Assembly (NCBI GenBank): GCA_964568875.1
Contig: CAZMSH010000004.1
Span: forward strand, 6,816-70,815
Origin: an uncultured Rikenellaceae bacterium
Lineage (GTDB): Bacteria > Bacteroidota > Bacteroidia > Bacteroidales > VadinHA17
Direction of reading: 5' to 3'
Length of the DNA stretch: 64,000 nucleotides
Of this stretch, positions 1-64,000 are shown piece by piece. Every line of letters begins with the position of its first letter. Positions within the stretch are counted from its first letter, which is position 1. The notes beneath the pieces are model-generated. The model was not told the origin of the DNA. It was given only the letters and a program-made list of their open reading frames with translations, and made no database searches. Made by a program: the position numbers and the translations under genes.

Positions 1-553
1 CATAATGGACGGCATATTTGTGCCTAATATTTCATTCGGATTTCCCGTAATTCACTATATAAACAAGCATGCCACAAAACCGCTTGATGTTCACCTGATG
101 ATCTCAAAGCCTGACGATTATCTGTCGAGATTTCGCGATGCCGGTGCTGATATCCTTACGGTACACTTTGAGGGTGCGATCCATCTTCAGAGGACGGTTA
201 CGGAGATAAGAAAACTTGGGATGAAGGCAGGTGTGGCAGTGAATCCTCATACACCGGTTTCTGCACTAAAAGATATTCTGCCATTTATTGACATGGTTCT
301 GGTAATGACTGTCAATCCGGGCTATGGCGGGCAGGATTTTATCACCACCAGCTTTGACAGGGTTGCAGAACTGAGGAAGCTGATCGATGAAAAGGGATAT
401 AAGGTATATATTCAGGTTGACGGTGGTGTAGACCTTAATAATGCGGCAAGGCTGCTTTCTGCCGGTGTTGATATTCTGGTCGCCGGTACAACCGTTTTTT
501 ATTCAGACGATCCTGCAGCTACAATAGAAAAACTGAAGGGACTAAAGTACTAA
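1..553 (+). CDS. rpe: ribulose-phosphate 3-epimerase, N-terminus cut by window edge
   Basis: ORF 5..553 with the frame open to the window start. Motifs MDGxFVPNISFG, VMTVNPGYGGQ and QVDGG are typical of the Rpe TIM barrel. About 30 N-terminal residues are missing. Confidence 0.9.
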   Translation, partial: IMDGIFVPNISFGFPVIHYINKHATKPLDVHLMISKPDDYLSRFRDAGADILTVHFEGAIHLQRTVTEIRKLGMKAGVAVNPHTPVSALKDILPFIDMVLVMTVNPGYGGQDFITTSFDRVAELRKLIDEKGYKVYIQVDGGVDLNNAARLLSAGVDILVAGTTVFYSDDPAATIEKLKGLKY

Positions 554-1458
554 GACACTAATCCTGTCTTATTGCCTATATAATCAAGTATCTCCAGGGT
601 CTCTCCAGGATGGAACCACTTAATATTCTTGTCCCTGGCCCACCAGGTAATCTGTCTTCTGGCATATCTGCGGGTATTTCTTTTTATCAGTCTTACAGCC
701 TCTTCCCTGGATATTTTGCCATCGAACCATTCAAATAATTCCCTGTAGCCAACGGTCTGAAGGGCATTTTCATTCCTAAACGGTAACAGGCTCCTTGCTT
801 CTTCTTCCAGCCCTTTAGCCATCATATTATCAACTCTCATATCAATGCGGGAGTAGAGTTCTTCTCTCCCGGGCATTATCCCTATCTTTACAATTCCGTA
901 ATCTCTTACAGTTTTGTTCTTATTGAGAAATGAGGAGTATGGTCTGCCGGTAGATGCAAATACCTCCAAGGCTCTCATTATGCGCCGGGGATTTCTCAGG
1001 TCGACACGTGAGTAATGCTCAGGGTCGACGATCCTGAGCTCTGCTCTCAGGGCAGCTATACCCTCCTTCTTAAGCTTTTGCGTATATCTCTCACGTACCT
1101 GCTGATCAATATCGGGAATATCATCAATTCCTTCGCAGACAGCATTTATATACAATCCGGAACCACCTGTCATTATTACGAGGTCGTTATCTTTGAACAG
1201 AGTGCCGAGTAGCGCGGAGGCATCCCTTTCGAACATACTGGCGCTATAGTAACCTGTAACCGGAAAGCAGCCTGTAAAATGATGCCTCACACCCCTTTTT
1301 TCTATTTCATCAGGGGCAGCTGTGCCTATTGACATGCCTTTGTAAAACTGCCTCGAATCTGCCGAAATAACATCACAACCCAGTTTTTCAGCCAGCCTGA
1401 CTGATAGTTCAGTTTTACCGGCAGCGGTGGGCCCGGTAATGACTATCAGGTATTTCAT
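550..1458 (-). CDS. miaA: tRNA dimethylallyltransferase
   Basis: 302 aa. N-terminal P-loop GPTAAGKT and a DSRQFYKGMSIGTA motif, with length typical of MiaA. 4-nt convergent overlap with the rpe stop. Confidence 0.92.
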   Translation of the reverse strand: MKYLIVITGPTAAGKTELSVRLAEKLGCDVISADSRQFYKGMSIGTAAPDEIEKRGVRHHFTGCFPVTGYYSASMFERDASALLGTLFKDNDLVIMTGGSGLYINAVCEGIDDIPDIDQQVRERYTQKLKKEGIAALRAELRIVDPEHYSRVDLRNPRRIMRALEVFASTGRPYSSFLNKNKTVRDYGIVKIGIMPGREELYSRIDMRVDNMMAKGLEEEARSLLPFRNENALQTVGYRELFEWFDGKISREEAVRLIKRNTRRYARRQITWWARDKNIKWFHPGETLEILDYIGNKTGLVS

Positions 1459-1489
1459 CTGATTGGTTCTGACCGTTAAGTTTTTTTAT

Positions 1490-2047
1490 TTACTCGTTGT
1501 AATCGTCGGCCGGATCAATGTTGTCAAAATCTGTCAGGGAATCTTCGTCATCCGAACCGAAATAGAGATCATCTATTTCTGCATCATCATCGTCGTCATC
1601 ATCATCGCTTACGACAAGATTATTGTACTTTTTTCTTGATGAGCCACCAAAAACAACCTGCTTGGGAGGAATGCCCTTTGAATTTGTACATACCGGATAT
1701 TCTCTGCCGTCAATCTCGGCAGTCTCACCCGTGTATTCTATGAAGAGGCCTCTCTCATTGAAGAAGTCAAATATGTATAGGAGCTTCTGATTTTTCTTGT
1801 AGATGATATCTTCGAGTAAGGCATCGTCCATGGTAGAAGAACCTGCTCCCATATCGAACAGGGTGAATTCCTCCTCCTTTTCCCAATTGTCAGTTGCAAG
1901 ATAGAAAGAAGCCATTTGCGATTTATCATACTCCAGCTCCTCCTGCAAAATATTGTGAAAATCCATCAAGGTTTGATTGTCAAGGAATTCAAATTCCCTT
2001 ACAAATGCATCATCTTCATCTGATAAAACAACAAATTTGTATACCAT
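1490..2047 (-). CDS. pRiA4b ORF-3-like (IS1096 TnpR-passenger-like) domain protein with acidic poly-Asp tail
   Basis: 185 aa. The N-terminal 120 aa resemble, from memory, the PRiA4_ORF3 family (YKFxVxL...FxRxxE...L.DLH). The C-terminus contains a DDDDDDDD run. Confidence 0.5.
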   Translation of the reverse strand: MVYKFVVLSDEDDAFVREFEFLDNQTLMDFHNILQEELEYDKSQMASFYLATDNWEKEEEFTLFDMGAGSSTMDDALLEDIIYKKNQKLLYIFDFFNERGLFIEYTGETAEIDGREYPVCTNSKGIPPKQVVFGGSSRKKYNNLVVSDDDDDDDDAEIDDLYFGSDDEDSLTDFDNIDPADDYNE

Positions 2048-2109
2048 ATCAATTAAAATTCAAACGGTGCAATATAATACTTTTTAAATTACGTTCATCT
2101 GAGCCAAAT

Positions 2110-3129
2110 TTATTTTAAGAGAAAACCCATAGTGTCAATACCATCCTGGTAGTCCCATAGCTTGGGCTTCTGTGCAAAACCGTGAGGAGTATGACCATGC
2201 CCCGTTACCACCTGTATCTTTTCAAGGAGTGGTGTAATCAATTTATTATAAACGGCAGGGTCTGCTTCCTGATAATTGATAACTGCCACGGGGGAGAAGA
2301 GGGATTCATCCTTTTTTAACAGGGCGAAACCGGTATCGAAGAATTTTTCGCGGTTGACTGTCATGACAGCTTTGTGATACTGATAGTTGGAGACATACTT
2401 GCTGTTTTCCGCTACAGTTGAATATTTCATCCATGCTTTCTCCAGTCTTCGAAGGTCATACCCGGGGGGTATATATAACTTTGTAATACTCCTGCATCCG
2501 AGTCCGAAGTATGAAAAGATGTCCTCACCAAGCCCTTCCAGTTCCATCTCACTTTCATTGCCTGTTATAAGTCCTGCACCCGTGCGGTTCCTGCGTATAA
2601 GCGAGGGGTATTTCCCAAAATAGTAATCAAAGTACCTGCTGCTGTTATCGCTGCCAGTCGCTATGACCATCTCAAAGTCACTTACGTGACTGTCGGCAAA
2701 TACTATGTTGTCAGCCAGTCCGGGCTCCGCAGCAACAATGATTCCGGCTATCTCCCGCATCAGCCGCTCGTCCTTCGAACTGGTCTTGATCGCGGCGATG
2801 TTTCCCGACAACAGAACACACATCAAATCATGGAAGCCCACAGCCGGTATATTACCTGCCATGATTATGGCAACCCTTCTGGCAGTACGTGGCTGATCAA
2901 TAGAGGGGTACGCAGACAGCCATTTTTCAATATTACTTTCTGTAAGCTCATCGCCAAGTGCCGAAAATGCTTTTCTTACGTTACCGGGGGTGAACCAGGG
3001 ATTAGAGTGATGGTAGTTGCTGATCAGGGAAAGCAATCCCCCTGTCAGGTCATTCTCTGTTCCTGCAGCGGCTTCCCTGAAGGAACTGCCCAGTATGGCA
3101 AATGCATTGATTCTCTTTTCGAGGTTCAT
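2110..3129 (-). CDS. LuxC-like acyl-CoA reductase family protein
   Basis: 339 aa. Overall resemblance to the Bacteroidota 'acyl-CoA reductase' (LuxC family) proteins. No luxD or luxE partners nearby. Confidence 0.55.
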   Translation of the reverse strand: MNLEKRINAFAILGSSFREAAAGTENDLTGGLLSLISNYHHSNPWFTPGNVRKAFSALGDELTESNIEKWLSAYPSIDQPRTARRVAIIMAGNIPAVGFHDLMCVLLSGNIAAIKTSSKDERLMREIAGIIVAAEPGLADNIVFADSHVSDFEMVIATGSDNSSRYFDYYFGKYPSLIRRNRTGAGLITGNESEMELEGLGEDIFSYFGLGCRSITKLYIPPGYDLRRLEKAWMKYSTVAENSKYVSNYQYHKAVMTVNREKFFDTGFALLKKDESLFSPVAVINYQEADPAVYNKLITPLLEKIQVVTGHGHTPHGFAQKPKLWDYQDGIDTMGFLLK

Positions 3130-3153
3130 AGGGGTATTCTCTACCCCGCAAAT

Positions 3154-4494
3154 TTAGGAATTGATCTTTTTAATCTCGCCCATAAAGAATAATTCTTCCT
3201 TTATTTTTTTTATTCTCAGTCTTGCGTAGCTATGATTACCCGATATTATGAAGCTGTCAGTATCAATACCTCTTGACTCAGCAATTCTTCTTATCATTTC
3301 ATTCTGGTGAGCATCATAGGCCTCGAAGAATCTCAGAGCCTCACTGAGATTCTTCCTGCTATCGTGCATTTTGGCCAGATTCAGCAGGTGATCAGGATTC
3401 TCCGGTTCGTATATCAGAGCGGTCATATATGACTCAATACCATCATCATAATTGTTAATGTCGCTGTATGCCTTACCTATCGAAGCATAGATGTTGCCCA
3501 GCTTTGCTGAGTCTGGCATCATCAGCTCAACAGCCTTTTCAAGATACATAATACCTTCTTTCTGCATTCGCCATGAAGACATTGCAACTCCAAGGTAAAA
3601 GGCCGCTTCATAATTCATAGTATCAGATTCATAATAGAGTTTCAGGTATGGAACAGCGTCCCTGTATTGTTGTGAGGCATAAAGAGAGAAAGCCAGTTGT
3701 CTGATCACCACCATTGAGGTATCTCCCAGGTTGTAAGCATTCATGTAAGCTTCAGCAGCTGTTTTGTATCCCTGCATGGCGAACAGGAGATTGCCGTAGC
3801 ATCTGTATGGAACAGGGTTTCTGAGGTTATTGGCAACAGCCTCTTCGAGAGTTTCAATACCAGCTGCGGGAGTTTTAAGCCTCAGCCAGAGGTTAGACAA
3901 AGACATCAGTACCGAAAAATCCCGGCTGTTAAGCCTCCAGGCTTCCTTCATATGGAAAAGTGCAGAGTCATCCATATTTGCCTGAGCAAGGCAGCCTCCG
4001 AGGTTTTTTCTGAAGACAGGATTGTCAGGGACGGAGTCTACCAGTATCTGGTACCATCTTGCGGCTTCATGAAACTGCCTGTTTGATACAAGCATACCGG
4101 CATATTTGTTTATGACAAACAGATTATCTCTGTTCTTTTCAATAATATCTTCATATTTTGCGGAAGCAGATTCAATATCGCCCAGTGCTTCAAGACATTC
4201 TGCAATCAGTATTCCGGCGTTTATCCCTCCGGTTCCTGCGTCCTCTGCTGCCTTCAGGTGTTGCATGGCAATATGGTAGTTACTCAGTGATGCATTTATG
4301 ATACCATATCTCAGCTGCAATCCGGGACTCATGCCCGAACTCTCCTCCAGTACTCTGCAAAGCCTTATCGCCTCACGGTAATCTCTTTCAGACACAGCCC
4401 TGTCAATATCTTCAAAAGAGGGCTGACCCGACAGGCGGGTCAGGTTGATAATGAACAAAAGAATCAGGCTCAGGATCAGTCTGGTAATCTTCAT
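3154..4494 (-). CDS. exported tetratricopeptide (TPR) repeat protein
   Basis: 446 aa. N-terminal signal peptide followed by repeated 34-aa A/Y/L-rich helical repeats (e.g. AxxxYxxAL, EAxxxYxxAL). Confidence 0.7.
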   Translation of the reverse strand: MKITRLILSLILLFIINLTRLSGQPSFEDIDRAVSERDYREAIRLCRVLEESSGMSPGLQLRYGIINASLSNYHIAMQHLKAAEDAGTGGINAGILIAECLEALGDIESASAKYEDIIEKNRDNLFVINKYAGMLVSNRQFHEAARWYQILVDSVPDNPVFRKNLGGCLAQANMDDSALFHMKEAWRLNSRDFSVLMSLSNLWLRLKTPAAGIETLEEAVANNLRNPVPYRCYGNLLFAMQGYKTAAEAYMNAYNLGDTSMVVIRQLAFSLYASQQYRDAVPYLKLYYESDTMNYEAAFYLGVAMSSWRMQKEGIMYLEKAVELMMPDSAKLGNIYASIGKAYSDINNYDDGIESYMTALIYEPENPDHLLNLAKMHDSRKNLSEALRFFEAYDAHQNEMIRRIAESRGIDTDSFIISGNHSYARLRIKKIKEELFFMGEIKKINS

Positions 4495-4553
4495 AATAAT
4501 ACCATTAAATTAATGTTAACAGTAATACGGGAACCTATAAGCATAATGATTAA

Positions 4554-6122
4554 CTACTGGCCGGAGAGCTGAAAGTTTACCGTAATCGAGAATCTCACCC
4601 GCACTGCAACCCCTCTTTGGTAGCCCGGGATCCATGCCGGTGACAATTGCACCACTCTTACTGCTTCATCGTCAAGAGATTTGTCGACACTTCTCAGAAC
4701 GGTCACATTACTTACGCTTCCGTCAGGTTCAACCACAAAACCTATAAACACCTTCCCCTGAATCCCGTTTTCATGGGCAATCTGAGGGTACCTGATGTTA
4801 TCCCTTACCCAGTTGCTGAATCTCTGGACGTCTCCACCCATAAAGGTCGGCATTTTTTCAACTATCATAAAGATGTCTCCTGCCCGGCTGAGCTGCTCTT
4901 CAGCATATTTCTTAGTGGTCACTATTGCTACTCCTGCGGCACCCCTGGCACCATACATTCTCATCACCGCCTCGGGTCTCAGTATCCTGAGCCCGGCGAT
5001 TTCCGATTCAGGAATCTGTTCAAAGTAGTCGCGGCTCTTCTCCTCGCCGTCAACTATTATTATCATATCACCATACTCGGGTTTGCTCATCTCTTCGCGG
5101 CTTTTGTCTCCGGGGTAGTAGACGGTGACCAGCTGACTTTCCTCCTTTTTCTCAGGAACTAAAGTATCAATACTGGCTGTTTCGGTAGTAACATTTTCCG
5201 GAACCGGAACCTCATCTGCCACTAAAGCTTCCTGAGGCGCAGAATCAAGCATGTCATTGCACGAGAATACCATAGCGGCAACGGCTATAAGCGGAACTGC
5301 GATCAAAGTTTTGACCACGGCTCCCGGTTTTGTCTCTTTTCTTGTCATCATAATGATTCGTTTTTTGATTAGGGATTTGGCGGAAAAACACGAGGCAACC
5401 GGAATATTTCCCGTCCCGAAAACTTCTTTAAATATAAGCATCTGATAATCTGTGATCCTGCCTGTTCTGCTAATGTATTCCCTGTCGGTGTGATACTCAT
5501 GAACAGCCCTGACCGAATACCTGATCATGTATGAGAAGGGATTCATCCACTGCATTGATACTGCAATTTCACACAGTATTATGTCAAGATAATGTAACAA
5601 CCGGTTATGAATCTCTTCATGAAGTATAACCTTTTCTCTGTCAGAGTCTGACAGCCTGCTACTGATGAAAATATAACCCAATGCAGAGAACCCTGCAAAT
5701 TGTCCTGAGTCATCCACCTCAACAATATTACCATTCACGGTTCCTTTACGAATTAGTCGGATTATACCTGTGATGCCTGACAAGAACCTGGCAATGAAGA
5801 ATATAGTGCCGATTATGTACAAAACGGCAATTACAGTCACCGGATCAACACTCTCTGAAACGGTAACAGCAGCCTCGCTGCCATATACCTCAGCCTGCCC
5901 AAGCATCCCGTTAAAGACCCATTGCAGGGCTTCTGGATTTATAACTGCACTTTCTGTCTGGAACCTCAGAAAAGGCAGCAGCCATGATAACAACAATGAC
6001 GATATAAGATATATCCTGTTTCTGACATAGGCAGTGTCACGGCTGAGAAACAGGTAGTATACCGTATAAAAGATGGCCATGAAAAGGCCTGCTTTCACCG
6101 CATGAATAAAGAAACCGTTCAT
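4554..6122 (-). CDS. BlaR1-like M56 peptidase signal transducer fused to a C-terminal TonB domain
   Basis: 522 aa. Several TM helices, an HEXXH zinc motif (HEEIH), and a C-terminal MPTFMGGD...GxV.V.F.V..dG region typical of TonB_C. 4-nt overlap with the upstream BlaI-like gene. Confidence 0.8.
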   Translation of the reverse strand: MNGFFIHAVKAGLFMAIFYTVYYLFLSRDTAYVRNRIYLISSLLLSWLLPFLRFQTESAVINPEALQWVFNGMLGQAEVYGSEAAVTVSESVDPVTVIAVLYIIGTIFFIARFLSGITGIIRLIRKGTVNGNIVEVDDSGQFAGFSALGYIFISSRLSDSDREKVILHEEIHNRLLHYLDIILCEIAVSMQWMNPFSYMIRYSVRAVHEYHTDREYISRTGRITDYQMLIFKEVFGTGNIPVASCFSAKSLIKKRIIMMTRKETKPGAVVKTLIAVPLIAVAAMVFSCNDMLDSAPQEALVADEVPVPENVTTETASIDTLVPEKKEESQLVTVYYPGDKSREEMSKPEYGDMIIIVDGEEKSRDYFEQIPESEIAGLRILRPEAVMRMYGARGAAGVAIVTTKKYAEEQLSRAGDIFMIVEKMPTFMGGDVQRFSNWVRDNIRYPQIAHENGIQGKVFIGFVVEPDGSVSNVTVLRSVDKSLDDEAVRVVQLSPAWIPGYQRGVAVRVRFSITVNFQLSGQ

Positions 6123-6502
6123 TTTTCAATCTTTTTCTGTTTTTCGATCTCCTCTGACATCAGCTTCATTATCTCTTCCATCTCCCTGATGCTTATCTCC
6201 TTCTCACGGGCAAAAAAGCTTACCATCTGCTCATAGGAGTTGGAAAAGTAACTGCTTATGAAATTGCCCATCTGCATTTTCGTGTAGGCCTTCTTCGTTA
6301 CCAGTGGATAGTACTCATGAGTGCGGCCATAGGCCTTGTGACTTACAAAACCCTTTTCCTGCAGTATCCTTACAATAGTGCTAACCGTATTATAGGCCGG
6401 CTTTGGCTCACTGAAGTGTTCAAGTATGTCTTTCACAAACCCTCTCCTTATCTTCCACAGGATCATCATAATCTGCTCCTCAGCACGTGTCAGTTCTTTC
6501 AT
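6119..6502 (-). CDS. BlaI/MecI/CopY family transcriptional repressor
   Basis: 127 aa winged-helix protein (LTRAEEQIMMILW...YNTVSTIVRILQEKGFV). First gene of a two-gene unit with the BlaR1-like sensor. Confidence 0.85.
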   Translation of the reverse strand: MKELTRAEEQIMMILWKIRRGFVKDILEHFSEPKPAYNTVSTIVRILQEKGFVSHKAYGRTHEYYPLVTKKAYTKMQMGNFISSYFSNSYEQMVSFFAREKEISIREMEEIMKLMSEEIEKQKKIEK

Positions 6503-6658
6503 CTTCTATCTGTTGTTTTTACAAAGCTACAACGAAATATTTAGTTATGAAACTAATCTTTTAATTATTTTTTTACAAAATTTAAGGGTGCAACGAATAT
6601 CAAGGAAAAATAAAAAAGTGTACTTTTATAATTCTAACGGGTTAAGTAAAGTATTGCC

Positions 6659-7036
6659 ATGGATAAGATTGTAATTCAGGAACAGTTGAAGAACGTGCCG
6701 GGAATAGTATTTTCACCGGAGAATAAACTGCTTGAGGTTGCAGGGAGGTCGATACCTGAGAACCCTGAGACTATTTTCCGCCGCCTTGATGAGTGGCTTA
6801 CAGAGTATTTTGATAATGACAGCACTTTAACGGTGAGTATTTTTCTGGAGTATATCAACAGCGGTTCATCAAAGTATCTCTATGAAATACTTCGCAAGCT
6901 GACCGGCTACAAACATTCCGGAAAGAGTGTAAGGTTGATATGGAAATATGAAGAAGATGATGAGGCCATGCTGGACCTGGGGGAGCACTACCGTGATTCT
7001 GCCGGTGTTCCTCTTGAGATAGAGATGATATTGTGA
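6659..7036 (+). CDS. DUF1987 / SiaC-like small regulatory protein
   Basis: 125 aa. F.PENKLLEVAGRSIPENP and EYINSGSSKYL signatures remembered from the DUF1987 (SiaC) family. Confidence 0.55.
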   Translation: MDKIVIQEQLKNVPGIVFSPENKLLEVAGRSIPENPETIFRRLDEWLTEYFDNDSTLTVSIFLEYINSGSSKYLYEILRKLTGYKHSGKSVRLIWKYEEDDEAMLDLGEHYRDSAGVPLEIEMIL

Positions 7037-7054
7037 ATCATATTCAGAAAAAAT

Positions 7055-7088
7055 AAAGAGGCTGTCTCTGTTTTGAGGCAGCCTCTTT
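7055..7088. terminator. bidirectional intrinsic terminator hairpin between the DUF1987 gene and gap
   Basis: aaagaggctg (7055-7064) pairs perfectly with cagcctcttt (7079-7088). A/T runs lie on both sides, and it sits between convergent stops. Confidence 0.6.
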
Positions 7089-7112
7089 CTGTTTTATTGG
7101 GTATTGTTGGTC

Positions 7113-8132
<1,020 letters not shown>

Positions 8133-8199
8133 TTATTTGTATGGAGGTACAAAGGTACTAATAAATTGAAAATCTCAAAAAGGGGGATAATACGAAACG

Positions 8200-8994
8200 T
8201 CAGCGTTTCCTGATGAAGATGGTTGCTATTCTGTTTGACTGCGGGTCAAAGGGATCGATTATCAGGCCCATTCGGTAAGAGATGAACAGAGAGAAGAAGA
8301 GAGCTCTGTTATCTTCTGTTGCCATAATATCAATTTTTTTCAGGTAGCCGTTAATTACACTGCCAAGCTCGATGGTGTGTACTGCCCTGTCGTTCCTGCT
8401 GAATTCAAAATTGAAGCCACCTTTAATATAGGCTCCCGGAACAATTTTAGTCTCCTTTATTCCCTTGAAAAAGGATGCTTTGCTGTATATGTCGTACGGG
8501 TGATGAATAGATTCTTCAAATTTCTCTTCTTTGATATAGAAGGAGGTGGGTGTTGCGGGGTAAAGCACTTTGTAATAGATAGGTTTTACCAGTGCCAGTC
8601 CCGGTCCGGCAGTAAAAAAATACCTTATTGCCACACCTCCGAGATCCTCTTTGTTGAAGAGTTCGTAACGCTTACCCAGGCCTCCGCGGAGATAGAAGGG
8701 AGTATTAAGCTTGCCGAAAACGAATGAGGTGCCGCTTGGGTACCACGGGTTCTGCAGTTTAAGTTCTCTTGGATGGTTAAGGATGCCCAGGTCTATCTCA
8801 TAAATATTTGTATTCCTGAAATCGATATAGCGGCCTTCCCTGTAGCTTATGCCATATCCGTCGGTGTTGAGCATAAGGCCAAAAGTTCTTTCGTGACGGT
8901 AGAAAGCTCTCTTCTGTTCGTCAATTTCACCCTGGCCGTAACATACTGATACGGCACTAATGATCAACACAGCCACCGACAGCAGCTTCTTCAT
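8200..8994 (-). CDS. hypothetical exported / outer-membrane protein
   Basis: 264 aa. Signal peptide, alternating beta-strand-like pattern, aromatic-rich C-terminus. No recognisable catalytic motif. Confidence 0.45.
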   Translation of the reverse strand: MKKLLSVAVLIISAVSVCYGQGEIDEQKRAFYRHERTFGLMLNTDGYGISYREGRYIDFRNTNIYEIDLGILNHPRELKLQNPWYPSGTSFVFGKLNTPFYLRGGLGKRYELFNKEDLGGVAIRYFFTAGPGLALVKPIYYKVLYPATPTSFYIKEEKFEESIHHPYDIYSKASFFKGIKETKIVPGAYIKGGFNFEFSRNDRAVHTIELGSVINGYLKKIDIMATEDNRALFFSLFISYRMGLIIDPFDPQSNRIATIFIRKR

Positions 8995-9038
8995 GGCGTT
9001 CGCCTTTCTTTTATCTGGAGTACTATAGACGGTAACCG

Positions 9039-9170
9039 TCAGCCTATATGATCAGTGCTTACCTGGTTGGCATTTGTGTACGCAGGACAGATCTCACGGT
9101 TGCATGAGCTGGCAAGCAGGGCCACCAAAAATGCCATAACAAATACTATAGCGAATTTCTTCATAACCAT
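9039..9170 (-). CDS. small lipoprotein (43 aa; below the ORF-track cutoff)
   Basis: Hand translation gives MVMKKFAIVFVMAFLVALLASSCNREICPAYTNANQVSTDHIG*. It has a signal peptide plus lipobox LLASSC, and a TAaaTTTG -7 box 15 nt upstream. An alternative start lies at 9164. Confidence 0.45.
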   Translation of the reverse strand: MVMKKFAIVFVMAFLVALLASSCNREICPAYTNANQVSTDHIG

Positions 9171-9184
9171 CTTGTTTTACAATA

Positions 9185-9192
9185 CAAATTTA
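9185..9192 (-). promoter_or_regulatory. Bacteroidota -7 promoter box (TAAATTTG on the minus strand)
   Basis: Plus strand reads caaattta. Matches the TAnnTTTG consensus just upstream of the small lipoprotein ORF. Confidence 0.4.
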
Positions 9193-9247
9193 GCTTTTTA
9201 AGTTTAAAAACAATCGTCGTGCCAAAAAAAACCTGAATCTGCTACTA

Positions 9248-9297
9248 CTGAATGAAGCAGCAGCCTGCGAATCAGGCTGCTGCCATTGTCATTCAGT
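9248..9297 (-). terminator. long hairpin terminator downstream of the BNR-repeat gene
   Basis: Inner stem gcagcagcctg (9257-9267) pairs with caggctgctgc (9273-9283), an 11-bp perfect stem. It is extended by ctgaatga (9248-9255) pairing with tcattcag (9290-9297). A T8 run on the minus strand at 9222-9229 follows. Confidence 0.6.
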
Positions 9298-9368
9298 CAT
9301 ATTTTAAACAATGCACGTTGCGCTTTGTTCATTGCCGTGGTCATTAATTGTGACACGGGCCGTAACTG

Positions 9369-12131
9369 TTATTTGAACATTCTCTGCAACGGGCTGTTGG
9401 GTGATCTCATCAGTTCCCTGTCAAGTTCAACGATTTTGAACGGAGCGGGTGATGCAAGCAGTTCTGTGTTATCACCAACCTTTTTTTCGATTTTCACAAA
9501 GTATGTTCCCGGAGTTGCTATTCTTGCAGCTGCACGGAAATTCTGTCTTCCGCCTTCCTGCTGCTCCTGGCCTGGTGTCTGCGGAGGCTGAATTCTCATA
9601 TTCCATGCTAATGATCCTACACCTGCTTCAAACGGACGTTCGATAACGTTTACTATATCTCCGGCGGCATTCGTAATTGTGAATACCATAACCGCGTCAG
9701 CCGGCTCTGTTGTTTGTCTGCCTCTTCTTGCGGGAGCAGGAGGTTCTGCAATATGATACTTTATACTTACTTCCACTGACGGGTTGGGGGTTCTGAAGTA
9801 TGCCTCGCCCTGATATGAAAGATTCGATGCCATGCTGAACTGCCATGTATCCTTTATATTGAAGATATGTGCCGCCTTGGTCAGATTGCCGGGTGTAATC
9901 TCACGAAGATAACTGTAGTCATCCAATACATAGAATCCTCTTCCGAAGGTTGCAATTACAAGATCGTTTTCTCTCCTCTGGATGTCGAGTTCAGGGACCT
10001 GAATTGTTGGAAGACCATTTTTTAACTGTACCCATTTCTTTCCGCCATCTATGGTGACAAACACTCCGTATTCGGTTCCTACAAACAGAAGGTCGCTTGA
10101 TACATGGTCTTCGATAATGGTATATACCGATCCGAGAGGCAGATTTGATGATATTGAGGTCCATGTCTCACCCTTGTCAGTACTCTTTAGTATGTATGGT
10201 GTCCAGTTGCTGTTGTCTTTTCTGCCGTCAAAAGTAGCATAGACAGTGTTGACATCATGGATAGACGGCAATACACATGTTACCAGTGTCATGAACGGAA
10301 TGCCCGGGAAGTTGTCAAATTTCTTCCAGTTTTCACCGTCATCTTCTGTCAGCCATATCAGTCCGTCGTCGGTTCCGGCCCACAGCATTCCCTGCTTGTG
10401 CGGCGACTCCTTAAGCGACTTCATGTTCCCGAAAGGAGAGGTCGAAGAATGGAGCGCCACGGCTGTGTTCCTTTCCCATGTCTGACCCATCAGAGGCATG
10501 GTGTCAACATCAATTTGTCTTGTGAGGTCAGGACTGATAACTGTCCATGAATTACCCTGGTCGGTACTCTTCATGACTACCTGGGCACCTATATAAAGTG
10601 TTTTATTGTCGAAGTTGCTTATGAGGTAGGGAGTATCCCAGTGGAAACGCATTGACATACCCTGAGCTCTTGCCCTTATGCTTGTTGACCTTTGAAGCAG
10701 GTGATCATAACGGGCGTTTCCGCCGTTTTGTGACTCATGGTATGATATTGTTGGATCGACAGGGTCAGGTATTGAAAGGAAACCGTCACCACCCAGCACA
10801 TGACTCCAGTCGTCATTTGTAATGTACCGTCTGATTGTTCTCGCAGGCCCCACGTGTGAACCATTATCCTGTGTTCCGCCGTAGATCCTGTAGAACGGAT
10901 AGTTATTGTCGACCCTCACACGGTAGAACTGCATGATTGGGAGGTGAGGATGGAATTTCCATGTTGCACCGGCATCCCAGCTTTCGTAGAGGCCACCGTC
11001 GCAGCCTGCAAGATAATGGTTGTTATTGTTCGGATTGATCCACAGGGCATGGTTGTCGACATGCTTGTTGCGTTCTCCAATCTGCCTCCATGTAGCTCCT
11101 CCGTCGAGAGACCTCATGTTGCTGACATCGAGAGATATAACAAGGTTTTCGTCAACAGGATCGGTAATCAGTCTCTGGTAGTACTGCGGACTGCTTGAAC
11201 CCTGGTTGCTCATCTCCTCCCATGTTTCTCCCTTGTCTTTTGAGCGCAGGAATTTTGATCTTCCGGCTGAAGGAGGCAGCTCAACCATTGCATAGAGGAT
11301 GTCGGGATTGGCCTTTGAGAGCGCAATACCAATTCTTCCGATGTTACCTTCTGACGGGAATCCGTTGGTGATCTTTTTCCATGTTTTGCCCGCATCGGTC
11401 GATTTGTAAAGGCCTGATTCCGGTCCTCCGTTGATTTTAGAGTATACTCTTCTCTCACGCTGATGTGCCGAGGCGTAAAGGATATCCGGATTTCTTGGGT
11501 CCATCTCTACATCATTGATGCCGGTGTATTCACCGATAAACAGGATCTGTTCCCATGTTTTACCACCGTCGGTGGTTTTATAGAGACCGCGTTCTCCGCC
11601 CGGTCCCCACAGTGGACCATGAGCAGCTACATAAACCACATCGCTGTTGCGCGGGTCTATCTGTATCCTTCCGATATGGGCTGACTTTTTCAGACCCATG
11701 TTTTCCCAGGTCTTGCCTGCATCGGTGCTCTTGTATATGCCGTCACCAATACCTATGGCACGCTGGCTGTTGTTTTCTCCTGTACCCAGCCATACCACAT
11801 CGGTATTGTTGGGGTCAATAGTGACACATCCCATGGCGTAGACAGGTTTGTCGTCGAACAGGGGTGTGAAAGTGGTACCGGCGTTTGTTGTCTTCCATAA
11901 TCCGCCTGATGCAACCGCAATGTACCACTCTGAGAAATTGTCAGGGTTGACCGCTATATCAGCTATCCTGCCTGAATATGAGGCCGGACCGACAAGCCTG
12001 AAGTTAAGCGGACTCAACATCTCTGATGTCAGCGACATTTGTGGTGCTGCCTGTGCAGCCCTCTGGCTGAAAGCAGGAGCCGACAGCAGGATTGCCAGAA
12101 GCACAAGCACCGTAATTCTTAATGTTTTCAT
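9369..12131 (-). CDS. exported BNR/Sortilin-VPS10-type repeat protein (glycosyl-hydrolase-like beta-propeller)
   Basis: About 920 aa. Signal peptide starts at the ATG at 12131 (the ORF-track TTG at 12152 is less likely). Many S/TxDxGxTW BNR motifs (STDAGKTW, TTDGGKTW, SKDKGETW, STDKGETW, SLDGGATW). Confidence 0.75.
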   Translation of the reverse strand: MKTLRITVLVLLAILLSAPAFSQRAAQAAPQMSLTSEMLSPLNFRLVGPASYSGRIADIAVNPDNFSEWYIAVASGGLWKTTNAGTTFTPLFDDKPVYAMGCVTIDPNNTDVVWLGTGENNSQRAIGIGDGIYKSTDAGKTWENMGLKKSAHIGRIQIDPRNSDVVYVAAHGPLWGPGGERGLYKTTDGGKTWEQILFIGEYTGINDVEMDPRNPDILYASAHQRERRVYSKINGGPESGLYKSTDAGKTWKKITNGFPSEGNIGRIGIALSKANPDILYAMVELPPSAGRSKFLRSKDKGETWEEMSNQGSSSPQYYQRLITDPVDENLVISLDVSNMRSLDGGATWRQIGERNKHVDNHALWINPNNNNHYLAGCDGGLYESWDAGATWKFHPHLPIMQFYRVRVDNNYPFYRIYGGTQDNGSHVGPARTIRRYITNDDWSHVLGGDGFLSIPDPVDPTISYHESQNGGNARYDHLLQRSTSIRARAQGMSMRFHWDTPYLISNFDNKTLYIGAQVVMKSTDQGNSWTVISPDLTRQIDVDTMPLMGQTWERNTAVALHSSTSPFGNMKSLKESPHKQGMLWAGTDDGLIWLTEDDGENWKKFDNFPGIPFMTLVTCVLPSIHDVNTVYATFDGRKDNSNWTPYILKSTDKGETWTSISSNLPLGSVYTIIEDHVSSDLLFVGTEYGVFVTIDGGKKWVQLKNGLPTIQVPELDIQRRENDLVIATFGRGFYVLDDYSYLREITPGNLTKAAHIFNIKDTWQFSMASNLSYQGEAYFRTPNPSVEVSIKYHIAEPPAPARRGRQTTEPADAVMVFTITNAAGDIVNVIERPFEAGVGSLAWNMRIQPPQTPGQEQQEGGRQNFRAAARIATPGTYFVKIEKKVGDNTELLASPAPFKIVELDRELMRSPNSPLQRMFK

Positions 12132-12301
12132 AGAATCAAGTATTAGTTTCAAGGGTTAAATATTAGATAATTCTTCCCGGTAAATCTAAACATTTCTGAG
12201 AATCTGAACATCACCCGGCATATTGTTAAAAAACACATTTACAGCTGCTGAACTTTTTGCCTTATCAATTGTCTTATTTTTAACCAATAAAAGTCTTGGC
12301 C

Positions 12302-13231
12302 ATGAAGACATTAATATTAACCATAATAATTATAACATCAGCAGTTATGAAATCAGGATCATCAGATCAGCAGAGGCCTACATTCCGTCAGTTAACACCA
12401 GATGAGGCATTCGTTATTCTTCAGAAAGGAACAGAGAGGCCCTGGACGGGCAGGTATACAAACCATAAGGAGGCCGGAACTTATCTTTGTAAGCATTGCG
12501 GATCAGCACTCTACAAATCTGCCGATAAATTTGACTCCAACTGTGGCTGGCCATCTTTCGACGATGAGATTGAAAATGCTGTTATCAGGTATCCTGACGC
12601 TGACGGTGTAAGGACAGAGATAGTCTGTGCCAACTGTAAGGGCCATCTGGGTCATGTCTTTCAGGGTGAGGGGTTTACCTCGAAGAATATAAGACATTGC
12701 GTTAATTCCATATCTCTTGACTTTGTACCGGCAGAGCTGGAAAAAGGTGTTTATCATACTGCTATCTTTGCCGGAGGCTGTTTCTGGGGTGTTGAATACT
12801 ATCTACAGCAGGAGCCGGGCGTCTATGCAGTCATTTCGGGTTATATAGGCGGACATGTGAAGAATCCGTCCTATAAGGAAGTATGTACAGGAACCACGGG
12901 GCATGCGGAGGCTGTTAGGGTCATTTACGATCCGGAGAAAACCAGCTATGAAAAACTGGTAAAAATGTTCCTTGAGATCCATGATCCTACCCAGGTTGAC
13001 AGGCAGGGACCCGATATCGGTAACCAGTACCGCTCTGAAATATTTTACCTTAACCAGGAACAAAAAGTCATTGCTGCCAAATACCTCGATATACTCAGGG
13101 ACAAGGGGTATAAGGTTGCCACCAGACTGACCCAGGCATCGGAGTTTTATGATGCCGAAGATTATCATCAGGATTATTACTTCAACACCGGTAAGGAGCC
13201 TTATTGTCACGGGTATACGAAGAGGTTTTAG
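12302..13231 (+). CDS. msrAB: bifunctional methionine sulfoxide reductase B/A with N-terminal signal peptide
   Basis: MsrB half has two CxxC zinc pairs and RHCVNS. MsrA half has GGCFWGVE. ATG at 12302 is preferred over TTG at 12296. A hydrophobic N-terminal leader is present. Confidence 0.9.
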   Translation: MKTLILTIIIITSAVMKSGSSDQQRPTFRQLTPDEAFVILQKGTERPWTGRYTNHKEAGTYLCKHCGSALYKSADKFDSNCGWPSFDDEIENAVIRYPDADGVRTEIVCANCKGHLGHVFQGEGFTSKNIRHCVNSISLDFVPAELEKGVYHTAIFAGGCFWGVEYYLQQEPGVYAVISGYIGGHVKNPSYKEVCTGTTGHAEAVRVIYDPEKTSYEKLVKMFLEIHDPTQVDRQGPDIGNQYRSEIFYLNQEQKVIAAKYLDILRDKGYKVATRLTQASEFYDAEDYHQDYYFNTGKEPYCHGYTKRF

Positions 13232-13234
13232 GTA

Positions 13235-13306
13235 TCAGGTGTCGGGTGTGCTCCCATTCGGTCGCGAGCTCGCCCGGCAAGCCGGTCTCGGTTCAGGTGT
13301 CAGGTG
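13235..13306 (+). repeat. intergenic heptamer-flanked repeat element, copy A
   Basis: Reads TCAGGTG TCGGGTG, then core TGCTCCCATTCGGTCGCGAGCTCGCCCGGCAAGCCGGTCTCGG, then TCAGGTG TCAGGTG. Starts 4 nt after the msrBA stop. The core recurs at 14198 and, inverted, at 25612. Confidence 0.8.
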
Positions 13307-13378
13307 TCAATAGATGTTACAGGGCTCATAATTGCATTTGTTGTTGATAAGTGACTAAAACGGCTGTGGTGAATTTCG

Positions 13379-13386
13379 TATATTTG
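13379..13386 (+). promoter_or_regulatory. Bacteroidota -7 promoter box TATATTTG
   Basis: TAnnTTTG match 30 nt upstream of the ATG at 13416. It overlaps the GTG start proposed by the ORF track. Confidence 0.45.
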
Positions 13387-13415
13387 TGCCGTCAGAAATC
13401 AATCTGAAATTAATT

Positions 13416-14168
13416 ATGAAAGAGACTCTGTTGACACGTAAGACAATCAGAAAATATTCCGGACGTGAGGTTACCGATTCTGACCTCAACGATATACTTG
13501 AGGCGGCGATACGTACCTCAACTACCGGTAATATGCAGGTTTACAGCATTATAGTCACCCGCGATGCTGTTATGAAGGAGAAGCTTGCTCCTGCCCACTT
13601 TAACCAGAAAATGGTTACAGAGGCTCCTGTAATGCTAACCTTCTGTGCCGATTTCAACAGGTTTAACAAGTGGTGCCGGCAGAGAGATGCCGAACCGGGC
13701 TATGACAACTTCCTTTCATTTATGACGGCTGCAATAGACGCATTAATTGCTGCACAGACTGCCTGCATAGCAGCTGAGGAGAAGGGAATGGGTATCTGTT
13801 ACCTGGGCACCACAACATATATGGCAGGCATAATAATTGAACTTCTTGAACTTCCAACGGGAGTGGTTCCGGTAACCGCAATCACCCTTGGATGGCCGGC
13901 TGAAGATCCGCCTCAGGTTGACAGACTGCCCCTGAGTGCGGTTGTTCATACCGAAACATATCACGATTATTCAGCCGGGGACATTGACGAGCTTTATGCT
14001 GAGAAGGAGAAGCGTGAGGACTCTCTCCAGTTTATCGCAGAAAACAGCAAGAAAACCCTTGCCCAGGTATTCACTGATGTAAGGTATAAGAAGGCCGACA
14101 ATATACATTTCTCAAAAGCTTTCCTGGAGGTTCTTAAAAAGCAGGGATTTATGGAGCAGGATATCTGA
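13416..14168 (+). CDS. nitroreductase family oxidoreductase
   Basis: 250 aa from the ATG at 13416. RKTIRKY...TSTTGNMQ and GMGICYLG signatures of the FMN nitroreductase fold. Confidence 0.85.
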   Translation: MKETLLTRKTIRKYSGREVTDSDLNDILEAAIRTSTTGNMQVYSIIVTRDAVMKEKLAPAHFNQKMVTEAPVMLTFCADFNRFNKWCRQRDAEPGYDNFLSFMTAAIDALIAAQTACIAAEEKGMGICYLGTTTYMAGIIIELLELPTGVVPVTAITLGWPAEDPPQVDRLPLSAVVHTETYHDYSAGDIDELYAEKEKREDSLQFIAENSKKTLAQVFTDVRYKKADNIHFSKAFLEVLKKQGFMEQDI

Positions 14169-14170
14169 GA

Positions 14171-14222
14171 TCAGATATCAGATATCAGATATCAGATTGC
14201 TCCCGCTGGTCGCGAGCTCGCC
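14171..14222 (+). repeat. intergenic heptamer-flanked repeat element, copy B
   Basis: TCAGATA x3 plus TCAGATT, followed by core TGCTCCCGCTGGTCGCGAGCTCGCC. Starts 3 nt after the nitroreductase stop. Confidence 0.8.
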
Positions 14223-14307
14223 TACGGAATGGCGGCGACGCACCCCCCTCAATTGCCTCACAGGCGAATCGAAGCCTGGTCCCGTACCAATGGTCGGCAA
14301 TACGGGG

Positions 14308-15384
14308 TTAGTTAAAGTTAACTGACAGTGCGTCAGCGATTGCTTTCAGATCATCTCTTACAGCAGGCACCAGGGTGATTCCATGTTTTATGTTACGTTC
14401 CTCGGCTTCCCGTTCTATATCTCCCGGTATAAGAACCTTTTCCTGTCCCTCTGCCGGTTTGGCTGCACGGAATGTCTCTATCCACCTGTCCATTGCAGCC
14501 TTGAATTCAGATGCATCACGGAAGGCATCTATTCTCATGGCTCCGAAGAAATGTCCGGTTCCTTCACCGACCTTTTCTTCAAGGAGGGGCAGGTACGCCA
14601 CGCTGGGAGGCACAAAAGGTCCGAAATTGGCTCCGCTGAAAACTGCCGAGAAGATATCAACCATGGCTGAGAGGCAGTAGCCTTTATGACTCCCGTGCAG
14701 CCTGTCTCCTCCGAGGGTCAGCATAGACCCTCCTGATTTCAGGATAGAGGGATCATCACTGGGATACCCTTTGGAGTCCTGTACAAATCCTAAAGCTACC
14801 TTTTCTCCCTTCTTTTCTGCCACGGCCAGCTTACCCCTCGCGATGGGGGTGGTGGCGAAGTCAGCAACGAAAGGAGGCTGTCTGTCTGCCGGAACAGCTA
14901 CTGCAATGGGGTTGGTGCCCATCATCGGCGAGACCGAGAAGGTAGGGGCCACCAGCGGGTTGGCATTTGTAAGGCATATGCCAACCATATCGTTTTCCAG
15001 AGCCATCATTGCGTAATAACCTGCTATACCGTAATGATTTGAGTTTCGTGTGGCTACCCAGCCTGTTCCTGTCGAGGCAGCCTTTTCAATGGCCAGCTGC
15101 ATTGAGAACCGGGCCGGAACCATTCCTACAGCCATATCGCCGTCAACTACCGCTGTTGAGGGAGTCTCATGAACGACCCTGATACCGGGTTTGGTTTTTA
15201 TTCTTCCCTTCTGCCATAGCTGGTAGTAATCCTTCATCCTGATCATCCCGTGGGAAGGTATGTCTCTCAGTTCGGCAGCAAGGAATACATCGGCTATGGT
15301 AGTTGCATGGTCGCTGCTGCAACCCATCTTCATGAATACTTCGCGCGTAAAATCAAACAGGTACTGGTAGCTGTATTTTTCCAT
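14308..15384 (-). CDS. Ldh_2 family (malate/L-lactate/ureidoglycolate-type) NAD(P)H oxidoreductase
   Basis: 358 aa. The SHGMIRM...NSNHYGIAGYY...GTNPIAVAVP...GSHKGY motif series is typical of the Ldh_2 family. Confidence 0.85.
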   Translation of the reverse strand: MEKYSYQYLFDFTREVFMKMGCSSDHATTIADVFLAAELRDIPSHGMIRMKDYYQLWQKGRIKTKPGIRVVHETPSTAVVDGDMAVGMVPARFSMQLAIEKAASTGTGWVATRNSNHYGIAGYYAMMALENDMVGICLTNANPLVAPTFSVSPMMGTNPIAVAVPADRQPPFVADFATTPIARGKLAVAEKKGEKVALGFVQDSKGYPSDDPSILKSGGSMLTLGGDRLHGSHKGYCLSAMVDIFSAVFSGANFGPFVPPSVAYLPLLEEKVGEGTGHFFGAMRIDAFRDASEFKAAMDRWIETFRAAKPAEGQEKVLIPGDIEREAEERNIKHGITLVPAVRDDLKAIADALSVNFN

Positions 15385-15438
15385 GGCTTTTATCTGACTA
15401 TTTTTTTATTCGGTTTTACTCAATTTGTTATCGGCCAC

Positions 15439-15459
15439 CGCAACCCGCACCCCGCACCC
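15439..15459. repeat. tandem heptamer array (CGCAACC CGCACCC CGCACCC)
   Basis: Three 7-nt units abutting the SDR stop codon (15463-15465). On the gene's sense strand it reads GGGTGCG GGGTGCG GGTTGCG. It shares the GGGTG core with the other heptamer arrays. Confidence 0.6.
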
Positions 15460-15462
15460 CTC

Positions 15463-16230
15463 TCACCCCTTTACCTCCCTGTTCACAATTGTGGCAGATG
15501 CCTGGGCTGTGGGCATTACCAGTACGTCATTGATGTTCACGTGCGGAGGCAGGCTTGCACAATAGTATACTACATCTGCAATATCATCACCTGAGAGAGG
15601 TTTCATGCCTATGTAGGGTGTTTCAGCCTTTGCTGCATCTCCTTTGAAACGCACCGTAGAGAACTCGGTTTCAACCAATCCGGGAGCAACATTGGTAACC
15701 TTTATATTATGCTTCAAAAGGTCTATGCGCATAGATTTTGACAATGCATCAACGGCATGTTTAGTGGCACAGTAGACATTTCCGTTTTCATAAACCTCCT
15801 TACCGGCTATCGATCCTATATTAATAATATGTCCGTTGCCCCTGGCGATCATCAGCGGCACCACCGCCCTTGTGAGCCACAGTAATCCCTTTATATTGGT
15901 GTCGATCATTCTCTCCCAGTCATCGTGGTCTCCCTTGTCAATATGCTCAAGTCCGACGGCCAGACCGGCGTTGTTTACCAGCAGATCAATATTTCTCCAT
16001 TCCCCTGAAAGTGAAGCGACAGCCTTTTCCACCTCATCCCTGTTCCTGACATCGAACGGAAGCGACAGCACCCCTGTACCACCGGCCTCCAGCTCGCCCT
16101 GCAGTTCAGTGAGTCTTTCCGCACGCCTGCCGTTTATGATAACATTCCAGCCCTCAGAGGCGAACCTCAGCGCCGCAGCTCTTCCGATGCCTGAGGTGGC
16201 ACCTGAAACAAACAGAGTTTTCCTGGTCAT
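15463..16230 (-). CDS. short-chain dehydrogenase/reductase (YdfG-like, NADP-dependent)
   Basis: VSGATSGIGRA cofactor motif, NNAG, and the catalytic YCATKHAV (YxxxK). ATG at 16230 is preferred over the ORF-track start at 16284. Confidence 0.88.
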   Translation of the reverse strand: MTRKTLFVSGATSGIGRAAALRFASEGWNVIINGRRAERLTELQGELEAGGTGVLSLPFDVRNRDEVEKAVASLSGEWRNIDLLVNNAGLAVGLEHIDKGDHDDWERMIDTNIKGLLWLTRAVVPLMIARGNGHIINIGSIAGKEVYENGNVYCATKHAVDALSKSMRIDLLKHNIKVTNVAPGLVETEFSTVRFKGDAAKAETPYIGMKPLSGDDIADVVYYCASLPPHVNINDVLVMPTAQASATIVNREVKG

Positions 16231-16333
16231 ACACAAAAAGTTTTTTTCAGTCCAAAAATAACCAACTTCCCCTAATCTCGGCATAACTGTTACGTCTCAT
16301 TTTGTTTCAGAACCTATTTACCGTATAACTGCT

Positions 16334-16341
16334 TATATTTG
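16334..16341 (+). promoter_or_regulatory. Bacteroidota -7 promoter box TATATTTG
   Basis: TAnnTTTG match 22 nt upstream of the ubiE ATG. Confidence 0.45.
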
Positions 16342-16362
16342 TCGTCTTGATTTAACAACTGA

Positions 16363-17088
16363 ATGCAGACCGCCCGAAAGAGAGAAGAAATATCGGAAAT
16401 GTTCGACCGCATAGCGTGGCGGTACGATTTTCTCAATCATTTTCTTTCGCTGGGAACCGATATCTGGTGGAGAAGGAGAGCCGTTGCCGCGATAGGAAGA
16501 ATGAAGAAACCGGAGCGTATTCTCGATGTTGCAACAGGAACAGCCGACCTTGCCATAGCAGCCCTGAGGCTCGGGGAGGTTAAGGTTACAGGCGTTGACA
16601 TATCGCAGAAAATGCTGCTCGAGGGCAGAAAGAAGATAGAAAGGAAGGGACTCACAGACAGGATAGAACTTGTAGCAGCCGCCTCGGAAGAGCTACCCTT
16701 TCCCGATGCTACCTTTGACGTTGCCATGTCGGCATTCGGCGTGAGGAATTTTGCTGACACTGCCACCGGCCTTTCTGAGATGTACAGGGTACTCTCAGAT
16801 GGCGGAGTTATAATGGTTCTGGAGTTTTCAAAGCCTGCGAGGTTCCCGCTCAGACAGATTTACGGATTCTATTTCAAGAGGTTGCTGCCTCTGCTGGGAC
16901 GACTTTTCTCGCGTGACAGTTCGGCCTATACCTACCTTCCCGACTCTGTAGGTTCCTTCCCCGAAGGGGAGGCGTTCCTGAGCCTTCTCGGTGCAGCCGG
17001 CTTTGGTTCCACCGAAATGAAAAGACTCAGCGGTGGCATTGCAACGATATATACCGGCATTAAGGCAACAATTACAATAAACAGTTAA
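16363..17088 (+). CDS. ubiE: demethylmenaquinone / ubiquinone C-methyltransferase
   Basis: 241 aa. FDRIAWRYDFLNHxLSLGxDxWWR and the SAM motif VLDVATGTADLA. Confidence 0.9.
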   Translation: MQTARKREEISEMFDRIAWRYDFLNHFLSLGTDIWWRRRAVAAIGRMKKPERILDVATGTADLAIAALRLGEVKVTGVDISQKMLLEGRKKIERKGLTDRIELVAAASEELPFPDATFDVAMSAFGVRNFADTATGLSEMYRVLSDGGVIMVLEFSKPARFPLRQIYGFYFKRLLPLLGRLFSRDSSAYTYLPDSVGSFPEGEAFLSLLGAAGFGSTEMKRLSGGIATIYTGIKATITINS

Positions 17089-17123
17089 ATTTGAAGTTTA
17101 TTATTTTCAGGAAAAACTCTTAA

Positions 17124-17834
17124 ATGAGATCAGGATACAAGATATTTACGGCTATTCTTTTGCTGCTTCCGCTGGCGGCATATTCACAGAGACAGAAGGT
17201 GAAGAATGATTCGTGGTATGATGAAAAATTGTTTCACTTCGGATTTTGTGTCGGGTTCAATGCAATGGATTTCAGGGTAACGCCTTCACAGAGCGCCTTT
17301 GCTGCCGATTCGTTGTTTCCGGAGGTCACAAATCTCTATCCCGGGTTGAATATCCAGGTTGTAACAGATTACCACCCTGTGCCGTATCTCGATATCAGGT
17401 TTCTGCCAGGCGTTTCATTCGGTCAGAGGAAACTGATATTCTACAGGGATGGCACTGTTTACAATGACGGACAGAGTATTGAATCGTCGTTTCTGGAGTT
17501 TCCGCTGCTGGTAAAGTATAAGGGTACGAGGCTCAACAATGTGCGTCCGTATGTTGTGGGCGGACTCAATTACCGTCATGACCTGGCGGGCAAGAAGGAG
17601 TTTGACGAGGATAAGCCTGTTTACCTTCGCCTCAGGAGATCGGACCTTTACTACGAAGTGGGTGCCGGCTTTGACTTCTACCTTACATTTTTCAAGCTTA
17701 CCATAGAGGCCCGCATGTCGAACGGCCTGAGAAACGTGCTGGTAAATGATCCTGCACCCGGGCATCCTCAGTATGTGAATGCAATTGATAAGATAAGGTC
17801 CCAGATATGGGTTCTTGCATTCTATTTTGAGTGA
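17124..17834 (+). CDS. PorT/SprT-like outer-membrane beta-barrel protein (putative type IX secretion component)
   Basis: 236 aa. Signal peptide, KLFHFGFxVGxN motif, terminal aromatic residue. From memory, the ubiE-porT gene order is conserved in Bacteroidota. Confidence 0.55.
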   Translation: MRSGYKIFTAILLLLPLAAYSQRQKVKNDSWYDEKLFHFGFCVGFNAMDFRVTPSQSAFAADSLFPEVTNLYPGLNIQVVTDYHPVPYLDIRFLPGVSFGQRKLIFYRDGTVYNDGQSIESSFLEFPLLVKYKGTRLNNVRPYVVGGLNYRHDLAGKKEFDEDKPVYLRLRRSDLYYEVGAGFDFYLTFFKLTIEARMSNGLRNVLVNDPAPGHPQYVNAIDKIRSQIWVLAFYFE

Positions 17835-17840
17835 CACGAC

Positions 17841-19397
17841 ATGGCCTCCAGGATCAACCTGACTCTATCACCGGAAGCTGCTGCCGACCATAATGAGATA
17901 ATAAGGAAGGCTGCCAGAATGCTTCGATGCAGTCCCGCAGACATTACAGGCGTTACAATAATCCGGAAATCGATCGATGCCCGTAAGCCCGCTATTGTCT
18001 TTAATGTTGAAGCAGAGGTGTTTACAGGCGACGAAACACCGCCTTCAGAAATCATCAGTTTTCAGGAACGCGACGTTTCTAACGCTAAAGAGATATTGAT
18101 TGCAGGCAGCGGGCCGGCAGGTCTTTTTGCGGCACTGACCCTGATCGGGCACGGTCTCAGGCCGGTGGTTATCGAACGAGGCAGGGATGTTTCATCGAGA
18201 AAAAGGGACATTGCAATGATCAGCCGTCAGCATGTGGTTGACAACGACAGCAACTACTGCTTTGGCGAAGGCGGTGCCGGCACCTACAGCGACGGGAAGC
18301 TATACACCAGGTCGAAGAAAAGAGGAGAAAACAGGAAGGTGCTGGAGTTACTTCATTTTTTCGGGGCTGATGAGAACATACTGTATGAGGCTCATCCGCA
18401 CATTGGCACAGACCGCTTGCCGTCTATAATAAGGAATATAAGGGAAAAGATAATTGAATGCGGCGGGCAGGTACTGCTGAATACCAGGATAACCGGACTG
18501 CTGCTTAATGGAAGAAGATTTGCTGGTGTTGAGGCAGGTGGGCAGACGTTTATGTCTGACACACTGATACTTGCAACGGGTCATTCGGCGCGCGATATTT
18601 ACGCCCTACTCGGGCAGCATTTTGCAGCAATGGAGTTTAAGCCTTTTGCGATGGGAGTGAGGGTAGAGCACCCGCAGGAACTGATTGACCGTATTCAGTA
18701 TCATGGGAAGAGCCGTGGCAGCTGGCTGCCTCCGGCATCGTATACTCTTTCGCGCCAGGTTGAGGGCCGCGGGGTATTCAGCTTCTGCATGTGTCCCGGC
18801 GGTTTTATTGTACCTTCAGCCACCTCCGGCGATGAGGTTGTGGTCAACGGAATGTCGCCGGCCCGGCGCAATTCAGTCTGGGCAAACTCGGGAATAGTTA
18901 CCGAGATCAGGGGTGGTGATGTTTCAGCATATGGACGATACGGTCCGATGGCCGGACTAAAGTTTCAGCAGCATCTTGAAAAGCTTGCATGGGAACATGG
19001 AGGCCGAAGACAGACGGCACCCGCGCAGAGGCTTACCGATTTTATTGCCGGACGCCCGTCAGCCACGCTGCCCCGGTCTTCATATTCACCAGGTATTGTC
19101 AGCTCTCCGCTTCATGAATGGCTGCCGGAGCCGCTGCTGGGTGCGTTGAAGGAGGGCTTCAGGGCCTTCGGCCGCATGATGAAGGGTTATGTCACCGAAG
19201 AGGCTGTTCTGGTTGGCGTTGAGTCGCGGTCATCATCACCGTTGAGAATACCCCGTGACCCCGCAACACTGCAGCATACAGATATTGAAGGCCTCTATCC
19301 GTGCGGTGAAGGCTCTGGTTACGCCGGAGGCATAGTCTCCTCGGCCATCGACGGAATGAGGGTGGCTGAGGTGTTATCAGGAAAGTTTTCTGGTTAA
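17841..19397 (+). CDS. NAD(P)/FAD-dependent oxidoreductase (COG2509-like)
   Basis: 518 aa. Dinucleotide-binding motif GSGPAGLFAA, a GGAGTYSDGKL motif, and C-terminal CGEGSGYAGGI. Confidence 0.8.
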   Translation: MASRINLTLSPEAAADHNEIIRKAARMLRCSPADITGVTIIRKSIDARKPAIVFNVEAEVFTGDETPPSEIISFQERDVSNAKEILIAGSGPAGLFAALTLIGHGLRPVVIERGRDVSSRKRDIAMISRQHVVDNDSNYCFGEGGAGTYSDGKLYTRSKKRGENRKVLELLHFFGADENILYEAHPHIGTDRLPSIIRNIREKIIECGGQVLLNTRITGLLLNGRRFAGVEAGGQTFMSDTLILATGHSARDIYALLGQHFAAMEFKPFAMGVRVEHPQELIDRIQYHGKSRGSWLPPASYTLSRQVEGRGVFSFCMCPGGFIVPSATSGDEVVVNGMSPARRNSVWANSGIVTEIRGGDVSAYGRYGPMAGLKFQQHLEKLAWEHGGRRQTAPAQRLTDFIAGRPSATLPRSSYSPGIVSSPLHEWLPEPLLGALKEGFRAFGRMMKGYVTEEAVLVGVESRSSSPLRIPRDPATLQHTDIEGLYPCGEGSGYAGGIVSSAIDGMRVAEVLSGKFSG

Positions 19398-20147
19398 TTC
19401 TGAAAGCACAATCGTTACCGACATGGCCACGTTAAGCGAATCGATTCCCCGGGTGATGTTTTTCCCCCGCGGTATGGTAATCCTCTCCGTCACATACTCG
19501 TCAAGGAACCCCGAGATGCCCTTTGACTCATTTCCGAAGAGAATTATCCCCCTTTCAGGAGGATTATGCCTGTAAATACTGTTACCATCAGGATACGTGC
19601 CGAAAACCGGCAGGTTGCTCTCCTTTGCCGTTCCCAGAAATGATGCCAGGTCGGTATAGATAACCCTTACCCACATGAGCCCACCCATGGATGCCTGTAC
19701 TACCTTGGGATTAAAACAGTCGACACTGTCGGCTGAACATATAATATATTGTATACCAAACCAGGCGGCTGCCCTGATTATGGTCCCAAGGTTGCCGGGG
19801 TCCTGTACAGATTCCAGCGCAATGACATAGCCTGTTGTAATCTCGTCTGGCTGCGGCTCTTCATTGACGATCCGCACCAGCGCCAGGGCGTTGTGAGGGG
19901 TGGTCATGGAACTTATCTTCCTTATCTCATCATATGAAACAGGCACCGTCTCCCTTACGCGACTGAAGAAACCCTGTTTTTGCGAGGCTATCCACTCTCT
20001 TTTCGCATAAACGGTATCCACAGGCATTCCTGCAGCGATATAGTCTCTGACCATCTTATCTCCTTCAATAACGTAGAGACCGTGTTCCTCCCTGAACTTC
20101 TTTTTCTGCAGGGAGATAATAAATGAGGCACGGGCTTTGCTTAACAT
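19377..20147 (-). CDS. TrmH/SpoU family RNA 2'-O-methyltransferase
   Basis: The ATG at 20147 gives MLSKARASFIISLQKKKFREEHGLYVIEGDK. SpoU motifs DPGNLGTIIR and LFGNESKG are present. The ORF-track start at 20294 is an extension. Confidence 0.8.
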   Translation of the reverse strand: MLSKARASFIISLQKKKFREEHGLYVIEGDKMVRDYIAAGMPVDTVYAKREWIASQKQGFFSRVRETVPVSYDEIRKISSMTTPHNALALVRIVNEEPQPDEITTGYVIALESVQDPGNLGTIIRAAAWFGIQYIICSADSVDCFNPKVVQASMGGLMWVRVIYTDLASFLGTAKESNLPVFGTYPDGNSIYRHNPPERGIILFGNESKGISGFLDEYVTERITIPRGKNITRGIDSLNVAMSVTIVLSELTRKLS

Positions 20148-20178
20148 TGGCGACAACTCAATTATTAATATATTTGCG

Positions 20179-22542
20179 ATGATCAATTTATCAGGGCAAA
20201 TTTTGGAATATTTTGTTTCAAATAAAAATAAAAAGAGTTCAGGGTGGCTGCTTTTAATTTCCCTGGTACTGCTGGCCTCCTGTAATCCGACCAAATATGT
20301 TCCTCAGGGAGAGTCACTACTTGACAGAAACTATATTGAGATTAATGGTGACGAAGTAACACAGGGGGAACTCAAACCATTTCTCAGACAGCAACCCAAC
20401 AAGAGAATTTTCGGTTCCCGCTTTCACCTGGGCCTCTACAACTGGTCTGACCTTGACAAGGAGCGCTGGCCTCATGGCTGGCTAAGAAATATAGGCGAGG
20501 AACCGGTGATATTTGATCCATATGCAGCCTACAGGTCGAAGGAACAGCTGTTGCTTTACCTGAGGTCGAAGGGTTATTTCGATGCTGTCGTGATGGAGAC
20601 CATCGAGACTGCAAAAAAGAGGTCAAAGGTATTCTATGAGATAGATACCTCTGATCCATATACGATACGGAACCTGAATTATGAGGTTGAGGATTCGGCT
20701 TTGCTTGCCATAATAGAGTTTGACGCCCAAAACTGTTTGATAAAAAAGGGTGGGAGATACGACTTTGACGATCTGGCAGCAGAACGGTCACGAATTGAAA
20801 GGCTGATAAGAGACCACGGTTATTATGCTTTCAGCAGTGATTTCATTCATTTTCGCGTCAACGATACAATAGGTAATAATCTTGTTGATATAACCTATTT
20901 CGTCAGGGGGGCTAAATCCGCAGGCAGATTGGCGGAACCGGAAGTAGTAATACCTCACTCGAAGTATAACGTGCGTAACGTCTATGTATATCCTGAGTTT
21001 GATCCCGGGGAGGCTATGTCAGCCGGTGACAGGTATTTCAGTTCACTTGATACAGTGCTGCATGAAGGCTATTACTTCATTACCCCGACAGGAAAGCCCA
21101 GGATAAGGTTTGACCTGCTTGAGCAGAACCTTCTTATTAATCCGGGATTGCCATTCAATGTTACGCGTACAGAAAGAACACACAGACAGCTTGCAGCCTT
21201 GAAAACTTACAGGCTTGTGAACATAAATTATCGCGAACCGCCACGCCAGGCTTCAGATGAGTCGCCTGTGAAAAGTATTGATGCAGTAATTCAGCTTACA
21301 CCATTTAATCAGCAATCATTCACATATCTTATTGAAGGCACCAACTCTGCCGGCAACCTGGGTGCCGCAATGAATTTTATTTACCAGCACAAGAACCTCT
21401 TTCACGGTGCGCAGCAGTTCAACCTGAAGCTCAAGGGGGCTTACGAGACACTCTCGGAAGAGGTTACCGGATTCAGGAGTACCCAGGAACTCGGAGTAGA
21501 GGCCGGCCTGCTATTCCCGGAATTCCTGTTTCCGTTTATAAGAAGGGAGAAATTTATCAGCAGATATAATCCCAGGAGCTATCTGCAGCTCGCTTACAAT
21601 TTTCAGAAGATACCTGTGTATACCCGTACGGTGGTCAATGCCACATTTGGTTACACCTGGGACCAGGGGAGCTACAGAAATCATATGCTGTATCCGCTGC
21701 AGATGAACCTTGTGAAGCTACCCTATATCGATCCCGACTTTGCAATGAGAATAGACACTTCATCGTACCTGTCATTTAGCTATAAGGATGTGCTGATAAT
21801 GGGAGGTAGTTACACCTATACCTATAACGACCAGGTAATACAGCGATCACGCGACCATATTTTCTTTAAGTTCAATATCGAGATGGCAGGCAATCTGGCT
21901 GCATTGGGCAGCAGACTCGCCGGAGCAGAAAAGAGTGATGACAGCTATACCCTTTTCGGACAGCAGTTTGCACAGTATATAAGATCGGATGTTGACATGC
22001 GGTATAACCTCATAATCAATGAGGTCAGTTCAGTCGTATTCCGTGGCTTTATTGGAGCAGGCGTACCTTACGGCAACTCCAAAGCACTGCCTTTTGAAAA
22101 GCAGTATTTCGGAGGAGGCGCAAACGGAGTGCGGGGATGGCAGGTAAGGTCGCTCGGACCGGGTTCATTTATCAATGATATACCATCATTCATCAACCAG
22201 ACAGCTGATATGAAAATGGAGTTGAATGCAGAGTACAGGTTCAAGCTGTTCTGGATACTCGAGGGGGCCGTCTTTATGGATGCAGGGAATATATGGACAA
22301 TAAATGATGATCCCGACCGGCCCGGGGCTGTCTTTAAATTCAATAAGTTCTACGACGATATGGCTGTAAGTACAGGTTTCGGGATGCGGTTTGATCTTAA
22401 TTTTGTGCTTCTGCGTACCGATATCGGAATTAAGCTCAGAGACCCCGCCATCCAGGACAGACCCAAATGGATCAGAATGAGGAGGCCATATAACATGCAG
22501 GATGATTTTACATTCATGGTTGGTATTGGATACCCGTTCTGA
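20179..22542 (+). CDS. BamA/TamA family outer-membrane protein (POTRA + surface-antigen barrel), lipobox at N-terminus
   Basis: About 787 aa from the ATG at 20179. LLASC lipobox, and a C-terminal beta-barrel ending in GIGYPF. Confidence 0.72.
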   Translation: MINLSGQILEYFVSNKNKKSSGWLLLISLVLLASCNPTKYVPQGESLLDRNYIEINGDEVTQGELKPFLRQQPNKRIFGSRFHLGLYNWSDLDKERWPHGWLRNIGEEPVIFDPYAAYRSKEQLLLYLRSKGYFDAVVMETIETAKKRSKVFYEIDTSDPYTIRNLNYEVEDSALLAIIEFDAQNCLIKKGGRYDFDDLAAERSRIERLIRDHGYYAFSSDFIHFRVNDTIGNNLVDITYFVRGAKSAGRLAEPEVVIPHSKYNVRNVYVYPEFDPGEAMSAGDRYFSSLDTVLHEGYYFITPTGKPRIRFDLLEQNLLINPGLPFNVTRTERTHRQLAALKTYRLVNINYREPPRQASDESPVKSIDAVIQLTPFNQQSFTYLIEGTNSAGNLGAAMNFIYQHKNLFHGAQQFNLKLKGAYETLSEEVTGFRSTQELGVEAGLLFPEFLFPFIRREKFISRYNPRSYLQLAYNFQKIPVYTRTVVNATFGYTWDQGSYRNHMLYPLQMNLVKLPYIDPDFAMRIDTSSYLSFSYKDVLIMGGSYTYTYNDQVIQRSRDHIFFKFNIEMAGNLAALGSRLAGAEKSDDSYTLFGQQFAQYIRSDVDMRYNLIINEVSSVVFRGFIGAGVPYGNSKALPFEKQYFGGGANGVRGWQVRSLGPGSFINDIPSFINQTADMKMELNAEYRFKLFWILEGAVFMDAGNIWTINDDPDRPGAVFKFNKFYDDMAVSTGFGMRFDLNFVLLRTDIGIKLRDPAIQDRPKWIRMRRPYNMQDDFTFMVGIGYPF

Positions 22543-22740
22543 AAATATCCTCTTTACCTGTTATGTTTTATAATAGGAAAAAATATTTTATCCTTATTGT
22601 GTTGATCGTCAGTGGTATAGTTGTGAGTGCTCTTCATGTGTGATTGACCGGTATTGCAGGTAACAACTATTTTCACAAATTTTGGCTTCCCTTTTCCCCT
22701 TTAGGATCAGGGAATCAACAACAACCTAAAAAAAATCGAT

Positions 22741-24105
22741 ATGGCCGGTATTGACAATCAGGAGAGAGATACATTCTCGGGCAAACTTGGAATTATTGCT
22801 GCTGCAGTAGGTTCAGCGGTGGGTTTGGGTAACATCTGGAGGTTTCCGTATGTCACAGGTGAGAATGGAGGAGGTGCATTTCTGCTCATATATTTGTTGT
22901 TTATACTGGCTATCGGCTTTCCGGTTATGCTTGCCGAATTGTCAATAGGAAGAAGAGCACAGCGTAACGCTCTCGGTTCTTTCAGGAAGCTGGCTCCCGG
23001 CAAGCCCTGGTACCTGGTGGGTGTCATGGGCATTGTCGCTGCGTTTCTTATTCTGGCCTTCTACAGCACAGTTGCCGGATGGACCCTGGAATACCTTGTC
23101 CAATCGCTGGGAAATAGTTTCGCAGGCAAGAATGCAGGTGAGCTGTCGGAAAACTTTGAAACCTTTCATTCCGGAACGTTCAGACCCCTGTTGTGGCAGA
23201 TGATATTCATGTTCCTGACGGCATTCATAATCTTTTCAGGAGTTAAAAAGGGTATTGAGAAGTACACCAAGATACTGATGCCTTTGCTTGTAGTATTAAT
23301 ACTGGCTGTGAGTATCAGGTCGCTTACCCTTCCGGGTTCAGGCGAAGGTCTTAAGTTCCTGTTCAGCCCCGACTTCTCGAAAATAACCTGGAACTCGGTG
23401 CTTATGGCTCTGGGTCAGGCGGCTTTCTCTCTGAGCATAGGAATGGGAACGCTGATAACTTACGGTTCATATGTAAGGAAGGATAACCACCTTCCGGGTA
23501 TTGCGTTTCAGGTTTCCCTGTCAGATACGGCAATAGCTATTCTTGCAGGTGTGATGATATTTCCTGCAGTTTTTGCCTATGGAATTGATCCGGCTTCGGG
23601 CCCGGGACTGGTGTTTGTGGTTCTTCCCAATATATTTGCGCAGATGCCGGGAGGCCACATCTTTTCAATATTTTTCTTCCTGTTGCTTGCTATTGCGGCG
23701 CTAACATCAACAGTATCAGTGCTTGAGGTGGTAGTGGCATATTTCTGTGAGGAACTGAAAATGACACGTGCAAAGTCAACTATCCTGGCTGCAACAGCCA
23801 TATCGGTGGTAGGCGTCTTCGCAACTCTTTCATTCGGTCCGCTGAAAGGAGCAACGATTGCAGGAAAGACATTTTTTGACTGGTTTGAATATCTTACAGC
23901 TAACATAATGCTTCCACTGGGAGCCATATTTATCGTGCTATTCGTAGGCTGGTATCTTGGCAGAAAGGCTTTCAGCGATGAAATTACCAGTGGAGGGCAA
24001 TACAAGATTGCAATTACCGGATTGCTGATGTTTGTGCTTAAGTTTCTGGCCCCAATGGCAATTGCAATGGTATTCATCTACGGCCTCCTCGGTGGTAGCT
24101 TATAA
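22741..24105 (+). CDS. sodium-dependent transporter, neurotransmitter:sodium symporter (SNF/NSS) family
   Basis: 454 aa and about 12 TM helices. GLGNIWRFPY signature. Confidence 0.9.
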   Translation: MAGIDNQERDTFSGKLGIIAAAVGSAVGLGNIWRFPYVTGENGGGAFLLIYLLFILAIGFPVMLAELSIGRRAQRNALGSFRKLAPGKPWYLVGVMGIVAAFLILAFYSTVAGWTLEYLVQSLGNSFAGKNAGELSENFETFHSGTFRPLLWQMIFMFLTAFIIFSGVKKGIEKYTKILMPLLVVLILAVSIRSLTLPGSGEGLKFLFSPDFSKITWNSVLMALGQAAFSLSIGMGTLITYGSYVRKDNHLPGIAFQVSLSDTAIAILAGVMIFPAVFAYGIDPASGPGLVFVVLPNIFAQMPGGHIFSIFFFLLLAIAALTSTVSVLEVVVAYFCEELKMTRAKSTILAATAISVVGVFATLSFGPLKGATIAGKTFFDWFEYLTANIMLPLGAIFIVLFVGWYLGRKAFSDEITSGGQYKIAITGLLMFVLKFLAPMAIAMVFIYGLLGGSL

Positions 24106-24114
24106 TAATACCGG

Positions 24115-25575
24115 TTGGGGGAAGTAAGTAAAATAGATGCGGCCTTCGGGCCAGTGGTAGAATTCCTTGAGAAGATTTTTTTCTGGGATCCTGTGGCCGC
24201 AGCAGGCTTCGACATAGGAGCCAGGGTACCCATAGTGGTTTTGTGGCTGATTCTTGGCGGTATATATTTTACCATACGAATGAGGTTTGTCAACATACGT
24301 ATGTTCGGACATTCATTCGGACTGATCACAGGACGATACGACAAAAAGAGTGACAAGGGCGAGGTTAGCCATTTTCAGGCTCTTGCAACAGCCCTTTCAG
24401 CGACGGTAGGATTAGGGAATATTGCAGGTGTTGCAATCGCAATTACCGTCGGGGGTCCCGGCGCAACCTTCTGGATGATCCTGGCGGGTTTTCTGGGAAT
24501 GTCAATGAAGTTTACCGAATGTACCCTGGGCCTTAAATACAGGAATATTGATGAGAACGGCAGGGTCTCGGGCGGACCTATGTATTACCTCAGCAAGGGA
24601 TTGAAAAAGAGAAACCTGGGGATGCTTGGCAGGGTTCTGGCTGTTTTCAGCGCCGTGATGATGGTGCTGGCAAGTTTCGGCGGCAGCAATATGTTCCAGG
24701 CGAACCAGTCATTCGCACAATTCAGGCTTATATTTCCAGGTATGGAGAATTACGGTTTCTGGTTCGGTATATGTCTGGCAGCAATCATCGGTATAGTTGT
24801 ATACGGGGGAATAAAGAGCATTGCCAGGGTAGCAGCCAGGCTGGTTCCGTTTATGGCATTTTTATATGTCGGGGCAGCCCTCGTAATAATATTGATGAAC
24901 TTTGACAGAATAGGAGAGGTATTCCTTATTATTATTAAAGGTGCTTTCAGTCCCGTTGCAGTTAAGGGTGGTATAATAGGGGTGCTGATTACGGGATTTC
25001 AGAGGGGCGCTTTCTCGAATGAGGCTGGCGTAGGATCAGCAGCGGTAGCTCATGCTGCAGCCAGAACAGACATACCTGTTAAGGAAGGCATCGTCGCCCT
25101 TGCAGAGCCATTCATCGATACAGTTGTAATATGTACCATGACTGCCATGGTGATTATATTTACAGGGTTTGGCGATAATCCTGATAACCTTGAGGGAGCG
25201 CAGCTTACCTCTTCAGCTTTTGCAACCGTATTCCCCTGGTTTCCCTACCTCCTTGTTATCTCGATACTCTGTTTTGCATTTTCAACTATGATTTCATGGT
25301 CGTACTATGGTCTGAACGGATTCAGGTATCTTTTTGAAAAACCTGTGAGAAAGCTTGGCCTTCCTGTAAGGACACTTTTCATAGTCTACTATTTGATATT
25401 CCTGACATTTACGGTAATAGGGGCCTCGTCAGGCCTCAATAATGTAATCGCCTTTTCAGATATGATGGTTCTTACCATGGCATTCCCAAATATTATTGGC
25501 CTGGTAATCATGGCTCCGGAGGTATATGCCGATTTACAGGAGTATCTGGCGGCATACAGGAATAAGAGTAAATAA
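24115..25575 (+). CDS. alanine/glycine:cation symporter (AGCS) family transporter
   Basis: 486 aa. VGLGNIAGVAxAIxxGGPGAxFWM and FSNEAGxGSA motifs. The TTG start is uncertain. Lies 9 nt after the SNF gene, so a likely operon. Confidence 0.85.
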   Translation: MGEVSKIDAAFGPVVEFLEKIFFWDPVAAAGFDIGARVPIVVLWLILGGIYFTIRMRFVNIRMFGHSFGLITGRYDKKSDKGEVSHFQALATALSATVGLGNIAGVAIAITVGGPGATFWMILAGFLGMSMKFTECTLGLKYRNIDENGRVSGGPMYYLSKGLKKRNLGMLGRVLAVFSAVMMVLASFGGSNMFQANQSFAQFRLIFPGMENYGFWFGICLAAIIGIVVYGGIKSIARVAARLVPFMAFLYVGAALVIILMNFDRIGEVFLIIIKGAFSPVAVKGGIIGVLITGFQRGAFSNEAGVGSAAVAHAAARTDIPVKEGIVALAEPFIDTVVICTMTAMVIIFTGFGDNPDNLEGAQLTSSAFATVFPWFPYLLVISILCFAFSTMISWSYYGLNGFRYLFEKPVRKLGLPVRTLFIVYYLIFLTFTVIGASSGLNNVIAFSDMMVLTMAFPNIIGLVIMAPEVYADLQEYLAAYRNKSK

Positions 25576-25587
25576 ACTTAGGGTATG

Positions 25588-25712
25588 CCGAACCGAGTCC
25601 GGCGTCAGCCGGGCGAGGTTGCGACCGAATAGGAGCACACCCGGTACCTGATGCCCGGCACCAGGTACCTGATACCCGGCACCCGGTACCTGATACCCGA
25701 TACCCGATACCA
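25588..25712 (-). repeat. intergenic heptamer-flanked repeat element, copy C (inverted, longest array)
   Basis: The reverse complement reads a TCGGGTA/TCAGGTA/CCGGGTG heptamer array, then TGCTCCTATTCGGTCGCAACCTCGCCCGGCTGACGCCGGACTCGG. It is colinear with copy A. Confidence 0.8.
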
Positions 25713-25756
25713 TTTATTTTCTTATATTGCAGTGTCTCAAAAAATAGTTCGCTGCA

Positions 25757-26401
25757 ATGGAAAAGTGGAAAAAGCCGTTAAAGGAGTGGTTTGGATTCAA
25801 TCGTCGTGAGAGGTCTGCCACGTCATTACTTCTTCTGATCATTACTATCATGCTTTTGATGAGGTATTTACTGCCCGACAGACGGGCGGATATTGAAATA
25901 AGCCTGCTCAACACAGAAATGTTACCCGCTGATACTGTTGTGACAGAAAACCAGGAAAAGGTTACGAATGTAAGACCGGCGAATTACGGCAGAGCAGCCG
26001 TAATGCCCGTAATCAATCTGAATATGTGCGACTCCGCCGATCTTGAGCGTCTTCCCGGCATAGGTCCTGTCCTCTCTTCCAGGATTGTAAGGTATGGCAA
26101 TCTGCTTGGCGGGTATGCTGACGTAAGGCAGCTTTATGAGGTATACGGCCTGCAGCCGTCAGTGATTGAGCGTATTTCTTCGATGGTAAGGGCTGACACA
26201 TCAAGATTGCGGAAGTTATCTGTCAACAGTGACAGTTTTTCTGTTCTGCTGAGACACCCTTATCTTGGTCCTGACCATGTTAAAGCAATAGTAAGGTACA
26301 GGGAGCGGCAGGGGTATATCTCCGACTGGTCGGTGATGAAAGAGAATGGTATGGTTCCCCGGGAGAAGGAGGAGTTTTTAAGACACTATATATTATTTTG
26401 A
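25757..26401 (+). CDS. ComEA-like helix-hairpin-helix DNA-binding protein
   Basis: 214 aa. N-terminal membrane anchor and two HhH units (DLERLPGIGPVLSSRIVRYG). Confidence 0.6.
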   Translation: MEKWKKPLKEWFGFNRRERSATSLLLLIITIMLLMRYLLPDRRADIEISLLNTEMLPADTVVTENQEKVTNVRPANYGRAAVMPVINLNMCDSADLERLPGIGPVLSSRIVRYGNLLGGYADVRQLYEVYGLQPSVIERISSMVRADTSRLRKLSVNSDSFSVLLRHPYLGPDHVKAIVRYRERQGYISDWSVMKENGMVPREKEEFLRHYILF

Positions 26402-26564
26402 TTGATTTTATTTGTTTCGATCGCCATATTTTGCTAATTTTAAAAGGTGGTTGAAATTAAAAAAAGAGCAGATATGTGAATGAATTGAATTTGGGAAGAG
26501 CCATGGCCGGCAGAAATTAATGATCAAAAGTTTTGAAATCATTAATTCTATTTCTAACTTTGCG

Positions 26565-26572
26565 GCTCGATT
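26565..26572 (+). promoter_or_regulatory. Bacteroidota -7 promoter box TAACTTTG
   Basis: TAnnTTTG match 24 nt upstream of the rpsU ATG at 26596. Confidence 0.45.
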
Positions 26573-26595
26573 TTAAAAAACAGTATAGAACAGAT

Positions 26596-26787
26596 ATGAT
26601 AATCGTACCGTTAAAAGAGGGTGAAAACCTTGAGAGGGCTTTAAAAAAGTTTAAGAGGAAGTTTGAAAAGACAGGCGTAATTCGTGAACTGCGTTCGCGT
26701 CAGTCTTTTACCAAGCCTTCTATCAGCCGCAGGGAGGAGATAAAGAAAGCTATTTACATTCAGAAGCTTCAGGAGAAGGAAGACTAA
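26596..26787 (+). CDS. rpsU: 30S ribosomal protein S21
   Basis: 63 aa from the internal ATG: MIIVPLKEGENLERALKKFKRKFEKTGV... Confidence 0.9.
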   Translation: MIIVPLKEGENLERALKKFKRKFEKTGVIRELRSRQSFTKPSISRREEIKKAIYIQKLQEKED

Positions 26788-26836
26788 ATTTTCCTTAACT
26801 CCCTCTATTTCGAAAATTGCATACGGGGGTTCCTTT

Positions 26837-27718
26837 ATGAGCAGTAAGGAATCATTTCTTCAGTATTTATCAGGTGAGAAACGCTACTCGCGTCATACGG
26901 TTCGTTCGTATGGTGACGATCTAAGTCAGTTTATTCTTTTCTGTGAGGCCGGGGGCACTGAGTTTGAATCGGGTGATATTAAAGGCCAGCACATAAGGAG
27001 ATGGATTGTCAGTTTGCTTGACAGCGGGGTTTCGGCGTCAAGCGTTCACAGGAAGATATCCTCATTAAGATCTTTTTTCAGGTACCTGCGCAAGGAAGGC
27101 AAAATTAGTACCGATCCTCTTGAGAGGGTTGTTTTGCCGAAGAAGAAGAAGCAGTTACCGGAATTTATCGCTGAACAATCGCTCGACACTCTTCTTGACA
27201 GTTTTGAGTTTGGTTCTGATTTCAGTGGCCGTCGCAATAAAACCGCAATAGAGATGTTGTACCTGACGGGTATGCGCCGTAGTGAGCTTACGGGATTACG
27301 TATTCAGGACTATGATGAAGCAAGGGGAACGATCAGGGTTCACGGAAAACGTAATAAGCAGCGACTTATACCCCTGCTTGATTCATTCAGGTCAGATCTG
27401 AATCTCTATCTTGAGCAGCGCAGGGAGGTTGAATCTGTTGGCGACTGGCTTTTTGTTACTGACAAGGGTAACAAACTGTATGATAAATTTGTTTATAATA
27501 TAGTCAGAAAATATCTTGCTATGGTAACCACGGTCGAAAAGAGGAGTCCGCACGTATTAAGACACAGCTTTGCAACACATATGCTGAATCACGGGGCAGA
27601 CCTCAGTTCGATCAAGGAGTTGCTTGGTCATGCCAATCTTTCAGCGACACAGGTCTATACCCACAATACATTTGAGAAATTAAAGAAAGTATATAAACAG
27701 GCTCATCCAAGAGCGTAA
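26837..27718 (+). CDS. tyrosine recombinase, XerC/XerD family
   Basis: 293 aa. The catalytic residues are present in context (ARGTIRVHGKRNKQR, HVLRHSFATH, LLGHANLSATQVYTH). Confidence 0.85.
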   Translation: MSSKESFLQYLSGEKRYSRHTVRSYGDDLSQFILFCEAGGTEFESGDIKGQHIRRWIVSLLDSGVSASSVHRKISSLRSFFRYLRKEGKISTDPLERVVLPKKKKQLPEFIAEQSLDTLLDSFEFGSDFSGRRNKTAIEMLYLTGMRRSELTGLRIQDYDEARGTIRVHGKRNKQRLIPLLDSFRSDLNLYLEQRREVESVGDWLFVTDKGNKLYDKFVYNIVRKYLAMVTTVEKRSPHVLRHSFATHMLNHGADLSSIKELLGHANLSATQVYTHNTFEKLKKVYKQAHPRA

Positions 27719-27742
27719 TATTTAAAAGAAGGAGGTAGCAGT

Positions 27743-28042
27743 ATGAACATCCAGATTCATTCAGTAAGGTTTGATGCAGACAAGAAGCTAATCGATTTTG
27801 TCCATCAGAAGCTCGGCAAACTCAACCAGGTGAGTGATGATATCGTCAGTGCAGAGGTATATCTGCGTCTTGACAAGGATCAGGATCGTGAGAACAAGAT
27901 TACAGAGATCAAGCTTGAGTATCCCGGGGGACCTCTGTTTGCAAGAAAGCAGAGCAAGACATTTGAGGAGGCTACCGACTCCGTTGTTGATGCACTTAAA
28001 AGACAGATTAACAAACAGAAACATAAGCTTAAAGGGATTTGA
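27743..28042 (+). CDS. hpf: ribosome hibernation promoting factor (short HPF/RaiA)
   Basis: 99 aa with sigma-54-modulation/S30EA family features (MNIQIHSVRFDADKKLIDFV...). Confidence 0.85.
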   Translation: MNIQIHSVRFDADKKLIDFVHQKLGKLNQVSDDIVSAEVYLRLDKDQDRENKITEIKLEYPGGPLFARKQSKTFEEATDSVVDALKRQINKQKHKLKGI

Positions 28043-28097
28043 TCTTTATTGTGAAAAAATAAATAATTCTATTTTTTGTTTTTGAATATTAATTTAA

Positions 28098-28105
28098 TAC
28101 ATTTG
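28098..28105 (+). promoter_or_regulatory. Bacteroidota -7 promoter box TACATTTG for the tRNA-tuf transcription unit
   Basis: TAnnTTTG match 55 nt upstream of the first tRNA. It is followed by a perfect 10-bp leader hairpin (28112-28121 pairs with 28133-28142). Confidence 0.5.
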
Positions 28106-28159
28106 CAAACCGATTTTTGAGGGTATTCCATGCTCAAAAATCAGGCGTTCTTTAACATT

Positions 28160-28233
28160 GCCGATGTAGCTCAGTTGGCCAGAGCAGCTGATTTGTAATC
28201 TGCAGGTCGGGGGTTCGAATCCCTTCATCGGCT
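28160..28233 (+). tRNA. tRNA-Thr (anticodon TGT)
   Basis: Hand-folded cloverleaf, 74 nt. Acceptor GCCGATG/CATCGGC, anticodon loop TTTGTAA, T-loop TTCGAAT. One T-T mismatch in the anticodon stem. Confidence 0.85.
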
Positions 28234-28276
28234 CATGGATTGAAAAAAGCTTTTTTCAAGAGGAAAAACTCTGGAA

Positions 28277-28360
28277 GGGGGAGATACCAAAGTGGCCAAC
28301 TGGGGCAGACTGTAAATCTGTTGTCGCACGACTTCGTAGGTTCGAATCCTGCTCTCCCCA
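28277..28360 (+). tRNA. tRNA-Tyr (anticodon GTA), long variable arm
   Basis: 84 nt. Acceptor GGGGAGA/TCTCCCC, anticodon loop CTGTAAA, T-arm GTAGG-TTCGAAT-CCTGC. Confidence 0.9.
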
Positions 28361-28420
28361 CTACAAATAGTTGAAATAGAGTGAATTTACCAGGGAGTTT
28401 TCAACCTCTGACAAGAATAT

Positions 28421-28493
28421 GCGGGAGTAGCTCAGTCGGTAGAGCATCAGCCTTCCAAGCTGAGGGTCGCGGATTCGAATTCCGTCTCCCGCT
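28421..28493 (+). tRNA. tRNA-Gly (anticodon TCC)
   Basis: 73 nt. Acceptor GCGGGAG/CTCCCGC, anticodon stem-loop TCAGC-CTTCCAA-GCTGA. Confidence 0.92.
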
Positions 28494-28504
28494 CTATTTT
28501 TTCT

Positions 28505-28576
<72 letters not shown>

Positions 28577-28648
28577 CGATGACTTAACTAATTTTTTAAA
28601 AGATAAATAATTAACATTTAATTACACTATTAAAATACGCTTGGAATT

Positions 28649-29836
28649 ATGGCTAAAGAAAAATTTGCAAGGACGAAGCCACATGTTAACATCGGTACTA
28701 TTGGCCACGTCGACCATGGTAAGACTACCCTGACTGCAGCCATTACGATGGTTCTTGCCAAGAAGGGTCTTTCAGAAATCAGGGATTTCGATTCGATCGA
28801 TAATGCTCCCGAGGAAAAGGAGAGAGGTATTACGATAAATACCGCTCACGTTGAATACCAGACAGCGAACCGTCACTATGCACATGTTGACTGTCCGGGT
28901 CACGCCGACTATGTAAAGAACATGGTTACGGGTGCCGCGCAGATGGATGGTGCCATACTTGTTGTTGCGGCGACAGACGGACCGATGCCTCAGACACGCG
29001 AGCACATTCTTCTCGCCCGTCAGGTAAACGTTCCTCAGATTGTTGTTTTCATGAACAAGGTAGACGCTGTTGACGACGAAGAGCTTCTTGATCTGGTAGA
29101 AATGGAAGTACGTGACCTTCTGAGCTTTTATAAGTTTGATGGTGACAATGCTCCTGTAATTCGCGGGTCTGCTCTCGGTGCAATGAATGGTGAAGCCAAG
29201 TGGGAAGACAAGGTGATGGAACTGATGGATATAGTTGATGATTATATTCCTATTCCTCCACGTGATAATGAAAAGCCATTCCTTCTTCCGGTTGAGGACG
29301 TGTTCTCAATTACAGGTCGTGGTACTGTTGCTACCGGCCGTATTGAAACCGGTGTTGTAAATACAGGTGACGAACTCGAGATGATCGGTCTGGGCGCCAG
29401 CAAGCGTAAGACTGTTTGTACCGGTGTAGAGATGTTCAGGAAGATTCTTGACAGGGGTGAAGCTGGTGATAACGTTGGTCTTCTGCTCCGTGGTGTTGAC
29501 AAGAAGGAGATTAAAAGAGGTATGGTACTTGCCAAGCCGGGTTCAATTACCCCGCATACAAAGATTCAGGCAGAGATTTACGTTCTCAAAAAGGAAGAGG
29601 GCGGACGTCATACTCCTTTCCATAACAAATACAGGCCCCAGTTTTATCTGAGGACACTTGATGTTACCGGTGAGATTACACTTCCTGAAGGAGTTGAAAT
29701 GGTAATGCCTGGTGATAATGTCACCATTACCGTTGACCTGATCTACCCTGTTGCCATCAATGTCGGTCTCCGTTTTGCTATTCGTGAGGGAGGCAGAACT
29801 GTAGGAGCCGGACAGGTTACAGCGATTCTGGACTAA
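28649..29836 (+). CDS. tuf: translation elongation factor Tu
   Basis: 395 aa. [17 protein letters not shown] and NKVD GTPase motifs. Confidence 0.98.
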
Positions 29837-29903
29837 TTAATAATATTCCGTCCGGAAAGGTTTTCGGGGTCATTCCCGGAAACCTTCCGGTTACGGTGGT
29901 AAT

Positions 29904-29976
29904 ACGGGTGTAGCTCAGTTGGTAGAGCACTGGTCTCCAAAACCAGGTGTCGGGAGTTCGAGTCTCTCCTCCCGTG
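29904..29976 (+). tRNA. tRNA-Trp (anticodon CCA)
   Basis: 73 nt. Anticodon stem-loop CTGGT-CTCCAAA-ACCAG, T-arm GGGAG-TTCGAGT-CTCTC. One T-T mismatch in the acceptor stem. Canonical position between tuf and secE. Confidence 0.88.
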
Positions 29977-29992
29977 CAAACATAAAGTCGAA

Positions 29993-30184
29993 ATGAAGAT
30001 AAAAAGGTACATTCAGGAGTCTTTTACGGAACTTTTACACAAAGTTACCTGGCCCACATGGAGTGAATTGCAGAACAGTGCCATTCTGGTAATGGGTGCA
30101 TCACTTATAATTGCTCTGATAGTTGCAGGGATGGATTTCTCTTTCGACAAGATCATGAGCTTCATTTACGGTTTGTTATATTAA
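29993..30184 (+). CDS. secE: preprotein translocase subunit SecE
   Basis: 63 aa with a single C-terminal TM helix, in the conserved tuf-tRNA-Trp-secE-nusG position. Confidence 0.85.
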   Translation: MKIKRYIQESFTELLHKVTWPTWSELQNSAILVMGASLIIALIVAGMDFSFDKIMSFIYGLLY

Positions 30185-30199
30185 TGGCTGAGGGTTCAG

Positions 30200-30748
30200 A
30201 TGAGTGAGTTGGTAAAGAAGTGGTATGTACTTCGGGCTATAGGAGGCAAGGAGAAGAGGGTGAAGGAATATATTGAGAGCGAGATTGCCCGCCTTAAGCT
30301 TGGAGATTATATATCACAGGTACTCATCCCTACCGAAAAAGTGTACCAGATAAGGTCGGGAAAAAAGGTCAGCAAAGAGCGTACTTTCTTTCCCGGTTAT
30401 GTTCTCGTTGAGGCAATACTGGTAGGAGAGGTACCTCATGTTTTACGGAATGTCCCGAATGTTCTGGGTTTTCTTGGCAGCCATGACGGTGAGCCGGTGC
30501 CGCTCAGAAAATCAGAAATAAACAGAATATTGGGTAAGGTTGATGAACTCGCATCCAGCGACGAAGAACTGAATGTTCCGTTTGTTGTCGGTGAATCTGT
30601 TAAAGTGATTGACGGTCCGTTCAACAGTTTTACAGGAGTTATTGAAGAGGTTAACACAGAGAAGAAAAAACTCAAGGTAATGGTCAAGATTTTTGGCCGG
30701 AAAACACCCCTTGAGCTTAGTTTTTTGCAGGTAGAAAAGGAAAATTAA
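30200..30748 (+). CDS. nusG: transcription termination/antitermination factor NusG
   Basis: 182 aa. WYVLRAxxGKEKxV NGN domain and a C-terminal KOW ([11 protein letters not shown]). Confidence 0.95.
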
Positions 30749-30830
30749 CGAAGATATTGGCGGCTATAATAATTATAATGCTTCCTGAATAGCAGCCAAG
30801 CTCTCGCAATAAACAAGCAAATTTAAAATT

Positions 30831-31274
30831 ATGGCTAAAGAAGTTGCTGGATTAATCAAGTTACAGATTCGTGGCGGCGCGGCAAACCCGTCTCCTCCGG
30901 TTGGACCGGCTCTCGGTTCAAAAGGAGTGAACATCATGGATTTCTGTAAGCAGTTTAATGCGAGGACCCAGGATAAGGCAGGTAAGGTAATACCGGTGGT
31001 TATCACGGTTTACAAAGACAAATCCTTTGATTTTGTTACCAAGACACCGCCGGTTGCAGTGCAGCTTATGGAGGCCACCAAAGCCAAGAAAGGTTCCCCG
31101 GAACCCAACAGGAACAAGGTGGCATCAGTGACCTGGGATCAGATCAGGACAATTGCGCAGGACAAGATGGAGGATTTGAATTGCTTTACGCTGGAGTCCG
31201 CCATGAAGATGGTAGCTGGTACCGCAAGAAGTATGGGGATCACCGTTAAAGGTAATTTCCCCGTTAGTAATTAA
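30831..31274 (+). CDS. rplK: 50S ribosomal protein L11
   Basis: 147 aa. [20 protein letters not shown] signature. Confidence 0.97.
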
Positions 31275-31291
31275 TTATTTAAGAGGATAAG

Positions 31292-31987
31292 ATGACAAAA
31301 CTTACCAGGAACCAAAAGCTTTCCACGGCTAAGATTGAACCGGGCAAGCTTTATACATTAACCGAGGCGGCATCGCTGGTGAAGGAAATTACCACCACCA
31401 AATTTGATGCTTCAGTCGATATAGATGTGAGGTTGGGTGTGGATCCGCGTAAATCGAACCAGATGGTTCGTGGTGTCGTTTCTCTTCCCCATGGTACGGG
31501 AAAGGAGACCAGGGTTCTGGCTCTCTGTACTCCCGACAAAGAGGCTGAGGCGAAAGAGGCAGGAGCCGATTTCGTCGGACTCGATGAGTTTATCGAGAAG
31601 ATAAAGGGAGGATGGACAGACATCGACGTTGTGATAACCATGCCGTCAGTTATGGGTAAAGTTGGTCAGCTGGGAAAAATACTCGGTCCGCGCGGGCTTA
31701 TGCCCAATCCAAAAAGCGGAACCGTGACTATGGAAGTAGGCAAGGCTGTTAAGGAAGTAAAACAGGGAAAGATCGATTTCAAGGTTGACAAGTTTGGAAT
31801 TGTTCATACCTCTATCGGAAAAGTCTCTTTTGAGCCTCAGAAAATCGTCGATAATGCAAGGGAGTTCATCTCAACAGTGAACAAGCTTAAGCCCGCTGCT
31901 GCAAAGGGTACCTACATCAGGTCGGTATTCCTCTCAAGCACAATGAGCCCGGGAATAAAGGTAGATCCCAAAGGACTCGACGAGTAG
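31292..31987 (+). CDS. rplA: 50S ribosomal protein L1
   Basis: 231 aa. [24 protein letters not shown] signature. Confidence 0.97.
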
Positions 31988-32013
31988 TGTTTATCAGAAA
32001 ACATTTATGAATT

Positions 32014-32532
32014 ATGAGACGAGAAGAGAAAAATGAAATAATTAACAGTCTTACTGAGAGTATAAATCAGTTCAGCCACTTTTACCTGACTGACATTGCT
32101 CAGCTGAATGCTGCCGATACAAGTACCCTCAGAAGAAAGTGTTTCGAAAATGAGATTAAACTCATTGTAGTAAAGAACACTCTTCTGAAAAGAGCACTTG
32201 AACAATCGGGAAAGGACCTTGGAGAACTCTATGATGTTCTTGATGGTCCTACTTCTGTCATGTTTTCAAATAACGGAAATGCTCCTGCAAAACTTATCAA
32301 GGAGTTCCGTAAGAAAAAGGACAAACCACTTCTTAAAGGCGCATACGTACAGGAATCGGTGTACCTTGGAGATATTATGCTCGACTCACTTGTTGCTCTC
32401 AAAACAAAAGAGGAACTGGTTGGCGACGTCATAATGCTGCTCCAGTCACCGGCGAAAAACGTTATTTCCGCCCTGCAGTCAGGTGGTAATAAGATTCATG
32501 GTGTTCTTGAAACACTGTCAAAAAGAGATTAA
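32014..32532 (+). CDS. rplJ: 50S ribosomal protein L10
   Basis: 172 aa, in the conserved rplA-rplJ-rplL position. Confidence 0.95.
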   Translation: MRREEKNEIINSLTESINQFSHFYLTDIAQLNAADTSTLRRKCFENEIKLIVVKNTLLKRALEQSGKDLGELYDVLDGPTSVMFSNNGNAPAKLIKEFRKKKDKPLLKGAYVQESVYLGDIMLDSLVALKTKEELVGDVIMLLQSPAKNVISALQSGGNKIHGVLETLSKRD

Positions 32533-32568
32533 TACCAATTGTAAAACCACATTAAATAAACAATAAAA

Positions 32569-32952
32569 ATGGCAGATCTTAAGAAATTTGCAGAAGAACT
32601 TGTAAATCTTACTGTTAAGGAAGTTAACGAACTTGCTACTATCCTCAAGGAGGAGTACGGAATTGAACCTGCTGCTGCAGCTGTTGCTGTTGCCGGACCC
32701 GCTGCTGGCGGAGGTGACGCTGCTGCTGCTGCTGAAGAGAAGACATCTTTTGATGTTATTCTTAAGGCAGCCGGTGGACAGAAACTCCAGATTGTAAAAC
32801 TCGTTAAGGAAATTACCGGTCTCGGTCTCAAGGAAGCCAAGGCAGTAGTTGACTCTGCACCAGCGCCTGTTAAGGAGGGTGTATCAAAAGATGAAGCAGA
32901 ATCTATTAAAAACCAGTTAGTTGAAGCAGGAGCTGAAGTTGAACTTAAATAA
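32569..32952 (+). CDS. rplL: 50S ribosomal protein L7/L12
   Basis: 127 aa. Ala-rich hinge and a C-terminal domain with [23 protein letters not shown] sequence. Confidence 0.97.
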
Positions 32953-32975
32953 GTTAAACCAGATTGACGGGTTAC

Positions 32976-33017
32976 AGGTTTAGAATCCCTTGATCCAAGG
33001 GGTTCTAAGCCTTTTTA
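32976..33017 (+). terminator. hairpin plus T-run between rplL and rpoB (probable partial terminator/attenuator)
   Basis: aggtttagaatccctt (32976-32991) pairs with aaggggttctaagcct (32997-33012), including G-U pairs, followed by TTTTT. Confidence 0.55.
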
Positions 33018-33056
33018 TTATTAGATGTTATTGTAATTCAATAAATCCCATCGTCA

Positions 33057-36000
33057 ATGTCTTCAAAAAAAACTGAACGAATAAATTTCTCAACCAGGAA
33101 ACAGACTCTGGAATACCCTGATTTCCTGGAGATTCAATTAAAATCATTTTCCGAGTTCTTTCAGCTCGGAACAATTCCTGACAACAGGAAGAAGGAGGGG
33201 CTTTTCCAGGTTTTCATGGAAAACTTCCCCATTACCGACACAAGAAACAACTTTGTGCTCGAGTTTATTGACTATTCGATCGATCCGCCAAGGTATTCGA
33301 TCGAAGAGTGCATAGAGAGGGGACTTACTTTTAGTGTTCCCCTTAAGGCTAAGCTTAAACTCTATTGTACTGACCCTGAGCATGAGGATTTTGACACAGT
33401 TATCCAGGATGTATATCTGGGTACGGTTCCCTATATGACAGAACGTGGAACGTTCGTTATTAATGGTGCTGAACGTGTCGTTGTTTCTCAGTTGCACAGG
33501 TCTCCTGGCGTGTTCTTTGGACAGAGCATACACGCCAACGGCACCAAACTCTATTCAGCCAGGATAATACCATTTAAGGGTTCGTGGATAGAGTTTGCGA
33601 CAGATATCAACAATGTCATGTATGCCTACATCGACCGTAAGAAGAAGCTTCCGGTAACGACTCTGCTGAGGGCGATAGGTTATGAAAGTGACAAAGACAT
33701 CCTCGAGATCTTCAATCTTGCAGAAGAGCATAAGGTCTCAAAGACAAACCTCAAGAAGCTTGTCGGAAGAAAACTTGCTGCCAGGGTACTGAAAACCTGG
33801 ATCGAAGATTTTGTTGACGAAGACACAGGCGAGGTAGTATCGATCGAAAGGAATGAGGTTGTCATCGACAGGGAGACAGCTATAGAAAATGAACACATTG
33901 ATCTGATTGTTGACTCAGGAGCCAAGGCTATATTGCTGCACCGTGATGATTTCAACCTCTCAGACTATGCGATCATATATAACACACTTCAGAAAGATCC
34001 GTGTAATTCTGAGAAAGAAGCGGTAATCTATATTTATCGTCAGCTCAGGAACGCAGAACCACCCGATGAGGCAACAGCCCGTGATGTTATAGAAAAGCTC
34101 TTCTTCTCAGACAAACGATATGATCTGGGAGATGTAGGAAGATACAGAATCAACAAGAAGCTTGGTCTTAACACAGATTCGGGAACCAAGGTTCTTACGA
34201 GGGAAGATATTATCGCCATTATAGGTTATCTTATCCAGCTGATTAATTCAAAAACAGATGTCGACGACATTGACCACCTGAGTAACAGAAGGGTTCGTAC
34301 CGTTGGCGAACAGCTGTATGCGCAGTTTGGTGTCGGTCTGGCAAGAATGGCCAGGACAATCAGGGAGAGGATGAACGTCCGTGATAATGAAGTGTTCACT
34401 CCTGTTGACCTGATAAATTCAAAAACACTCTCGTCGGTAATAAATTCATTCTTCGGCACAAACCAGCTCTCGCAGTTTATGGATCAGACAAATCCTCTTG
34501 CAGAGATGACCCACAAACGGCGCCTGTCAGCACTGGGTCCGGGAGGTTTGTCACGTGAAAGAGCCGGCTTCGAGGTTAGGGACGTTCACTATACACACTA
34601 TGGTCGTCTTTGTCCTATTGAAACACCTGAAGGTCCCAATATTGGTCTGATATCCTCTCTCTGTGTTTACGCCAAAATTAACCATCTGGGATTCATTGAG
34701 ACTCCCTACCGGAAGGTGGAAACAGGAAAGGTTGATCTTTCATCAGACGGCGTTGTATGGCTTTCTGCTGAAGAGGAAGAGGACAGGATGATAGCACAGG
34801 CAAATGCCCCTCTCGCTGAAGATGGTACGTTCGAGAACCCCAGGGCTAAATGCCGTTTTGAGGCTGATTATCCTTTCGAGGAGATATCAAAGGTTGATTT
34901 GATGGACGTAGCTCCAAACCAGATAGCATCAATAGCAGCTTCACTTATTCCGTTCCTTGAGCATGACGACGCCAACAGGGCTTTGATGGGTTCAAACATG
35001 ATGAGACAGGCGGTGCCTCTTGTCAGGCCTGAAGCGCCTGTGGTCGGAACCGGTCTCGAAGATCAGGTAATCAGTGACAGCAGAATATTGATTACAGCAG
35101 AAGGAGACGGTGTTGTCGAGTATGTAGATGCAAATGAAATCGTCATCAGATACACAAGATCTGATGAGGAGAAATTTGTCAGTTTCGATGACGACATAAA
35201 GAGGTACTACCTTCCGAAATATAAAAAGACCAACCAGAATACCTGCATTAACCTCATTCCAATAGTCAGGAAAGGGGAAAAAGTTGCCAAGGGACAGGTA
35301 TTGAGTGAAGGTTACGGTACAAAGAACGGAGAACTTGCATTGGGACGTAACCTGAAGGTAGCATTCATGCCCTGGAAAGGATATAACTTCGAGGATGCCA
35401 TTGTTATCTCCGAGAAGGTTGTTGAAGAGGACACATTCACTTCGATACATATAGACGAATACCTTCTTGAGGTACGAGACACCAAGAGAGGGATGGAAGA
35501 GCTGACTTCAGATATTCCAAACGTCAGCGAGGAGGCTACCAAACATCTCGATGAGAATGGTATAATAAGAATCGGAGCCCATATCGGACCGGGAGACATT
35601 CTTATCGGCAAGATTACTCCAAAGGGAGAGTCAGACCCTTCACCGGAGGAGAAACTGCTGAGAGCTATCTTCGGTGATAAAGCCGGTGATGTAAAAGATG
35701 CTTCACTTAAGGCCGGGCCATCCCTTGAGGGCGTTGTCATAGACAAAAAGCTGTTCACCAGGGCGGTAAAAGACCGCAAGTCCAAGACGGTAGAGAAGCC
35801 TATCATCGATCGTATTGATGCAGATTTCAACCGTAGTGTTGAGGACCTCAAATCAAGACTGGTGGATAAACTCTTTATCCTTGTCAACGGAAAGACCTCG
35901 CAGGGAGTCAGGGATTATCTCAATGTTGATGTAATACCCAAGGGCAGTAAGTTTACCCTTAAGCAGTTACAGGATATTGACTTCCTGAACATCAATCCAA

Positions 36001-36866
36001 ACAAGTGGACAACTGACAAGAAGAAGAATGATCAGATAAAAGAGCTTCTCCATAATTATATAAATAAATATAAGGAGATTGACAGTATCCATAAGCGCAA
36101 GAAGTACAATATCACTATCGGTGATGAACTGCCGGCTGGTATTATTCGTCTTGCCAAGGTATACATCGCGAAGAAGCGTAAGATCCGTGTGGGAGACAAG
36201 ATGGCCGGAAGGCATGGTAACAAGGGTATTGTTGCCAAGATAGTCAGGGTTGAGGATATGCCCTTCCTTGAAGACGGAACTCCTGTTGACATTGTTCTTA
36301 ACCCTCTTGGTGTACCTTCGAGGATGAACCTGGGTCAGATATATGAAACGGTTCTGGGATGGGCCGGAGTAAAGCTGGGCATTAAGTTCTCATCGCCTAT
36401 TTTTGACGGGGCATCTATTGGTCAGATAAATGAATATACCGATCAGGCAGGCGTTCCAAGATACGGAAAGACATATCTGTATGACGGAAGTACAGGTGAG
36501 AGATTTGACCAGCCTGCGACGGTAGGAGTTATTTATATGCTTAAGCTTGGTCATATGGTTGATGACAAGATGCATGCCCGTTCGATAGGTCCCTACTCCC
36601 TTATTACCCAGCAACCTTTGGGTGGTAAGGCACAGTTTGGAGGTCAGCGTTTTGGTGAGATGGAAGTATGGGCCCTCGAAGCTTTCGGAGCTGCTCATAT
36701 ACTACAGGAGATCCTTACGATAAAATCTGATGATGTCATTGGCAGGGCCAAGGCATATGAATCGATCGTAAAGGGTGAGCCTATGCCTCAACCCGGTATT
36801 CCGGAATCGCTCAATGTGCTGCTGCACGAACTCAGAGGTCTGGGACTGAGCGTGATACTTGACTGA
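33057..36866 (+). CDS. rpoB: DNA-directed RNA polymerase subunit beta
   Basis: 1269 aa with collinear RpoB motifs (e.g. [23 protein letters not shown]). Confidence 0.99.
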
Positions 36867-36901
36867 TATAAAATGAATAATTGTAAAGAAAACTACGGAA
36901 T

Positions 36902-39900
36902 ATGTCGTTCAGAAGAGATCTAAAGACAAAGCCAAGTTATTCAAAAATCTCTATAGGACTTGCATCACCGGAGGAGATACTTGATCGCTCCAGCGGCGAA
37001 GTATTGAAGCCGGAGACTATTAATTATCGTACTTACAAACCGGAACGTGATGGTCTTTTCTGTGAAAGGATTTTTGGTCCGGTGAAGGATTACGAGTGCC
37101 ATTGCGGCAAATACAAGCGAATAAGGTACAAAGGTATAGTCTGCGACCGGTGCGGGGTTGAAGTAACAGAGAAGAAAGTCCGCCGTGAAAGAATGGGACA
37201 CATCTCGCTGGTGGTTCCGGTTGCTCATATATGGTATTTCAGATCCCTTCCCAATAAGATCGGATACCTTCTTGGTTTGCCAACCAAGAAGCTTGATTCA
37301 ATAATCTATTATGAGAGGTACGTTGTTATCAATCCCGGAATAAAGGCAGTTGACGGTATTAAGTACCTGGATTTCCTTACCGAGGAGGAGTATCTTGAGA
37401 TTACCGAATCACTTCCAAAAGATAATCAGTATCTCGAGGATGATAATCCTGACAAGTTCATTGCCGACATGGGGGCAGATGCCATATACAAACTGCTTCA
37501 GAGGCTTGATCTGGATGAGTTGTCATATTCATTGCGTCACAGGGCCAATACCGAAACTTCACAACAGAGGAAGAATGAAGCACTTAAGCGCCTGCAGGTT
37601 GTAGAGGCATTCAGGGAATCAAAGAATGTAAATGAGCCAGAGTGGATGGTGATAAAGGTTGTACCTGTTATCCCACCTGAGCTGAGACCATTGGTTCCTC
37701 TTGATGGAGGCAGGTTCGCCACGAGTGACCTTAATGATCTTTACAGGAGGGTTATAATAAGGAATAACAGGCTCAAAAGGCTTATTGAGATCAAGGCTCC
37801 GGAGGTGATTCTCAGAAACGAAAAGAGAATGCTTCAGGAGGCAGTCGATTCACTGTTTGACAATTCACGAAAGGCAAATGCAGTGAAGACCGATGCCAAC
37901 AGACCCCTTAAGTCATTAAGCGATAGCCTTAAAGGAAAACAGGGTCGTTTCAGGCAGAACCTTTTGGGTAAGAGGGTTGACTATTCGGCACGTTCGGTAA
38001 TCGTTGTCGGTCCTGAACTCAGGCTTCACGAATGCGGGCTGCCCAAGGATATGGCAGCCGAACTATATAAGCCTTTTATCATAAGAAAACTTATAGAAAG
38101 AGGTATTGTCAAGACTGTTAAGTCAGCCAAGAAGATTGTTGACAGGAAAGACCCTGTAGTGTGGGATATACTAGAGAATGTACTAAAGGGTCATCCGGTT
38201 CTGTTAAACAGGGCCCCTACACTTCACAGGCTGGGTATCCAGGCTTTTCAGCCAAAACTTATTGAGGGTAAGGCTATTCAGCTCCATCCGTTGGTATGTA
38301 CAGCTTTCAATGCCGACTTTGACGGTGACCAGATGGCAGTACACCTTCCACTTGGAAATGCTGCAATACTTGAAGCCCAGATACTTATGCTGGCTTCCCA
38401 CAATATTCTGAACCCTGCCAACGGAGCACCCATTACAGTTCCTTCACAGGATATGGTATTGGGTCTCTACTACATGACCAAGGCAAGAAAGAGTACTGAA
38501 ACAGAGAAGGTAAACGGAGAAGGCCTCGTATTCTATTCCCCTGAAGAGGTGAATATAGCATACAACGAAGGCAGGGTAGAACTGCACGCGGTTATCAGGG
38601 TAAAAGTTGATGATGTCGTTGAAGGAAAGAGGGTTAATCATTTGATTGAGACAACCGTCGGAAGGGTGCTCTTCAATGAGGTTGTACCTGAAGAGGTTGG
38701 ATTCATTAATGAACTGCTGACAAAGAAATCACTCAGAGATATCATTGGTAATGTATTGAAGTTAAGCGGTACAGCCAAAACTGCAGAGTTCCTTGACAGT
38801 ATCAAGGACCTGGGATATTATATGGCTTTCAAGGGAGGCCTCTCTTTCAATCTCGACGATGTCATTATACCCCAGGCGAAGACTGATTTCGTAAAGGAGG
38901 GCTATGACCAGGTTGAAGAGGTTCTTGCCAACTACAACATGGGCTTTATTACCAATAATGAAAGATATAATCAGATAATTGATATATGGACACATGTGAA
39001 TGCCAGGCTGACCCAGGAACTGATGAAGCAGATCTCGACAGACAGGCAGGGCTTCAATTCTGTCTACATGATGCTTGATTCAGGTGCGAGGGGTTCAAAG
39101 GAGCAGATACGACAGCTTTCAGGCATGAGGGGTCTTATGGCCAAACCTCAGAAGTCGGGAGCAACAGGATCAGAAATCATTGAAAACCCTATCCTATCTA
39201 ACTTCAAGGAGGGATTGTCGGTACTCGAGTACTTCATATCCACACACGGTGCCCGTAAGGGTCTGGCCGACACAGCTCTCAAGACTGCTGATGCCGGATA
39301 TCTTACCCGTCGTCTGGTTGATGTTTCGCAGGATGTGATCATCAGCGAGGAGGATTGTGGCACACTGAGGGGACTTGTCGCTACAGCCATCAAGAAGAAT
39401 GAAGAGGTTGTGGAGACCCTGTATGAGAGGATACTCGGTCGTACTGCGGTGCATAATGTTTACCATCCTCTTACAGGAGACCTTATTGTTTCGTCAGGGG
39501 ACGAGCTTACTGAAGAACTGGCCAAATATATTGAGGATTCACCAATTGAGCAGGTAGAGATCAGGTCAGTGCTTACATGTGAATCGAAGAAAGGTGTCTG
39601 CAGTAAGTGTTACGGCAGGAATCTTTCTACCGGAAAGATGGTTCAGAGAGGAGAGGCAGTAGGCGTAATAGCAGCCCAGAGTATTGGTGAGCCCGGTACA
39701 CAGCTGACACTTCGTACATTCCACGTGGGAGGAACAGCCTCTAATATTACAACAGAATCAAGCCTTATTGCCCGTTACGGAGGTATTGCTGAGATTGATG
39801 AACTAAGATCGGTTACAAAAACTGACCCTGATAAGGGCAAAATAGATGTGGTTATCGGACGGCTTGGCGAGTTGAGGATAGTTGACAAGAAGACAGGAAT

Positions 39901-41194
39901 ATCACTCACAACCCATACCATACCTTATGGGTCTAAACTCTACATCAAGCCTGGCCAGGAAATTGAAAAGGGACAGCTGATCTGTGAATGGGACCCGTTC
40001 AATGCCGTAATCATTTCTGAGATTGCGGGTAAGGTAGCTTTTGACTATCTTATAGAAGGTGTTACCTTCCGTGAAGAGTCTGATGAGCAGACCGGATTCC
40101 GTGAGAAGGTTATCGTGGAGAGCCGCGATAAAACCAAGAACCCGGCTATCAGGATACTGTCACCTGAGGGAGTAGAGATTAAGTCATACAACCTCCCTGT
40201 CGGAGCTCACCTGGTGGTTGACAATGAGAAGATTGTCGAAGCCGGAGATATATTGGTCAAGATACCACGCGCAGTCGGAAAGTCAGGTGACATAACCGGT
40301 GGTCTGCCAAGAGTAACGGAGTTATTCGAAGCCAGAAATCCTTCTAACCCGGCTATTGTTGCCGAGATAGACGGAGAAATTCAATTCGGGAAAATAAAGC
40401 GCGGTAACCGCGAGATATCCATTACTTCGAAGGCAGGGGAGGTTAAGAAATATCTTGTACCTCTTTCAAAGCAGATACTTGTACAGGAAAATGATTATGT
40501 AAGGGCCGGAATACCTCTGTCTGATGGTGCAATTACACCCACAGATATTCTTAATATCAAGGGTCCGACAAAAGTACAGGAGTATATTGTCAATGAGATT
40601 CAGGAGGTTTACCGTCTGCAAGGTGTGAAAATCAATGACAAACACTTTGAGATAATAGTGCGTCAGATGATGCGCAAGGTCGAGATAATCGACCCGGGTG
40701 ATACTAAGTTTCTTGAGCGGCAGGTTGTTGACAAGCTTGAGTTTATGGATGAGAATGACTGGATATTCGGTAAGAAAATCGTACTTGATGCCGGTGACTC
40801 TGAAACATTCAAGCCCGGGATGGTGGTAACAGCACGCAAGCTTCGCGATGAGAATTCATTGCTCAAGCGTCGTGACAGGAAGCTGGTGGATGCGCGTGAT
40901 ACTATCCCCGCTACCTCAAGTCAGGTTCTTCAGGGAATTACCAGGGCTGCGCTTCAGACTAACAGTTTCTTCTCAGCGGCCTCTTTCCAGGAGACTACAA
41001 AAGTGCTTAATGAGGCGGCAATACTGGGTAAGGTTGACAGACTTGAGGGACTGAAGGAGAATGTTATTGTAGGTCACCTGATACCGGCAGGTACAGGAGC
41101 CAGAGAATACAACAACATGATTGTCGGGTCACTTGAAGAGTATGAAAGCCTGGTAACGGCTGAACAGGATGCTTCAACTGTTGAGGAGGAATAA
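36902..41194 (+). CDS. rpoC: DNA-directed RNA polymerase subunit beta'
   Basis: 1430 aa. N-terminal zinc-binding Cys cluster and the catalytic NADFDGDQM motif. Confidence 0.99.
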
Positions 41195-41212
41195 AACTAA
41201 AGTATAATTACC

Positions 41213-41527
41213 ATGACAGATCAGAAAAGTAACCAGATCAGTATTGAGCTTAACGAAGAGGTATCGCAGGGTATATATTCCAACCTGGCAATAATTACCC
41301 ACTCATCGGCTGAGTTCGTAATTGATTTTGTCCGTATTATGCCCGGAGTGCCTAAGGCACAGGTTAAGTCAAGGATAATACTTACACCCGAGCATGCAAA
41401 GAGGCTGGCAGCAGCATTGGAGGACAATATTACAAAGTATGAATCAGTTCATGGAGTAATAAAGGAGATAAAAGGCTCAGGGCCGGTCATGCCAACGACA
41501 TTTGGCGGACCTACCGCCCAGGCCTGA
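41213..41527 (+). CDS. DUF3467 domain protein
   Basis: 104 aa. YSNLAIITHSSAEFVIDF motif. From memory, the position immediately after rpoC is conserved in Bacteroidota. Confidence 0.65.
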   Translation: MTDQKSNQISIELNEEVSQGIYSNLAIITHSSAEFVIDFVRIMPGVPKAQVKSRIILTPEHAKRLAAALEDNITKYESVHGVIKEIKGSGPVMPTTFGGPTAQA

Positions 41528-41544
41528 TATGCCAAGCGTAAAAA

Positions 41545-41581
41545 AGCCGCCGGAAAATACTTCCAGGCGGCTTTTTTTTTA
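41545..41581 (+). terminator. intrinsic terminator ending the rpoBC unit
   Basis: agccgcc (41545-41551) pairs with ggcggct (41566-41572), followed by a T10 run. Confidence 0.75.
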
Positions 41582-41641
41582 TTTGCTGCAATTTAATCTT
41601 AACTTTGTTCGTTCTTAAAGAAAATAACTTCAAACTGAATA

Positions 41642-42046
41642 ATGATAAAAGGTGTAATAAGGAAACTGTTGGTGATTGCGGTTATCATGATGCCGGTGGC
41701 CGGCTATTCAGGGTGCAAAAAGCAACCAAGATGCGGATGTGGTAAAGATGTGATTCTTACCCTCGACAAGGAGCCTGTATATATGAATTTCAGTGTCGAA
41801 GACAATACTGCAAGATTCACTCCCGTTTCCAATCCGTATGCCAATTATTATTTCTGTAATCCCTCAGATTGGATGACCTACCTGGCTGATTTCACTTCAC
41901 CGGCTTTGCTGCTTGTGTCGGGAGATGCCTTTTACGAATGCAACTATCTCTACAACAGCAGTAATTACATGTATTACCAACCCTCATACAGGGTTTACCA
42001 GATAGAAGTCACTGCCATCGAGGAGGATCTGTACGGAAAGAAATAG
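41642..42046 (+). CDS. hypothetical lipoprotein
   Basis: 134 aa. Signal peptide with lipobox-like AGYSGC. No recognisable domain. Confidence 0.4.
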   Translation: MIKGVIRKLLVIAVIMMPVAGYSGCKKQPRCGCGKDVILTLDKEPVYMNFSVEDNTARFTPVSNPYANYYFCNPSDWMTYLADFTSPALLLVSGDAFYECNYLYNSSNYMYYQPSYRVYQIEVTAIEEDLYGKK

Positions 42047-42133
42047 GGCAGACCTTTTTTCAACGTTACAGGTAATAAGCTGACAAATTTTACTATTGGT
42101 TAACGAGGATACTTAATTTGAAGTATCTTGCTG

Positions 42134-42141
42134 TAATTTTG
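42134..42141 (+). promoter_or_regulatory. Bacteroidota -7 promoter box TAATTTTG
   Basis: TAnnTTTG match lying inside the N-terminal extension proposed by the ORF track for the next gene. Confidence 0.4.
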
Positions 42142-42168
42142 TATATTTCACGAATACTCTGGCTTTTG

Positions 42169-42948
42169 GTGAAAGAATTGACTATAATAGGTTCGGGAAG
42201 GGTTGCTGAAGCTTTGGCTCTTGCGTTTATTAAGTCAGGGCATAAAATTGGCGGAATATTCTCCAGAAATCCCGATACAGCAAATAAACTGGCACAAAAG
42301 ACCGGGTCAAGGGTACTCACAGACCTTGCTATTCCTGACACCTCAGATATGGTAATAATGGCAGTACCTGATCATGCCATAGCAGAAATTGCCGGGAAGA
42401 TAAGACCATTACCTTCCACTGTTGTTGCTCATACATCAGGCAGTACCGGAATTGATGTCTTCCCGGAAAACATACCAAAACACGGTGTAATCTATCCGCT
42501 TCAGACATTCACAAAAGATAGAGAGGTGAATATTTCTGAGGTGCCCTTCTTTACCGAAGCCTCTGAAGAGGTTACCCTCGGGTGTATTGATGACCTGGTT
42601 CATTCCCTGGGTTCTCAGGCGTATCATATTGATTCCGAAAGAAGGCGCATGCTTCATTTGTCGGCAGTATTTGTATGTAATTTTGTTAACCATATGCTGT
42701 ATGCAGGTATAAGCATTGCTGAGAGAAGCCGTATCGAAAGGTCGCTGTTTGGTCCGCTTATGCATGAGACTGTTCAGAAGGCGCTCGAACTGGGTCCGGA
42801 AGAGGCGCAAACCGGTCCTGCCGTAAGAAATGATATCAGCACTATTGAAAAACATATCGGATTATTATCTTTTTCCGAAGAATTAATGAACCTTTACAAG
42901 GTTGTAAGTGACTCAATAACAAAACAGACGATTACTAAAAAGAGATGA
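42169..42948 (+). CDS. Rossmann-fold NADP oxidoreductase-like / DUF2520 domain protein
   Basis: A GTG at 42169 gives MKELTIIGSGRVAEALA (GxGxxA/G Rossmann). The TTG at 42118 would place the -7 box inside the gene. The start is uncertain. Confidence 0.6.
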   Translation: MKELTIIGSGRVAEALALAFIKSGHKIGGIFSRNPDTANKLAQKTGSRVLTDLAIPDTSDMVIMAVPDHAIAEIAGKIRPLPSTVVAHTSGSTGIDVFPENIPKHGVIYPLQTFTKDREVNISEVPFFTEASEEVTLGCIDDLVHSLGSQAYHIDSERRRMLHLSAVFVCNFVNHMLYAGISIAERSRIERSLFGPLMHETVQKALELGPEEAQTGPAVRNDISTIEKHIGLLSFSEELMNLYKVVSDSITKQTITKKR

Positions 42949-43466
42949 GCAACTTCAAGGAGAAACTGGGAAGGGTAAGGGTATTTATTTTTGACATAGA
43001 CGGAGTACTGTCTCACCAGACAATACCGATGAACTCGTTTGGCCTGCCATCGAGGACGATAAATCTGCGCGACGGGTATGCATTGCAGCTCGCTGTCAGA
43101 AAGGGTTACCGGGTGGCAATAATATCGGGAGGCAAATCAAAGGAGTATGTAAAAAGACTCAGGGGTCTGGGTATAAAGGATATTTACATGAACAGCCGCT
43201 CTAAGATAGAGCATTTCAATCAGTACGTCGCCAGTAACTCCCTTGACAAGGATGAGGTTTTATACATGGGAGATGATATTCCTGATTACCAGATAATGAA
43301 GAATGTAGGGATCCCGGTATGCCCTGCCGATGCAGACAGTGAGATAAAGCAGATATCTGTATATATTTCAGACAAGCGTGGTGGCGACGGATGTGTGCGG
43401 GATGTGATTGAGCAGGTAATGCGGCTGCACAACAAATGGATGGATAATGACGCTTTCAGCTGGTAG
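42945..43466 (+). CDS. kdsC: 3-deoxy-D-manno-octulosonate 8-phosphate phosphatase (HAD family)
   Basis: 173 aa. HAD motif I FDIDGVL and YMGDDIPD. 4-nt overlap with the upstream gene. Confidence 0.82.
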   Translation: MSNFKEKLGRVRVFIFDIDGVLSHQTIPMNSFGLPSRTINLRDGYALQLAVRKGYRVAIISGGKSKEYVKRLRGLGIKDIYMNSRSKIEHFNQYVASNSLDKDEVLYMGDDIPDYQIMKNVGIPVCPADADSEIKQISVYISDKRGGDGCVRDVIEQVMRLHNKWMDNDAFSW

Positions 43467-43469
43467 CCT

Positions 43470-44447
43470 ATGAATGAATTCCTTAAGATAATAAGGTGGA
43501 AAAACCTTCTCATCGTGATCATCACAATGGTGCTGGTGCGTTGGGTGCTGCTGGCCTCCCTTGCGGCTGAAATGCTGGTAATGAATGTTGCCGGCGATAT
43601 GGTTCCTGTCACTCTGCAGATGCCGTGGTACGATTTCCTGGTGCTGATATTCGCAACAGTATGCCTTACGGCAGGAGGTTATGTGATAAACGATTATTTC
43701 GATATCAAAACCGACATAATCAACAGGGGTACTGTTATTGTGGGAACCGTAATCCCTCGTCGCCGTGCAATGATGATGCACAATATCTTCAATATTATCG
43801 GCGTGACAGCCGGTTTTTATGTTTCGTGGAGAGTGGGTTACTTCTGGCTGGGGACGCTCTTTTTGCTTGTTTCCGGACTGCTCTGGTTTTACTCGGCCAG
43901 TTACAAGAGGCAGTTCCTGATAGGTAATATTCTGGTTGCAGTACTGACTGCACTGGTGCCTTTTATGGTAGTGTTTTTTGAGTTTCCGGCCATGTATGAG
44001 TATTACTCCTCCAATTCGGTTGAGCATCCTGATTACAAGCTGTTTTTTTTCTGGACAGGCGGGTTTGCTCTCTTTGCTTTCCTTACGACACTTGCCAGGG
44101 AGATAATCAAGGATATTGAAGATTACGAGGGAGATTTGGAATACGGGCGCAATACACTTCCCGTGGTTGCAGGTATAAGGAGTTCGAAGCTTATAGTTAC
44201 GGCATTGGTAATAAGCATAATAGCTACTCTGTATGTGGTTTGGATACTGTTTGTCAGCGATATTACAACACTGGTTTATGTTTCTGCAACAATAACAATC
44301 CCGCTGATACTGGTGGTTTATATGGTGATTACCGGAAAGGGTAAAAAGCAGTTCCATGCTGCCAGCAGTGTGATGAAGTTCATAATGCTTATGGGACTAT
44401 TATATATATTGGTCGTAAAGTTAATTCTTACTGCAGGACTTTTTTGA
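43470..44447 (+). CDS. UbiA-family prenyltransferase (DGGGP-synthase-like)
   Basis: 325 aa and about 8-9 TM helices. First Asp-rich motif NDYFDIKTD, second KDIEDYEGD. Confidence 0.8.
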   Translation: MNEFLKIIRWKNLLIVIITMVLVRWVLLASLAAEMLVMNVAGDMVPVTLQMPWYDFLVLIFATVCLTAGGYVINDYFDIKTDIINRGTVIVGTVIPRRRAMMMHNIFNIIGVTAGFYVSWRVGYFWLGTLFLLVSGLLWFYSASYKRQFLIGNILVAVLTALVPFMVVFFEFPAMYEYYSSNSVEHPDYKLFFFWTGGFALFAFLTTLAREIIKDIEDYEGDLEYGRNTLPVVAGIRSSKLIVTALVISIIATLYVVWILFVSDITTLVYVSATITIPLILVVYMVITGKGKKQFHAASSVMKFIMLMGLLYILVVKLILTAGLF

Positions 44448-44448
44448 G

Positions 44449-45036
44449 ATGCTCGCGGACAGGCTGAAGGATTATCATATTGTTTTGGGATCTGTCTCAC
44501 CGAGGAGGCGGGAGTTGTTTGCGGCACTCGGCCTTGAGTTTGATGTTGCCGATCCTGATATAGATGAAGAGTGTCCTGCATCTGTTCCACTGGCTGAAAA
44601 TGCGGTTTATCTTGCTGAGGCTAAAGCTGCGAAGCTTTGGGGAGGTCTTGGTTCCCGGCATATTCTTATTACAGCCGATACTATTGTTTTATGCGGTGAC
44701 ATGCTGTTGCCGAAGCCCGGGTCGCGCGAAGAGGCCATGGGGTTTCTGAGGCTTCTGTCGGGACGAGAGCATATGGTTATAACGGGGGTTTGCCTTCGTT
44801 CGGCAGAAAAGCAGCGCAGTTTTTCAGTTGAGACGCTGGTCACATTCAGGCAACTCGATGATGATGAGATTGAGTACTATGTCGATAATTACTGTCCCTA
44901 TGATAAGGCGGGCGGTTATGGCATACAGGAGTGGATTGGCTATGTGGCGGCGGAAAGGATAGAGGGGTCTTATTTTAATGTGATCGGTTTGCCGGTAAGC
45001 AGGCTTTACAGTGAGTTAAAGGAGTTTGTCAAATAA
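44449..45036 (+). CDS. maf: Maf-like nucleoside triphosphate pyrophosphatase
   Basis: 195 aa. LGSxSPRRRELF and KAGGYGIQE motifs. Confidence 0.9.
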   Translation: MLADRLKDYHIVLGSVSPRRRELFAALGLEFDVADPDIDEECPASVPLAENAVYLAEAKAAKLWGGLGSRHILITADTIVLCGDMLLPKPGSREEAMGFLRLLSGREHMVITGVCLRSAEKQRSFSVETLVTFRQLDDDEIEYYVDNYCPYDKAGGYGIQEWIGYVAAERIEGSYFNVIGLPVSRLYSELKEFVK

Positions 45037-45051
45037 CTAAAACCTATAATT

Positions 45052-47223
45052 ATGATACGCAGATTTTTTATTTTATTGATTGTTGCCGTTCTTACTGCCG
45101 GTGGCGCAGCGAGGGCTGATGAGGGAATGTGGATACCCATCCTGATAGAGAAATACAATATTCATCTTATGCAGGAGAAGGGGTTTAAACTGACCGCAGA
45201 GGATATTTACAGTGTCAACCGCGCCAGTATGAAGGATGCCATTGTGATTTTTGGCGGCGGATGTACCGGCGAGGTTATTTCGTACGATGGACTTATGATA
45301 ACGAATCACCATTGCGGATACGGGCAGATACAGTCCCATTCAACTCTTGAAAACGATTACCTTACCAATGGTTTCTGGGCTATGTCAAGGGAGGAAGAGT
45401 TGCCTAATCCGGGCCTTACTGTCACATTCCTGAAATGGATGGAAGATGTTACAGACAGGGTGCTGAAGGGAGTGACACCCGAGATGAATGATGCAGAACG
45501 GAACGGGATCATCAACAGCAATATCAGTAGCATCAGGCAACAGGCCGTTGAGGGTACCCACTATACTGCAATAGTAAGGCCCTTCTACATGGGGAACCAG
45601 TATTTCCTGCTTGTTAATGAGACTTTTCGTGATGTACGGCTGGTAGGGGCTCCCCCATCGGCAATAGGTAAGTTTGGAGGCGAAACAGACAACTGGATAT
45701 GGCCTCGTCATACCGGTGACTTTTCTTTGTTCAGGATCTATGCTGACAAGGACAACAAGCCTGCTGCCTATTCTGAAGATAATGTACCCTACAAGCCAGG
45801 TTACTCTTTCCCGATCTCGCTGAAGGGAGTGCAGGAGGGAGACTTTACCATGGTCTTCGGGTATCCCGGTGGTACTAACCAGTATGTTCCTTCATTCCAT
45901 ATCGATATGGTAAAGAACCATCTGAATCCGAAAATGATAGAGCTGCGAGGCAAAAAGATTGAAATTTATGAAGAGGAGATGGCAAAGAGTCCCCTGGTAC
46001 GGATTCAGTATGCGTCGAAGAAATCAGGAGTAGCTAACTCATGGAAAAGATGGATTGGAGAACAGCAGGGTCTTGAGAGACTGAAGACAATAGAGAAGAA
46101 AAGGGAATATGAAAAGAGATTTCAGACCTGGGCCGGCTCTTCGCCTGCGATCAGGGAGAAATACGGCGATATACTATCGCGCTATGAGCAGCTCTATTCT
46201 GAGCTTGTAAAATACAATGTAATAAATAACTTCACCAATGAGGTATTCTTCAGCAGCGGTATTGAGGCTGTAGGACATGCCCGTGGGTACAGGAGCCTTG
46301 TCTCACTGGCCGAGTCGGGAGCCGACGCAGAAACTATAGCCAGGGCTGCTGAAAATGCAGCCGGTACTGCAGCCAGGTTCTTCAGGAACTATGATGTAAA
46401 CGTTGACAAGAAAATTGCCATGGCTGTGCTGGAGTTGTATTCGAGGCTGGTTCCTGTGGCCGGTCAGGCCCCGGAGTTTGTACGTTTAAATCAGAAATAC
46501 AAAGGTGATTTTGCAGCTGCGGTTGAAGCATTGTACTCGAAGAGCGTTTTTACTGATCAGAATAAGATTACCGGACTGCTATCCGGTTTTAACAAGGCTG
46601 CTGCCAAAAAGCTTTCACGCGATCCTTTCTATATTCTTGCTGTAGATGTTGACAGCTGGCTGGGAGATAACTACAGGGGTGAGGTCAGCAGGATTAACTC
46701 AGAAATTCAGCGTCTCAACGTAACATATATGGCTGCCCAGATGGAATTTGAGCCGGACAGGCTTTTCTATCCTGATGCAAACTCGACTCTGAGAGTGGCT
46801 TACGGTGAAGTAAAGGGCTATGATTCCAGAGATGCAGTATATCATAAGCATTATACGACCCTTAAGGGTATTATGGAGAAAGACAATCCTGATATTTACG
46901 ACTATGACGTTCCGCAGCGACTTCGTGACCTGTATGCTGCGAGGGACTTCGGGCGTTATACTCAGGAAGGGGAGGTGCCTGTATGCTTCATTGCCACTAA
47001 TCATACCACAGGCGGCAACTCCGGTAGTCCGGTCATAAATGCTGAGGGACATCTGATAGGGGTCAACTTTGACCGCGCCTGGGAAGGAGTCGCGAGTGAT
47101 ATGGCCTTCAATCCCGAACAGAGCAGGAATATTAGCATTGATATCAGATATGCTCTCTTTATAATTGATAAGTTTGCAGGGGCCGGATATTTGCTTGACG
47201 AGATGGTACTGATAGGGAATTAG
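45052..47223 (+). CDS. S46 family dipeptidyl-peptidase (DPP7/DPP11-like)
   Basis: 723 aa. Signal peptide, DEGMW N-terminus, catalytic His in TNHHCGYG, catalytic Ser in TGGNSGSPV. Confidence 0.9.
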   Translation: MIRRFFILLIVAVLTAGGAARADEGMWIPILIEKYNIHLMQEKGFKLTAEDIYSVNRASMKDAIVIFGGGCTGEVISYDGLMITNHHCGYGQIQSHSTLENDYLTNGFWAMSREEELPNPGLTVTFLKWMEDVTDRVLKGVTPEMNDAERNGIINSNISSIRQQAVEGTHYTAIVRPFYMGNQYFLLVNETFRDVRLVGAPPSAIGKFGGETDNWIWPRHTGDFSLFRIYADKDNKPAAYSEDNVPYKPGYSFPISLKGVQEGDFTMVFGYPGGTNQYVPSFHIDMVKNHLNPKMIELRGKKIEIYEEEMAKSPLVRIQYASKKSGVANSWKRWIGEQQGLERLKTIEKKREYEKRFQTWAGSSPAIREKYGDILSRYEQLYSELVKYNVINNFTNEVFFSSGIEAVGHARGYRSLVSLAESGADAETIARAAENAAGTAARFFRNYDVNVDKKIAMAVLELYSRLVPVAGQAPEFVRLNQKYKGDFAAAVEALYSKSVFTDQNKITGLLSGFNKAAAKKLSRDPFYILAVDVDSWLGDNYRGEVSRINSEIQRLNVTYMAAQMEFEPDRLFYPDANSTLRVAYGEVKGYDSRDAVYHKHYTTLKGIMEKDNPDIYDYDVPQRLRDLYAARDFGRYTQEGEVPVCFIATNHTTGGNSGSPVINAEGHLIGVNFDRAWEGVASDMAFNPEQSRNISIDIRYALFIIDKFAGAGYLLDEMVLIGN

Positions 47224-47226
47224 GTT

Positions 47227-47261
47227 ACAGGTGTCAGGTGCCGGGTACCGGGTATAGTGTG
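47227..47261 (+). repeat. core-less tandem heptamer array (ACAGGTG TCAGGTG CCGGGTA CCGGGTA TAGTGTG)
   Basis: Five 7-nt units starting 4 nt after the S46 peptidase stop. Same heptamer family as copies A-C. Confidence 0.7.
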
Positions 47262-47272
47262 AGATATAAAAA

Positions 47273-47300
47273 GAACCGGAGGTTTGGCGTCCTCCGGTTC
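47273..47300. terminator. bidirectional terminator hairpin between the S46 peptidase gene and hcp
   Basis: gaaccggagg (47273-47282) pairs perfectly with cctccggttc (47291-47300), flanked by an A-run and a T-rich tract. Confidence 0.7.
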
Positions 47301-47320
47301 TTCCATTATACCCCGCCTGA

Positions 47321-48967
47321 TTAATTCAGGAAGAGCTTCATATCCTCATCGACGGTTGTAATACCTGTGATGCCGAAGTTTTCGACCAGCACCTTTGCCA
47401 CATTAGGTGACAGAAATGCAGGGAGGGTCGGTCCGAGGTGAATGTTCTTCACTCCGAGGTAAAGAAGTGCGAGAAGTACTATGACAGCCTTCTGCTCATA
47501 CCATGCAATATTGTAAGCTATCGGCAGTTCGTTGATGTCGTTCAGCTTAAATACCTCTTTCAGTGCCAGCGCTATTGTTGCAAGCGAGTATGAATCGTTG
47601 CACTGGCCTGCATCGAGAACCCTTGGGATTCCGTTTATATCGCCAAGCTGAAGCTTGTTATACCTGTATTTGGCACAACCTGCAGTGAGTATCACGGTAT
47701 CACCTGGCAGTTTTTGAGCAAACTCGGTGTAGTAGTCACGTGACTTCATTCTTCCGTCGCAGCCGGCCATCACGAAGAACTTCCTGATAGCGCCTGACTT
47801 CACTGCCTCTACTACTTTGTCAGCCAGCTGCAGCACCTGGTTATGTGCAAATCCGCCTATTATGGTACCGGTCTCAATCTCTACAGGAGGGGCACACTTT
47901 TTTGCGTGTTCAATGATCTGTGAGAAGTCTTTCTCACCGCCAGGCTTTCTGTCTTCAATATGTGTCGCTCCGGGGAACCCTGACGAGCCTGTCGTGTAAA
48001 CCCTTTCTCTGTAACTGTCGCGCAGAGGTACTATACAGTTGGTAGTAAACAGTATTGGTCCGTTGAATGTTTCAAACTCTGTGGTCTGCTTCCACCATGC
48101 GTTGCCATAGTTGCCCACGAAGTGGCTGTACTTTTTGAATGCCGGATAGTAGTTGGCAGGAAGCATCTCGCTGTGCGTATAGACATCGACACCTGTTCCC
48201 TCGGTCTGCCTGAGCAGATCTTCCATGTCCTTGAGGTCGTGGCCGCTTATAAGGATAGCCGGGTTATTCCTGACACCGATATTGACCTCTGTTATTTCAG
48301 GATTACCGTAAGCGGTGGTGTTTGCCTTGTCGAGAAGAGCCATTACCTCAACTCCGTGCTTACCTGTCTCCAGTACCAGAGCTGTGAGTTCTTCAACAGA
48401 AAGGGAATCGTCAGTAGTGGCAGCCAGTGCCTTTTGCATGAATTCGTCAACATTGTCGGCCGAATGGCCCAGGTTGCCGGCATGTTCGGCATAAGCAGCC
48501 ATTCCTTTGACGCCGTAGATAACCAGTTCCCGGAGTGACCTGATATCCTCGTCAGCGGTGGCAAGCACTCCCACAAGAGATGCCCTGGCCTCCATATCTG
48601 ACACACTTACGGGTGTCCATGTTGCAGAATTGTGAAGATTGGCAGGTATCTCGATACCCTTCTCAGTCATTTCTTTCCTGAGCTCCTCCCTGACCGAGAT
48701 ACCCTGCCATATCTTCTCAATAATTTTTTCATTGTCGAAGTTTGCATTGGTGATTGTTGTGAAGAGTGCTTCCTGAACGTACCTGTCAACCTTCGAACTC
48801 GAATAGTGGTTTTCCCTTGCTATTGAGGCAAGAATTGAAACACCCTTCGCCACGTATACCAGCAGATCCTGCATTGCAGCCACATCACTGTCTTTTCCGC
48901 AAACGCCACGTGTTACGCACCCCGTTCCCCTGGCTGTCTCCTGGCATTGATAACAAAACATACTCAT
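47321..48967 (-). CDS. hcp: hydroxylamine reductase / hybrid-cluster protein
   Basis: 548 aa. N-terminal CyqCqet..C..gvCGK cysteine cluster, with length and collinearity typical of Hcp. Confidence 0.95.
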
Positions 48968-49045
48968 AATAAATCCTTTTCTTTTAATGGTTAATACTTT
49001 ATTATATTTTTGATATTCATAGTTTTAACTTTATACATCAGGTTT

Positions 49046-49996
49046 TTACACCCACTCCTCCTTTATTACGTCGCCATTGATTCCCACGATGGCCATCTTT
49101 ACAGGTACTTTCCTTTGTGCCTTTTCAGCTCCGGCCTTCACAAGCCGCATCAGTCCGCCGCAGCAAGGCACTTCCATCATCATTACCGTTATGGTATTGA
49201 CTTTGGCATCATCTATCAGTGCAGTGATCTTATTTACGTATACCTCCATATTACTGTCGAGCTTCGGGCAGGCGATAGCCACACTCTTGCCCTTCAGGTA
49301 TTTCCCGTGGAAATTGCCGGCGGCAAAAGCAACACAGTCGGCGGCTATCATCAGGTCTGAATTCTGGAAATAACCTGCATTCGGGTTGATAAGGTGCATT
49401 TGCACAGGCCACTGTCTCAGTTCTGAAGGGGCATCTGCAGGAGCTGTGCCGACTGCAAAAGCAATATTGTCTCTTTCAATTGTCATAGCGCGGGAACCGG
49501 GACAACCAGCAGAGTGAGAGTGAGAGTGACCACAACCATGATCATGTCCGTGGCCGTGAGTTATAGCCTGGTGATCGGTTTTGGCGCCGGCAGTAGAACT
49601 GCCAGGTTTGTGCGAACTGATTACCTCCAGCACCTCATCTACTTCGAAGTCTGCTTTCTCCCTGTTGGCAAGCAGAAATTCAATGCCTTCCTTCAGAAAG
49701 CCAAATTCATTGTGGTCTTTAAGATGTTTAAGGTGAGCGATGATTGTGTTTTTCCCCTTTCCGATCATCTCCTCCATGACTGCTTTCTCGTTGTACGGGA
49801 CTGCCTCTCGGGTCTCCATCGTTATAGCTCCTTCAGGGCAGTGTCCGATGCATGCTCCCAGACCGTCACACATCAGATCGCTGATAAGACGAGCCTTCCC
49901 ATCAACAATCTGTAGTGCTCCTTCATGACAATTAGGTATGCAAATACCGCATCCGTTGCACTTCTCTTCATCTATTCTTATTATCTCTCTTTTCAT
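49046..49996 (-). CDS. FrdX-like 2x[4Fe-4S] ferredoxin-domain protein with His-rich linker
   Basis: 316 aa. CNGCGICIPNC and CDGLGACIGHCP motifs, linker HGHGHDHGCGHSHSHS, C-terminal domain with ACPKLD and EVPCCGG. First gene of the hcp operon. Confidence 0.75.
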   Translation of the reverse strand: MKREIIRIDEEKCNGCGICIPNCHEGALQIVDGKARLISDLMCDGLGACIGHCPEGAITMETREAVPYNEKAVMEEMIGKGKNTIIAHLKHLKDHNEFGFLKEGIEFLLANREKADFEVDEVLEVISSHKPGSSTAGAKTDHQAITHGHGHDHGCGHSHSHSAGCPGSRAMTIERDNIAFAVGTAPADAPSELRQWPVQMHLINPNAGYFQNSDLMIAADCVAFAAGNFHGKYLKGKSVAIACPKLDSNMEVYVNKITALIDDAKVNTITVMMMEVPCCGGLMRLVKAGAEKAQRKVPVKMAIVGINGDVIKEEWV

Positions 49997-50027
49997 AATT
50001 TTCGGTTATTTATCTTTTATTTTAATG

Positions 50028-50035
50028 CAAACTTA
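50028..50035 (-). promoter_or_regulatory. Bacteroidota -7 promoter box (TAAGTTTG on the minus strand) for frdX-hcp
   Basis: Plus strand reads caaactta. It lies 32 nt upstream of the frdX-like start codon. Confidence 0.45.
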
Positions 50036-50056
50036 GACCAATTCCAAATAAGAAAA

Positions 50057-50072
50057 TGTAACAATTGTTACA
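50057..50072. promoter_or_regulatory. perfect 16-bp palindrome TGTAACAATTGTTACA, candidate HcpR (Crp/Fnr) operator
   Basis: Perfect inverted repeat GTAAC-N4-GTTAC in the divergent frdX-hcp / hcpR intergenic region. Its centre is about 40 nt from both inferred transcription starts. Confidence 0.65.
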
Positions 50073-50091
50073 AACCAGAAACAAAAAGAAA

Positions 50092-50099
50092 TAATTTTG
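50092..50099 (+). promoter_or_regulatory. Bacteroidota -7 promoter box TAATTTTG for hcpR
   Basis: TAnnTTTG match 25 nt upstream of the ATG at 50124. Confidence 0.45.
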
Positions 50100-50123
50100 C
50101 AGGAACCAAAGGATTACAAGATC

Positions 50124-50798
50124 ATGCTGAACTATGAGCTTCTTTCCAGGTCACCTGTATTCAGGGGACTTGATGCCGGAACCACAAGAGAACTACTGGA
50201 GAAGGTTAATTACAGGATCAGAAAGTATACGCCCGGCTCAGTCATTGCCCTAAGTGGAGAGGAGATTACCTCATTGCAGATAGTTGCGTCGGGCCTGGTT
50301 AAGGGGGAAATGGTTGATTATTCGGGAAGAACGTTGAAGATAGAGGATATTGGCGCTCCCAGGGCTCTCGCCCCAGCCTTCCTTTTCGGTTCCAGCAACA
50401 GATATCCTGTTAATGTAACAGCTGTGACAGAGGCCGAAATTCTTACCATCGACAAGCATGATTTTGTAAGATTACTTTGCAGCAGTGACTGCCTTCTTAC
50501 AAATTATCTTGATACCATTTCAAACAGGTCGCAGTTTTTGTCTGAGAAGATCAGGTTCATCGCCTTTAAGACCATAAAGGGTAAGCTGGCTAATTATATT
50601 CTTGCCAAGGCAGGTCAGAATCTCAGAAGCATAAGGTTTGGGCGGTCGCAGCAGGAACTGTCTGATTTTTTTGGTGTTGCAAGGCCATCACTTTCGAGGG
50701 CACTGAGGGAGATGGAAGAAGAGGGAATAATAACTGCGGGTGGTAAGGATATTACGATTCTTAACAGAGATGGGCTTATTGCACTTACAAAACAGTAG
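50124..50798 (+). CDS. hcpR: Crp/Fnr family transcriptional regulator, probable HcpR
   Basis: 224 aa from the ATG at 50124. cNMP-binding-like beta-roll and a C-terminal HTH (SQQELSDFFGVARPSLSRALREM). Divergent from hcp. Confidence 0.72.
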   Translation: MLNYELLSRSPVFRGLDAGTTRELLEKVNYRIRKYTPGSVIALSGEEITSLQIVASGLVKGEMVDYSGRTLKIEDIGAPRALAPAFLFGSSNRYPVNVTAVTEAEILTIDKHDFVRLLCSSDCLLTNYLDTISNRSQFLSEKIRFIAFKTIKGKLANYILAKAGQNLRSIRFGRSQQELSDFFGVARPSLSRALREMEEEGIITAGGKDITILNRDGLIALTKQ

Positions 50799-50803
50799 TG
50801 ACT

Positions 50804-50828
50804 GCATGTAACAAATTTTGTTTCATGC
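50804..50828. promoter_or_regulatory. 25-nt near-palindrome GCATGTAACAAATTTTGTTTCATGC (operator or weak terminator)
   Basis: 10 of 11 arm positions pair. It contains the same TGTAAC half-site as the HcpR box, but with N7 spacing. Lies 6 nt after the hcpR stop and 80 nt before the DRTGG operon. Confidence 0.35.
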
Positions 50829-50907
50829 GGTTTCTCATAGGTAGATCGGTCATAAAACCCTAAATTAGCAGTGAGGATTTGTATTGCAGAAGACTATATA
50901 TAAAAAT

Positions 50908-51252
50908 ATGGTATTAAGTGAAGTAGCAAAGTTGTCAGGTGGCATTGTGATAACCTCTCATTCCAATACCGGAGTGGAGGTTGATTATGCCTTTGCCTCT
51001 GACCTGATGAGTGATGTTCTTACAACCGATATTCACAATCTGTTGCTTATTACAGGGTTGTCAAATCTTCAAACCATTCGTACGGCAGAGATGGCTGATA
51101 TATTCGGAATAGTCCTGGTAAGAGGAAAAAAGGCGACGGAAGAGATGAAGAGACTTGCCAACGAGCATGGTATCGTAATAATAGAAACAGAGTGGTCGAT
51201 GTTCAGGGTATGTGGTGCTCTTACTTCGGCAGGCCTCAAACCGGTTTTCTGA
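50908..51252 (+). CDS. DRTGG-domain protein 1
   Basis: 114 aa from the ATG at 50908 (the ORF-track TTG at 50884 is possible). YAFASDLMSDVL...LLITGLSN. Paralogous to the gene at 52976. Confidence 0.68.
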   Translation: MVLSEVAKLSGGIVITSHSNTGVEVDYAFASDLMSDVLTTDIHNLLLITGLSNLQTIRTAEMADIFGIVLVRGKKATEEMKRLANEHGIVIIETEWSMFRVCGALTSAGLKPVF

Positions 51253-51253
51253 G

Positions 51254-51664
51254 ATGGAGCTGACATACAGGGTAGAGGGGGGAGATTTTGCCGGTGCCGG
51301 CCACTCCTCGAGTGAGGTTAAGAAGGTGCTGAAACAGCTTAACATACCTCCGGAAATCATCAAGAGAATTGTTGTTGCTCTTTACGAAGCTGAGGTTAAC
51401 ATAGTTGCCCATGCCTGGCGCGGGGTTATCATGGTGGAGATTGACACCAGCGGTATAAAATGCATTCTGGAGGATGAGGGGCCGGGTATTCCGGAGATAG
51501 ACAAGGCGATGGAACCCGGATGGACTACGGCTTCGCAGGCTGTAAGGGAGATGGGCTTCGGAGCCGGCATGGGATTACCCAACATAAAAAAGAATACCGA
51601 CAGGCTTGAGATAACAAGTGAAGTAGGCGTTGGCACAAGGGTTGAATTTGAAGTATTGTTATAG
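51254..51664 (+). CDS. RsbW/SpoIIAB-like anti-sigma-type serine kinase (HATPase_c_2 fold)
   Basis: 136 aa from the ATG at 51254, 1 nt after the upstream stop. N-box EAEVNIVAHA, G1 EDEGPGIP, G2 GFGAGMGLPNI. Confidence 0.78.
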   Translation: MELTYRVEGGDFAGAGHSSSEVKKVLKQLNIPPEIIKRIVVALYEAEVNIVAHAWRGVIMVEIDTSGIKCILEDEGPGIPEIDKAMEPGWTTASQAVREMGFGAGMGLPNIKKNTDRLEITSEVGVGTRVEFEVLL

Positions 51665-51666
51665 AT

Positions 51667-52998
51667 ATGGCTAAAGGCGAGTTTTATCATGCCCTGAAGA
51701 TTGAAAGGGATAAATGCATAGGCTGTGTTCATTGCATAAGGGTATGCCCTACACAGGCACTAAGGGTCATTGGTGGTAAAGCCACGCTTTTCGGGAAGAG
51801 GTGTGTTGATTGTGGTGAGTGTCTCAGGGCTTGTCCTGTTAATGCAATTTCAGTCGCTGGTGATGATTTTGAAAAGATATTTGATTACAGAATCAGGATA
51901 GCAATTATTCCGGCGGTTATCTACGGGCAGTTCTCGAAAAAGCATTCGTATCAGAAAATAACAGAGTCATTAAAGAATATAGGGTTCACCCACATATATG
52001 AGGCTGAACGATCGATACCGGTAATAATCAGGAGGTTCAAGTCAATAATTGAGGGCGATGGTCAGCCTAAACCACTTATATCATCTTTTTGTCCTGCCAT
52101 AGTAAGGCTTATACAGGTGCGTTTCCCGTCTCTCACCGGCAATATTGCAGGGGTGAAACCTCCGGTTGACCTGACAGCAATCATGGTCAGGGAACAGTTG
52201 CGTAAAGTAGGATGGGCTGATGAAGAGGTGGGCATCTTTTATGTAACGCCGTGTGCTGCCAAGATAGCCGCTGTCAAGAGCCCGGTGGGAGAGGATATCT
52301 CATATGTTGACGGTGTTATCAATTTAAACAGCCTCTACAACAGGATGTATCCTGAGCTTAAGGCAATGGAGGATGTAAGGCAGAAAAAAAACAGGATGCT
52401 AAGGCCTGAAGAACTGTTGTGGAGCCTCACCAGGGGAGAGTCGGTTCATCAGTCAGGCAGGGTTCTGGCAGTTGATGGGATACAGAATGCCATTGACATA
52501 CTTGAGAAGATAGAAGATGATGAGGTGAGGAATCTTGATTTCCTTGAACTGAGGGCATGCGATGAAGGCTGTGCAGGTGGTGTTCTCAATGTGGAGAATC
52601 GCTTTCTGGCGGTGGAAAGACTTACCCGGAAGGCAAGGATTACAGCCGAGGAAGAGTACCATAAGGATAACTGGTCTGAACATGACTGGTTATTTCTGGA
52701 GAAGAAGTCGGGAATAGGAGAGATAAATCCCAGGTCTATTCTTTCCCTTGATGCAGACTTAAAGGCCGCTTTGGGTAAGATGGACCGTAAAAGAAAGATA
52801 CTCGATATACTTCCTCTGGTTGATTGCGGAGTGTGCGGGTCGCCCGATTGCGATACATTTGCCGAGGATATCATTCAGGGAAGGGCTACCCTGGATAAGT
52901 GTGTCTTTTTCAGCAGAGAAGGGATGGTTTCCACATGGACATCAGATAAGATTAAGGACATAAACAATATACCGGATGAAATTAAAGGAACTGATTGA
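51667..52998 (+). CDS. [FeFe]-hydrogenase H-domain-like protein, sensory type, with N-terminal 2x[4Fe-4S] ferredoxin and C-terminal Cx2Cx4Cx16C Fe-S domain
   Basis: 443 aa. CIGCVHCIRVCP and CVDCGECLRACP motifs. H-cluster signatures SSFCPAI, TPCAAKIAA and ELRACDEGCAGG. C-terminal DCGVCGSPDC...C. Confidence 0.8.
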   Translation: MAKGEFYHALKIERDKCIGCVHCIRVCPTQALRVIGGKATLFGKRCVDCGECLRACPVNAISVAGDDFEKIFDYRIRIAIIPAVIYGQFSKKHSYQKITESLKNIGFTHIYEAERSIPVIIRRFKSIIEGDGQPKPLISSFCPAIVRLIQVRFPSLTGNIAGVKPPVDLTAIMVREQLRKVGWADEEVGIFYVTPCAAKIAAVKSPVGEDISYVDGVINLNSLYNRMYPELKAMEDVRQKKNRMLRPEELLWSLTRGESVHQSGRVLAVDGIQNAIDILEKIEDDEVRNLDFLELRACDEGCAGGVLNVENRFLAVERLTRKARITAEEEYHKDNWSEHDWLFLEKKSGIGEINPRSILSLDADLKAALGKMDRKRKILDILPLVDCGVCGSPDCDTFAEDIIQGRATLDKCVFFSREGMVSTWTSDKIKDINNIPDEIKGTD

Positions 52999-53311
52999 AA
53001 GTGCCGGCCTTGAAATAATTACAGGCGGAACAGGGCTTGACAGGGACGTAACAGGTGGTTATACATCTGATCTGCTTAGTGATGTGATGGGTAACTCACG
53101 CGAGGGCCAGGTATGGATCACAATGCAGACACATATGAATGTTATTGCTGTTGCAACTCTCAAGGAGCATGCAGCAGTGATATTTGTCTCTGGCAACAGA
53201 CCGGCTGCTGATGTGGCAGAGAAGGCAGTTGCCGAGGATTTGACACTGCTTGCCACAAACGATGAGGCCTTTACCATATCGGGCAAGATATATTCACTAT
53301 TAGGGAAATAA
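52976..53311 (+). CDS. DRTGG-domain protein 2
   Basis: 111 aa containing the literal DRDVTGG followed by YTSDLLSDVM. The start overlaps the upstream gene by 23 nt in another frame. Confidence 0.75.
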   Translation: MKLKELIESAGLEIITGGTGLDRDVTGGYTSDLLSDVMGNSREGQVWITMQTHMNVIAVATLKEHAAVIFVSGNRPAADVAEKAVAEDLTLLATNDEAFTISGKIYSLLGK

Positions 53312-53314
53312 GTT

Positions 53315-54052
53315 ATGAGAGTATACCGGGCCGACCTGCATACGCATACCGTTTTGTCTCCTTGCGGTGATCTGGAGATGAGTGCCCGGAATATTATAGA
53401 TGCTGCTCACGCCAAAGAGATTGATATCCTTGGAATAACTGACCATAACTCCACCCTTAACTCTCAGATGATAAAGGAAATGGGTGAGGATGAGGGTTTG
53501 TTGGTATTGACAGGAGCTGAGGTTACCACAAGGGAAGAGATTCACTGTTTATGTTTTCTCGAGAACCGTGATGAGCTTGAAGAGTTCCAGGCATGGATCG
53601 AAGACAATATCACACGTATACCCAATTCACCTCAGAGATTTGGTTATCAGGTCGTAGTAGACAGTGAAGATAACATTATCGATGAGGTGGAGTATCTTCT
53701 GATAATGTCACTTTCAAAAACGATAGATGAGGTTGAGAGGAAAGTTCATGAATTAAACGGATTGTTTATCCCTGCCCATGTAGACAGATCTGTAAACAGT
53801 ATTCTGAGTCAGCTGGGTTTTTTCCCACCCGGCTTGAAGTATGATGCTGTTGAGGTTACCCCATACACTGAATTTGAGACTTTAAGCAAGAATCACCCTG
53901 TAATTGGTAATCTCCCGTACATAAGAAGTTCTGATTCTCACTTCCTGCATAATGTTGGCAAGGTAAGTACCGGTTTATTGCTGAACGAATTGTCATTTTC
54001 TGAGATAAGAATGGCACTTGCCGGGGAAGGAGGAAGAAAGGTCGTGCACTGA
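53315..54052 (+). CDS. PHP-domain metal-dependent phosphoesterase
   Basis: 245 aa. DLHTHTVLSPCG, ITDHNS, PAHVDR and SSDSH metal-ligand motifs. Confidence 0.85.
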   Translation: MRVYRADLHTHTVLSPCGDLEMSARNIIDAAHAKEIDILGITDHNSTLNSQMIKEMGEDEGLLVLTGAEVTTREEIHCLCFLENRDELEEFQAWIEDNITRIPNSPQRFGYQVVVDSEDNIIDEVEYLLIMSLSKTIDEVERKVHELNGLFIPAHVDRSVNSILSQLGFFPPGLKYDAVEVTPYTEFETLSKNHPVIGNLPYIRSSDSHFLHNVGKVSTGLLLNELSFSEIRMALAGEGGRKVVH

Positions 54053-54603
54053 TGAAAACAATTACCGACCATATTGTTGACATTATGCAAAACTCTACCA
54101 GGGCAGGCGCTACTGAAGTAAGACTATCTGTCAGTATAGACCCTGAATCGGGGTATATCTCTTTTGAGGTTGCTGATAATGGCAGGGGAATTCCAAATGA
54201 TATTATAGACCGGGTTGCTGATCCGTTCACCACCTCAAGGAAGACAAGAAAGGTTGGTTTGGGCCTTCCGTTGCTAAGACAGCATGCTTCGATGTCAGGA
54301 GGCAGTCTTGAGATAAAATCGGAAGAGGGAGCCGGTACAATTGTAAAAGCGGTATTTGGTTACGAAAGCATTGACCGTCAGCCTCTTGGTGGTTTAGGTG
54401 AGGCTGTCGCCCTCTTCATAACAGGAAATCCCGGTGTAAACCTTATCTTCAGCTACTCTTCCCCTGCGGGGAGCTATGCGGTCTCTTCAGTGGAGATATC
54501 AGAAAGTCTTGATGGCGATGATCTGGGCAGACCTGTCTGGTTTGCAGTTATCAGGGAGATGATTAATGATAATCTTATAGAACTGGGGTCAGGAAACGTT
54601 TGA
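54052..54603 (+). CDS. stand-alone GHKL (histidine-kinase-like) ATPase without DHp domain
   Basis: 183 aa. N-box MQNSTRAGA, G1 ADNGRGIP, G2 GLGLPLL. The start ATG shares one base with the upstream TGA (ctgATGa). Confidence 0.75.
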   Translation: MKTITDHIVDIMQNSTRAGATEVRLSVSIDPESGYISFEVADNGRGIPNDIIDRVADPFTTSRKTRKVGLGLPLLRQHASMSGGSLEIKSEEGAGTIVKAVFGYESIDRQPLGGLGEAVALFITGNPGVNLIFSYSSPAGSYAVSSVEISESLDGDDLGRPVWFAVIREMINDNLIELGSGNV

Positions 54604-54620
54604 TTTGCAGTCTGTAAAGA

Positions 54621-56705
54621 CTAATCCTGATCCGTTATTGATGATGGAAGTATAATTGTGAAACAGGTACCATCACCGGGCTTGCTTTCCAGTTCAATCC
54701 TGCCCTTGTTGACCTTAACAAGTTCTCCTACCAGCTTGAGACCAAATCCGGTACCCTTTTCATTTTCTGTGCCGGGTGTACTCTCAATATCTCCTGGTGA
54801 GAAGAGAATCGCCTGTCTTTCAGGAGGTATACCTATACCATTATCGCATATCTTTATCATAACCTCACTTTCCGGTTTGGGCTTTTCCTTAAGCAGTATA
54901 CTTATCCTCCCTCCCTTGCGGGTGTATTTTATTGCATTTGACAGCAGATTCCTGATAATAATATCAATGAGCTCCTTGTCTACCCAGGCTTTGGTTCCTC
55001 CAATCTGCGTAAAATTGACGGCTATACTCTTTCTGTCTGCATTATCCTTGTAAATACTCATATTGGTAAGGATAATACCGGCAAGGTCGTGCAGTTCCGG
55101 TGCATATCTTATATGGTCCTCCTGCCCCCTTCCCCATACCAGCATGTTTTCAAGCAGGTTGATAACCATCTGTGAATAGTTGATGCACGAACCTGCAAGT
55201 GATTCATATTTGTCGCGGTATTCATCTTCTTTCAACAGGTTAAGTATATACTGGATGTTTACAACAGGGCTCCTCAGATCATGTGCGATCACCGAGAATA
55301 TTTTGTTTTTAAGCTGAATTGTTTCGGTGAGGTTTTTGTTTTGTTCCTCTATCTGCCTGCTGTATTCGACAGCCTTGTTCTTGGTTCTGGTGAGTTCCCT
55401 CGTTCGCGAGTGGATCATCGATTCAAGATCTCTGTTGAGCTGTTCGAGGTTGTTCTTGAGTCTCTCCTTTTCGCGGAATGAGCTTACCCACTGATATATC
55501 AGAAGGCCTGACTGTATGCACACAAAAATAATTATTGATTCTGACAGGATATATCCTCCCTGACCGGTTACGTTCACAATAGCCAGCACAATATCATGAA
55601 TAGCGGCTGACACAATCAGCAGGAAGCCTCCGAAATAGATGGCATCGGGTAACTGACGGTTTTTTATGAATCTTATAGCGCTGCTTGTCAGAGAGTTAAT
55701 TGCGAATAACACCACAAAGATGTATACTGGGAATGTGAAATATGAAAAACTCTTCACCGGGAGAACAACTGTTGCTGCTGTCAGCGATATGAAGAATACG
55801 ACAGAGACATTGGCAAAAACTTTGTGAAACTGGTATTTATAGATCTCACTCAGGAACAGGAATGCTCCTGTGACCATAATATAAAGGCTCAGATATTCAA
55901 ATCTCACTGTCCATTCCCATGACATATCAACAACTGTATATATCAGAAACTGGTTTGTGAAAAGAGGTCTGAGGCCCATTCCCAGGAGCGTGACTGCAAA
56001 ATAGAGAGATGTTTTGTCTTCGCGGTATAGCAAAAAGAAAAATGCAAAGAAGAGAGTAAAGGCTGCAAGTATGCTTACTGTAGCAATTGACCCGCCATAT
56101 TGCAATGAAGCCACTGATTGAATGTGGCTGAATGAACCAAATTCCACCGGGAGCCAGAAACCGCCTCTTCGGTGATGGAAGTTGGATACGTTGAGAATAA
56201 TTTCAATGGTATCTTTTTCTGGAACAAACCTCATGATTGTAGGTTCGTATGCCGGCACAGTAGTCTCCTCTGAAACTCCCGGCACTCCGTTGCCTGCTGT
56301 GAATTTTCCGTCAACATACAGGTCGTAGGATGAATCAAAGACCTTTAGCATCAGGCCAAGCGCCGGAAGATCGGTCTTAGGAAGAACTATTCTGAGTCTG
56401 TATGTTGCATAGCCATCACCTGTTGTTTTGATTCCCGGGAGGTCAGCGTCGGTCCAGTATGAGGGAACTTTGATATAACCGTCAGGTCTGGGTGATGTGT
56501 GACCTGAAAAGTTATGAGGCCTCAGGAGTTTGTTCCAGTAGAACTCCCATTCGCCGTTAAGGCTTATTCTGTACTTTTCAGTTATGGTTTCGCCGCTCAG
56601 ATCGAGGATTCCCTTAACGGGTTGAGGTACTGATTCTGATGAAAACACTGAAAGGCTGATGATAAAGCTCAGCAGTACCGGTGAAATCAGTTTAACAATC
56701 TTCAT
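54621..56705 (-). CDS. 7TMR-DISM sensor histidine kinase
   Basis: About 694 aa from the ATG at 56705. Signal peptide, extracellular LDLSG...W.FYWN (7TMR-DISMED2-like) domain, 7 TM helices, coiled coil. H-box FSVIAHDLRSP, N-box NLLSNAIKYT, G1 DNGIGIP, G2 GTGFGL. Confidence 0.85.
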   Translation of the reverse strand: MKIVKLISPVLLSFIISLSVFSSESVPQPVKGILDLSGETITEKYRISLNGEWEFYWNKLLRPHNFSGHTSPRPDGYIKVPSYWTDADLPGIKTTGDGYATYRLRIVLPKTDLPALGLMLKVFDSSYDLYVDGKFTAGNGVPGVSEETTVPAYEPTIMRFVPEKDTIEIILNVSNFHHRRGGFWLPVEFGSFSHIQSVASLQYGGSIATVSILAAFTLFFAFFFLLYREDKTSLYFAVTLLGMGLRPLFTNQFLIYTVVDMSWEWTVRFEYLSLYIMVTGAFLFLSEIYKYQFHKVFANVSVVFFISLTAATVVLPVKSFSYFTFPVYIFVVLFAINSLTSSAIRFIKNRQLPDAIYFGGFLLIVSAAIHDIVLAIVNVTGQGGYILSESIIIFVCIQSGLLIYQWVSSFREKERLKNNLEQLNRDLESMIHSRTRELTRTKNKAVEYSRQIEEQNKNLTETIQLKNKIFSVIAHDLRSPVVNIQYILNLLKEDEYRDKYESLAGSCINYSQMVINLLENMLVWGRGQEDHIRYAPELHDLAGIILTNMSIYKDNADRKSIAVNFTQIGGTKAWVDKELIDIIIRNLLSNAIKYTRKGGRISILLKEKPKPESEVMIKICDNGIGIPPERQAILFSPGDIESTPGTENEKGTGFGLKLVGELVKVNKGRIELESKPGDGTCFTIILPSSITDQD

Positions 56706-56814
56706 TAATGGAGAAGGTTTGCGGAAAAATAGAAATAAATGCCGATAATAAAAACTCCCGCTAAAGTTTGTTATCAACCGTTGCGGGAGTTTTATTAATA
56801 AGCATATAGACTGT

Positions 56815-58920
56815 TTATTCAATCAGTCCTTTGTTCTTAAGGAGGGCTTCAATTCCGGGCTCTTTACCCCTGAAGTTTATGTACAGCTCTCTTGCTTCTG
56901 CACTACCTCCCTTTGAAAGTATTTCTCTTTCAAACGCTGCTGCGATCTCTTTATTGAAGATATCACCGGTTTCGCGGAAGGCCTGAAATGCGTCAGCATC
57001 AAGCTGTTCACTCCAGTAGTAGCTGTAATAACCTGATGAATATCCCCCTGAGAAGATGTGGCTGAAATATGTTGATCTGTAACGTGGAATTATTTCATCT
57101 ATCAGACCATACTTTTTCATTGCATTTGCTTCAAATTCCTGGGCATCAATTTCGACAGGGATCCTGAGCGCGTGATACTCCATATCAAGGAGTGCTGCTG
57201 CCACGAACTCCGTTGTTACGAAACCCGTGTTGAACTTACCTGCCCGGTCAAGCTTGTCAATTAGTTCCTGGGGCAGAAGTTCTCCTGTCTGATAATGTTT
57301 TGCATATACTTTAAGTACTTCCGGCTCAAGAACCCAGTGTTCCATTATCTGTGAAGGCAGTTCTACGAAGTCCCGTGGTACTGATGTTCCTGATATACTG
57401 GGGAATGTCATATTAGATAACAACTGGTGGAGGGCATGGCCGAATTCATGAAACAAGGTACTTGCTTCATCGGCTGTCAGCAGTGATGGTTTATCGCCGG
57501 CTGGTGGTGTGAAATTACACAGAATTGATACGATAGGGGTTACCATATTACCCGAGGTATCTCTTTTCTGGCTCCTGAAGGTGCTGCATGATGCTCCTCC
57601 TGTCTTACTTGCCCGGGGAAAGTTGTCGAGGTAAAGAATACCGATATGATCTCCTCTGCGTGTGACTTCATATACCCTTGCTTCAGGATGGTATGTAGGC
57701 AGATCGGTCCTTTCCTTAAACTCGAGGTCGTACAGCCGGTTAGCAACATAGAACATGCCGCTGGTTACATTGTCAATTTCAAAGTAGGGTCTGAGTTGCT
57801 CATCGTCAAGGTCATACTTCTCCTTCTTTATCTTCTCGGTATAATACCACCAGTCCCAGGGCTGAAGAACAAAGTCTCCACCTTCTCTCTTTATCATATC
57901 ATTCTGGGCTTTGGCTTCAGCTTTTGCTACAGGTATTGCAGCGTCCCAGACCTGAACGAGAAAGTCGAAAACTGTCTCAGGATTGGCGGCCATGTTGTTT
58001 TCAAGTACAAATGCAGCGTGACTGTCATAGCCCAGAAGATTTGCCCTTTGGACCCTCAGGCGGGCAATGTCGGCTACAATGTTGTTATTGTCAAATTCAT
58101 TGCCGTTATTACCTCTTGCCTCATAAGCCTTGAATATCTTTTCCCTCAGATCACGCTTTTCAGAATACTGGAGGAAGGGCCATATGCTCGGGGCGTGAAG
58201 GGTAAAAATCCATTTCCCATCCATGCCTGCATTCTTTGCTGCAGTTGATGCCTGATTTATCAGGTTTGCCGGTAATCCTGCCAGATCGGCCTCTTCTTCA
58301 ATAACCAGACTGAAGTTATTGGTTTCGGCAAGAACATTCTGCCCGAATTTTAAGGAGAGCATTGAGAGTTCCTCGTTAACTTTTCTCAGCTTTTCCTTGT
58401 CTTCTTCTGAGAGAGCTGCACCACTACGGATGAAGTTCCTGTGCCTCAGTTCAAGAATCCTCTTCTCTTCAGCATTAAGGTTAAACTTATCCTGGTTATC
58501 ATATACGCTTTTAATCCTCTCAAACAGCTTCTCATTCAGGTTGATATCGTCGCTATGTTTACTTTGCAGGGGTGAAAGTTCACGACTTATTGCCTGTAGC
58601 TCGTCACTTGTAATTGCAGAGTTGAGCCTGTAAAATACAGGCCTTACTTTGTTAAGGATTCCACCACTGTATTCAAGTGGCAGAATGGTATTTTCAAAGG
58701 TTGGCTCCTCGGAATTATTAACTATAGCTTCGACCTCTTTCATCTGTTCCTCAAAACCTTTGATGAAAGCAGGCATATAATGCTCTGTTTTTATCTGATC
58801 AAAGGGAGGAATGCCAAATGGGGTTTTCCATTCGGCCAGGAAAGGATTCTCAGGCTCTTTCTCTTTGCAGGCCGTCATGCCTGCCAGAATCGCAAATAAC
58901 ATTATAATGATTTTTTTCAT
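56815..58920 (-). CDS. dcp: M3 family peptidyl-dipeptidase
   Basis: About 701 aa from the ATG at 58920. Lipoprotein-type signal (AGMTAC) and the zinc motif HEFGHALH. Confidence 0.88.
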   Translation of the reverse strand: MKKIIIMLFAILAGMTACKEKEPENPFLAEWKTPFGIPPFDQIKTEHYMPAFIKGFEEQMKEVEAIVNNSEEPTFENTILPLEYSGGILNKVRPVFYRLNSAITSDELQAISRELSPLQSKHSDDINLNEKLFERIKSVYDNQDKFNLNAEEKRILELRHRNFIRSGAALSEEDKEKLRKVNEELSMLSLKFGQNVLAETNNFSLVIEEEADLAGLPANLINQASTAAKNAGMDGKWIFTLHAPSIWPFLQYSEKRDLREKIFKAYEARGNNGNEFDNNNIVADIARLRVQRANLLGYDSHAAFVLENNMAANPETVFDFLVQVWDAAIPVAKAEAKAQNDMIKREGGDFVLQPWDWWYYTEKIKKEKYDLDDEQLRPYFEIDNVTSGMFYVANRLYDLEFKERTDLPTYHPEARVYEVTRRGDHIGILYLDNFPRASKTGGASCSTFRSQKRDTSGNMVTPIVSILCNFTPPAGDKPSLLTADEASTLFHEFGHALHQLLSNMTFPSISGTSVPRDFVELPSQIMEHWVLEPEVLKVYAKHYQTGELLPQELIDKLDRAGKFNTGFVTTEFVAAALLDMEYHALRIPVEIDAQEFEANAMKKYGLIDEIIPRYRSTYFSHIFSGGYSSGYYSYYWSEQLDADAFQAFRETGDIFNKEIAAAFEREILSKGGSAEARELYINFRGKEPGIEALLKNKGLIE

Positions 58921-59011
58921 AATGAATAGATTTGGTTTATTGAAATGCTTGTTGACCTGCAAGTTAATAATAATAAATGCATGCCACAAGCAGAGTTGTT
59001 GAATATTCTCA

Positions 59012-60757
59012 TCAGGCGAATTCAATCAGCGGAGTGCCTTTGGTGACAAAGTCTCCATGCTTGCAGAGTATCTTTTTGATTTTACCCTCCCTGTCTGAAA
59101 GGACCTCCACATAGCTGCGACCTGCTTCAATGTAGAATAATCTCTGTCCTTTTTTGACAGCACTTCCCTCGTCGACCTCCTGGTAGAAGCCAAGGTAGTA
59201 TTCTCCACTCCCTACATAAAGTAATACTGTCCCGTTGTCTTCCGAAAGCATTATCTTTTCTCCATGGGCTTTCTTACCCTCTGCAGCTTCATTTGCCTCA
59301 CTCTTTTTGGCCTCTATCTCTGAGATGAAACGGGTACGTGCTATTCCTGATTTATAATCCCTGTATTGCCTGTCGTGCATAGCAAGCTCAAACAGTTCTT
59401 CGTCATCAGGGCCGTAATCCCAGCCGTTTTTATCCATTTCCTCGCGGTATGAAGGCAACGCGTCGGGATAATTGTCCTGTGGCACTCCGTCGAAAAATTC
59501 TTTTCCTTCCTTCTCTGCCAGCGCTATAATATCCTGATGAAGCGGCCCGGGAAGTTTACCAGCCTTTCCAAGTATCATATCCCAGGTATTGTTGTCTATC
59601 ATGCCGAAACGCTCCTTCCCGTTGTAGAGCTGTACAATGTTCATCAGAGCCACGTTTTTTACATATTGGCTGAATGGAGTTACCAGCGGTGGGTATCCAA
59701 GCATCGGCCAGATATATTCGACTTCCTTGAACAGTTGAACCAGGAGTTGATCTTCATTAATTTCAGGTTTACCGAGGTTTTTTAGGGTAGTGTTTATACC
59801 CTGATGTACTCCTTTAAGGTCTGACATAAGGCTGCCCATCATGCCGCCCGGAAGTCCGCTACCAATCAGCAGTGATGTCATCTGCCTGTTCCGGGTGTCA
59901 ATAAAGTAGCCCAGGAAGTCATCGACGAATTCCTGTGTTAAAGACCTTACTTTCATATAGGCATCCATATTGATTTCAGGAACATCGAAGCCGGCATCCT
60001 TCATTATTGAATGTATTGCTATCAGGTCGGGGTGTACCATTCCCCAGCTTAAAGGTTCAACAGCTACATCGAGGTAATCGGCCCCTGCACGCGCTGTTTC
60101 AAGCATTGAAGCTACTGACATACCCGGACCGCTGTGTCCGTGATACTGTACTACAATGCCCGGAAATCTGGTTTTGATCTGCCTGACAAGTTCTCCCAGC
60201 ATTGCAGGCCTTCCTACACCGGCCATATCTTTAAGGCATATTTCATCGGCTCCGTACTCAACCATTTTGTCAACGACTCCCATATAGTACTCTACAGTAT
60301 GAACCGGTGAGCTGGTGATTGAAAGGGCTGCCTGTGAGATCATACCGGCCTCTTTGGCATATTTGATGGAGAGTTCCAGATTCCTGTGATCATTCAGTCC
60401 GCAGAACGACCTTGCTATATTAACGCCCTGGGCCTTCTTGACTCTGAACATAAGCCTTCTTACATCTGCAGGTACAGGATACATCCTTAATCCGTTCAGC
60501 GACCTTTCAAGCATATGTGTCTGTATACCTGCCTCATTAAAAGGTTTTGTCCATTCCCTGACCGCATGATTAGGATTTTCACCATACATAAGCTGAACCT
60601 GCTCGAAAGCACCTCCGTTGGTCTCTATCCTGTCGAAACACCCCATTTCAATTATATGCGGGGCAACCTCTTTCAGCTGATCCATTCTGGGCTGATATTT
60701 GCCGGTCGACTGCCACATATCACGATAAATGAGACTGAATTTTATCCTTCGCTTCAT
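59012..60757 (-). CDS. oxaloacetate decarboxylase alpha / transcarboxylase 5S-like carboxyltransferase with degenerate biotinyl domain
   Basis: About 581 aa from the ATG at 60757. HMGL-like TIM barrel (RDMWQS, LKDMAGVG, YHGHSGPG). The C-terminal biotinyl-fold domain has EAGRS in place of EAMKM. Confidence 0.78.
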   Translation of the reverse strand: MKRRIKFSLIYRDMWQSTGKYQPRMDQLKEVAPHIIEMGCFDRIETNGGAFEQVQLMYGENPNHAVREWTKPFNEAGIQTHMLERSLNGLRMYPVPADVRRLMFRVKKAQGVNIARSFCGLNDHRNLELSIKYAKEAGMISQAALSITSSPVHTVEYYMGVVDKMVEYGADEICLKDMAGVGRPAMLGELVRQIKTRFPGIVVQYHGHSGPGMSVASMLETARAGADYLDVAVEPLSWGMVHPDLIAIHSIMKDAGFDVPEINMDAYMKVRSLTQEFVDDFLGYFIDTRNRQMTSLLIGSGLPGGMMGSLMSDLKGVHQGINTTLKNLGKPEINEDQLLVQLFKEVEYIWPMLGYPPLVTPFSQYVKNVALMNIVQLYNGKERFGMIDNNTWDMILGKAGKLPGPLHQDIIALAEKEGKEFFDGVPQDNYPDALPSYREEMDKNGWDYGPDDEELFELAMHDRQYRDYKSGIARTRFISEIEAKKSEANEAAEGKKAHGEKIMLSEDNGTVLLYVGSGEYYLGFYQEVDEGSAVKKGQRLFYIEAGRSYVEVLSDREGKIKKILCKHGDFVTKGTPLIEFA

Positions 60758-60883
60758 CCTATCCAATTGTTTAGAAAATAAAAAAAATCCCCCAATGTAC
60801 AATGGCCCGCAATATATAAAATTTAACCGGTACTATTATATGATAAACAGCACCATGAGGCTGCCTGATCGGAATAAAAAGAA

Positions 60884-60911
60884 AGGAAGATACCCTGATG
60901 GATATCTTCCT
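60884..60911 (-). terminator. intrinsic terminator after the 60962-61447 gene
   Basis: aggaagata (60884-60892) pairs with tatcttcct (60903-60911). A T-rich tract follows on the minus strand (plus-strand ataaaaagaa, 60874-60883). Confidence 0.6.
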
Positions 60912-60961
60912 GTTAGTCAAACTAAAACCTGATTTCAGAGGCCTGGCGGCCCGTGTAATTC

Positions 60962-61447
60962 TTACTTGGAAGCAAGAATGCTGTTAAAATCCTTCAAAAG
61001 TGCAGGGAAAAATGCTGCAATTAGCTTGGTGTTTTCCAGAACCGTATTGTTGCCTGCCGTCAAAACTTTCTGATGGAAGTATTCGGATCTGTTAAGTTCA
61101 TTATCAACCGTTGACAACCCCATCTTACCGTATTTGCGTGAAAGCTTCTCAACACCAAAGTAAGAGTCGTTACAGACGTACTGAACTGACAATTTGTCGG
61201 AGATTACAAGGTAGTTGCTGCATTTTTTATCCTTATCTACTGCAACTGTAACCTTAAGGGGAGAGTTCGAATAGGAGATAACATAGGTCCTGAGCTCACG
61301 TCCGTCAAGAATGTAGGGGTTTTCTGCGACCTCAATCTTGTAATCTCCAATCTTTGAGAATGTTTTGCCTTTTGCTACAACGGTGGTGGCAAATGCACCT
61401 GCGCTGATCAAAACTGCAACCATCACTGATAAAAGAATTCTTTTCAT
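60962..61447 (-). CDS. hypothetical exported protein
   Basis: 161 aa with an N-terminal signal peptide and no recognisable motif. Confidence 0.4.
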   Translation of the reverse strand: MKRILLSVMVAVLISAGAFATTVVAKGKTFSKIGDYKIEVAENPYILDGRELRTYVISYSNSPLKVTVAVDKDKKCSNYLVISDKLSVQYVCNDSYFGVEKLSRKYGKMGLSTVDNELNRSEYFHQKVLTAGNNTVLENTKLIAAFFPALLKDFNSILASK

Positions 61448-61490
61448 GGCATAAAAGATTTAATTAAAAATTTACTGAGAACTATTAAAA

Positions 61491-61540
61491 ATTACTGTCC
61501 AAAAAAACTACTGTCCAAAAAAAAACTACTGTCCAAATAA
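61491..61540. repeat. three tandem direct repeats (A/C)TACTGTCCAAA with A7/A9 tracts
   Basis: attactgtccaaaaaaa / ctactgtccaaaaaaaaa / ctactgtccaaataa. Located 44 nt upstream of the minus-strand start at 61447. Confidence 0.8.
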
Positions 61541-61710
61541 TATTTTGCTTTATTCTGATTACCGATCTTCTGCTCAATAGACGGATAATATCTGCAGTCG
61601 TTGCATCTCTTTTATGTTAAAATTGTGTTAATAAATGCTGCGATAGTATAACAGTCTGGTATTCAGTGAAAAAATATCAATCCTTTTGGTGAATTTTTGA
61701 AAAAAATATA

Positions 61711-61718
61711 TACATTTG
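61711..61718 (+). promoter_or_regulatory. Bacteroidota -7 promoter box TACATTTG upstream of the glycyl-radical operon
   Basis: TAnnTTTG match 161 nt upstream of the activase ATG, which implies a long 5' leader. Confidence 0.4.
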
Positions 61719-61878
61719 CACATATATATTAATAAATGACGGCTGCATTGAGATATCGCTTTTTAATGAACCGGCTAGGAAGACGGTTATACAGCTGTCT
61801 TATTTATTATAATTTCTAGTCTTCCTTTGCCCGATCCGGGCCTGCATTTCACAACATTGTATTTTCAGAACTAATTCC

Positions 61879-62679
61879 ATGAAAGGTTTAATTTTCAGCA
61901 TTAAGAAGTATGCCATACACGATGGCCCGGGTATAAGGGTAACATTTTTCCTTAAAGGCTGTCCTCTTAACTGCTGGTGGTGCCATAACCCTGAAGGCAT
62001 ATCTCCTGAGGTAACTGAAGTTGAAAGGGTTGACAGGATAGGAGAGAAGGAGTTCCGGAGAATGGAAAAAGTAGGAAAGCAGTACTCTGTAGATGACCTG
62101 GTTGAAGTGGCCGCTAAGGAAAGAGTATTCTTTGAACATTCCGGAGGTGGTGTTACCTTCTCGGGAGGAGAGCCATTGATGCAGTACAGGTTCCTGAAGG
62201 CAGCACTTTCAGCAATGAGGGAAGCCGGCATACATACTGTTGTCGACACGTCAGGAATGGCATCTGAGAACCATTTCAGGGATATATTGCCGTACACGTC
62301 CCTCTTCCTCTATGATATTAAGTTTATGAATGAGGAGAAGCACAGGAAGTATACAGGCGTAAGCAACAGCCAGATAATTGGCAATTTCAGGTATCTTATT
62401 GGTGAAGGTGCGAGAGTTATTGCAAGGATACCGGTAATACCGGGAATTAATGATGATGATTCAGAACTTATTGATATCAGGGAATTTATAGCGGAACACA
62501 TGGCTCCCAACCTGATCGGTGTTGATCTGTTGCCATTCCATCGTATCGGGTCTTCGAAATACCGTAGATTTGGTATGGAATACAGGATGGGAGATGTGGG
62601 CCAGGTCTCCTCTGAAAGGATGGAGGATATCTCTGATTTATTCGCAGGTCTGGAGGTTAAGGTTAAGGTCGGAGGATAA
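61879..62679 (+). CDS. glycyl-radical enzyme activating protein (radical SAM)
   Basis: 266 aa. HDGPGIRVTFFLKGCPLNCWWCHNPE (Cx3Cx2C) and GGGVTFSGGEP. No ferredoxin-like Cys insert. Confidence 0.9.
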   Translation: MKGLIFSIKKYAIHDGPGIRVTFFLKGCPLNCWWCHNPEGISPEVTEVERVDRIGEKEFRRMEKVGKQYSVDDLVEVAAKERVFFEHSGGGVTFSGGEPLMQYRFLKAALSAMREAGIHTVVDTSGMASENHFRDILPYTSLFLYDIKFMNEEKHRKYTGVSNSQIIGNFRYLIGEGARVIARIPVIPGINDDDSELIDIREFIAEHMAPNLIGVDLLPFHRIGSSKYRRFGMEYRMGDVGQVSSERMEDISDLFAGLEVKVKVGG

Positions 62680-62715
62680 ATCGATTGAAAAAGAAAGAAA
62701 AGTAATAACAATAAA

Positions 62716-64000
62716 ATGAAAATGACAGAAAGAGTTCTAAAGTTAAGGGATCAGAGTCTGAATGCGGTTGAAAGTATAACTGCAGAGAGAGCGGTCCTCA
62801 TTACCGATTTCTACAAGAGTGATGCTTCACTGGGTTTATCAGTTCCTGTTTCGAGGGCCCGCGCATTGGAGTATATTCTCCGGCATAAGGATATCTGTAT
62901 TAACGAGGGGGAACTTATAGTAGGCGAGAGAGGTCCCGGACCCAAGCAGACACCCACATACCCTGAAATATGTCTTCATACGATAGAAGATCTGGAAGTA
63001 CTTGACTCAAGGGAGAAGGTCTTCTTTCGTGTTGATGAAGAGGTAAAAAAGGCTTACAGCGAGAAGATAATTCCTTTCTGGAAGGGTAAAAGCAACCGTG
63101 ACAGAATAATGGATCTGATGACACCCGAATGGCTCAGTGCCTATAATGCAGGAGTTTTTACCGAATTTCAGGAGCAGAGGGCTCCCGGGCATACTGTTCT
63201 TGGATACAAGATGTTCAGAATGGGGTTTCTGGACCTGAAGAGGGAGATAGCCAATGCTCGGGCGAAGCTTGATTTCTACAATGACCCTGAAGCTTTTAAC
63301 AGGCAGGAGGAGCTTAAAGCCATGAATATTGCATGCGATGCAATTATTATGTATGCTGAAAGGCACGCTGAAAAGCTTGAGCAGCTCGCATCATCAGAAA
63401 AAGATAGTGCCAGGCGCAAAGAGCTGACCAGAATGGCCGCCGTATGCAGGAGGGTGCCGGCTAATGCACCTCAGACGTTCCACGAGATGTTGCAGCACTA
63501 CTGGTTCATACATCTTGGGGTTATTACCGAACTTAATCCCTGGGACTCGTTCAATCCGGGAAGACTCGACCAGCATCTTATGCCTGTTTATGAGAAGCAG
63601 CTCAGTGACGGGACGCTAACGCCGGAGGAGGCTTATGAACTCCTGGGATGTTTCTGGGTTAAATTCAACAACCATCCTTCACCCCCGAAAATGGGTGTTA
63701 CCGCAAAAGAGAGCAGCACCTATACAGACTTCTGCCTTATTAACCTCGGTGGGGTAAAACCTGACGGCAGCGATGCAGTTAATGAGATGACCTATATACT
63801 CCTTGATGTTATCAGGGAAATGAGGATACTCCAGCCCAGTTCGATGGTTCAGATAAGCCGTAAGAACCCTGACAGGTTTATACACAAGACCCTTGACATC
63901 ATCAAGACTGGCTTCGGCCAGCCATCATGTTTCAATACCGAAGCAATAATTCAGGAATTGATCAGGCAGGGAAAGAGTATTGTTGATGCAAGGAACGGTG
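62716..64000 (+). CDS. glycyl radical enzyme, PFL2/glycerol-dehydratase-like family, C-terminus cut by window edge
   Basis: Not in the ORF track because no stop falls within the window. Hand translation from the ATG at 62716 is open for 428 codons: MKMTERVLKLRDQSLNAVESITAERAVLITDFYK...GELIVGERGPGPKQTPTYPE...APGHTVLGY...NPWDSFNPGRLDQ. This is a typical N-terminal region of PFL2-type GREs. Confidence 0.88.
   Translation, partial: MKMTERVLKLRDQSLNAVESITAERAVLITDFYKSDASLGLSVPVSRARALEYILRHKDICINEGELIVGERGPGPKQTPTYPEICLHTIEDLEVLDSREKVFFRVDEEVKKAYSEKIIPFWKGKSNRDRIMDLMTPEWLSAYNAGVFTEFQEQRAPGHTVLGYKMFRMGFLDLKREIANARAKLDFYNDPEAFNRQEELKAMNIACDAIIMYAERHAEKLEQLASSEKDSARRKELTRMAAVCRRVPANAPQTFHEMLQHYWFIHLGVITELNPWDSFNPGRLDQHLMPVYEKQLSDGTLTPEEAYELLGCFWVKFNNHPSPPKMGVTAKESSTYTDFCLINLGGVKPDGSDAVNEMTYILLDVIREMRILQPSSMVQISRKNPDRFIHKTLDIIKTGFGQPSCFNTEAIIQELIRQGKSIVDARNG

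What the first reader, a model, noticed from the sequence alone, without database searches (positions are those of the whole stretch)
50908..54603. Orphan six-gene [FeFe]-hydrogenase-like sensory/signalling operon (DRTGG, RsbW-like kinase, HydS-like, DRTGG, PHP, GHKL ATPase)
Six same-strand genes are packed with junctions of +1, +2, -23, +3 and -1 nt (51252/51254, 51664/51667, 52976 inside 52998, 53311/53315, shared base at 54052). That packing indicates one translationally coupled unit.

Products read directly from the translations:
- Two paralogous small DRTGG-type proteins sharing G(Y/F)xSDL(M/L)SDV(L/M). The second carries a literal DRDVTGG.
- An RsbW/SpoIIAB-type serine-kinase fold. No STAS partner or sigma factor is present anywhere in the window.
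- A ferredoxin-fused [FeFe]-hydrogenase H-domain protein.
- A PHP metal-dependent phosphoesterase.
- A second stand-alone GHKL ATPase that lacks a DHp/His-phosphotransfer domain.

The window contains no structural hydrogenase partner (NuoE/NuoF-like HydB/C), no hydEFG maturase and no DNA-binding output. The neighbours are the NO-stress hcp/hcpR locus and a 7TMR-DISM kinase.

From memory, similar gene sets precede bifurcating-hydrogenase operons in Thermotogae and Firmicutes, and to my knowledge they have not been functionally dissected. A free-standing copy in a Bacteroidota core-genome context suggests an autonomous gas/redox (H2, possibly NO, CO or O2) sensing phospho-signalling system. Who phosphorylates whom, what the DRTGG proteins do and what the output is are all unknown.
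Basis: partly seen in the sequence, partly recalled or inferred. Interest (0 to 1): 0.85.

Follow-up and report, generated by a model that had tools for sequence, protein, structure and literature searches.

The report
Hydrogen-sensor gene cassette without its hydrogenase
This is an intact copy of a widespread but mechanistically unsolved six-gene cassette built around a putative hydrogen-sensing [FeFe] hydrogenase; it is unusual only in that, in this Bacteroidales lineage, it sits apart from the hydrogenase operon it normally precedes.

Summary
The six tightly packed + strand genes exist exactly as described, and every domain call holds: DRTGG-a, SpoIIAB-like GHKL, HydS-like hydrogenase, DRTGG-b, PHP, and a histidine-kinase-type ATPase without a DHp domain.

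The central protein is a Group D [FeFe] hydrogenase (M2e; HydDB "C1, histidine-kinase-linked"), the family of TamHydS. That family is studied biophysically and is called "putative sensory".

The cassette is not rare in Bacteroidota. At least 587 species genomes encode a relative. In the 80 closest loci, all Bacteroidales, the gene order is nearly universal.

In 52 of 56 informative loci an Hnd/HydABC-type bifurcating hydrogenase follows directly. The window belongs to a clade (down to about 58% HydS identity) where that operon is missing locally. There the cassette lies downstream of an HcpR2-type regulator. All six genes are under strong purifying selection (dN/dS 0.03-0.17).

New evidence on mechanism: natural fusions join HydS to DRTGG-a, to the SpoIIAB-like GHKL and to DRTGG-b. 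This argues for one physical complex, with DRTGG in the place that PAS occupies in Group C sensors.

Who phosphorylates whom, and what the output is, remain unknown. Whether hydABC or hydEFG lie elsewhere in the genome could not be checked.

Verdict: real; a new member of a known, unsolved kind; moderate interest.

The parts
50908..51252 (+). p1, DRTGG-a: stand-alone DRTGG-fold protein (114 aa) with an invariant S31-D-L-x-S35-D-V-L motif and invariant R58, R72 and K74
   Evidence: ORF. Pfam DRTGG E 8.5e-4, below cut-off. Paralogous to p4, hhalign 99.4%. Invariant residues from alignment A4. Found fused to the N-terminus of HydS in P0428 and P0443.
51254..51664 (+). p2, GHKL-a: single-domain SpoIIAB/RsbW-like ATP-binding protein (136 aa)
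   Evidence: HATPase_c_2 1e-9. TIGR01925 1.9e-15, below cut-off. SpoIIAB structures 1TID/1TIL E 8e-6. N-box E45/E47/N49/H53, G1 D74-G76-G78 and G2 G101-F-G-A-G-x-G are invariant in 35 sequences. Found fused to the HydS N-terminus in P0432.
51667..52998 (+). p3, HydS-like Group D (M2e / HydDB C1) [FeFe] hydrogenase (443 aa): two N-terminal [4Fe-4S] motifs, an H-domain and a C-terminal Cx2Cx4Cx16C motif
   Evidence: Pfam. Alignment to a solved [FeFe] hydrogenase (9rkm) maps C142, C196, C298 and C302 onto the four H-cluster cysteines; Phe141 replaces the proton-relay Cys, Thr194 replaces Met353 and Arg296 replaces Met497. These residues are invariant or nearly invariant in 30 homologues. Family features taken from PMC8163306 and PMC13104023.
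52976..53311 (+). p4, DRTGG-b: stand-alone DRTGG-fold protein (111 aa) with invariant Y29, S31-D-L-L-S35-D-V and W47-x-T-x-Q-T-H53-x-N55; overlaps p3 by 23 nt
   Evidence: AF2 pLDDT 96.5. Foldseek 2IOJ TM 0.82, 3L31 0.75, 1KO7 0.73. Homologues carry PF07085, PF02603 or PF07905. Found fused to the HydS C-terminus in seven representative clusters.
53315..54052 (+). p5, PHP-family metal-dependent phosphoesterase (245 aa)
   Evidence: Pfam PHP 30.1 bits against a 26.4-bit cut-off. Invariant D7, H9, H11, D43, H44, E69, H155, D207 and H209, plus C17 and H77-C78. Nearest solved sequences are EndoQ (E 3e-5, C-terminal half). NCBIfam hits to the TrlF and Ppl N-terminal PHP domains are below cut-off.
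54052..54603 (+). p6, GHKL-b: histidine-kinase-type catalytic (CA) domain without DHp/HisKA, plus a conserved alpha/beta C-terminal domain of about 80 aa (183 aa in total)
   Evidence: HATPase_c 4.4e-17. Profile against PDB: KinB 3D36 3.8e-16. Invariant N14, D42-G44-G46, G69-G71, G95-T96, D108 and G113. AF2 pLDDT 89.5. Foldseek matches HK CA domains over about 110 columns and MutL/PMS2/Topo VI-B N-terminal halves over about 180-215 columns at TM about 0.5.
50861..50887 (+). Conserved A/T-rich boxes in the hcpR-p1 spacer (TAAATTAG at 50861-50868, ATTTGTATTGC at 50877-50887); possible own promoter of the cassette (inferred)
   Evidence: TAAATTAG is kept in the window, L081 and L083, and with one change (TTAATTAA) in L085. 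The second box is homologous to TATATTTGTATTGC in L092; L093 carries TATATTTGTTAC, and both hold the motif TAnnTTTG. That TAnnTTTG is the Bacteroidetes -7 promoter consensus is my own knowledge. No terminator-like site lies between hcpR and p1.

Best explanation
The locus is a complete, functional copy of the Group D (M2e, HydDB C1) putative sensory [FeFe]-hydrogenase cassette.

Proposed mechanism, with the status of each step:
1. HydS (p3) binds an H-cluster and reacts with H2 slowly but with high affinity. This is shown for the family member TamHydS and inferred here from the conserved ligands.
2. HydS forms one complex with DRTGG-a, the SpoIIAB-like ATPase/kinase p2 and DRTGG-b. This is inferred from natural fusions and conserved tight gene packing. 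DRTGG-b, attached next to the C-terminal [4Fe-4S] domain, plays the transducer role that the fused PAS domain plays in Group C HydS (inferred).
3. The H2/redox state of HydS changes which partner p2 binds, and possibly whether p2 phosphorylates a DRTGG protein. This would be a partner-switching logic. The gene order DRTGG-a, kinase, HydS is parallel to spoIIAA, spoIIAB, sigF. This step is inferred and untested.
4. The translationally coupled pair p5 (PHP phosphoesterase) and p6 (DHp-less kinase-type ATPase) resets or relays the signal (inferred).
5. In nearly all Bacteroidales the cassette is the 5' part of an operon-like cluster with an Hnd/HydABC bifurcating hydrogenase, which is the presumed target (the arrangement is shown; the target role is inferred). 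In the window's clade that operon is not adjacent. The cassette then most likely acts in trans on hydrogen or redox metabolism encoded elsewhere (inferred).
For: Identity of p3:
- Domain architecture.
- Four H-cluster cysteines kept; the proton-relay Cys is replaced by Phe and Met353 by Thr.
- Cx2Cx4Cx16C motif present and no PAS domain. These are the M2e hallmarks in PMC8163306.
- D386-C387 and E400-D401 correspond to TamHydS D378-C379 and E392-D393, which are conserved across Group D (PMC13104023).

Cassette conservation:
- Same order in 70 of 80 loci.
- Median gaps of -4 to +9.5 nt.
- Hnd/HydABC follows in 52 of 56 loci.

Physical coupling: among the 150 best 50%-identity representatives of the family there are 2 DRTGG-a::HydS, 1 GHKL-a::HydS and 7 HydS::DRTGG-b fusion proteins. 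In each case the fused domain matches the expected paralogue best. A HATPase_c fusion was reported independently in Hydrogenedentota (PMC11406978).

Competence of the parts:
- ATP-binding boxes are invariant in p2 and p6.
- PHP metal ligands are invariant.
- The invariant polar residues of p4 sit on two neighbouring strand-to-helix loops of a Rossmann-like fold.

Functionality in the orphan clade:
- dN/dS is 0.03-0.17 with saturated dS against four relatives.
- All family-invariant residues are retained in the window proteins.
Against: - No experiment on any accessory protein was found.
- No phospho-acceptor is identified. The SDLxSDV motif lies where Rossmann-like folds bind ligands, so it may be a binding site rather than a phosphorylation site.
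- p2 scores far below the SpoIIAB and RsbW equivalog cut-offs, and there is no STAS protein or sigma factor in the cassette.
- The nearest relatives of p5 by sequence are nucleases or nucleotide phosphatases (EndoQ, TrlF/Ppl PHP domains, RNase RNM), not protein phosphatases.
- The whole-chain fold matches of p6 include MutL and Topo VI-B type ATPase clamps, which are not kinases.
- For TamHydS the C-terminal cluster is not reduced by H2, and a sensing role remains 'putative' (PMC13104023).
- The cassette has no DNA-binding domain, so the output is unknown.
- It is unknown whether this genome has hydEFG. Without it the H-cluster cannot be made.
Confidence: 0.5

Rival explanations
1. Assembly, activation or protection factors rather than a signalling system. 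The two GHKL ATPases, the PHP hydrolase and the DRTGG proteins would form an ATP-driven machine. With the hydrogenase-like protein as scaffold or redox gauge, it would assemble, reactivate or gate the bifurcating Hnd/HydABC enzyme post-translationally.
For: - In canonical loci the six genes are followed by the hnd structural genes on the same strand; in L046 the gap is about 60 nt. This fits accessory subunits better than a classical regulator.
- The cassette has no DNA-binding protein.
- The p6 model also resembles GHKL-plus-transducer ATPase clamps such as MutL and Topo VI-B.
- PHP enzymes are general phosphoesterases.
Against: - The cassette is kept under purifying selection in a clade where no hydrogenase is adjacent.
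- Purified bifurcating HydABC complexes with solved structures contain no such subunits. This rests on my own knowledge; PDB entries 8A6T and 7P5H appear only as HydA chains.
- The GHKL core of p6 is closest to histidine-kinase CA domains (E 3.8e-16), while MutL scores about 1e-5.
Confidence: 0.15
2. Rewired to nitrosative stress. In this clade the cassette would belong to the HcpR2 regulon by read-through from hcpR. It would sense NO, CO or redox state, or modulate HcpR, rather than report H2 for a hydrogenase.
For: - The order hcp, Fer4/AF_0155, divergent HcpR2 box, hcpR, cassette is kept in every relative examined, down to 58-60% HydS identity. The downstream 7TMR-DISM kinase gene comes and goes.
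- The box TGTAACAATTGTTACA (50057-50072) matches the published HcpR2 consensus GTAACnnnnGTTAC (PMC1274295) and is conserved.
- There is no terminator-like site between hcpR and p1.
Against: - There is no conserved HcpR box in front of p1. The near-palindrome at about 50808-50830 is specific to the window.
- Promoter-like boxes are conserved in the spacer, which suggests a separate transcript.
- The adjacency can be explained by vertical inheritance of synteny, because the peptidase M3 and oadA genes are conserved too.
- The window HydS shows no sequence departure from canonical Group D at the H-cluster ligands.
Confidence: 0.12
3. A low-rate catalytic hydrogenase. p3 would oxidise H2 and pass electrons through its ferredoxin-like clusters to the neighbouring Fer4/AF_0155 protein and Hcp.
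For: - TamHydS does catalyse H+/H2 interconversion (PMC8163306).
- An Fe-S protein and hcp lie 1-3 kb away.
Against: - The proton-relay Cys is missing (Phe141) and family rates are low.
- Five signalling-type partners are co-conserved with p3.
- The hcp operon is on the other strand with its own HcpR box.
- The same cassette, in canonical loci, sits beside a true catalytic hydrogenase.
Confidence: 0.05
4. A decaying remnant left after loss of the adjacent hydrogenase operon, or alternatively a PHP-nuclease/GHKL defence module.
For: - The hydrogenase operon is absent locally.
- p5 gives weak PADLOC hits to Ppl and PDC-M49A (E about 1e-6 to 3e-7).
Against: - dN/dS is 0.03-0.17, reading frames are intact across at least six lineages and all invariant residues are kept.
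- PADLOC hits only the generic PHP domain of one protein, and the other five proteins give nothing.
- The cassette is always built around HydS.
Confidence: 0.04

Closest known systems
TamHydS, Group D (M2e; HydDB [FeFe] Group C1 'histidine-kinase-linked') putative sensory hydrogenase of Thermoanaerobacter mathranii
   Same: - Same architecture: two N-terminal [4Fe-4S] motifs, an H-domain and a C-terminal Cx2Cx4Cx16C motif, with no PAS domain.
- The proton-relay Cys is absent and Met353 is replaced by a hydroxyl residue.
- A histidine-kinase-like ATPase gene flanks it (PMC8163306).
   Different: - TamHydS is encoded upstream of a trimeric bifurcating hydrogenase; the window copy is not.
- Position 497 is Arg here and Leu in TamHydS.
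- No biochemical data exist for the Bacteroidales proteins.
Canonical Bacteroidales cassette, e.g. Petrimonas mucosa ING2E5A_0849 followed by hnd genes 0853-0856, and loci L002-L080 (Carboxylicivirga, Ancylomarina, Butyricimonas and others)
   Same: Identical six genes in identical order with similar tight spacing. Identity is 45-51% for HydS and 34-71% for the partners (PMC7768429).
   Different: These loci continue directly into HndB-HndC-HndD-HndA (52 of 56). They often also have a second trimeric hydrogenase upstream (28 of 63). L015, the one such locus checked in detail, additionally carries a HydS-like protein plus a PP2C pair upstream. The window's clade has hcpR upstream and unrelated genes downstream.
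Group C (M2f) sensory hydrogenases: TmHydS, R. albus HydS, T. saccharolyticum HfsB
   Same: An H-domain lacking the proton-relay Cys, a C-terminal four-Cys cluster, and linkage to bifurcating hydrogenases and to kinase or phosphatase genes (PMC8163306, PMC8924675).
   Different: Group C carries a fused PAS domain and is usually paired with a PP2C phosphatase or a histidine kinase. Here there is no PAS domain. DRTGG proteins are encoded separately, or fused in some relatives, and a PHP hydrolase replaces PP2C.
SpoIIAA-SpoIIAB-sigma F and RsbV-RsbW-sigma B partner switching
   Same: A single-domain GHKL protein with intact ATP-binding boxes, encoded directly after a small alpha/beta protein and before its presumed binding target.
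   Different: The small partner has a DRTGG fold, not STAS. The downstream gene is a hydrogenase-like protein, not a sigma factor. The phosphatase candidate is PHP, not PP2C. Scores are far below the equivalog cut-offs. No phosphorylation has been shown.
Regulatory [NiFe] hydrogenase HoxBC with HoxJ kinase and HoxA regulator (Cupriavidus necator)
   Same: Same concept: a slow, inhibitor-tolerant hydrogenase acts as an H2 sensor that controls a kinase. The comparison is made in PMC8163306.
   Different: Unrelated metal site and proteins. HoxJ has PAS and DHp domains, and HoxA is a DNA-binding response regulator. No equivalent DNA-binding output exists in this cassette.

Membership tests
[FeFe] hydrogenase Group D (M2e / HydDB C1) | [quoted passage not shown] | tested here: met
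   CIGCVHCIRVCP and CVDCGECLRACP are present. Fer4 family hits. All eight Cys are invariant in 30 sequences.
[FeFe] hydrogenase Group D (M2e / HydDB C1) | H-domain with the four H-cluster cysteines | tested here: met
   Fe_hyd_lg_C 90.6 bits. C142, C196, C298 and C302 align to the ligand cysteines of a solved [FeFe] hydrogenase and are invariant.
[FeFe] hydrogenase Group D (M2e / HydDB C1) | Proton-relay Cys (CpI C299) absent; Met353 replaced by Ser or Thr | tested here: met
   The motifs read SSF141-C142-P and T194-P-C196. Criterion taken from PMC8163306.
[FeFe] hydrogenase Group D (M2e / HydDB C1) | C-terminal Cx2Cx4Cx16C motif and no PAS domain | tested here: met
   C387-x2-C390-x4-C395-x16-C412. 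PF04060 2.8e-11. No PAS hit, and the protein ends at residue 443.
[FeFe] hydrogenase Group D (M2e / HydDB C1) | Gene located beside a Group A (bifurcating) hydrogenase. The literature says 'often', so this is typical rather than strictly defining. | tested here: not met
   There is no HydA/B/C-like gene in the window or in the checked flanks. The feature is met in 52 of 56 related loci.
[FeFe] hydrogenase Group D (M2e / HydDB C1) | Binds a mature H-cluster and reacts with H2 | not testable with these tools
   This needs hydEFG in the genome (not visible) and biochemical work.
DRTGG domain (PF07085) for p1 and p4 | Sequence match above the Pfam gathering score | tested here: inconclusive
   19.6 and 18.7 bits against 25.2. 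Homologues and fused relatives pass, for example P0428 at 36.1 bits.
DRTGG domain (PF07085) for p1 and p4 | DRTGG / HprK-N type alpha/beta fold | tested here: met
   For p4: AF2 pLDDT 96.5, with 2IOJ TM 0.82, 3L31 TM 0.75 and 1KO7 TM 0.73. For p1 by paralogy, hhalign 99.4%.
SpoIIAB/RsbW anti-sigma serine kinases (p2) | Single GHKL domain with N, G1 and G2 boxes | tested here: met
SpoIIAB/RsbW anti-sigma serine kinases (p2) | Equivalog-level similarity, a STAS antagonist and a cognate sigma factor in the operon | tested here: not met
   TIGR01925 scores 57 bits against 135, and RsbW 19.8 against 145. There is no STAS or sigma gene among the six, nor in the 80 related cassettes.
Two-component sensor histidine kinase (p6) | Catalytic ATP-binding (CA) domain | tested here: met
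   HATPase_c 63 bits. KinB 3D36 E 3.8e-16.
Two-component sensor histidine kinase (p6) | DHp/HisKA domain with a phospho-accepting His, and a cognate response regulator | tested here: not met
   No HisKA hit. The protein starts with the CA domain. The C-terminal 80 aa form an alpha/beta domain, not a helical hairpin. There is no receiver-domain gene in the cassette.
PHP phosphoesterase (p5) | PHP fold signature with the His/Asp/Glu metal ligands | tested here: met
   30.1 bits against 26.4. H9, H11, D43/H44, E69, H155 and D207/H209 are invariant.
PHP phosphoesterase (p5) | Substrate class (phosphoprotein, nucleotide or nucleic acid) | not testable with these tools
   Sequence neighbours are EndoQ, TrlF/Ppl PHP domains, RNase RNM and pAp phosphatase, all weak.

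The most novel reading that the evidence does not exclude
In this Bacteroidales clade the H2-sensor cassette has been uncoupled from any hydrogenase operon and wired to the HcpR2/hcp nitrosative-stress locus, by read-through from hcpR or by protein-level cross-talk. A hydrogenase-derived gas sensor would then control, or be controlled by, the NO response. More generally, DRTGG would be a previously unrecognised signal-output domain of metallo-gas sensors that works with a PHP/GHKL pair instead of the PAS/PP2C pair.
Probability: 0.13. Interest if true: 0.8.

Novelty: new member of a known kind. Interest (0 to 1): 0.5.

Why it matters
How putative sensory [FeFe] hydrogenases pass on their signal is an open question. 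The papers on TamHydS say so explicitly, and they looked only at the hydrogenase itself.

This locus, with its relatives, points to the partners that should be studied. Two DRTGG proteins and a SpoIIAB-like ATPase are fused to HydS in some organisms. A PHP/ATPase pair is translationally coupled to them.

A clade in which the cassette survives under purifying selection without an adjacent hydrogenase offers a natural test. It can show whether the cassette acts in cis on the neighbouring operon or in trans as a general H2/redox signal.

Bifurcating hydrogenases set H2 output in guts, sediments and digesters, so their control matters. The window itself adds no unique part that thousands of other loci lack.

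Tried and rejected
- An HcpR box in front of the cassette. The window has a 23-nt near-palindrome (CATGTAACAAATTTTGTTTCATG, about 50808-50830). It is not conserved in L081, L083, L085, L092 or L093, and its half-site spacing differs from the HcpR2 box. Rejected as a regulatory link.
- Intrinsic terminators and sigma-70 promoters. The scan gave nothing above the shuffled expectation. Sigma-70 consensus is also not appropriate for Bacteroidota.
- Defence-system reading. PADLOC hit only the generic PHP domain of p5 and nothing else.
- Sequence-only identification of DRTGG against the PDB was marginal (E 0.001-0.06). Structure prediction settled it.
It was rebuilt from database hits.
- Literature searches on DRTGG + hydrogenase, PHP + bifurcating + histidine kinase, Group C1 + histidine kinase, and sensory hydrogenase + anti-sigma found no functional study of the accessory genes. 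The corpus lacks many subscription papers, for example Calusinska 2010 and Poudel 2016.
- Whole-genome check for hydABC and hydEFG was not possible.
- The census beyond Bacteroidales could not be done at locus level. The 80 loci returned were the closest ones, all Bacteroidota.

Full report
**Observation**

The ORF list shows six + strand ORFs at 50908-51252, 51254-51664, 51667-52998, 52976-53311, 53315-54052 and 54052-54603.

Pfam and NCBIfam confirm each family.
- p1 and p4 give weak DRTGG hits, below the gathering score.
- p2 is HATPase_c_2 and SpoIIAB-like.
- p3 has two Fer4 motifs, Fe_hyd_lg_C and the PF04060 four-Cys motif.
- p5 is PHP.
- p6 is a histidine-kinase-type HATPase_c without HisKA.

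The weak DRTGG calls were settled by other means.
- The two families are paralogous (hhalign 99.4%).
- Homologues of p4 carry PF07085, PF02603 or PF07905.
- An AlphaFold2 model of p4 (pLDDT 96.5) superposes on the DRTGG protein AF1212 (TM 0.82). It also superposes on the DRTGG domain of a CBS-pyrophosphatase and on the N-domain of HPr kinase.

The neighbours are as stated: hcp, a Fer4/AF_0155 protein, a Crp-family regulator, and a convergent 7TMR-DISM kinase.

**What the central protein is**

Alignment to solved [FeFe] hydrogenases maps C142, C196, C298 and C302 onto the four H-cluster ligands. The proton-relay cysteine is Phe141, Met353 is Thr194 and Met497 is Arg296. All of these are invariant or nearly so in 30 homologues.

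The C-terminus carries C387-x2-C390-x4-C395-x16-C412 and there is no PAS domain. These are the published hallmarks of the M2e subclass, also called Group D (PMC8163306). Charged residues reported as conserved around the C-terminal cluster (D378, E392 and D393 in TamHydS) have counterparts here at D386, E400 and D401 (PMC13104023).

HydDB calls the same proteins [FeFe] Group C1, 'histidine-kinase-linked' (PMC7768429 and PMC11406978). The protein therefore belongs to a named family. One member, TamHydS, has been studied biophysically and is regarded as a putative H2 sensor with an unknown transduction route.

**How common the cassette is, and what lies next to it**

- The protein search found more than 4090 relatives at E < 1e-10. 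The best hits were all Bacteroidales.
- A profile search of 1.84 billion 50%-identity representatives found 574 clusters at E <= 1e-30.
- The scan of one genome per species found at least 587 genomes with a relative. The 80 closest loci are all Bacteroidota.

In those 80 loci the order p1-p2-p3-p4-p5-p6 is nearly universal, and 70 loci have all six genes. Median gaps are -4 to +9.5 nt.

In 52 of the 56 loci with at least 4.5 kb downstream, gene 6 is followed directly by four genes:
- a small 132-aa protein;
- a NuoF-like HydB/HndC;
- a Group A HydA/HndD with Fer2_4, NADH-G and the small-subunit domain;
- a NuoE-like subunit.

In 28 of 63 loci a further trimeric hydrogenase lies upstream. In Carboxylicivirga marina there is also a 627-aa HydS-like protein with a SpoIIE/PP2C partner.

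The rule is the same as in Firmicutes, where the sensor cassette sits in front of a bifurcating hydrogenase.

**The window's clade is a real exception**

Contigs carrying HydS proteins 75-88% identical (L081-L085), 71% identical (L001) and the window's own organism (L086-L091) show the same context. That context is hcp, Fer4/AF_0155, hcpR, the cassette, a convergent 7TMR-DISM kinase, peptidase M3 and oadA.

At 58-60% identity (L092, L093) the hcpR-cassette adjacency and the M3/oadA genes persist, but the 7TMR-DISM kinase is absent. That kinase is therefore not an obligate partner.

No HydA/B/C-like gene and no radical-SAM maturase-like gene was found in the 64-kb window. None was found in about 6 kb beyond the left edge or 10 kb beyond the right edge.

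Nei-Gojobori estimates against four relatives give dN/dS of 0.03-0.17 for all six genes, with saturated dS. Every family-invariant residue is retained. The cassette is maintained by selection and the separation is old.

One other independent orphan (L049) and two loci with only an upstream hydrogenase (L010, L036) occur among the 56. Group C1 genes away from A3 hydrogenases were also mentioned for Hydrogenedentota, with contig-length caveats.

**Link to hcpR**

The divergent region between the Fer4-hcp operon and hcpR holds TGTAACAATTGTTACA (50057-50072). This matches the published HcpR2 consensus GTAACnnnnGTTAC (PMC1274295) and is conserved in all relatives.

In front of p1 there is no conserved HcpR box. 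What is conserved are A/T-rich boxes: TAAATTAG, and ATTTGTATTGC, which reads TATATTTG... in L092 and L093. These resemble the Bacteroidetes -7 promoter element TAnnTTTG, a consensus I cite from my own knowledge.

No terminator-like site separates hcpR and p1. A separate promoter is the more likely reading, but read-through cannot be excluded.

**Evidence on mechanism**

The most informative new result is a set of natural fusions. Ten of the 150 best family representatives are longer than about 510 aa and carry an extra domain. Scored with HMMs built from the six families, they resolve as follows:
- P0428 and P0443: DRTGG-a::HydS.
- P0432: GHKL-a::HydS.
- P0385, P0396, P0454, P0455, P0469, P0490 and P0511: HydS::DRTGG-b.

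In each case the fused domain matches the paralogue expected from gene order. A HATPase_c fusion was reported independently. This is Rosetta-stone evidence that HydS, both DRTGG proteins and the SpoIIAB-like ATPase form one complex. It also places DRTGG-b at the C-terminal cluster domain, where Group C sensors carry PAS.

Other observations on the parts:
- Both GHKL proteins keep invariant N, G1 and G2 boxes.
- The PHP protein keeps its full metal-ligand set, plus conserved C17 and H77-C78.
- The invariant polar residues of p4 (S31, D32, S35, D36, T49, Q51, H53, N55) fall on two adjacent strand-to-helix loops of the model. This is the usual ligand-binding edge of such folds. They may form a binding pocket rather than a phospho-acceptor site.
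- p5 and p6 overlap by 1-4 nt in most loci, which suggests a coupled pair.

**Working model and its weak points**

The working model is as follows. HydS senses H2. The complex with p1, p2 and p4 changes ATP-dependent partner binding or phosphorylation, with a gene order parallel to spoIIAA-spoIIAB-sigF. PHP and GHKL-b reset or relay the signal. The usual target is the adjacent Hnd/HydABC. In this clade the target lies elsewhere.

The weak points are these:
- There are no experiments on any accessory protein.
- p2 is far below the SpoIIAB/RsbW cut-offs and has no STAS or sigma partner.
- The nearest sequence relatives of p5 are nucleases and nucleotide phosphatases (EndoQ, TrlF/Ppl PHP domains).
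- The whole-chain fold matches of p6 include MutL and Topo VI-B type clamps at TM about 0.5.
- There is no DNA-binding output.
- For TamHydS the C-terminal cluster does not respond to H2.

Rival readings are scored in the report sections. They are an ATP-driven assembly or activation machine for the hydrogenase, rewiring to the HcpR regulon, a low-rate catalytic hydrogenase, and a relic or defence module.

**Comparison, novelty and score**

The locus is a member of the Group D/C1 putative sensory hydrogenase cassette. It meets all sequence-level defining features except adjacency to a Group A hydrogenase. It works like, but is not a member of, SpoIIAB-type partner-switching systems or two-component systems, because defining features of both were tested and not met.

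His impression that a Bacteroidota copy is unusual and autonomous is only partly right. The cassette is common there and usually hydrogenase-linked. The local orphan state is real and conserved in a clade, but its meaning depends on the unseen rest of the genome.

I rate it a new member of a known, mechanistically unsolved kind, with moderate interest (0.5). Its value lies in the comparative leads, namely the fusions, DRTGG as transducer and a natural uncoupled clade, rather than in anything unique to this window.

Noticed in passing
window 50057-50072 (between 49996 and the hcpR start at about 50097-50130): A perfect palindrome TGTAACAATTGTTACA sits in the divergent promoter region between the Fer4/AF_0155-hcp operon and the Crp-family regulator. 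It matches the published HcpR2 consensus GTAACnnnnGTTAC and is conserved in L081, L083, L085, L092 and L093.
   Followed up: yes
window 49046-49996 (- strand): A 316-aa protein with an N-terminal 2x[4Fe-4S] ferredoxin domain, a His-rich stretch (HGHGHDHGCGHSHSH) and an AF_0155-family C-terminal part. It is always encoded between hcp and hcpR in this clade and is probably the redox partner of Hcp.
   Followed up: partly
window 54621-56822 (- strand), compared with L092 and L093: The convergent 7TMR-DISM histidine kinase ends 18 nt after the cassette and overlaps the peptidase M3 gene by 8 nt. Pfam finds 7TMR-DISM_7TM and HATPase_c but no HisKA. The gene is present in the window, L081, L083, L085 and L001 but absent at the same position in L092 and L093, so it is not tied to the cassette.
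   Followed up: partly
P0428, P0443, P0432, P0385, P0396, P0454, P0455, P0469, P0490, P0511 (database representatives): Natural fusion proteins join Group D HydS to DRTGG-a (N-terminal), to the SpoIIAB-like GHKL (N-terminal) or to DRTGG-b (C-terminal). I found no mention of DRTGG fusions in the searched literature.
   Followed up: yes
L015 (Carboxylicivirga marina) 2065-17715: A hydrogenase 'super-locus' on one strand. In order: NuoE, a short NuoF and HydA; a 2Fe-2S protein; a 627-aa HydS-like protein with a SpoIIE/PP2C phosphatase; the six-gene Group D cassette; and HndB-C-D-A. This means two different putative sensory hydrogenases flanked by two catalytic ones.
   Followed up: partly
window 53315-54052 (p5) residues C17 and H77-C78: Besides the PHP metal ligands, one Cys in the motif LSPCGDLEM and a His-Cys pair are invariant in 34 sequences. 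They could form an extra metal site or a redox-sensitive site. The best PDB sequence match of the C-terminal half is the PHP nuclease EndoQ.
   Followed up: no
window 54052-54603 (p6) residues about 105-183: A conserved C-terminal alpha/beta domain (invariant D108 and G113 in IDRQPLGD) has no Pfam match. In the AF2 model the whole chain aligns to GHKL-plus-transducer ATPases (MutL, PMS2, Topo VI-B) at TM about 0.5. That hints at an ATPase-clamp rather than a kinase architecture.
   Followed up: partly
window about 50808-50830: A 23-nt near-perfect palindrome CATGTAACAAATTTTGTTTCATG lies just after the hcpR stop codon. It shares the TGTAAC half-site with the HcpR box, has different spacing, and is not conserved in relatives.
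   Followed up: yes
window 26837-27718 (+): A tyrosine recombinase (Phage_integrase plus SAM-like N-domain) is encoded just upstream of the tuf-nusG-rpl-rpoBC core cluster. It may be XerC/D-like or may mark an integrated element.
   Followed up: no
L083 11682-12421 compared with L084: In one contig of a close relative the PHP gene is split into 98-aa and 116-aa ORFs. A second contig carrying the identical HydS has the PHP gene intact. This is probably an assembly or sequencing frameshift rather than a pseudogene.
   Followed up: partly

Follow-up and report, generated by a model that had tools for sequence, protein, structure and literature searches.

A putative H2-sensor [FeFe] hydrogenase of group D (M2e) encoded within a six-gene cassette of a Bacteroidales bacterium

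Of the proposed H2 sensors, the group D [FeFe] hydrogenases are the most poorly understood. To our knowledge, TamHydS is the sole member of the group to have been studied, and we know of no member of the group for which a sensing or signalling function, or a partner, has been shown experimentally. The PAS-less architecture, designated M2e or group D, goes back to Calusinska 2010 (cited in PMC3561251 and PMC8163306). It is defined by a C-terminal Cx2Cx4Cx16C motif and the absence of PAS (PMC8163306, PMC6984386), and its genes usually have protein kinases close by and bifurcating hydrogenases downstream (PMC3561251), a setting that is typical without being a strict criterion. Characterisation of TamHydS, the enzyme of Thermoanaerobacter mathranii, began in 2019-2020 (PMC6984386, PMC8163306, PMC10407848, PMC11803613, PMC13104023). 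It binds [2Fe]adt, displays low activity and high affinity for H2, and stabilises the Hred state (PMC8163306); a 2026 study of the enzyme found its C-terminal cluster to be unresponsive to H2. Bacteroidia already figure in published group D lists, with eight genera or species. Group C (M2f) examples, namely Thermotoga maritima HydS, Ruminococcus albus HydS and Thermoanaerobacterium HfsB, have a proposed H2-sensing role and adjacent bifurcating hydrogenases, and they resemble the protein described here in the loss of the group A proton pathway and pocket Met, in the two N-terminal [4Fe-4S] clusters and in a C-terminal Cx2Cx4Cx16C motif, but they differ from it in carrying a C-terminal PAS domain and in their PP2C/SpoIIE phosphatase and kinase partners.

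The window, by which we mean the whole 64-kb stretch of DNA that was analysed, encodes a protein, hereafter HydS (Table 1), that shares 35% identity with TamHydS along its whole length by BLASTP (284 bits, E = 3e-96), as against tblastn scores at the HydS locus of 102 bits for a group C PAS-HydS (Carboxylicivirga) and 52 bits for a group A HydA. By these pairwise scores TamHydS, of group D, appears to be a nearer relative of HydS than the group C and group A proteins are. We consider it probable that HydS is a group D (subclass M2e) putative H2-sensor [FeFe] hydrogenase, an orthologue-level relative of TamHydS that signals to the partners encoded in its cassette. HydS is thus a further member of the described TamHydS-type family, whose domain layout has already been published.

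Table 1. Positions in the window of HydS, its motifs and the other cassette genes
Feature	Coordinates	Strand	Details
DRTGG-domain protein 1	50884..51252	+	122 aa as listed, TTG start; cassette gene 1
SpoIIAB/RsbW-like GHKL ATPase (HATPase_c_2)	51254..51664	+	136 aa from ATG 51254
HydS-type group D (M2e) [FeFe]-hydrogenase-like protein	51667..52998	+	443 aa, start ATG 51667, stop TGA 52998
F-domain, two CxxCxxCxxxCP [4Fe-4S] motifs (C17-P28, C46-P57)	51715..51837	+	Regular expression, Pfam Fer4
Motif 1, SSFCPAI, residues 139-145	52081..52101	+	F141 = CpI C299; C142 = CpI C300, cluster ligand
Motif 2, TPCAAKIAA, residues 194-202	52246..52272	+	Alignment with CpI and TamHydS; regular expression
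T255, E258, D270	52429..52476	+	TamHydS S249, E252, D265; residue mapping
Motif 3, ELRACDEGCAGGVLN, residues 294-308	52546..52590	+	E294 = TamHydS E289; R296 = CpI M497
C-terminal [4Fe-4S] motif, C387-x2-C390-x4-C395-x16-C412	52825..52902	+	Regular expression, Pfam FeS (RnfB-N type)
DRTGG-domain protein 2	52976..53311	+	111 aa; start overlaps HydS end by 23 nt
PHP-domain metal-dependent phosphoesterase	53315..54052	+	245 aa; Pfam PHP E = 7.3e-7
Stand-alone GHKL ATPase (HATPase_c)	54052..54603	+	183 aa; Pfam HATPase_c E = 4.4e-17

Domain layout and fold of HydS

The two N-terminal CxxCxxCxxxCP motifs that an earlier note on this DNA had pointed out were recovered both by regular expression and as a Pfam Fer4 pair (residues 11-62), with cysteines C17/20/23/27 in CIGCVHCIRVCP, which starts at residue 17, and C46/49/52/56 in CVDCGECLRACP, which starts at residue 46. 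The H-domain follows as Fe_hyd_lg_C at residues 85-305 (E = 1.7e-25), and residues 382-414 match the FeS model PF04060 at positions 1-33 of 33 (E = 2.8e-11; 43.4 bits against a cut-off of 23 for this 33-residue model, with its four Cys present). Residues 377-420 align in addition with positions 10-53 of the NCBIfam RsxB model, in agreement with the earlier recognition of an RnfB N-terminal pattern. The likeness to the N-terminal Fe-S domain of RnfB/RsxB thus extends to a full-length match with identical Cx2Cx4Cx16C spacing, but in the Rnf subunit this domain forms the membrane-proximal N-terminus, whereas in HydS it is a C-terminal appendage to the H-domain. Its cysteines correspond to C379/382/387/404 of TamHydS, and the Cys of HydS total exactly 16, every one of which falls within the motifs described. 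From these motifs HydS would be expected to bind three such [4Fe-4S] clusters, two at the N-terminus and one at the C-terminus.

The Pfam matches to HydS include no PAS domain, and 31 residues remain after C412. The C-terminal module had been read as standing in place of PAS, a view we do not retain because group C proteins carry the cluster plus PAS, the cluster lying upstream of the PAS domain. The companion statement that the characterised sensory examples all bear PAS is likewise superseded, as the PAS-less TamHydS has been characterised biochemically.

An AlphaFold2 model of HydS (pLDDT 85.7, pTM 0.86) found CbA5H, DdH, CpI and HydABC HydA as its best Foldseek matches, at probability 1.00 and TM 0.62-0.65. 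HydS shares with the group A enzymes (CpI, DdH, CrHydA1, HydABC HydA) the H-domain fold (TM about 0.63), the four cluster Cys, equivalents of K358, P324 and E495 and a ferredoxin-like F-domain. It differs from them in the replacement of C299, E279, E282, S319, M353, M497 and E361, in a deletion of ~42 residues between motifs 2 and 3, in the extra C-terminal Fe-S domain and in the lack of a small-subunit-like C-terminus. The likeness to TamHydS is closer, comprising the three-domain layout, a similar length (435 against 443 aa), the four H-cluster Cys and the Lys, a hydroxyl residue at the M353 position, the loss of C299, a short C355-C499 segment (100 residues against 102 in HydS), the E/E/(S/T)/D proton path, the C-terminal Cx2Cx4Cx16C motif without PAS and GHKL-type ATPase neighbours. 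The two proteins differ at C299 (Ala137 in TamHydS, Phe in HydS), at M497 (Leu291, Arg) and at E282 (Glu122 kept, Ser), and their hosts are a thermophilic Firmicute and a mesophilic-type Bacteroidales, respectively.

H-cluster motifs and proton path

Motif register was established from phmmer alignments to solved hydrogenases and from a MAFFT alignment with CpI and TamHydS. The CpI reference sequence was validated as 100% identical to 1c4a/3c8y, and the TamHydS sequence was reconstructed from a supplementary coding sequence that carried OCR errors and was accepted once 17/17 residue numbers quoted in the paper had matched. Both kinds of alignment agree with the by-eye register, and the mis-registration that the earlier note had itself envisaged was not found; one small correction concerns TPCAAKIAA, which spans residues 194-202 and had been placed at 193-201.

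The four [4Fe-4S]H cysteines are retained, C196, C298 and C302 aligning with the CpI ligands C355, C499 and C503 and C142 as listed in Table 1, and the Lys that contacts the CN ligand is likewise kept as K199 (CpI K358). At the position of the proton-transfer Cys, CpI C299, HydS has Phe141, and both pocket Met are replaced, M353 by T194 and M497 by R296. The GGGQP stretch has become GGVLN, GGVL aligning with CpI GGQP, and the C196-C298 spacing of 102 residues is 42 shorter than the 144 of CpI, close to the earlier estimate of about 40. A202 does align with CpI E361, in keeping with the Glu-to-Ala exchange of the earlier note, but the description of this Glu as a relay residue was mistaken, since E361 lies outside the canonical group A proton pathway, which in CpI consists of C299, E279, S319, E282 and R286. 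Further positions of that pathway are replaced in HydS (E279 by R123, S319 by A161 and E282 by S126 in the MAFFT alignment).

A different proton path, made up of E252, E289, S/T249 and D265 in TamHydS, is described as exclusive to group D (PMC10407848), and mutagenesis of TamHydS has tested its first two residues, E252 and E289. This path is complete in HydS, with E258, E294, T255 and D270 providing 4/4 residues. Across 119 homologues E258, E294 and D270 are each found in 119/119 and T255 in 118/119. The M353 position points in the same direction, as its replacement by a hydroxyl donor is conserved in M2e (PMC8163306), which T194 fits; of 150 family representatives, 76 have T and 54 have S at this position. 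The earlier note had recognised in HydS the hallmark of group C sensory hydrogenases. The sensory-type character stands, with cluster ligands and Lys kept and the group A path and pocket Met lost, but the assignment belongs to group D, whose reportedly exclusive proton-path residues set HydS apart from group C.

From the residues retained, HydS is predicted to bind an H-cluster with its cubane on C142, C196, C298 and C302 and with K199 and P166 contacting the [2Fe] subsite. Protons would travel via E258, E294, T255 and D270 in that order, by homology to TamHydS, and not along the group A pathway. If HydS behaves as TamHydS does, turning over slowly and stabilising its reduced H-cluster, it would be suited to reporting ambient H2 rather than processing it.

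An aromatic residue and an arginine at the C299 and M497 positions

In group A enzymes the positions of CpI C299 and M497 contact the azadithiolate amine. An aromatic residue at position 141 and Arg at position 296 are fixed in 119/119 Bacteroidia-type homologues, position 141 being F in 102 and Y in 17. R296, C142, C298, C302 and K199 are each present in 119/119 and T194 in 115/119; all eight N-terminal motif Cys and the four H-cluster Cys are invariant across the same set, all 16 HydS Cys are conserved in homologues, and P166 is conserved in >90% of the Bacteroidia-type clade. F141 and R296 are therefore the signature of a large natural clade and not a peculiarity of this gene. In the wider set of 150 family representatives, F/Y occupies the C299 position in 19% and R the M497 position in 26%, and R296 co-occurs with E258 in 37/39. 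Active-site variants in the TamHydS literature comprise A131C, A137C, S267M/A/D/C and L291M, and our literature search found no study of Phe at C299 or Arg at M497, in line with the earlier view that neither is among the studied variants.

F141 and R296 probably tune the H-cluster. Bulky residues flanking the adt amine might equally hinder the subsite, which is a point against the H-cluster reading, and this raises the alternative that HydS lacks [2Fe] altogether, its pocket filled by F/Y141 and R296, and acts as a Nar1-like multi-[4Fe-4S] sensor of redox or ferredoxin state. Such a protein would account for a neighbourhood that, in the window as in its closest relatives, has no hydrogenase or maturase genes, and the R296-E258 pairing could then be a salt bridge instead of part of a proton relay. 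However, K199, the bridging C302, E258 and E294 are invariant and P166 nearly so, and all of these are known only for their part at the [2Fe] subsite; the F/R proteins lie beside HydABC in most species, and once beside HydG; and the predicted fold matches holo-hydrogenases. Retention of K199, C302, P166, E258 and E294 for the subsite is unlike Nar1/NARF-like proteins, and on residue conservation and gene context HydS would not be counted among them, an outcome the earlier note had held open. We judge the [2Fe]-less alternative distinctly improbable. A packing swap, in which F141 would be offset by a smaller residue where the proton channel used to run, at 161 (TamHydS L157) or 123 (F119), was also considered and rejected, as no covariation was seen among the 150 representatives.

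The cassette and its hydrogenase neighbourhood

HydS is the third of six tightly packed or overlapping genes, in the order DRTGG, SpoIIAB-like ATPase, HydS, DRTGG, PHP and GHKL ATPase, so that kinase-like ATPases flank it on both sides. The first DRTGG protein gives a weak Pfam match under the gathering score (E = 0.001), but an orthologous gene of 114-118 aa occupies the same position in relatives and was detected by tblastn at almost all of 80 related loci. The second gives a similarly weak match, also under the gathering score (E = 0.0016), and no significant match to PDB sequences; its position is conserved, and the relatives' copy is annotated as DRTGG and has a faint Hpr_kinase_N match. 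For the SpoIIAB-like ATPase, Pfam HATPase_c_2 was matched at E = 1.3e-9 and the NCBIfam anti-sigma F factor model at E = 2.4e-15, under its cut-off, with the SpoIIAB structures 1tid/1th8 as best PDB matches (E about 8e-6). The ORF lister starts this gene at GTG 51212. A same-strand gene of this type ends <=60 nt upstream of HydS in 72/87 loci. The PHP protein has weak PDB matches only (EndoQ, PHP phosphoesterases). The start of the second GHKL ATPase overlaps the PHP stop codon (ATGA); this protein lacks a DHp or His-phosphotransfer domain, its NCBIfam matches are confined to the catalytic ATP-binding part of histidine kinases, and its position is conserved in relatives. Promoter-like sites in 49900-54900 numbered 13 against a shuffled mean of 8.1 (sd 2.4), as scored with a sigma-70 consensus that is inappropriate for Bacteroidetes, and terminator-like sites there were at the shuffled level.

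The HATPase_c_2 protein upstream of HydS is most similar to SpoIIAB, an anti-sigma F/serine kinase, which recalls SpoIIAB/RsbW partner switching. The cassette differs from such systems in having no STAS antagonist, PP2C phosphatase or sigma factor, in whose places stand two DRTGG proteins, a PHP phosphoesterase and a second GHKL ATPase. Because STAS, PP2C and sigma factor are absent, the likeness is functional speculation, and it is in this sense that we speculate, with partner roles taken from domain names, that the cassette is a kinase/phosphatase partner-switching module. A literature search for DRTGG and PHP together with hydrogenase found no link of these domains to hydrogenases. HydS would signal to its co-transcribed partners, probably by conformational change, the candidates being the SpoIIAB-like serine-kinase-type ATPase, the PHP phosphoesterase, the second GHKL ATPase and the two small DRTGG proteins.

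Among 41 related loci (species) with full flanks, the complete cassette, PHP included, is present in 35, and a catalytic HydA, belonging to adjoining HydABC genes, lies <=10 kb from the cassette in 35/41. In most Bacteroidia the cassette thus sits between HydABC-type operons, which it presumably regulates, and in Carboxylicivirga HydG, a group C HydS and a SpoIIE phosphatase are found near it. This neighbourhood also bears on whether HydS could be a slow but truly catalytic hydrogenase, with ferredoxin as its electron partner via the F-clusters, that is itself regulated by its neighbours. Two N-terminal clusters are the usual electron relay and the proton path is conserved, yet TamHydS rates are very low, genes of this family always stand in an operon with ATPase/kinase-type genes, and a redundant catalyst is unlikely because high-activity HydABC adjoins in 35/41 loci; we regard this possibility as improbable.

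The window differs from TamHydS, and from most related loci, in its context. It contains no HydABC, and thus no bifurcating hydrogenase adjacent to HydS, and no hydrogenase or maturase gene was detected elsewhere in its 64 kb by Pfam on 10 large ORFs or by tblastn with HydA, HydB, HydC, HydG, group C HydS and SpoIIE. The window therefore offers HydS no hydrogenase to regulate and no HydG for shared maturation, which counts against the sensor reading. In the closest relatives the cassette likewise has no adjacent hydrogenase genes. A syntenic relative has the arrangement UbiA-Maf-S46 ... HydCBA-cassette-HydBAC, from which the lineage of the window lacks both flanking hydrogenase operons.

That loss would fit a decaying remnant, as would the split PHP gene of one relative and the ~14 C-terminal residues by which HydS is shorter than its orthologues. 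Against decay, the ORF is intact with 16/16 Cys and all signature residues kept, all six cassette genes of the window are intact, and dN/dS is about 0.03 relative to an orthologue of 88% identity that likewise has no hydrogenase genes beside it, a value to be read with synonymous sites near saturation. The remnant explanation is largely refuted already by this ratio and we find it hardly credible, and a pseudogene is rejected on the same ground. Judged from these sequence comparisons, the HydS gene appears functional and under strong purifying selection.

For a functional group D sensor, the absence of flanking hydrogenase genes here and in the nearest relatives implies that the sensor's target would lie elsewhere. 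A more far-reaching proposal, which we think unlikely, is that the F/Y and Arg pair marks a distinct group D branch in which an R296-E258 interaction and the aromatic cap lock a non-turnover sensor or exclude [2Fe], and that the uncoupled cassette of this lineage reports community H2 or redox state to non-hydrogenase targets. The hydrogenase-less context could in any event help to find sensor targets besides a neighbouring hydrogenase, and the cassette, which is highly conserved, is a specific candidate for the signalling route that has been missing for group D. The F/Y and R variant, present in ~1/5 to 1/4 of family representatives, provides a natural comparison with TamHydS, which has A and L at these positions, and this comparison could show in what way sensor behaviour depends on the second coordination sphere.

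Group assignment of HydS

The ORF for HydS, the [FeFe]-hydrogenase-like protein of the window, is real, and its 443-residue product contains exactly 16 cysteines, each inside a cluster motif (see table). A Pfam search found no PAS domain in the protein, and the earlier note had regarded the C-terminal Cx2Cx4Cx16C module in its place as unusual and had filed the protein with the sensory hydrogenases of group C. The sensory type stands, but the filing does not, and neither is the module unusual: subclass M2e, today's group D, is defined in the literature by a pair of N-terminal [4Fe-4S] motifs, an H-domain that lacks C299 and the two Met, a Cx2Cx4Cx16C C-terminus and the absence of PAS, and its Thermoanaerobacter mathranii representative, TamHydS, was characterised in Land et al. 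2019 and 2020 (PMC6984386, PMC8163306). According to the same work, M2e shares the Cx2Cx4Cx16C motif with M2f (group C), which does bear PAS, and in M2e replacement of M353 by Ser/Thr is well conserved while M497 is poorly conserved. Carere et al. [quoted passage not shown]

The TamHydS sequence (435 aa) was reconstructed from a coding sequence, damaged by OCR, that Schumann et al. 2026 supply as supplementary data, and agrees with 17/17 residue numbers quoted by those authors. It matches the window protein end to end with 35% identity and 58% positives (284 bits, E = 3e-96), compared with 102 bits for the Carboxylicivirga group C PAS-HydS and 52 bits for group A HydA. The group-D-exclusive proton path E252 -> E289 -> S/T249 -> D265 defined by Cabotaje et al. 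2023 (PMC10407848) has its equivalents in HydS residues E258, E294, T255 and D270, which are kept among close homologues in 119/119, 119/119, 118/119 and 119/119 sequences, respectively. Judged by the TamHydS match and these pathway residues, HydS is a group D [FeFe] hydrogenase of the sensory type, a kind already known; the 70-enzyme group D list that accompanies Schumann et al. 2026 as a supplement includes Parabacteroides, Odoribacter, Proteiniphilum, Marinilabilia, Anaerophaga and Alkaliflexus.

An AlphaFold2 model of HydS from a 119-sequence input was confident (pLDDT 85.7, pTM 0.86), and its top structural matches were the [FeFe] hydrogenases CbA5H, DdH, CpI and HydA of HydABC (probability 1.00, TM about 0.63); no solved group C or D structure was among the sequence or fold matches. 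Within the H-domain, model confidence is lowest (block pLDDT 64 vs ~90 on either side) in the GGVLNVEN loop past the bridging C302 (residues 301-310, window 52567-52596), which replaces GGGQP of group A. The C-terminal tail is poorly predicted from residue 411 onward (pLDDT 41-59), and directly past the last cluster Cys HydS is ~14-17 residues shorter than its closest orthologues (window 52905-52995, residues 414-443; alignment columns about 430-445).

Features of the HydS locus (window coordinates) and of the HydS protein (residue numbers)
Feature	Location	Strand	Remark
hcp (hybrid-cluster protein gene)	47321-48967	-	
316-aa Fe-S protein	49046-49996	-	N-terminal ferredoxin pair and His-rich linker; AF_0155-like annotation in relatives
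Crp/Fnr-family regulator	50097-50798	+	
DRTGG protein	50884-51252	+	
SpoIIAB-like HATPase_c_2 protein	51254-51664	+	
HydS	51667-52998	+	gene 3 of six
DRTGG protein (second)	52976-53311	+	
PHP phosphoesterase	53315-54052	+	
Stand-alone HATPase_c	54052-54603	+	
7TMR-DISM-type sensor histidine kinase, 733 aa	54621-56822	-	converges on cassette end
Ferredoxin-type pair	11-62		Pfam
N-terminal cluster motif 1	from C17		CIGCVHCIRVCP
N-terminal cluster motif 2	from C46		CVDCGECLRACP
[FeFe]-hydrogenase large-subunit domain	85-305		Pfam, E = 1.7e-25
H-domain Cys	C142, C196, C298, C302		CpI C300, C355, C499, C503
Other mapped residues	F141, T194, K199, A202, R296		CpI C299, M353, K358, E361, M497
Small 'FeS' domain of RnfB N-termini	382-414		Pfam, E = 2.8e-11
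C-terminal cluster motif	C387-x2-C390-x4-C395-x16-C412		

The Phe141/Arg296 active site

A phmmer comparison with solved hydrogenases aligned SSFCP to TSCCP, TPCAAK to MPCIAK and ELRACDEGCAGG to IEIMACVGGCIGG, and residues were mapped by alignment to a reference sequence of the group A enzyme CpI that was 100% identical to PDB 1c4a/3c8y. Both comparisons bear out the residue-level description made previously, in which the four cluster Cys are kept and the proton relay and pocket Met are lost, with two minor corrections: TPCAAKIAA is present but spans 194-202 rather than 193-201, and the supposed relay Glu is indeed replaced by Ala, but its CpI counterpart E361 lies outside the canonical proton pathway. 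The canonical pathway residues E279, E282 and S319 of CpI align to R123, S126 and A161, and the C196-C298 spacing is 102 residues vs 144 in CpI.

Where HydS has F141 and R296, TamHydS has Ala137 and Leu291, and the group C enzyme of Thermotoga maritima has Ala131 and Ser267; the C299 position is 'mostly' Ala across groups C and D (Cabotaje et al. 2023; PMC10407848). The family is large, with >4,100 proteins at E <= 1e-5 in a word-indexed search and 308 representatives at E <= 1e-30 in an exhaustive one. Among 150 representatives clustered at 50% identity, the C299 position is A in 45, F in 29, S in 26, T in 13 and Y in 6, the M497 position is R in 39, L in 18, N in 16, Y in 13, M in 11 and S in 11, and F-T-R is the second commonest triplet; F/Y141 is paired with R/K/H296 in 24/35 cases. 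E258 accompanies R296 in 37/39 representatives vs 73/111 of the remainder, a pairing that is no more than suggestive, since the sequences share kinship. The 119 Bacteroidia-type homologues, at 46-90% identity, carry Phe (102) or Tyr (17) at position 141, and R296 and K199 are each present in 119/119. Being fixed in these homologues and frequent across the family, the Phe/Arg pair is, on this comparative evidence, an old signature of a large clade and not a peculiarity or degeneration of the HydS gene. In the papers examined, the engineered variants at the equivalent positions are Cys, Met, Ala, Asp and Ser, so that the claim that Phe and Arg are unstudied there stands.

A Nar1-like redox sensor that carries no [2Fe] subcluster, though unlikely, is the most interesting alternative, since HydS has two bulky side chains next to the adt amine; K199, P166, the bridging C302, E258 and E294 are nevertheless all conserved in the clade, and the same F/R proteins adjoin HydABC and HydG in other species.

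The six-gene cassette and its surroundings

The six cassette genes are closely packed or overlapping on the + strand, and the identical set surrounds homologues at ~50% identity, with HydC/HydB/HydA trimeric hydrogenase genes on either side. A scan of species-representative genomes gave 80 loci, almost all of them with a Bacteroidia or Bacteroidota label (best 71% identity); of the 41 with full 10-kb flanks, 35 have the complete cassette and 35 a catalytic-type HydA <=10 kb away. The Carboxylicivirga locus adds a PAS-HydS of group C, accompanied by a SpoIIE phosphatase, and a HydG-like radical-SAM gene: an 18-kb stretch (L003/L004, 1760-19411) holds these together with two HydABC-type operons and the group D cassette, and therefore places both putative sensor types side by side in one organism. 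A shorter cassette (DRTGG, HATPase_c_2, HydS, sometimes the second DRTGG), without PHP or the second ATPase gene and usually without a neighbouring hydrogenase, occurs mostly in rumen or gut MAGs (L042, L056, L057, L062, L065, L069, L070, L076, L081, L084); in L062 the genes beyond the second DRTGG lie on the opposite strand. In the close relative L005, gene calling splits the PHP gene into ORFs of 98 and 116 aa (11682-12421), which reflects a frameshift or else a misassembly; on a second contig with the same protein (L006) the gene is intact (246 aa).

The window shares the upstream UbiA-Maf-peptidase S46 synteny with the related locus L001. Exactly at the site of the HydC/HydB/HydA operon of L001, with peptidase S46 on one side and the cassette on the other, the window has hcp, the Fe-S protein gene and the Crp-family regulator (47321-50798), a trio that looks like an hcp/HcpR-type nitrosative-stress unit in place of the hydrogenase genes. 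Downstream, the window has the convergent histidine kinase vs HydBAC in L001; this adjacency is kept in the close relatives L005, L007 and L008 but not in hydrogenase-flanked loci. Besides HydS, there is no hydrogenase, HydG or SpoIIE homologue anywhere within the 64-kb window, and the closest relatives (78-88% identity) likewise have a hydrogenase-less context. The window also carries an EF-Tu gene, L11-L1-L10-L7/L12 ribosomal protein genes and an rpoB-rpoC block (28649-41194), housekeeping genes by which the locus is chromosomal. Despite its surroundings the HydS gene is under strong purifying selection, with a dN/dS of about 0.03 against an 88%-identical orthologue and synonymous sites near saturation, which contradicts the reading of HydS as a decaying remnant.

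Proposed signalling role

In TamHydS, which binds [2Fe]adt, turnover is slow and Hred is stabilised (PMC8163306); the E252 and E289 variants of this enzyme lose activity (Cabotaje et al. 2023; PMC10407848). The window protein would likewise carry an H-cluster and may report H2 instead of processing it, passing the signal to the SpoIIAB-like ATPase, PHP phosphoesterase and DRTGG proteins, which would act as a kinase/phosphatase switch. A conformational signal is likelier than a redox relay via the C-terminal cluster because that cluster in TamHydS is redox-inert towards H2 (2026 study). Since TamHydS is catalytically competent, HydS could possibly be a slow enzyme, but the invariable operon link with ATPase/kinase-type genes and the high-activity HydABC that adjoins in most species make this less likely. 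For a sensory HydS the usual target would be the neighbouring HydABC, and in the window lineage the target must lie elsewhere. The interest that remains is in an uncharacterised, clade-wide F/Y + R active-site signature and in a conserved six-gene cassette that stands in the window without a hydrogenase.
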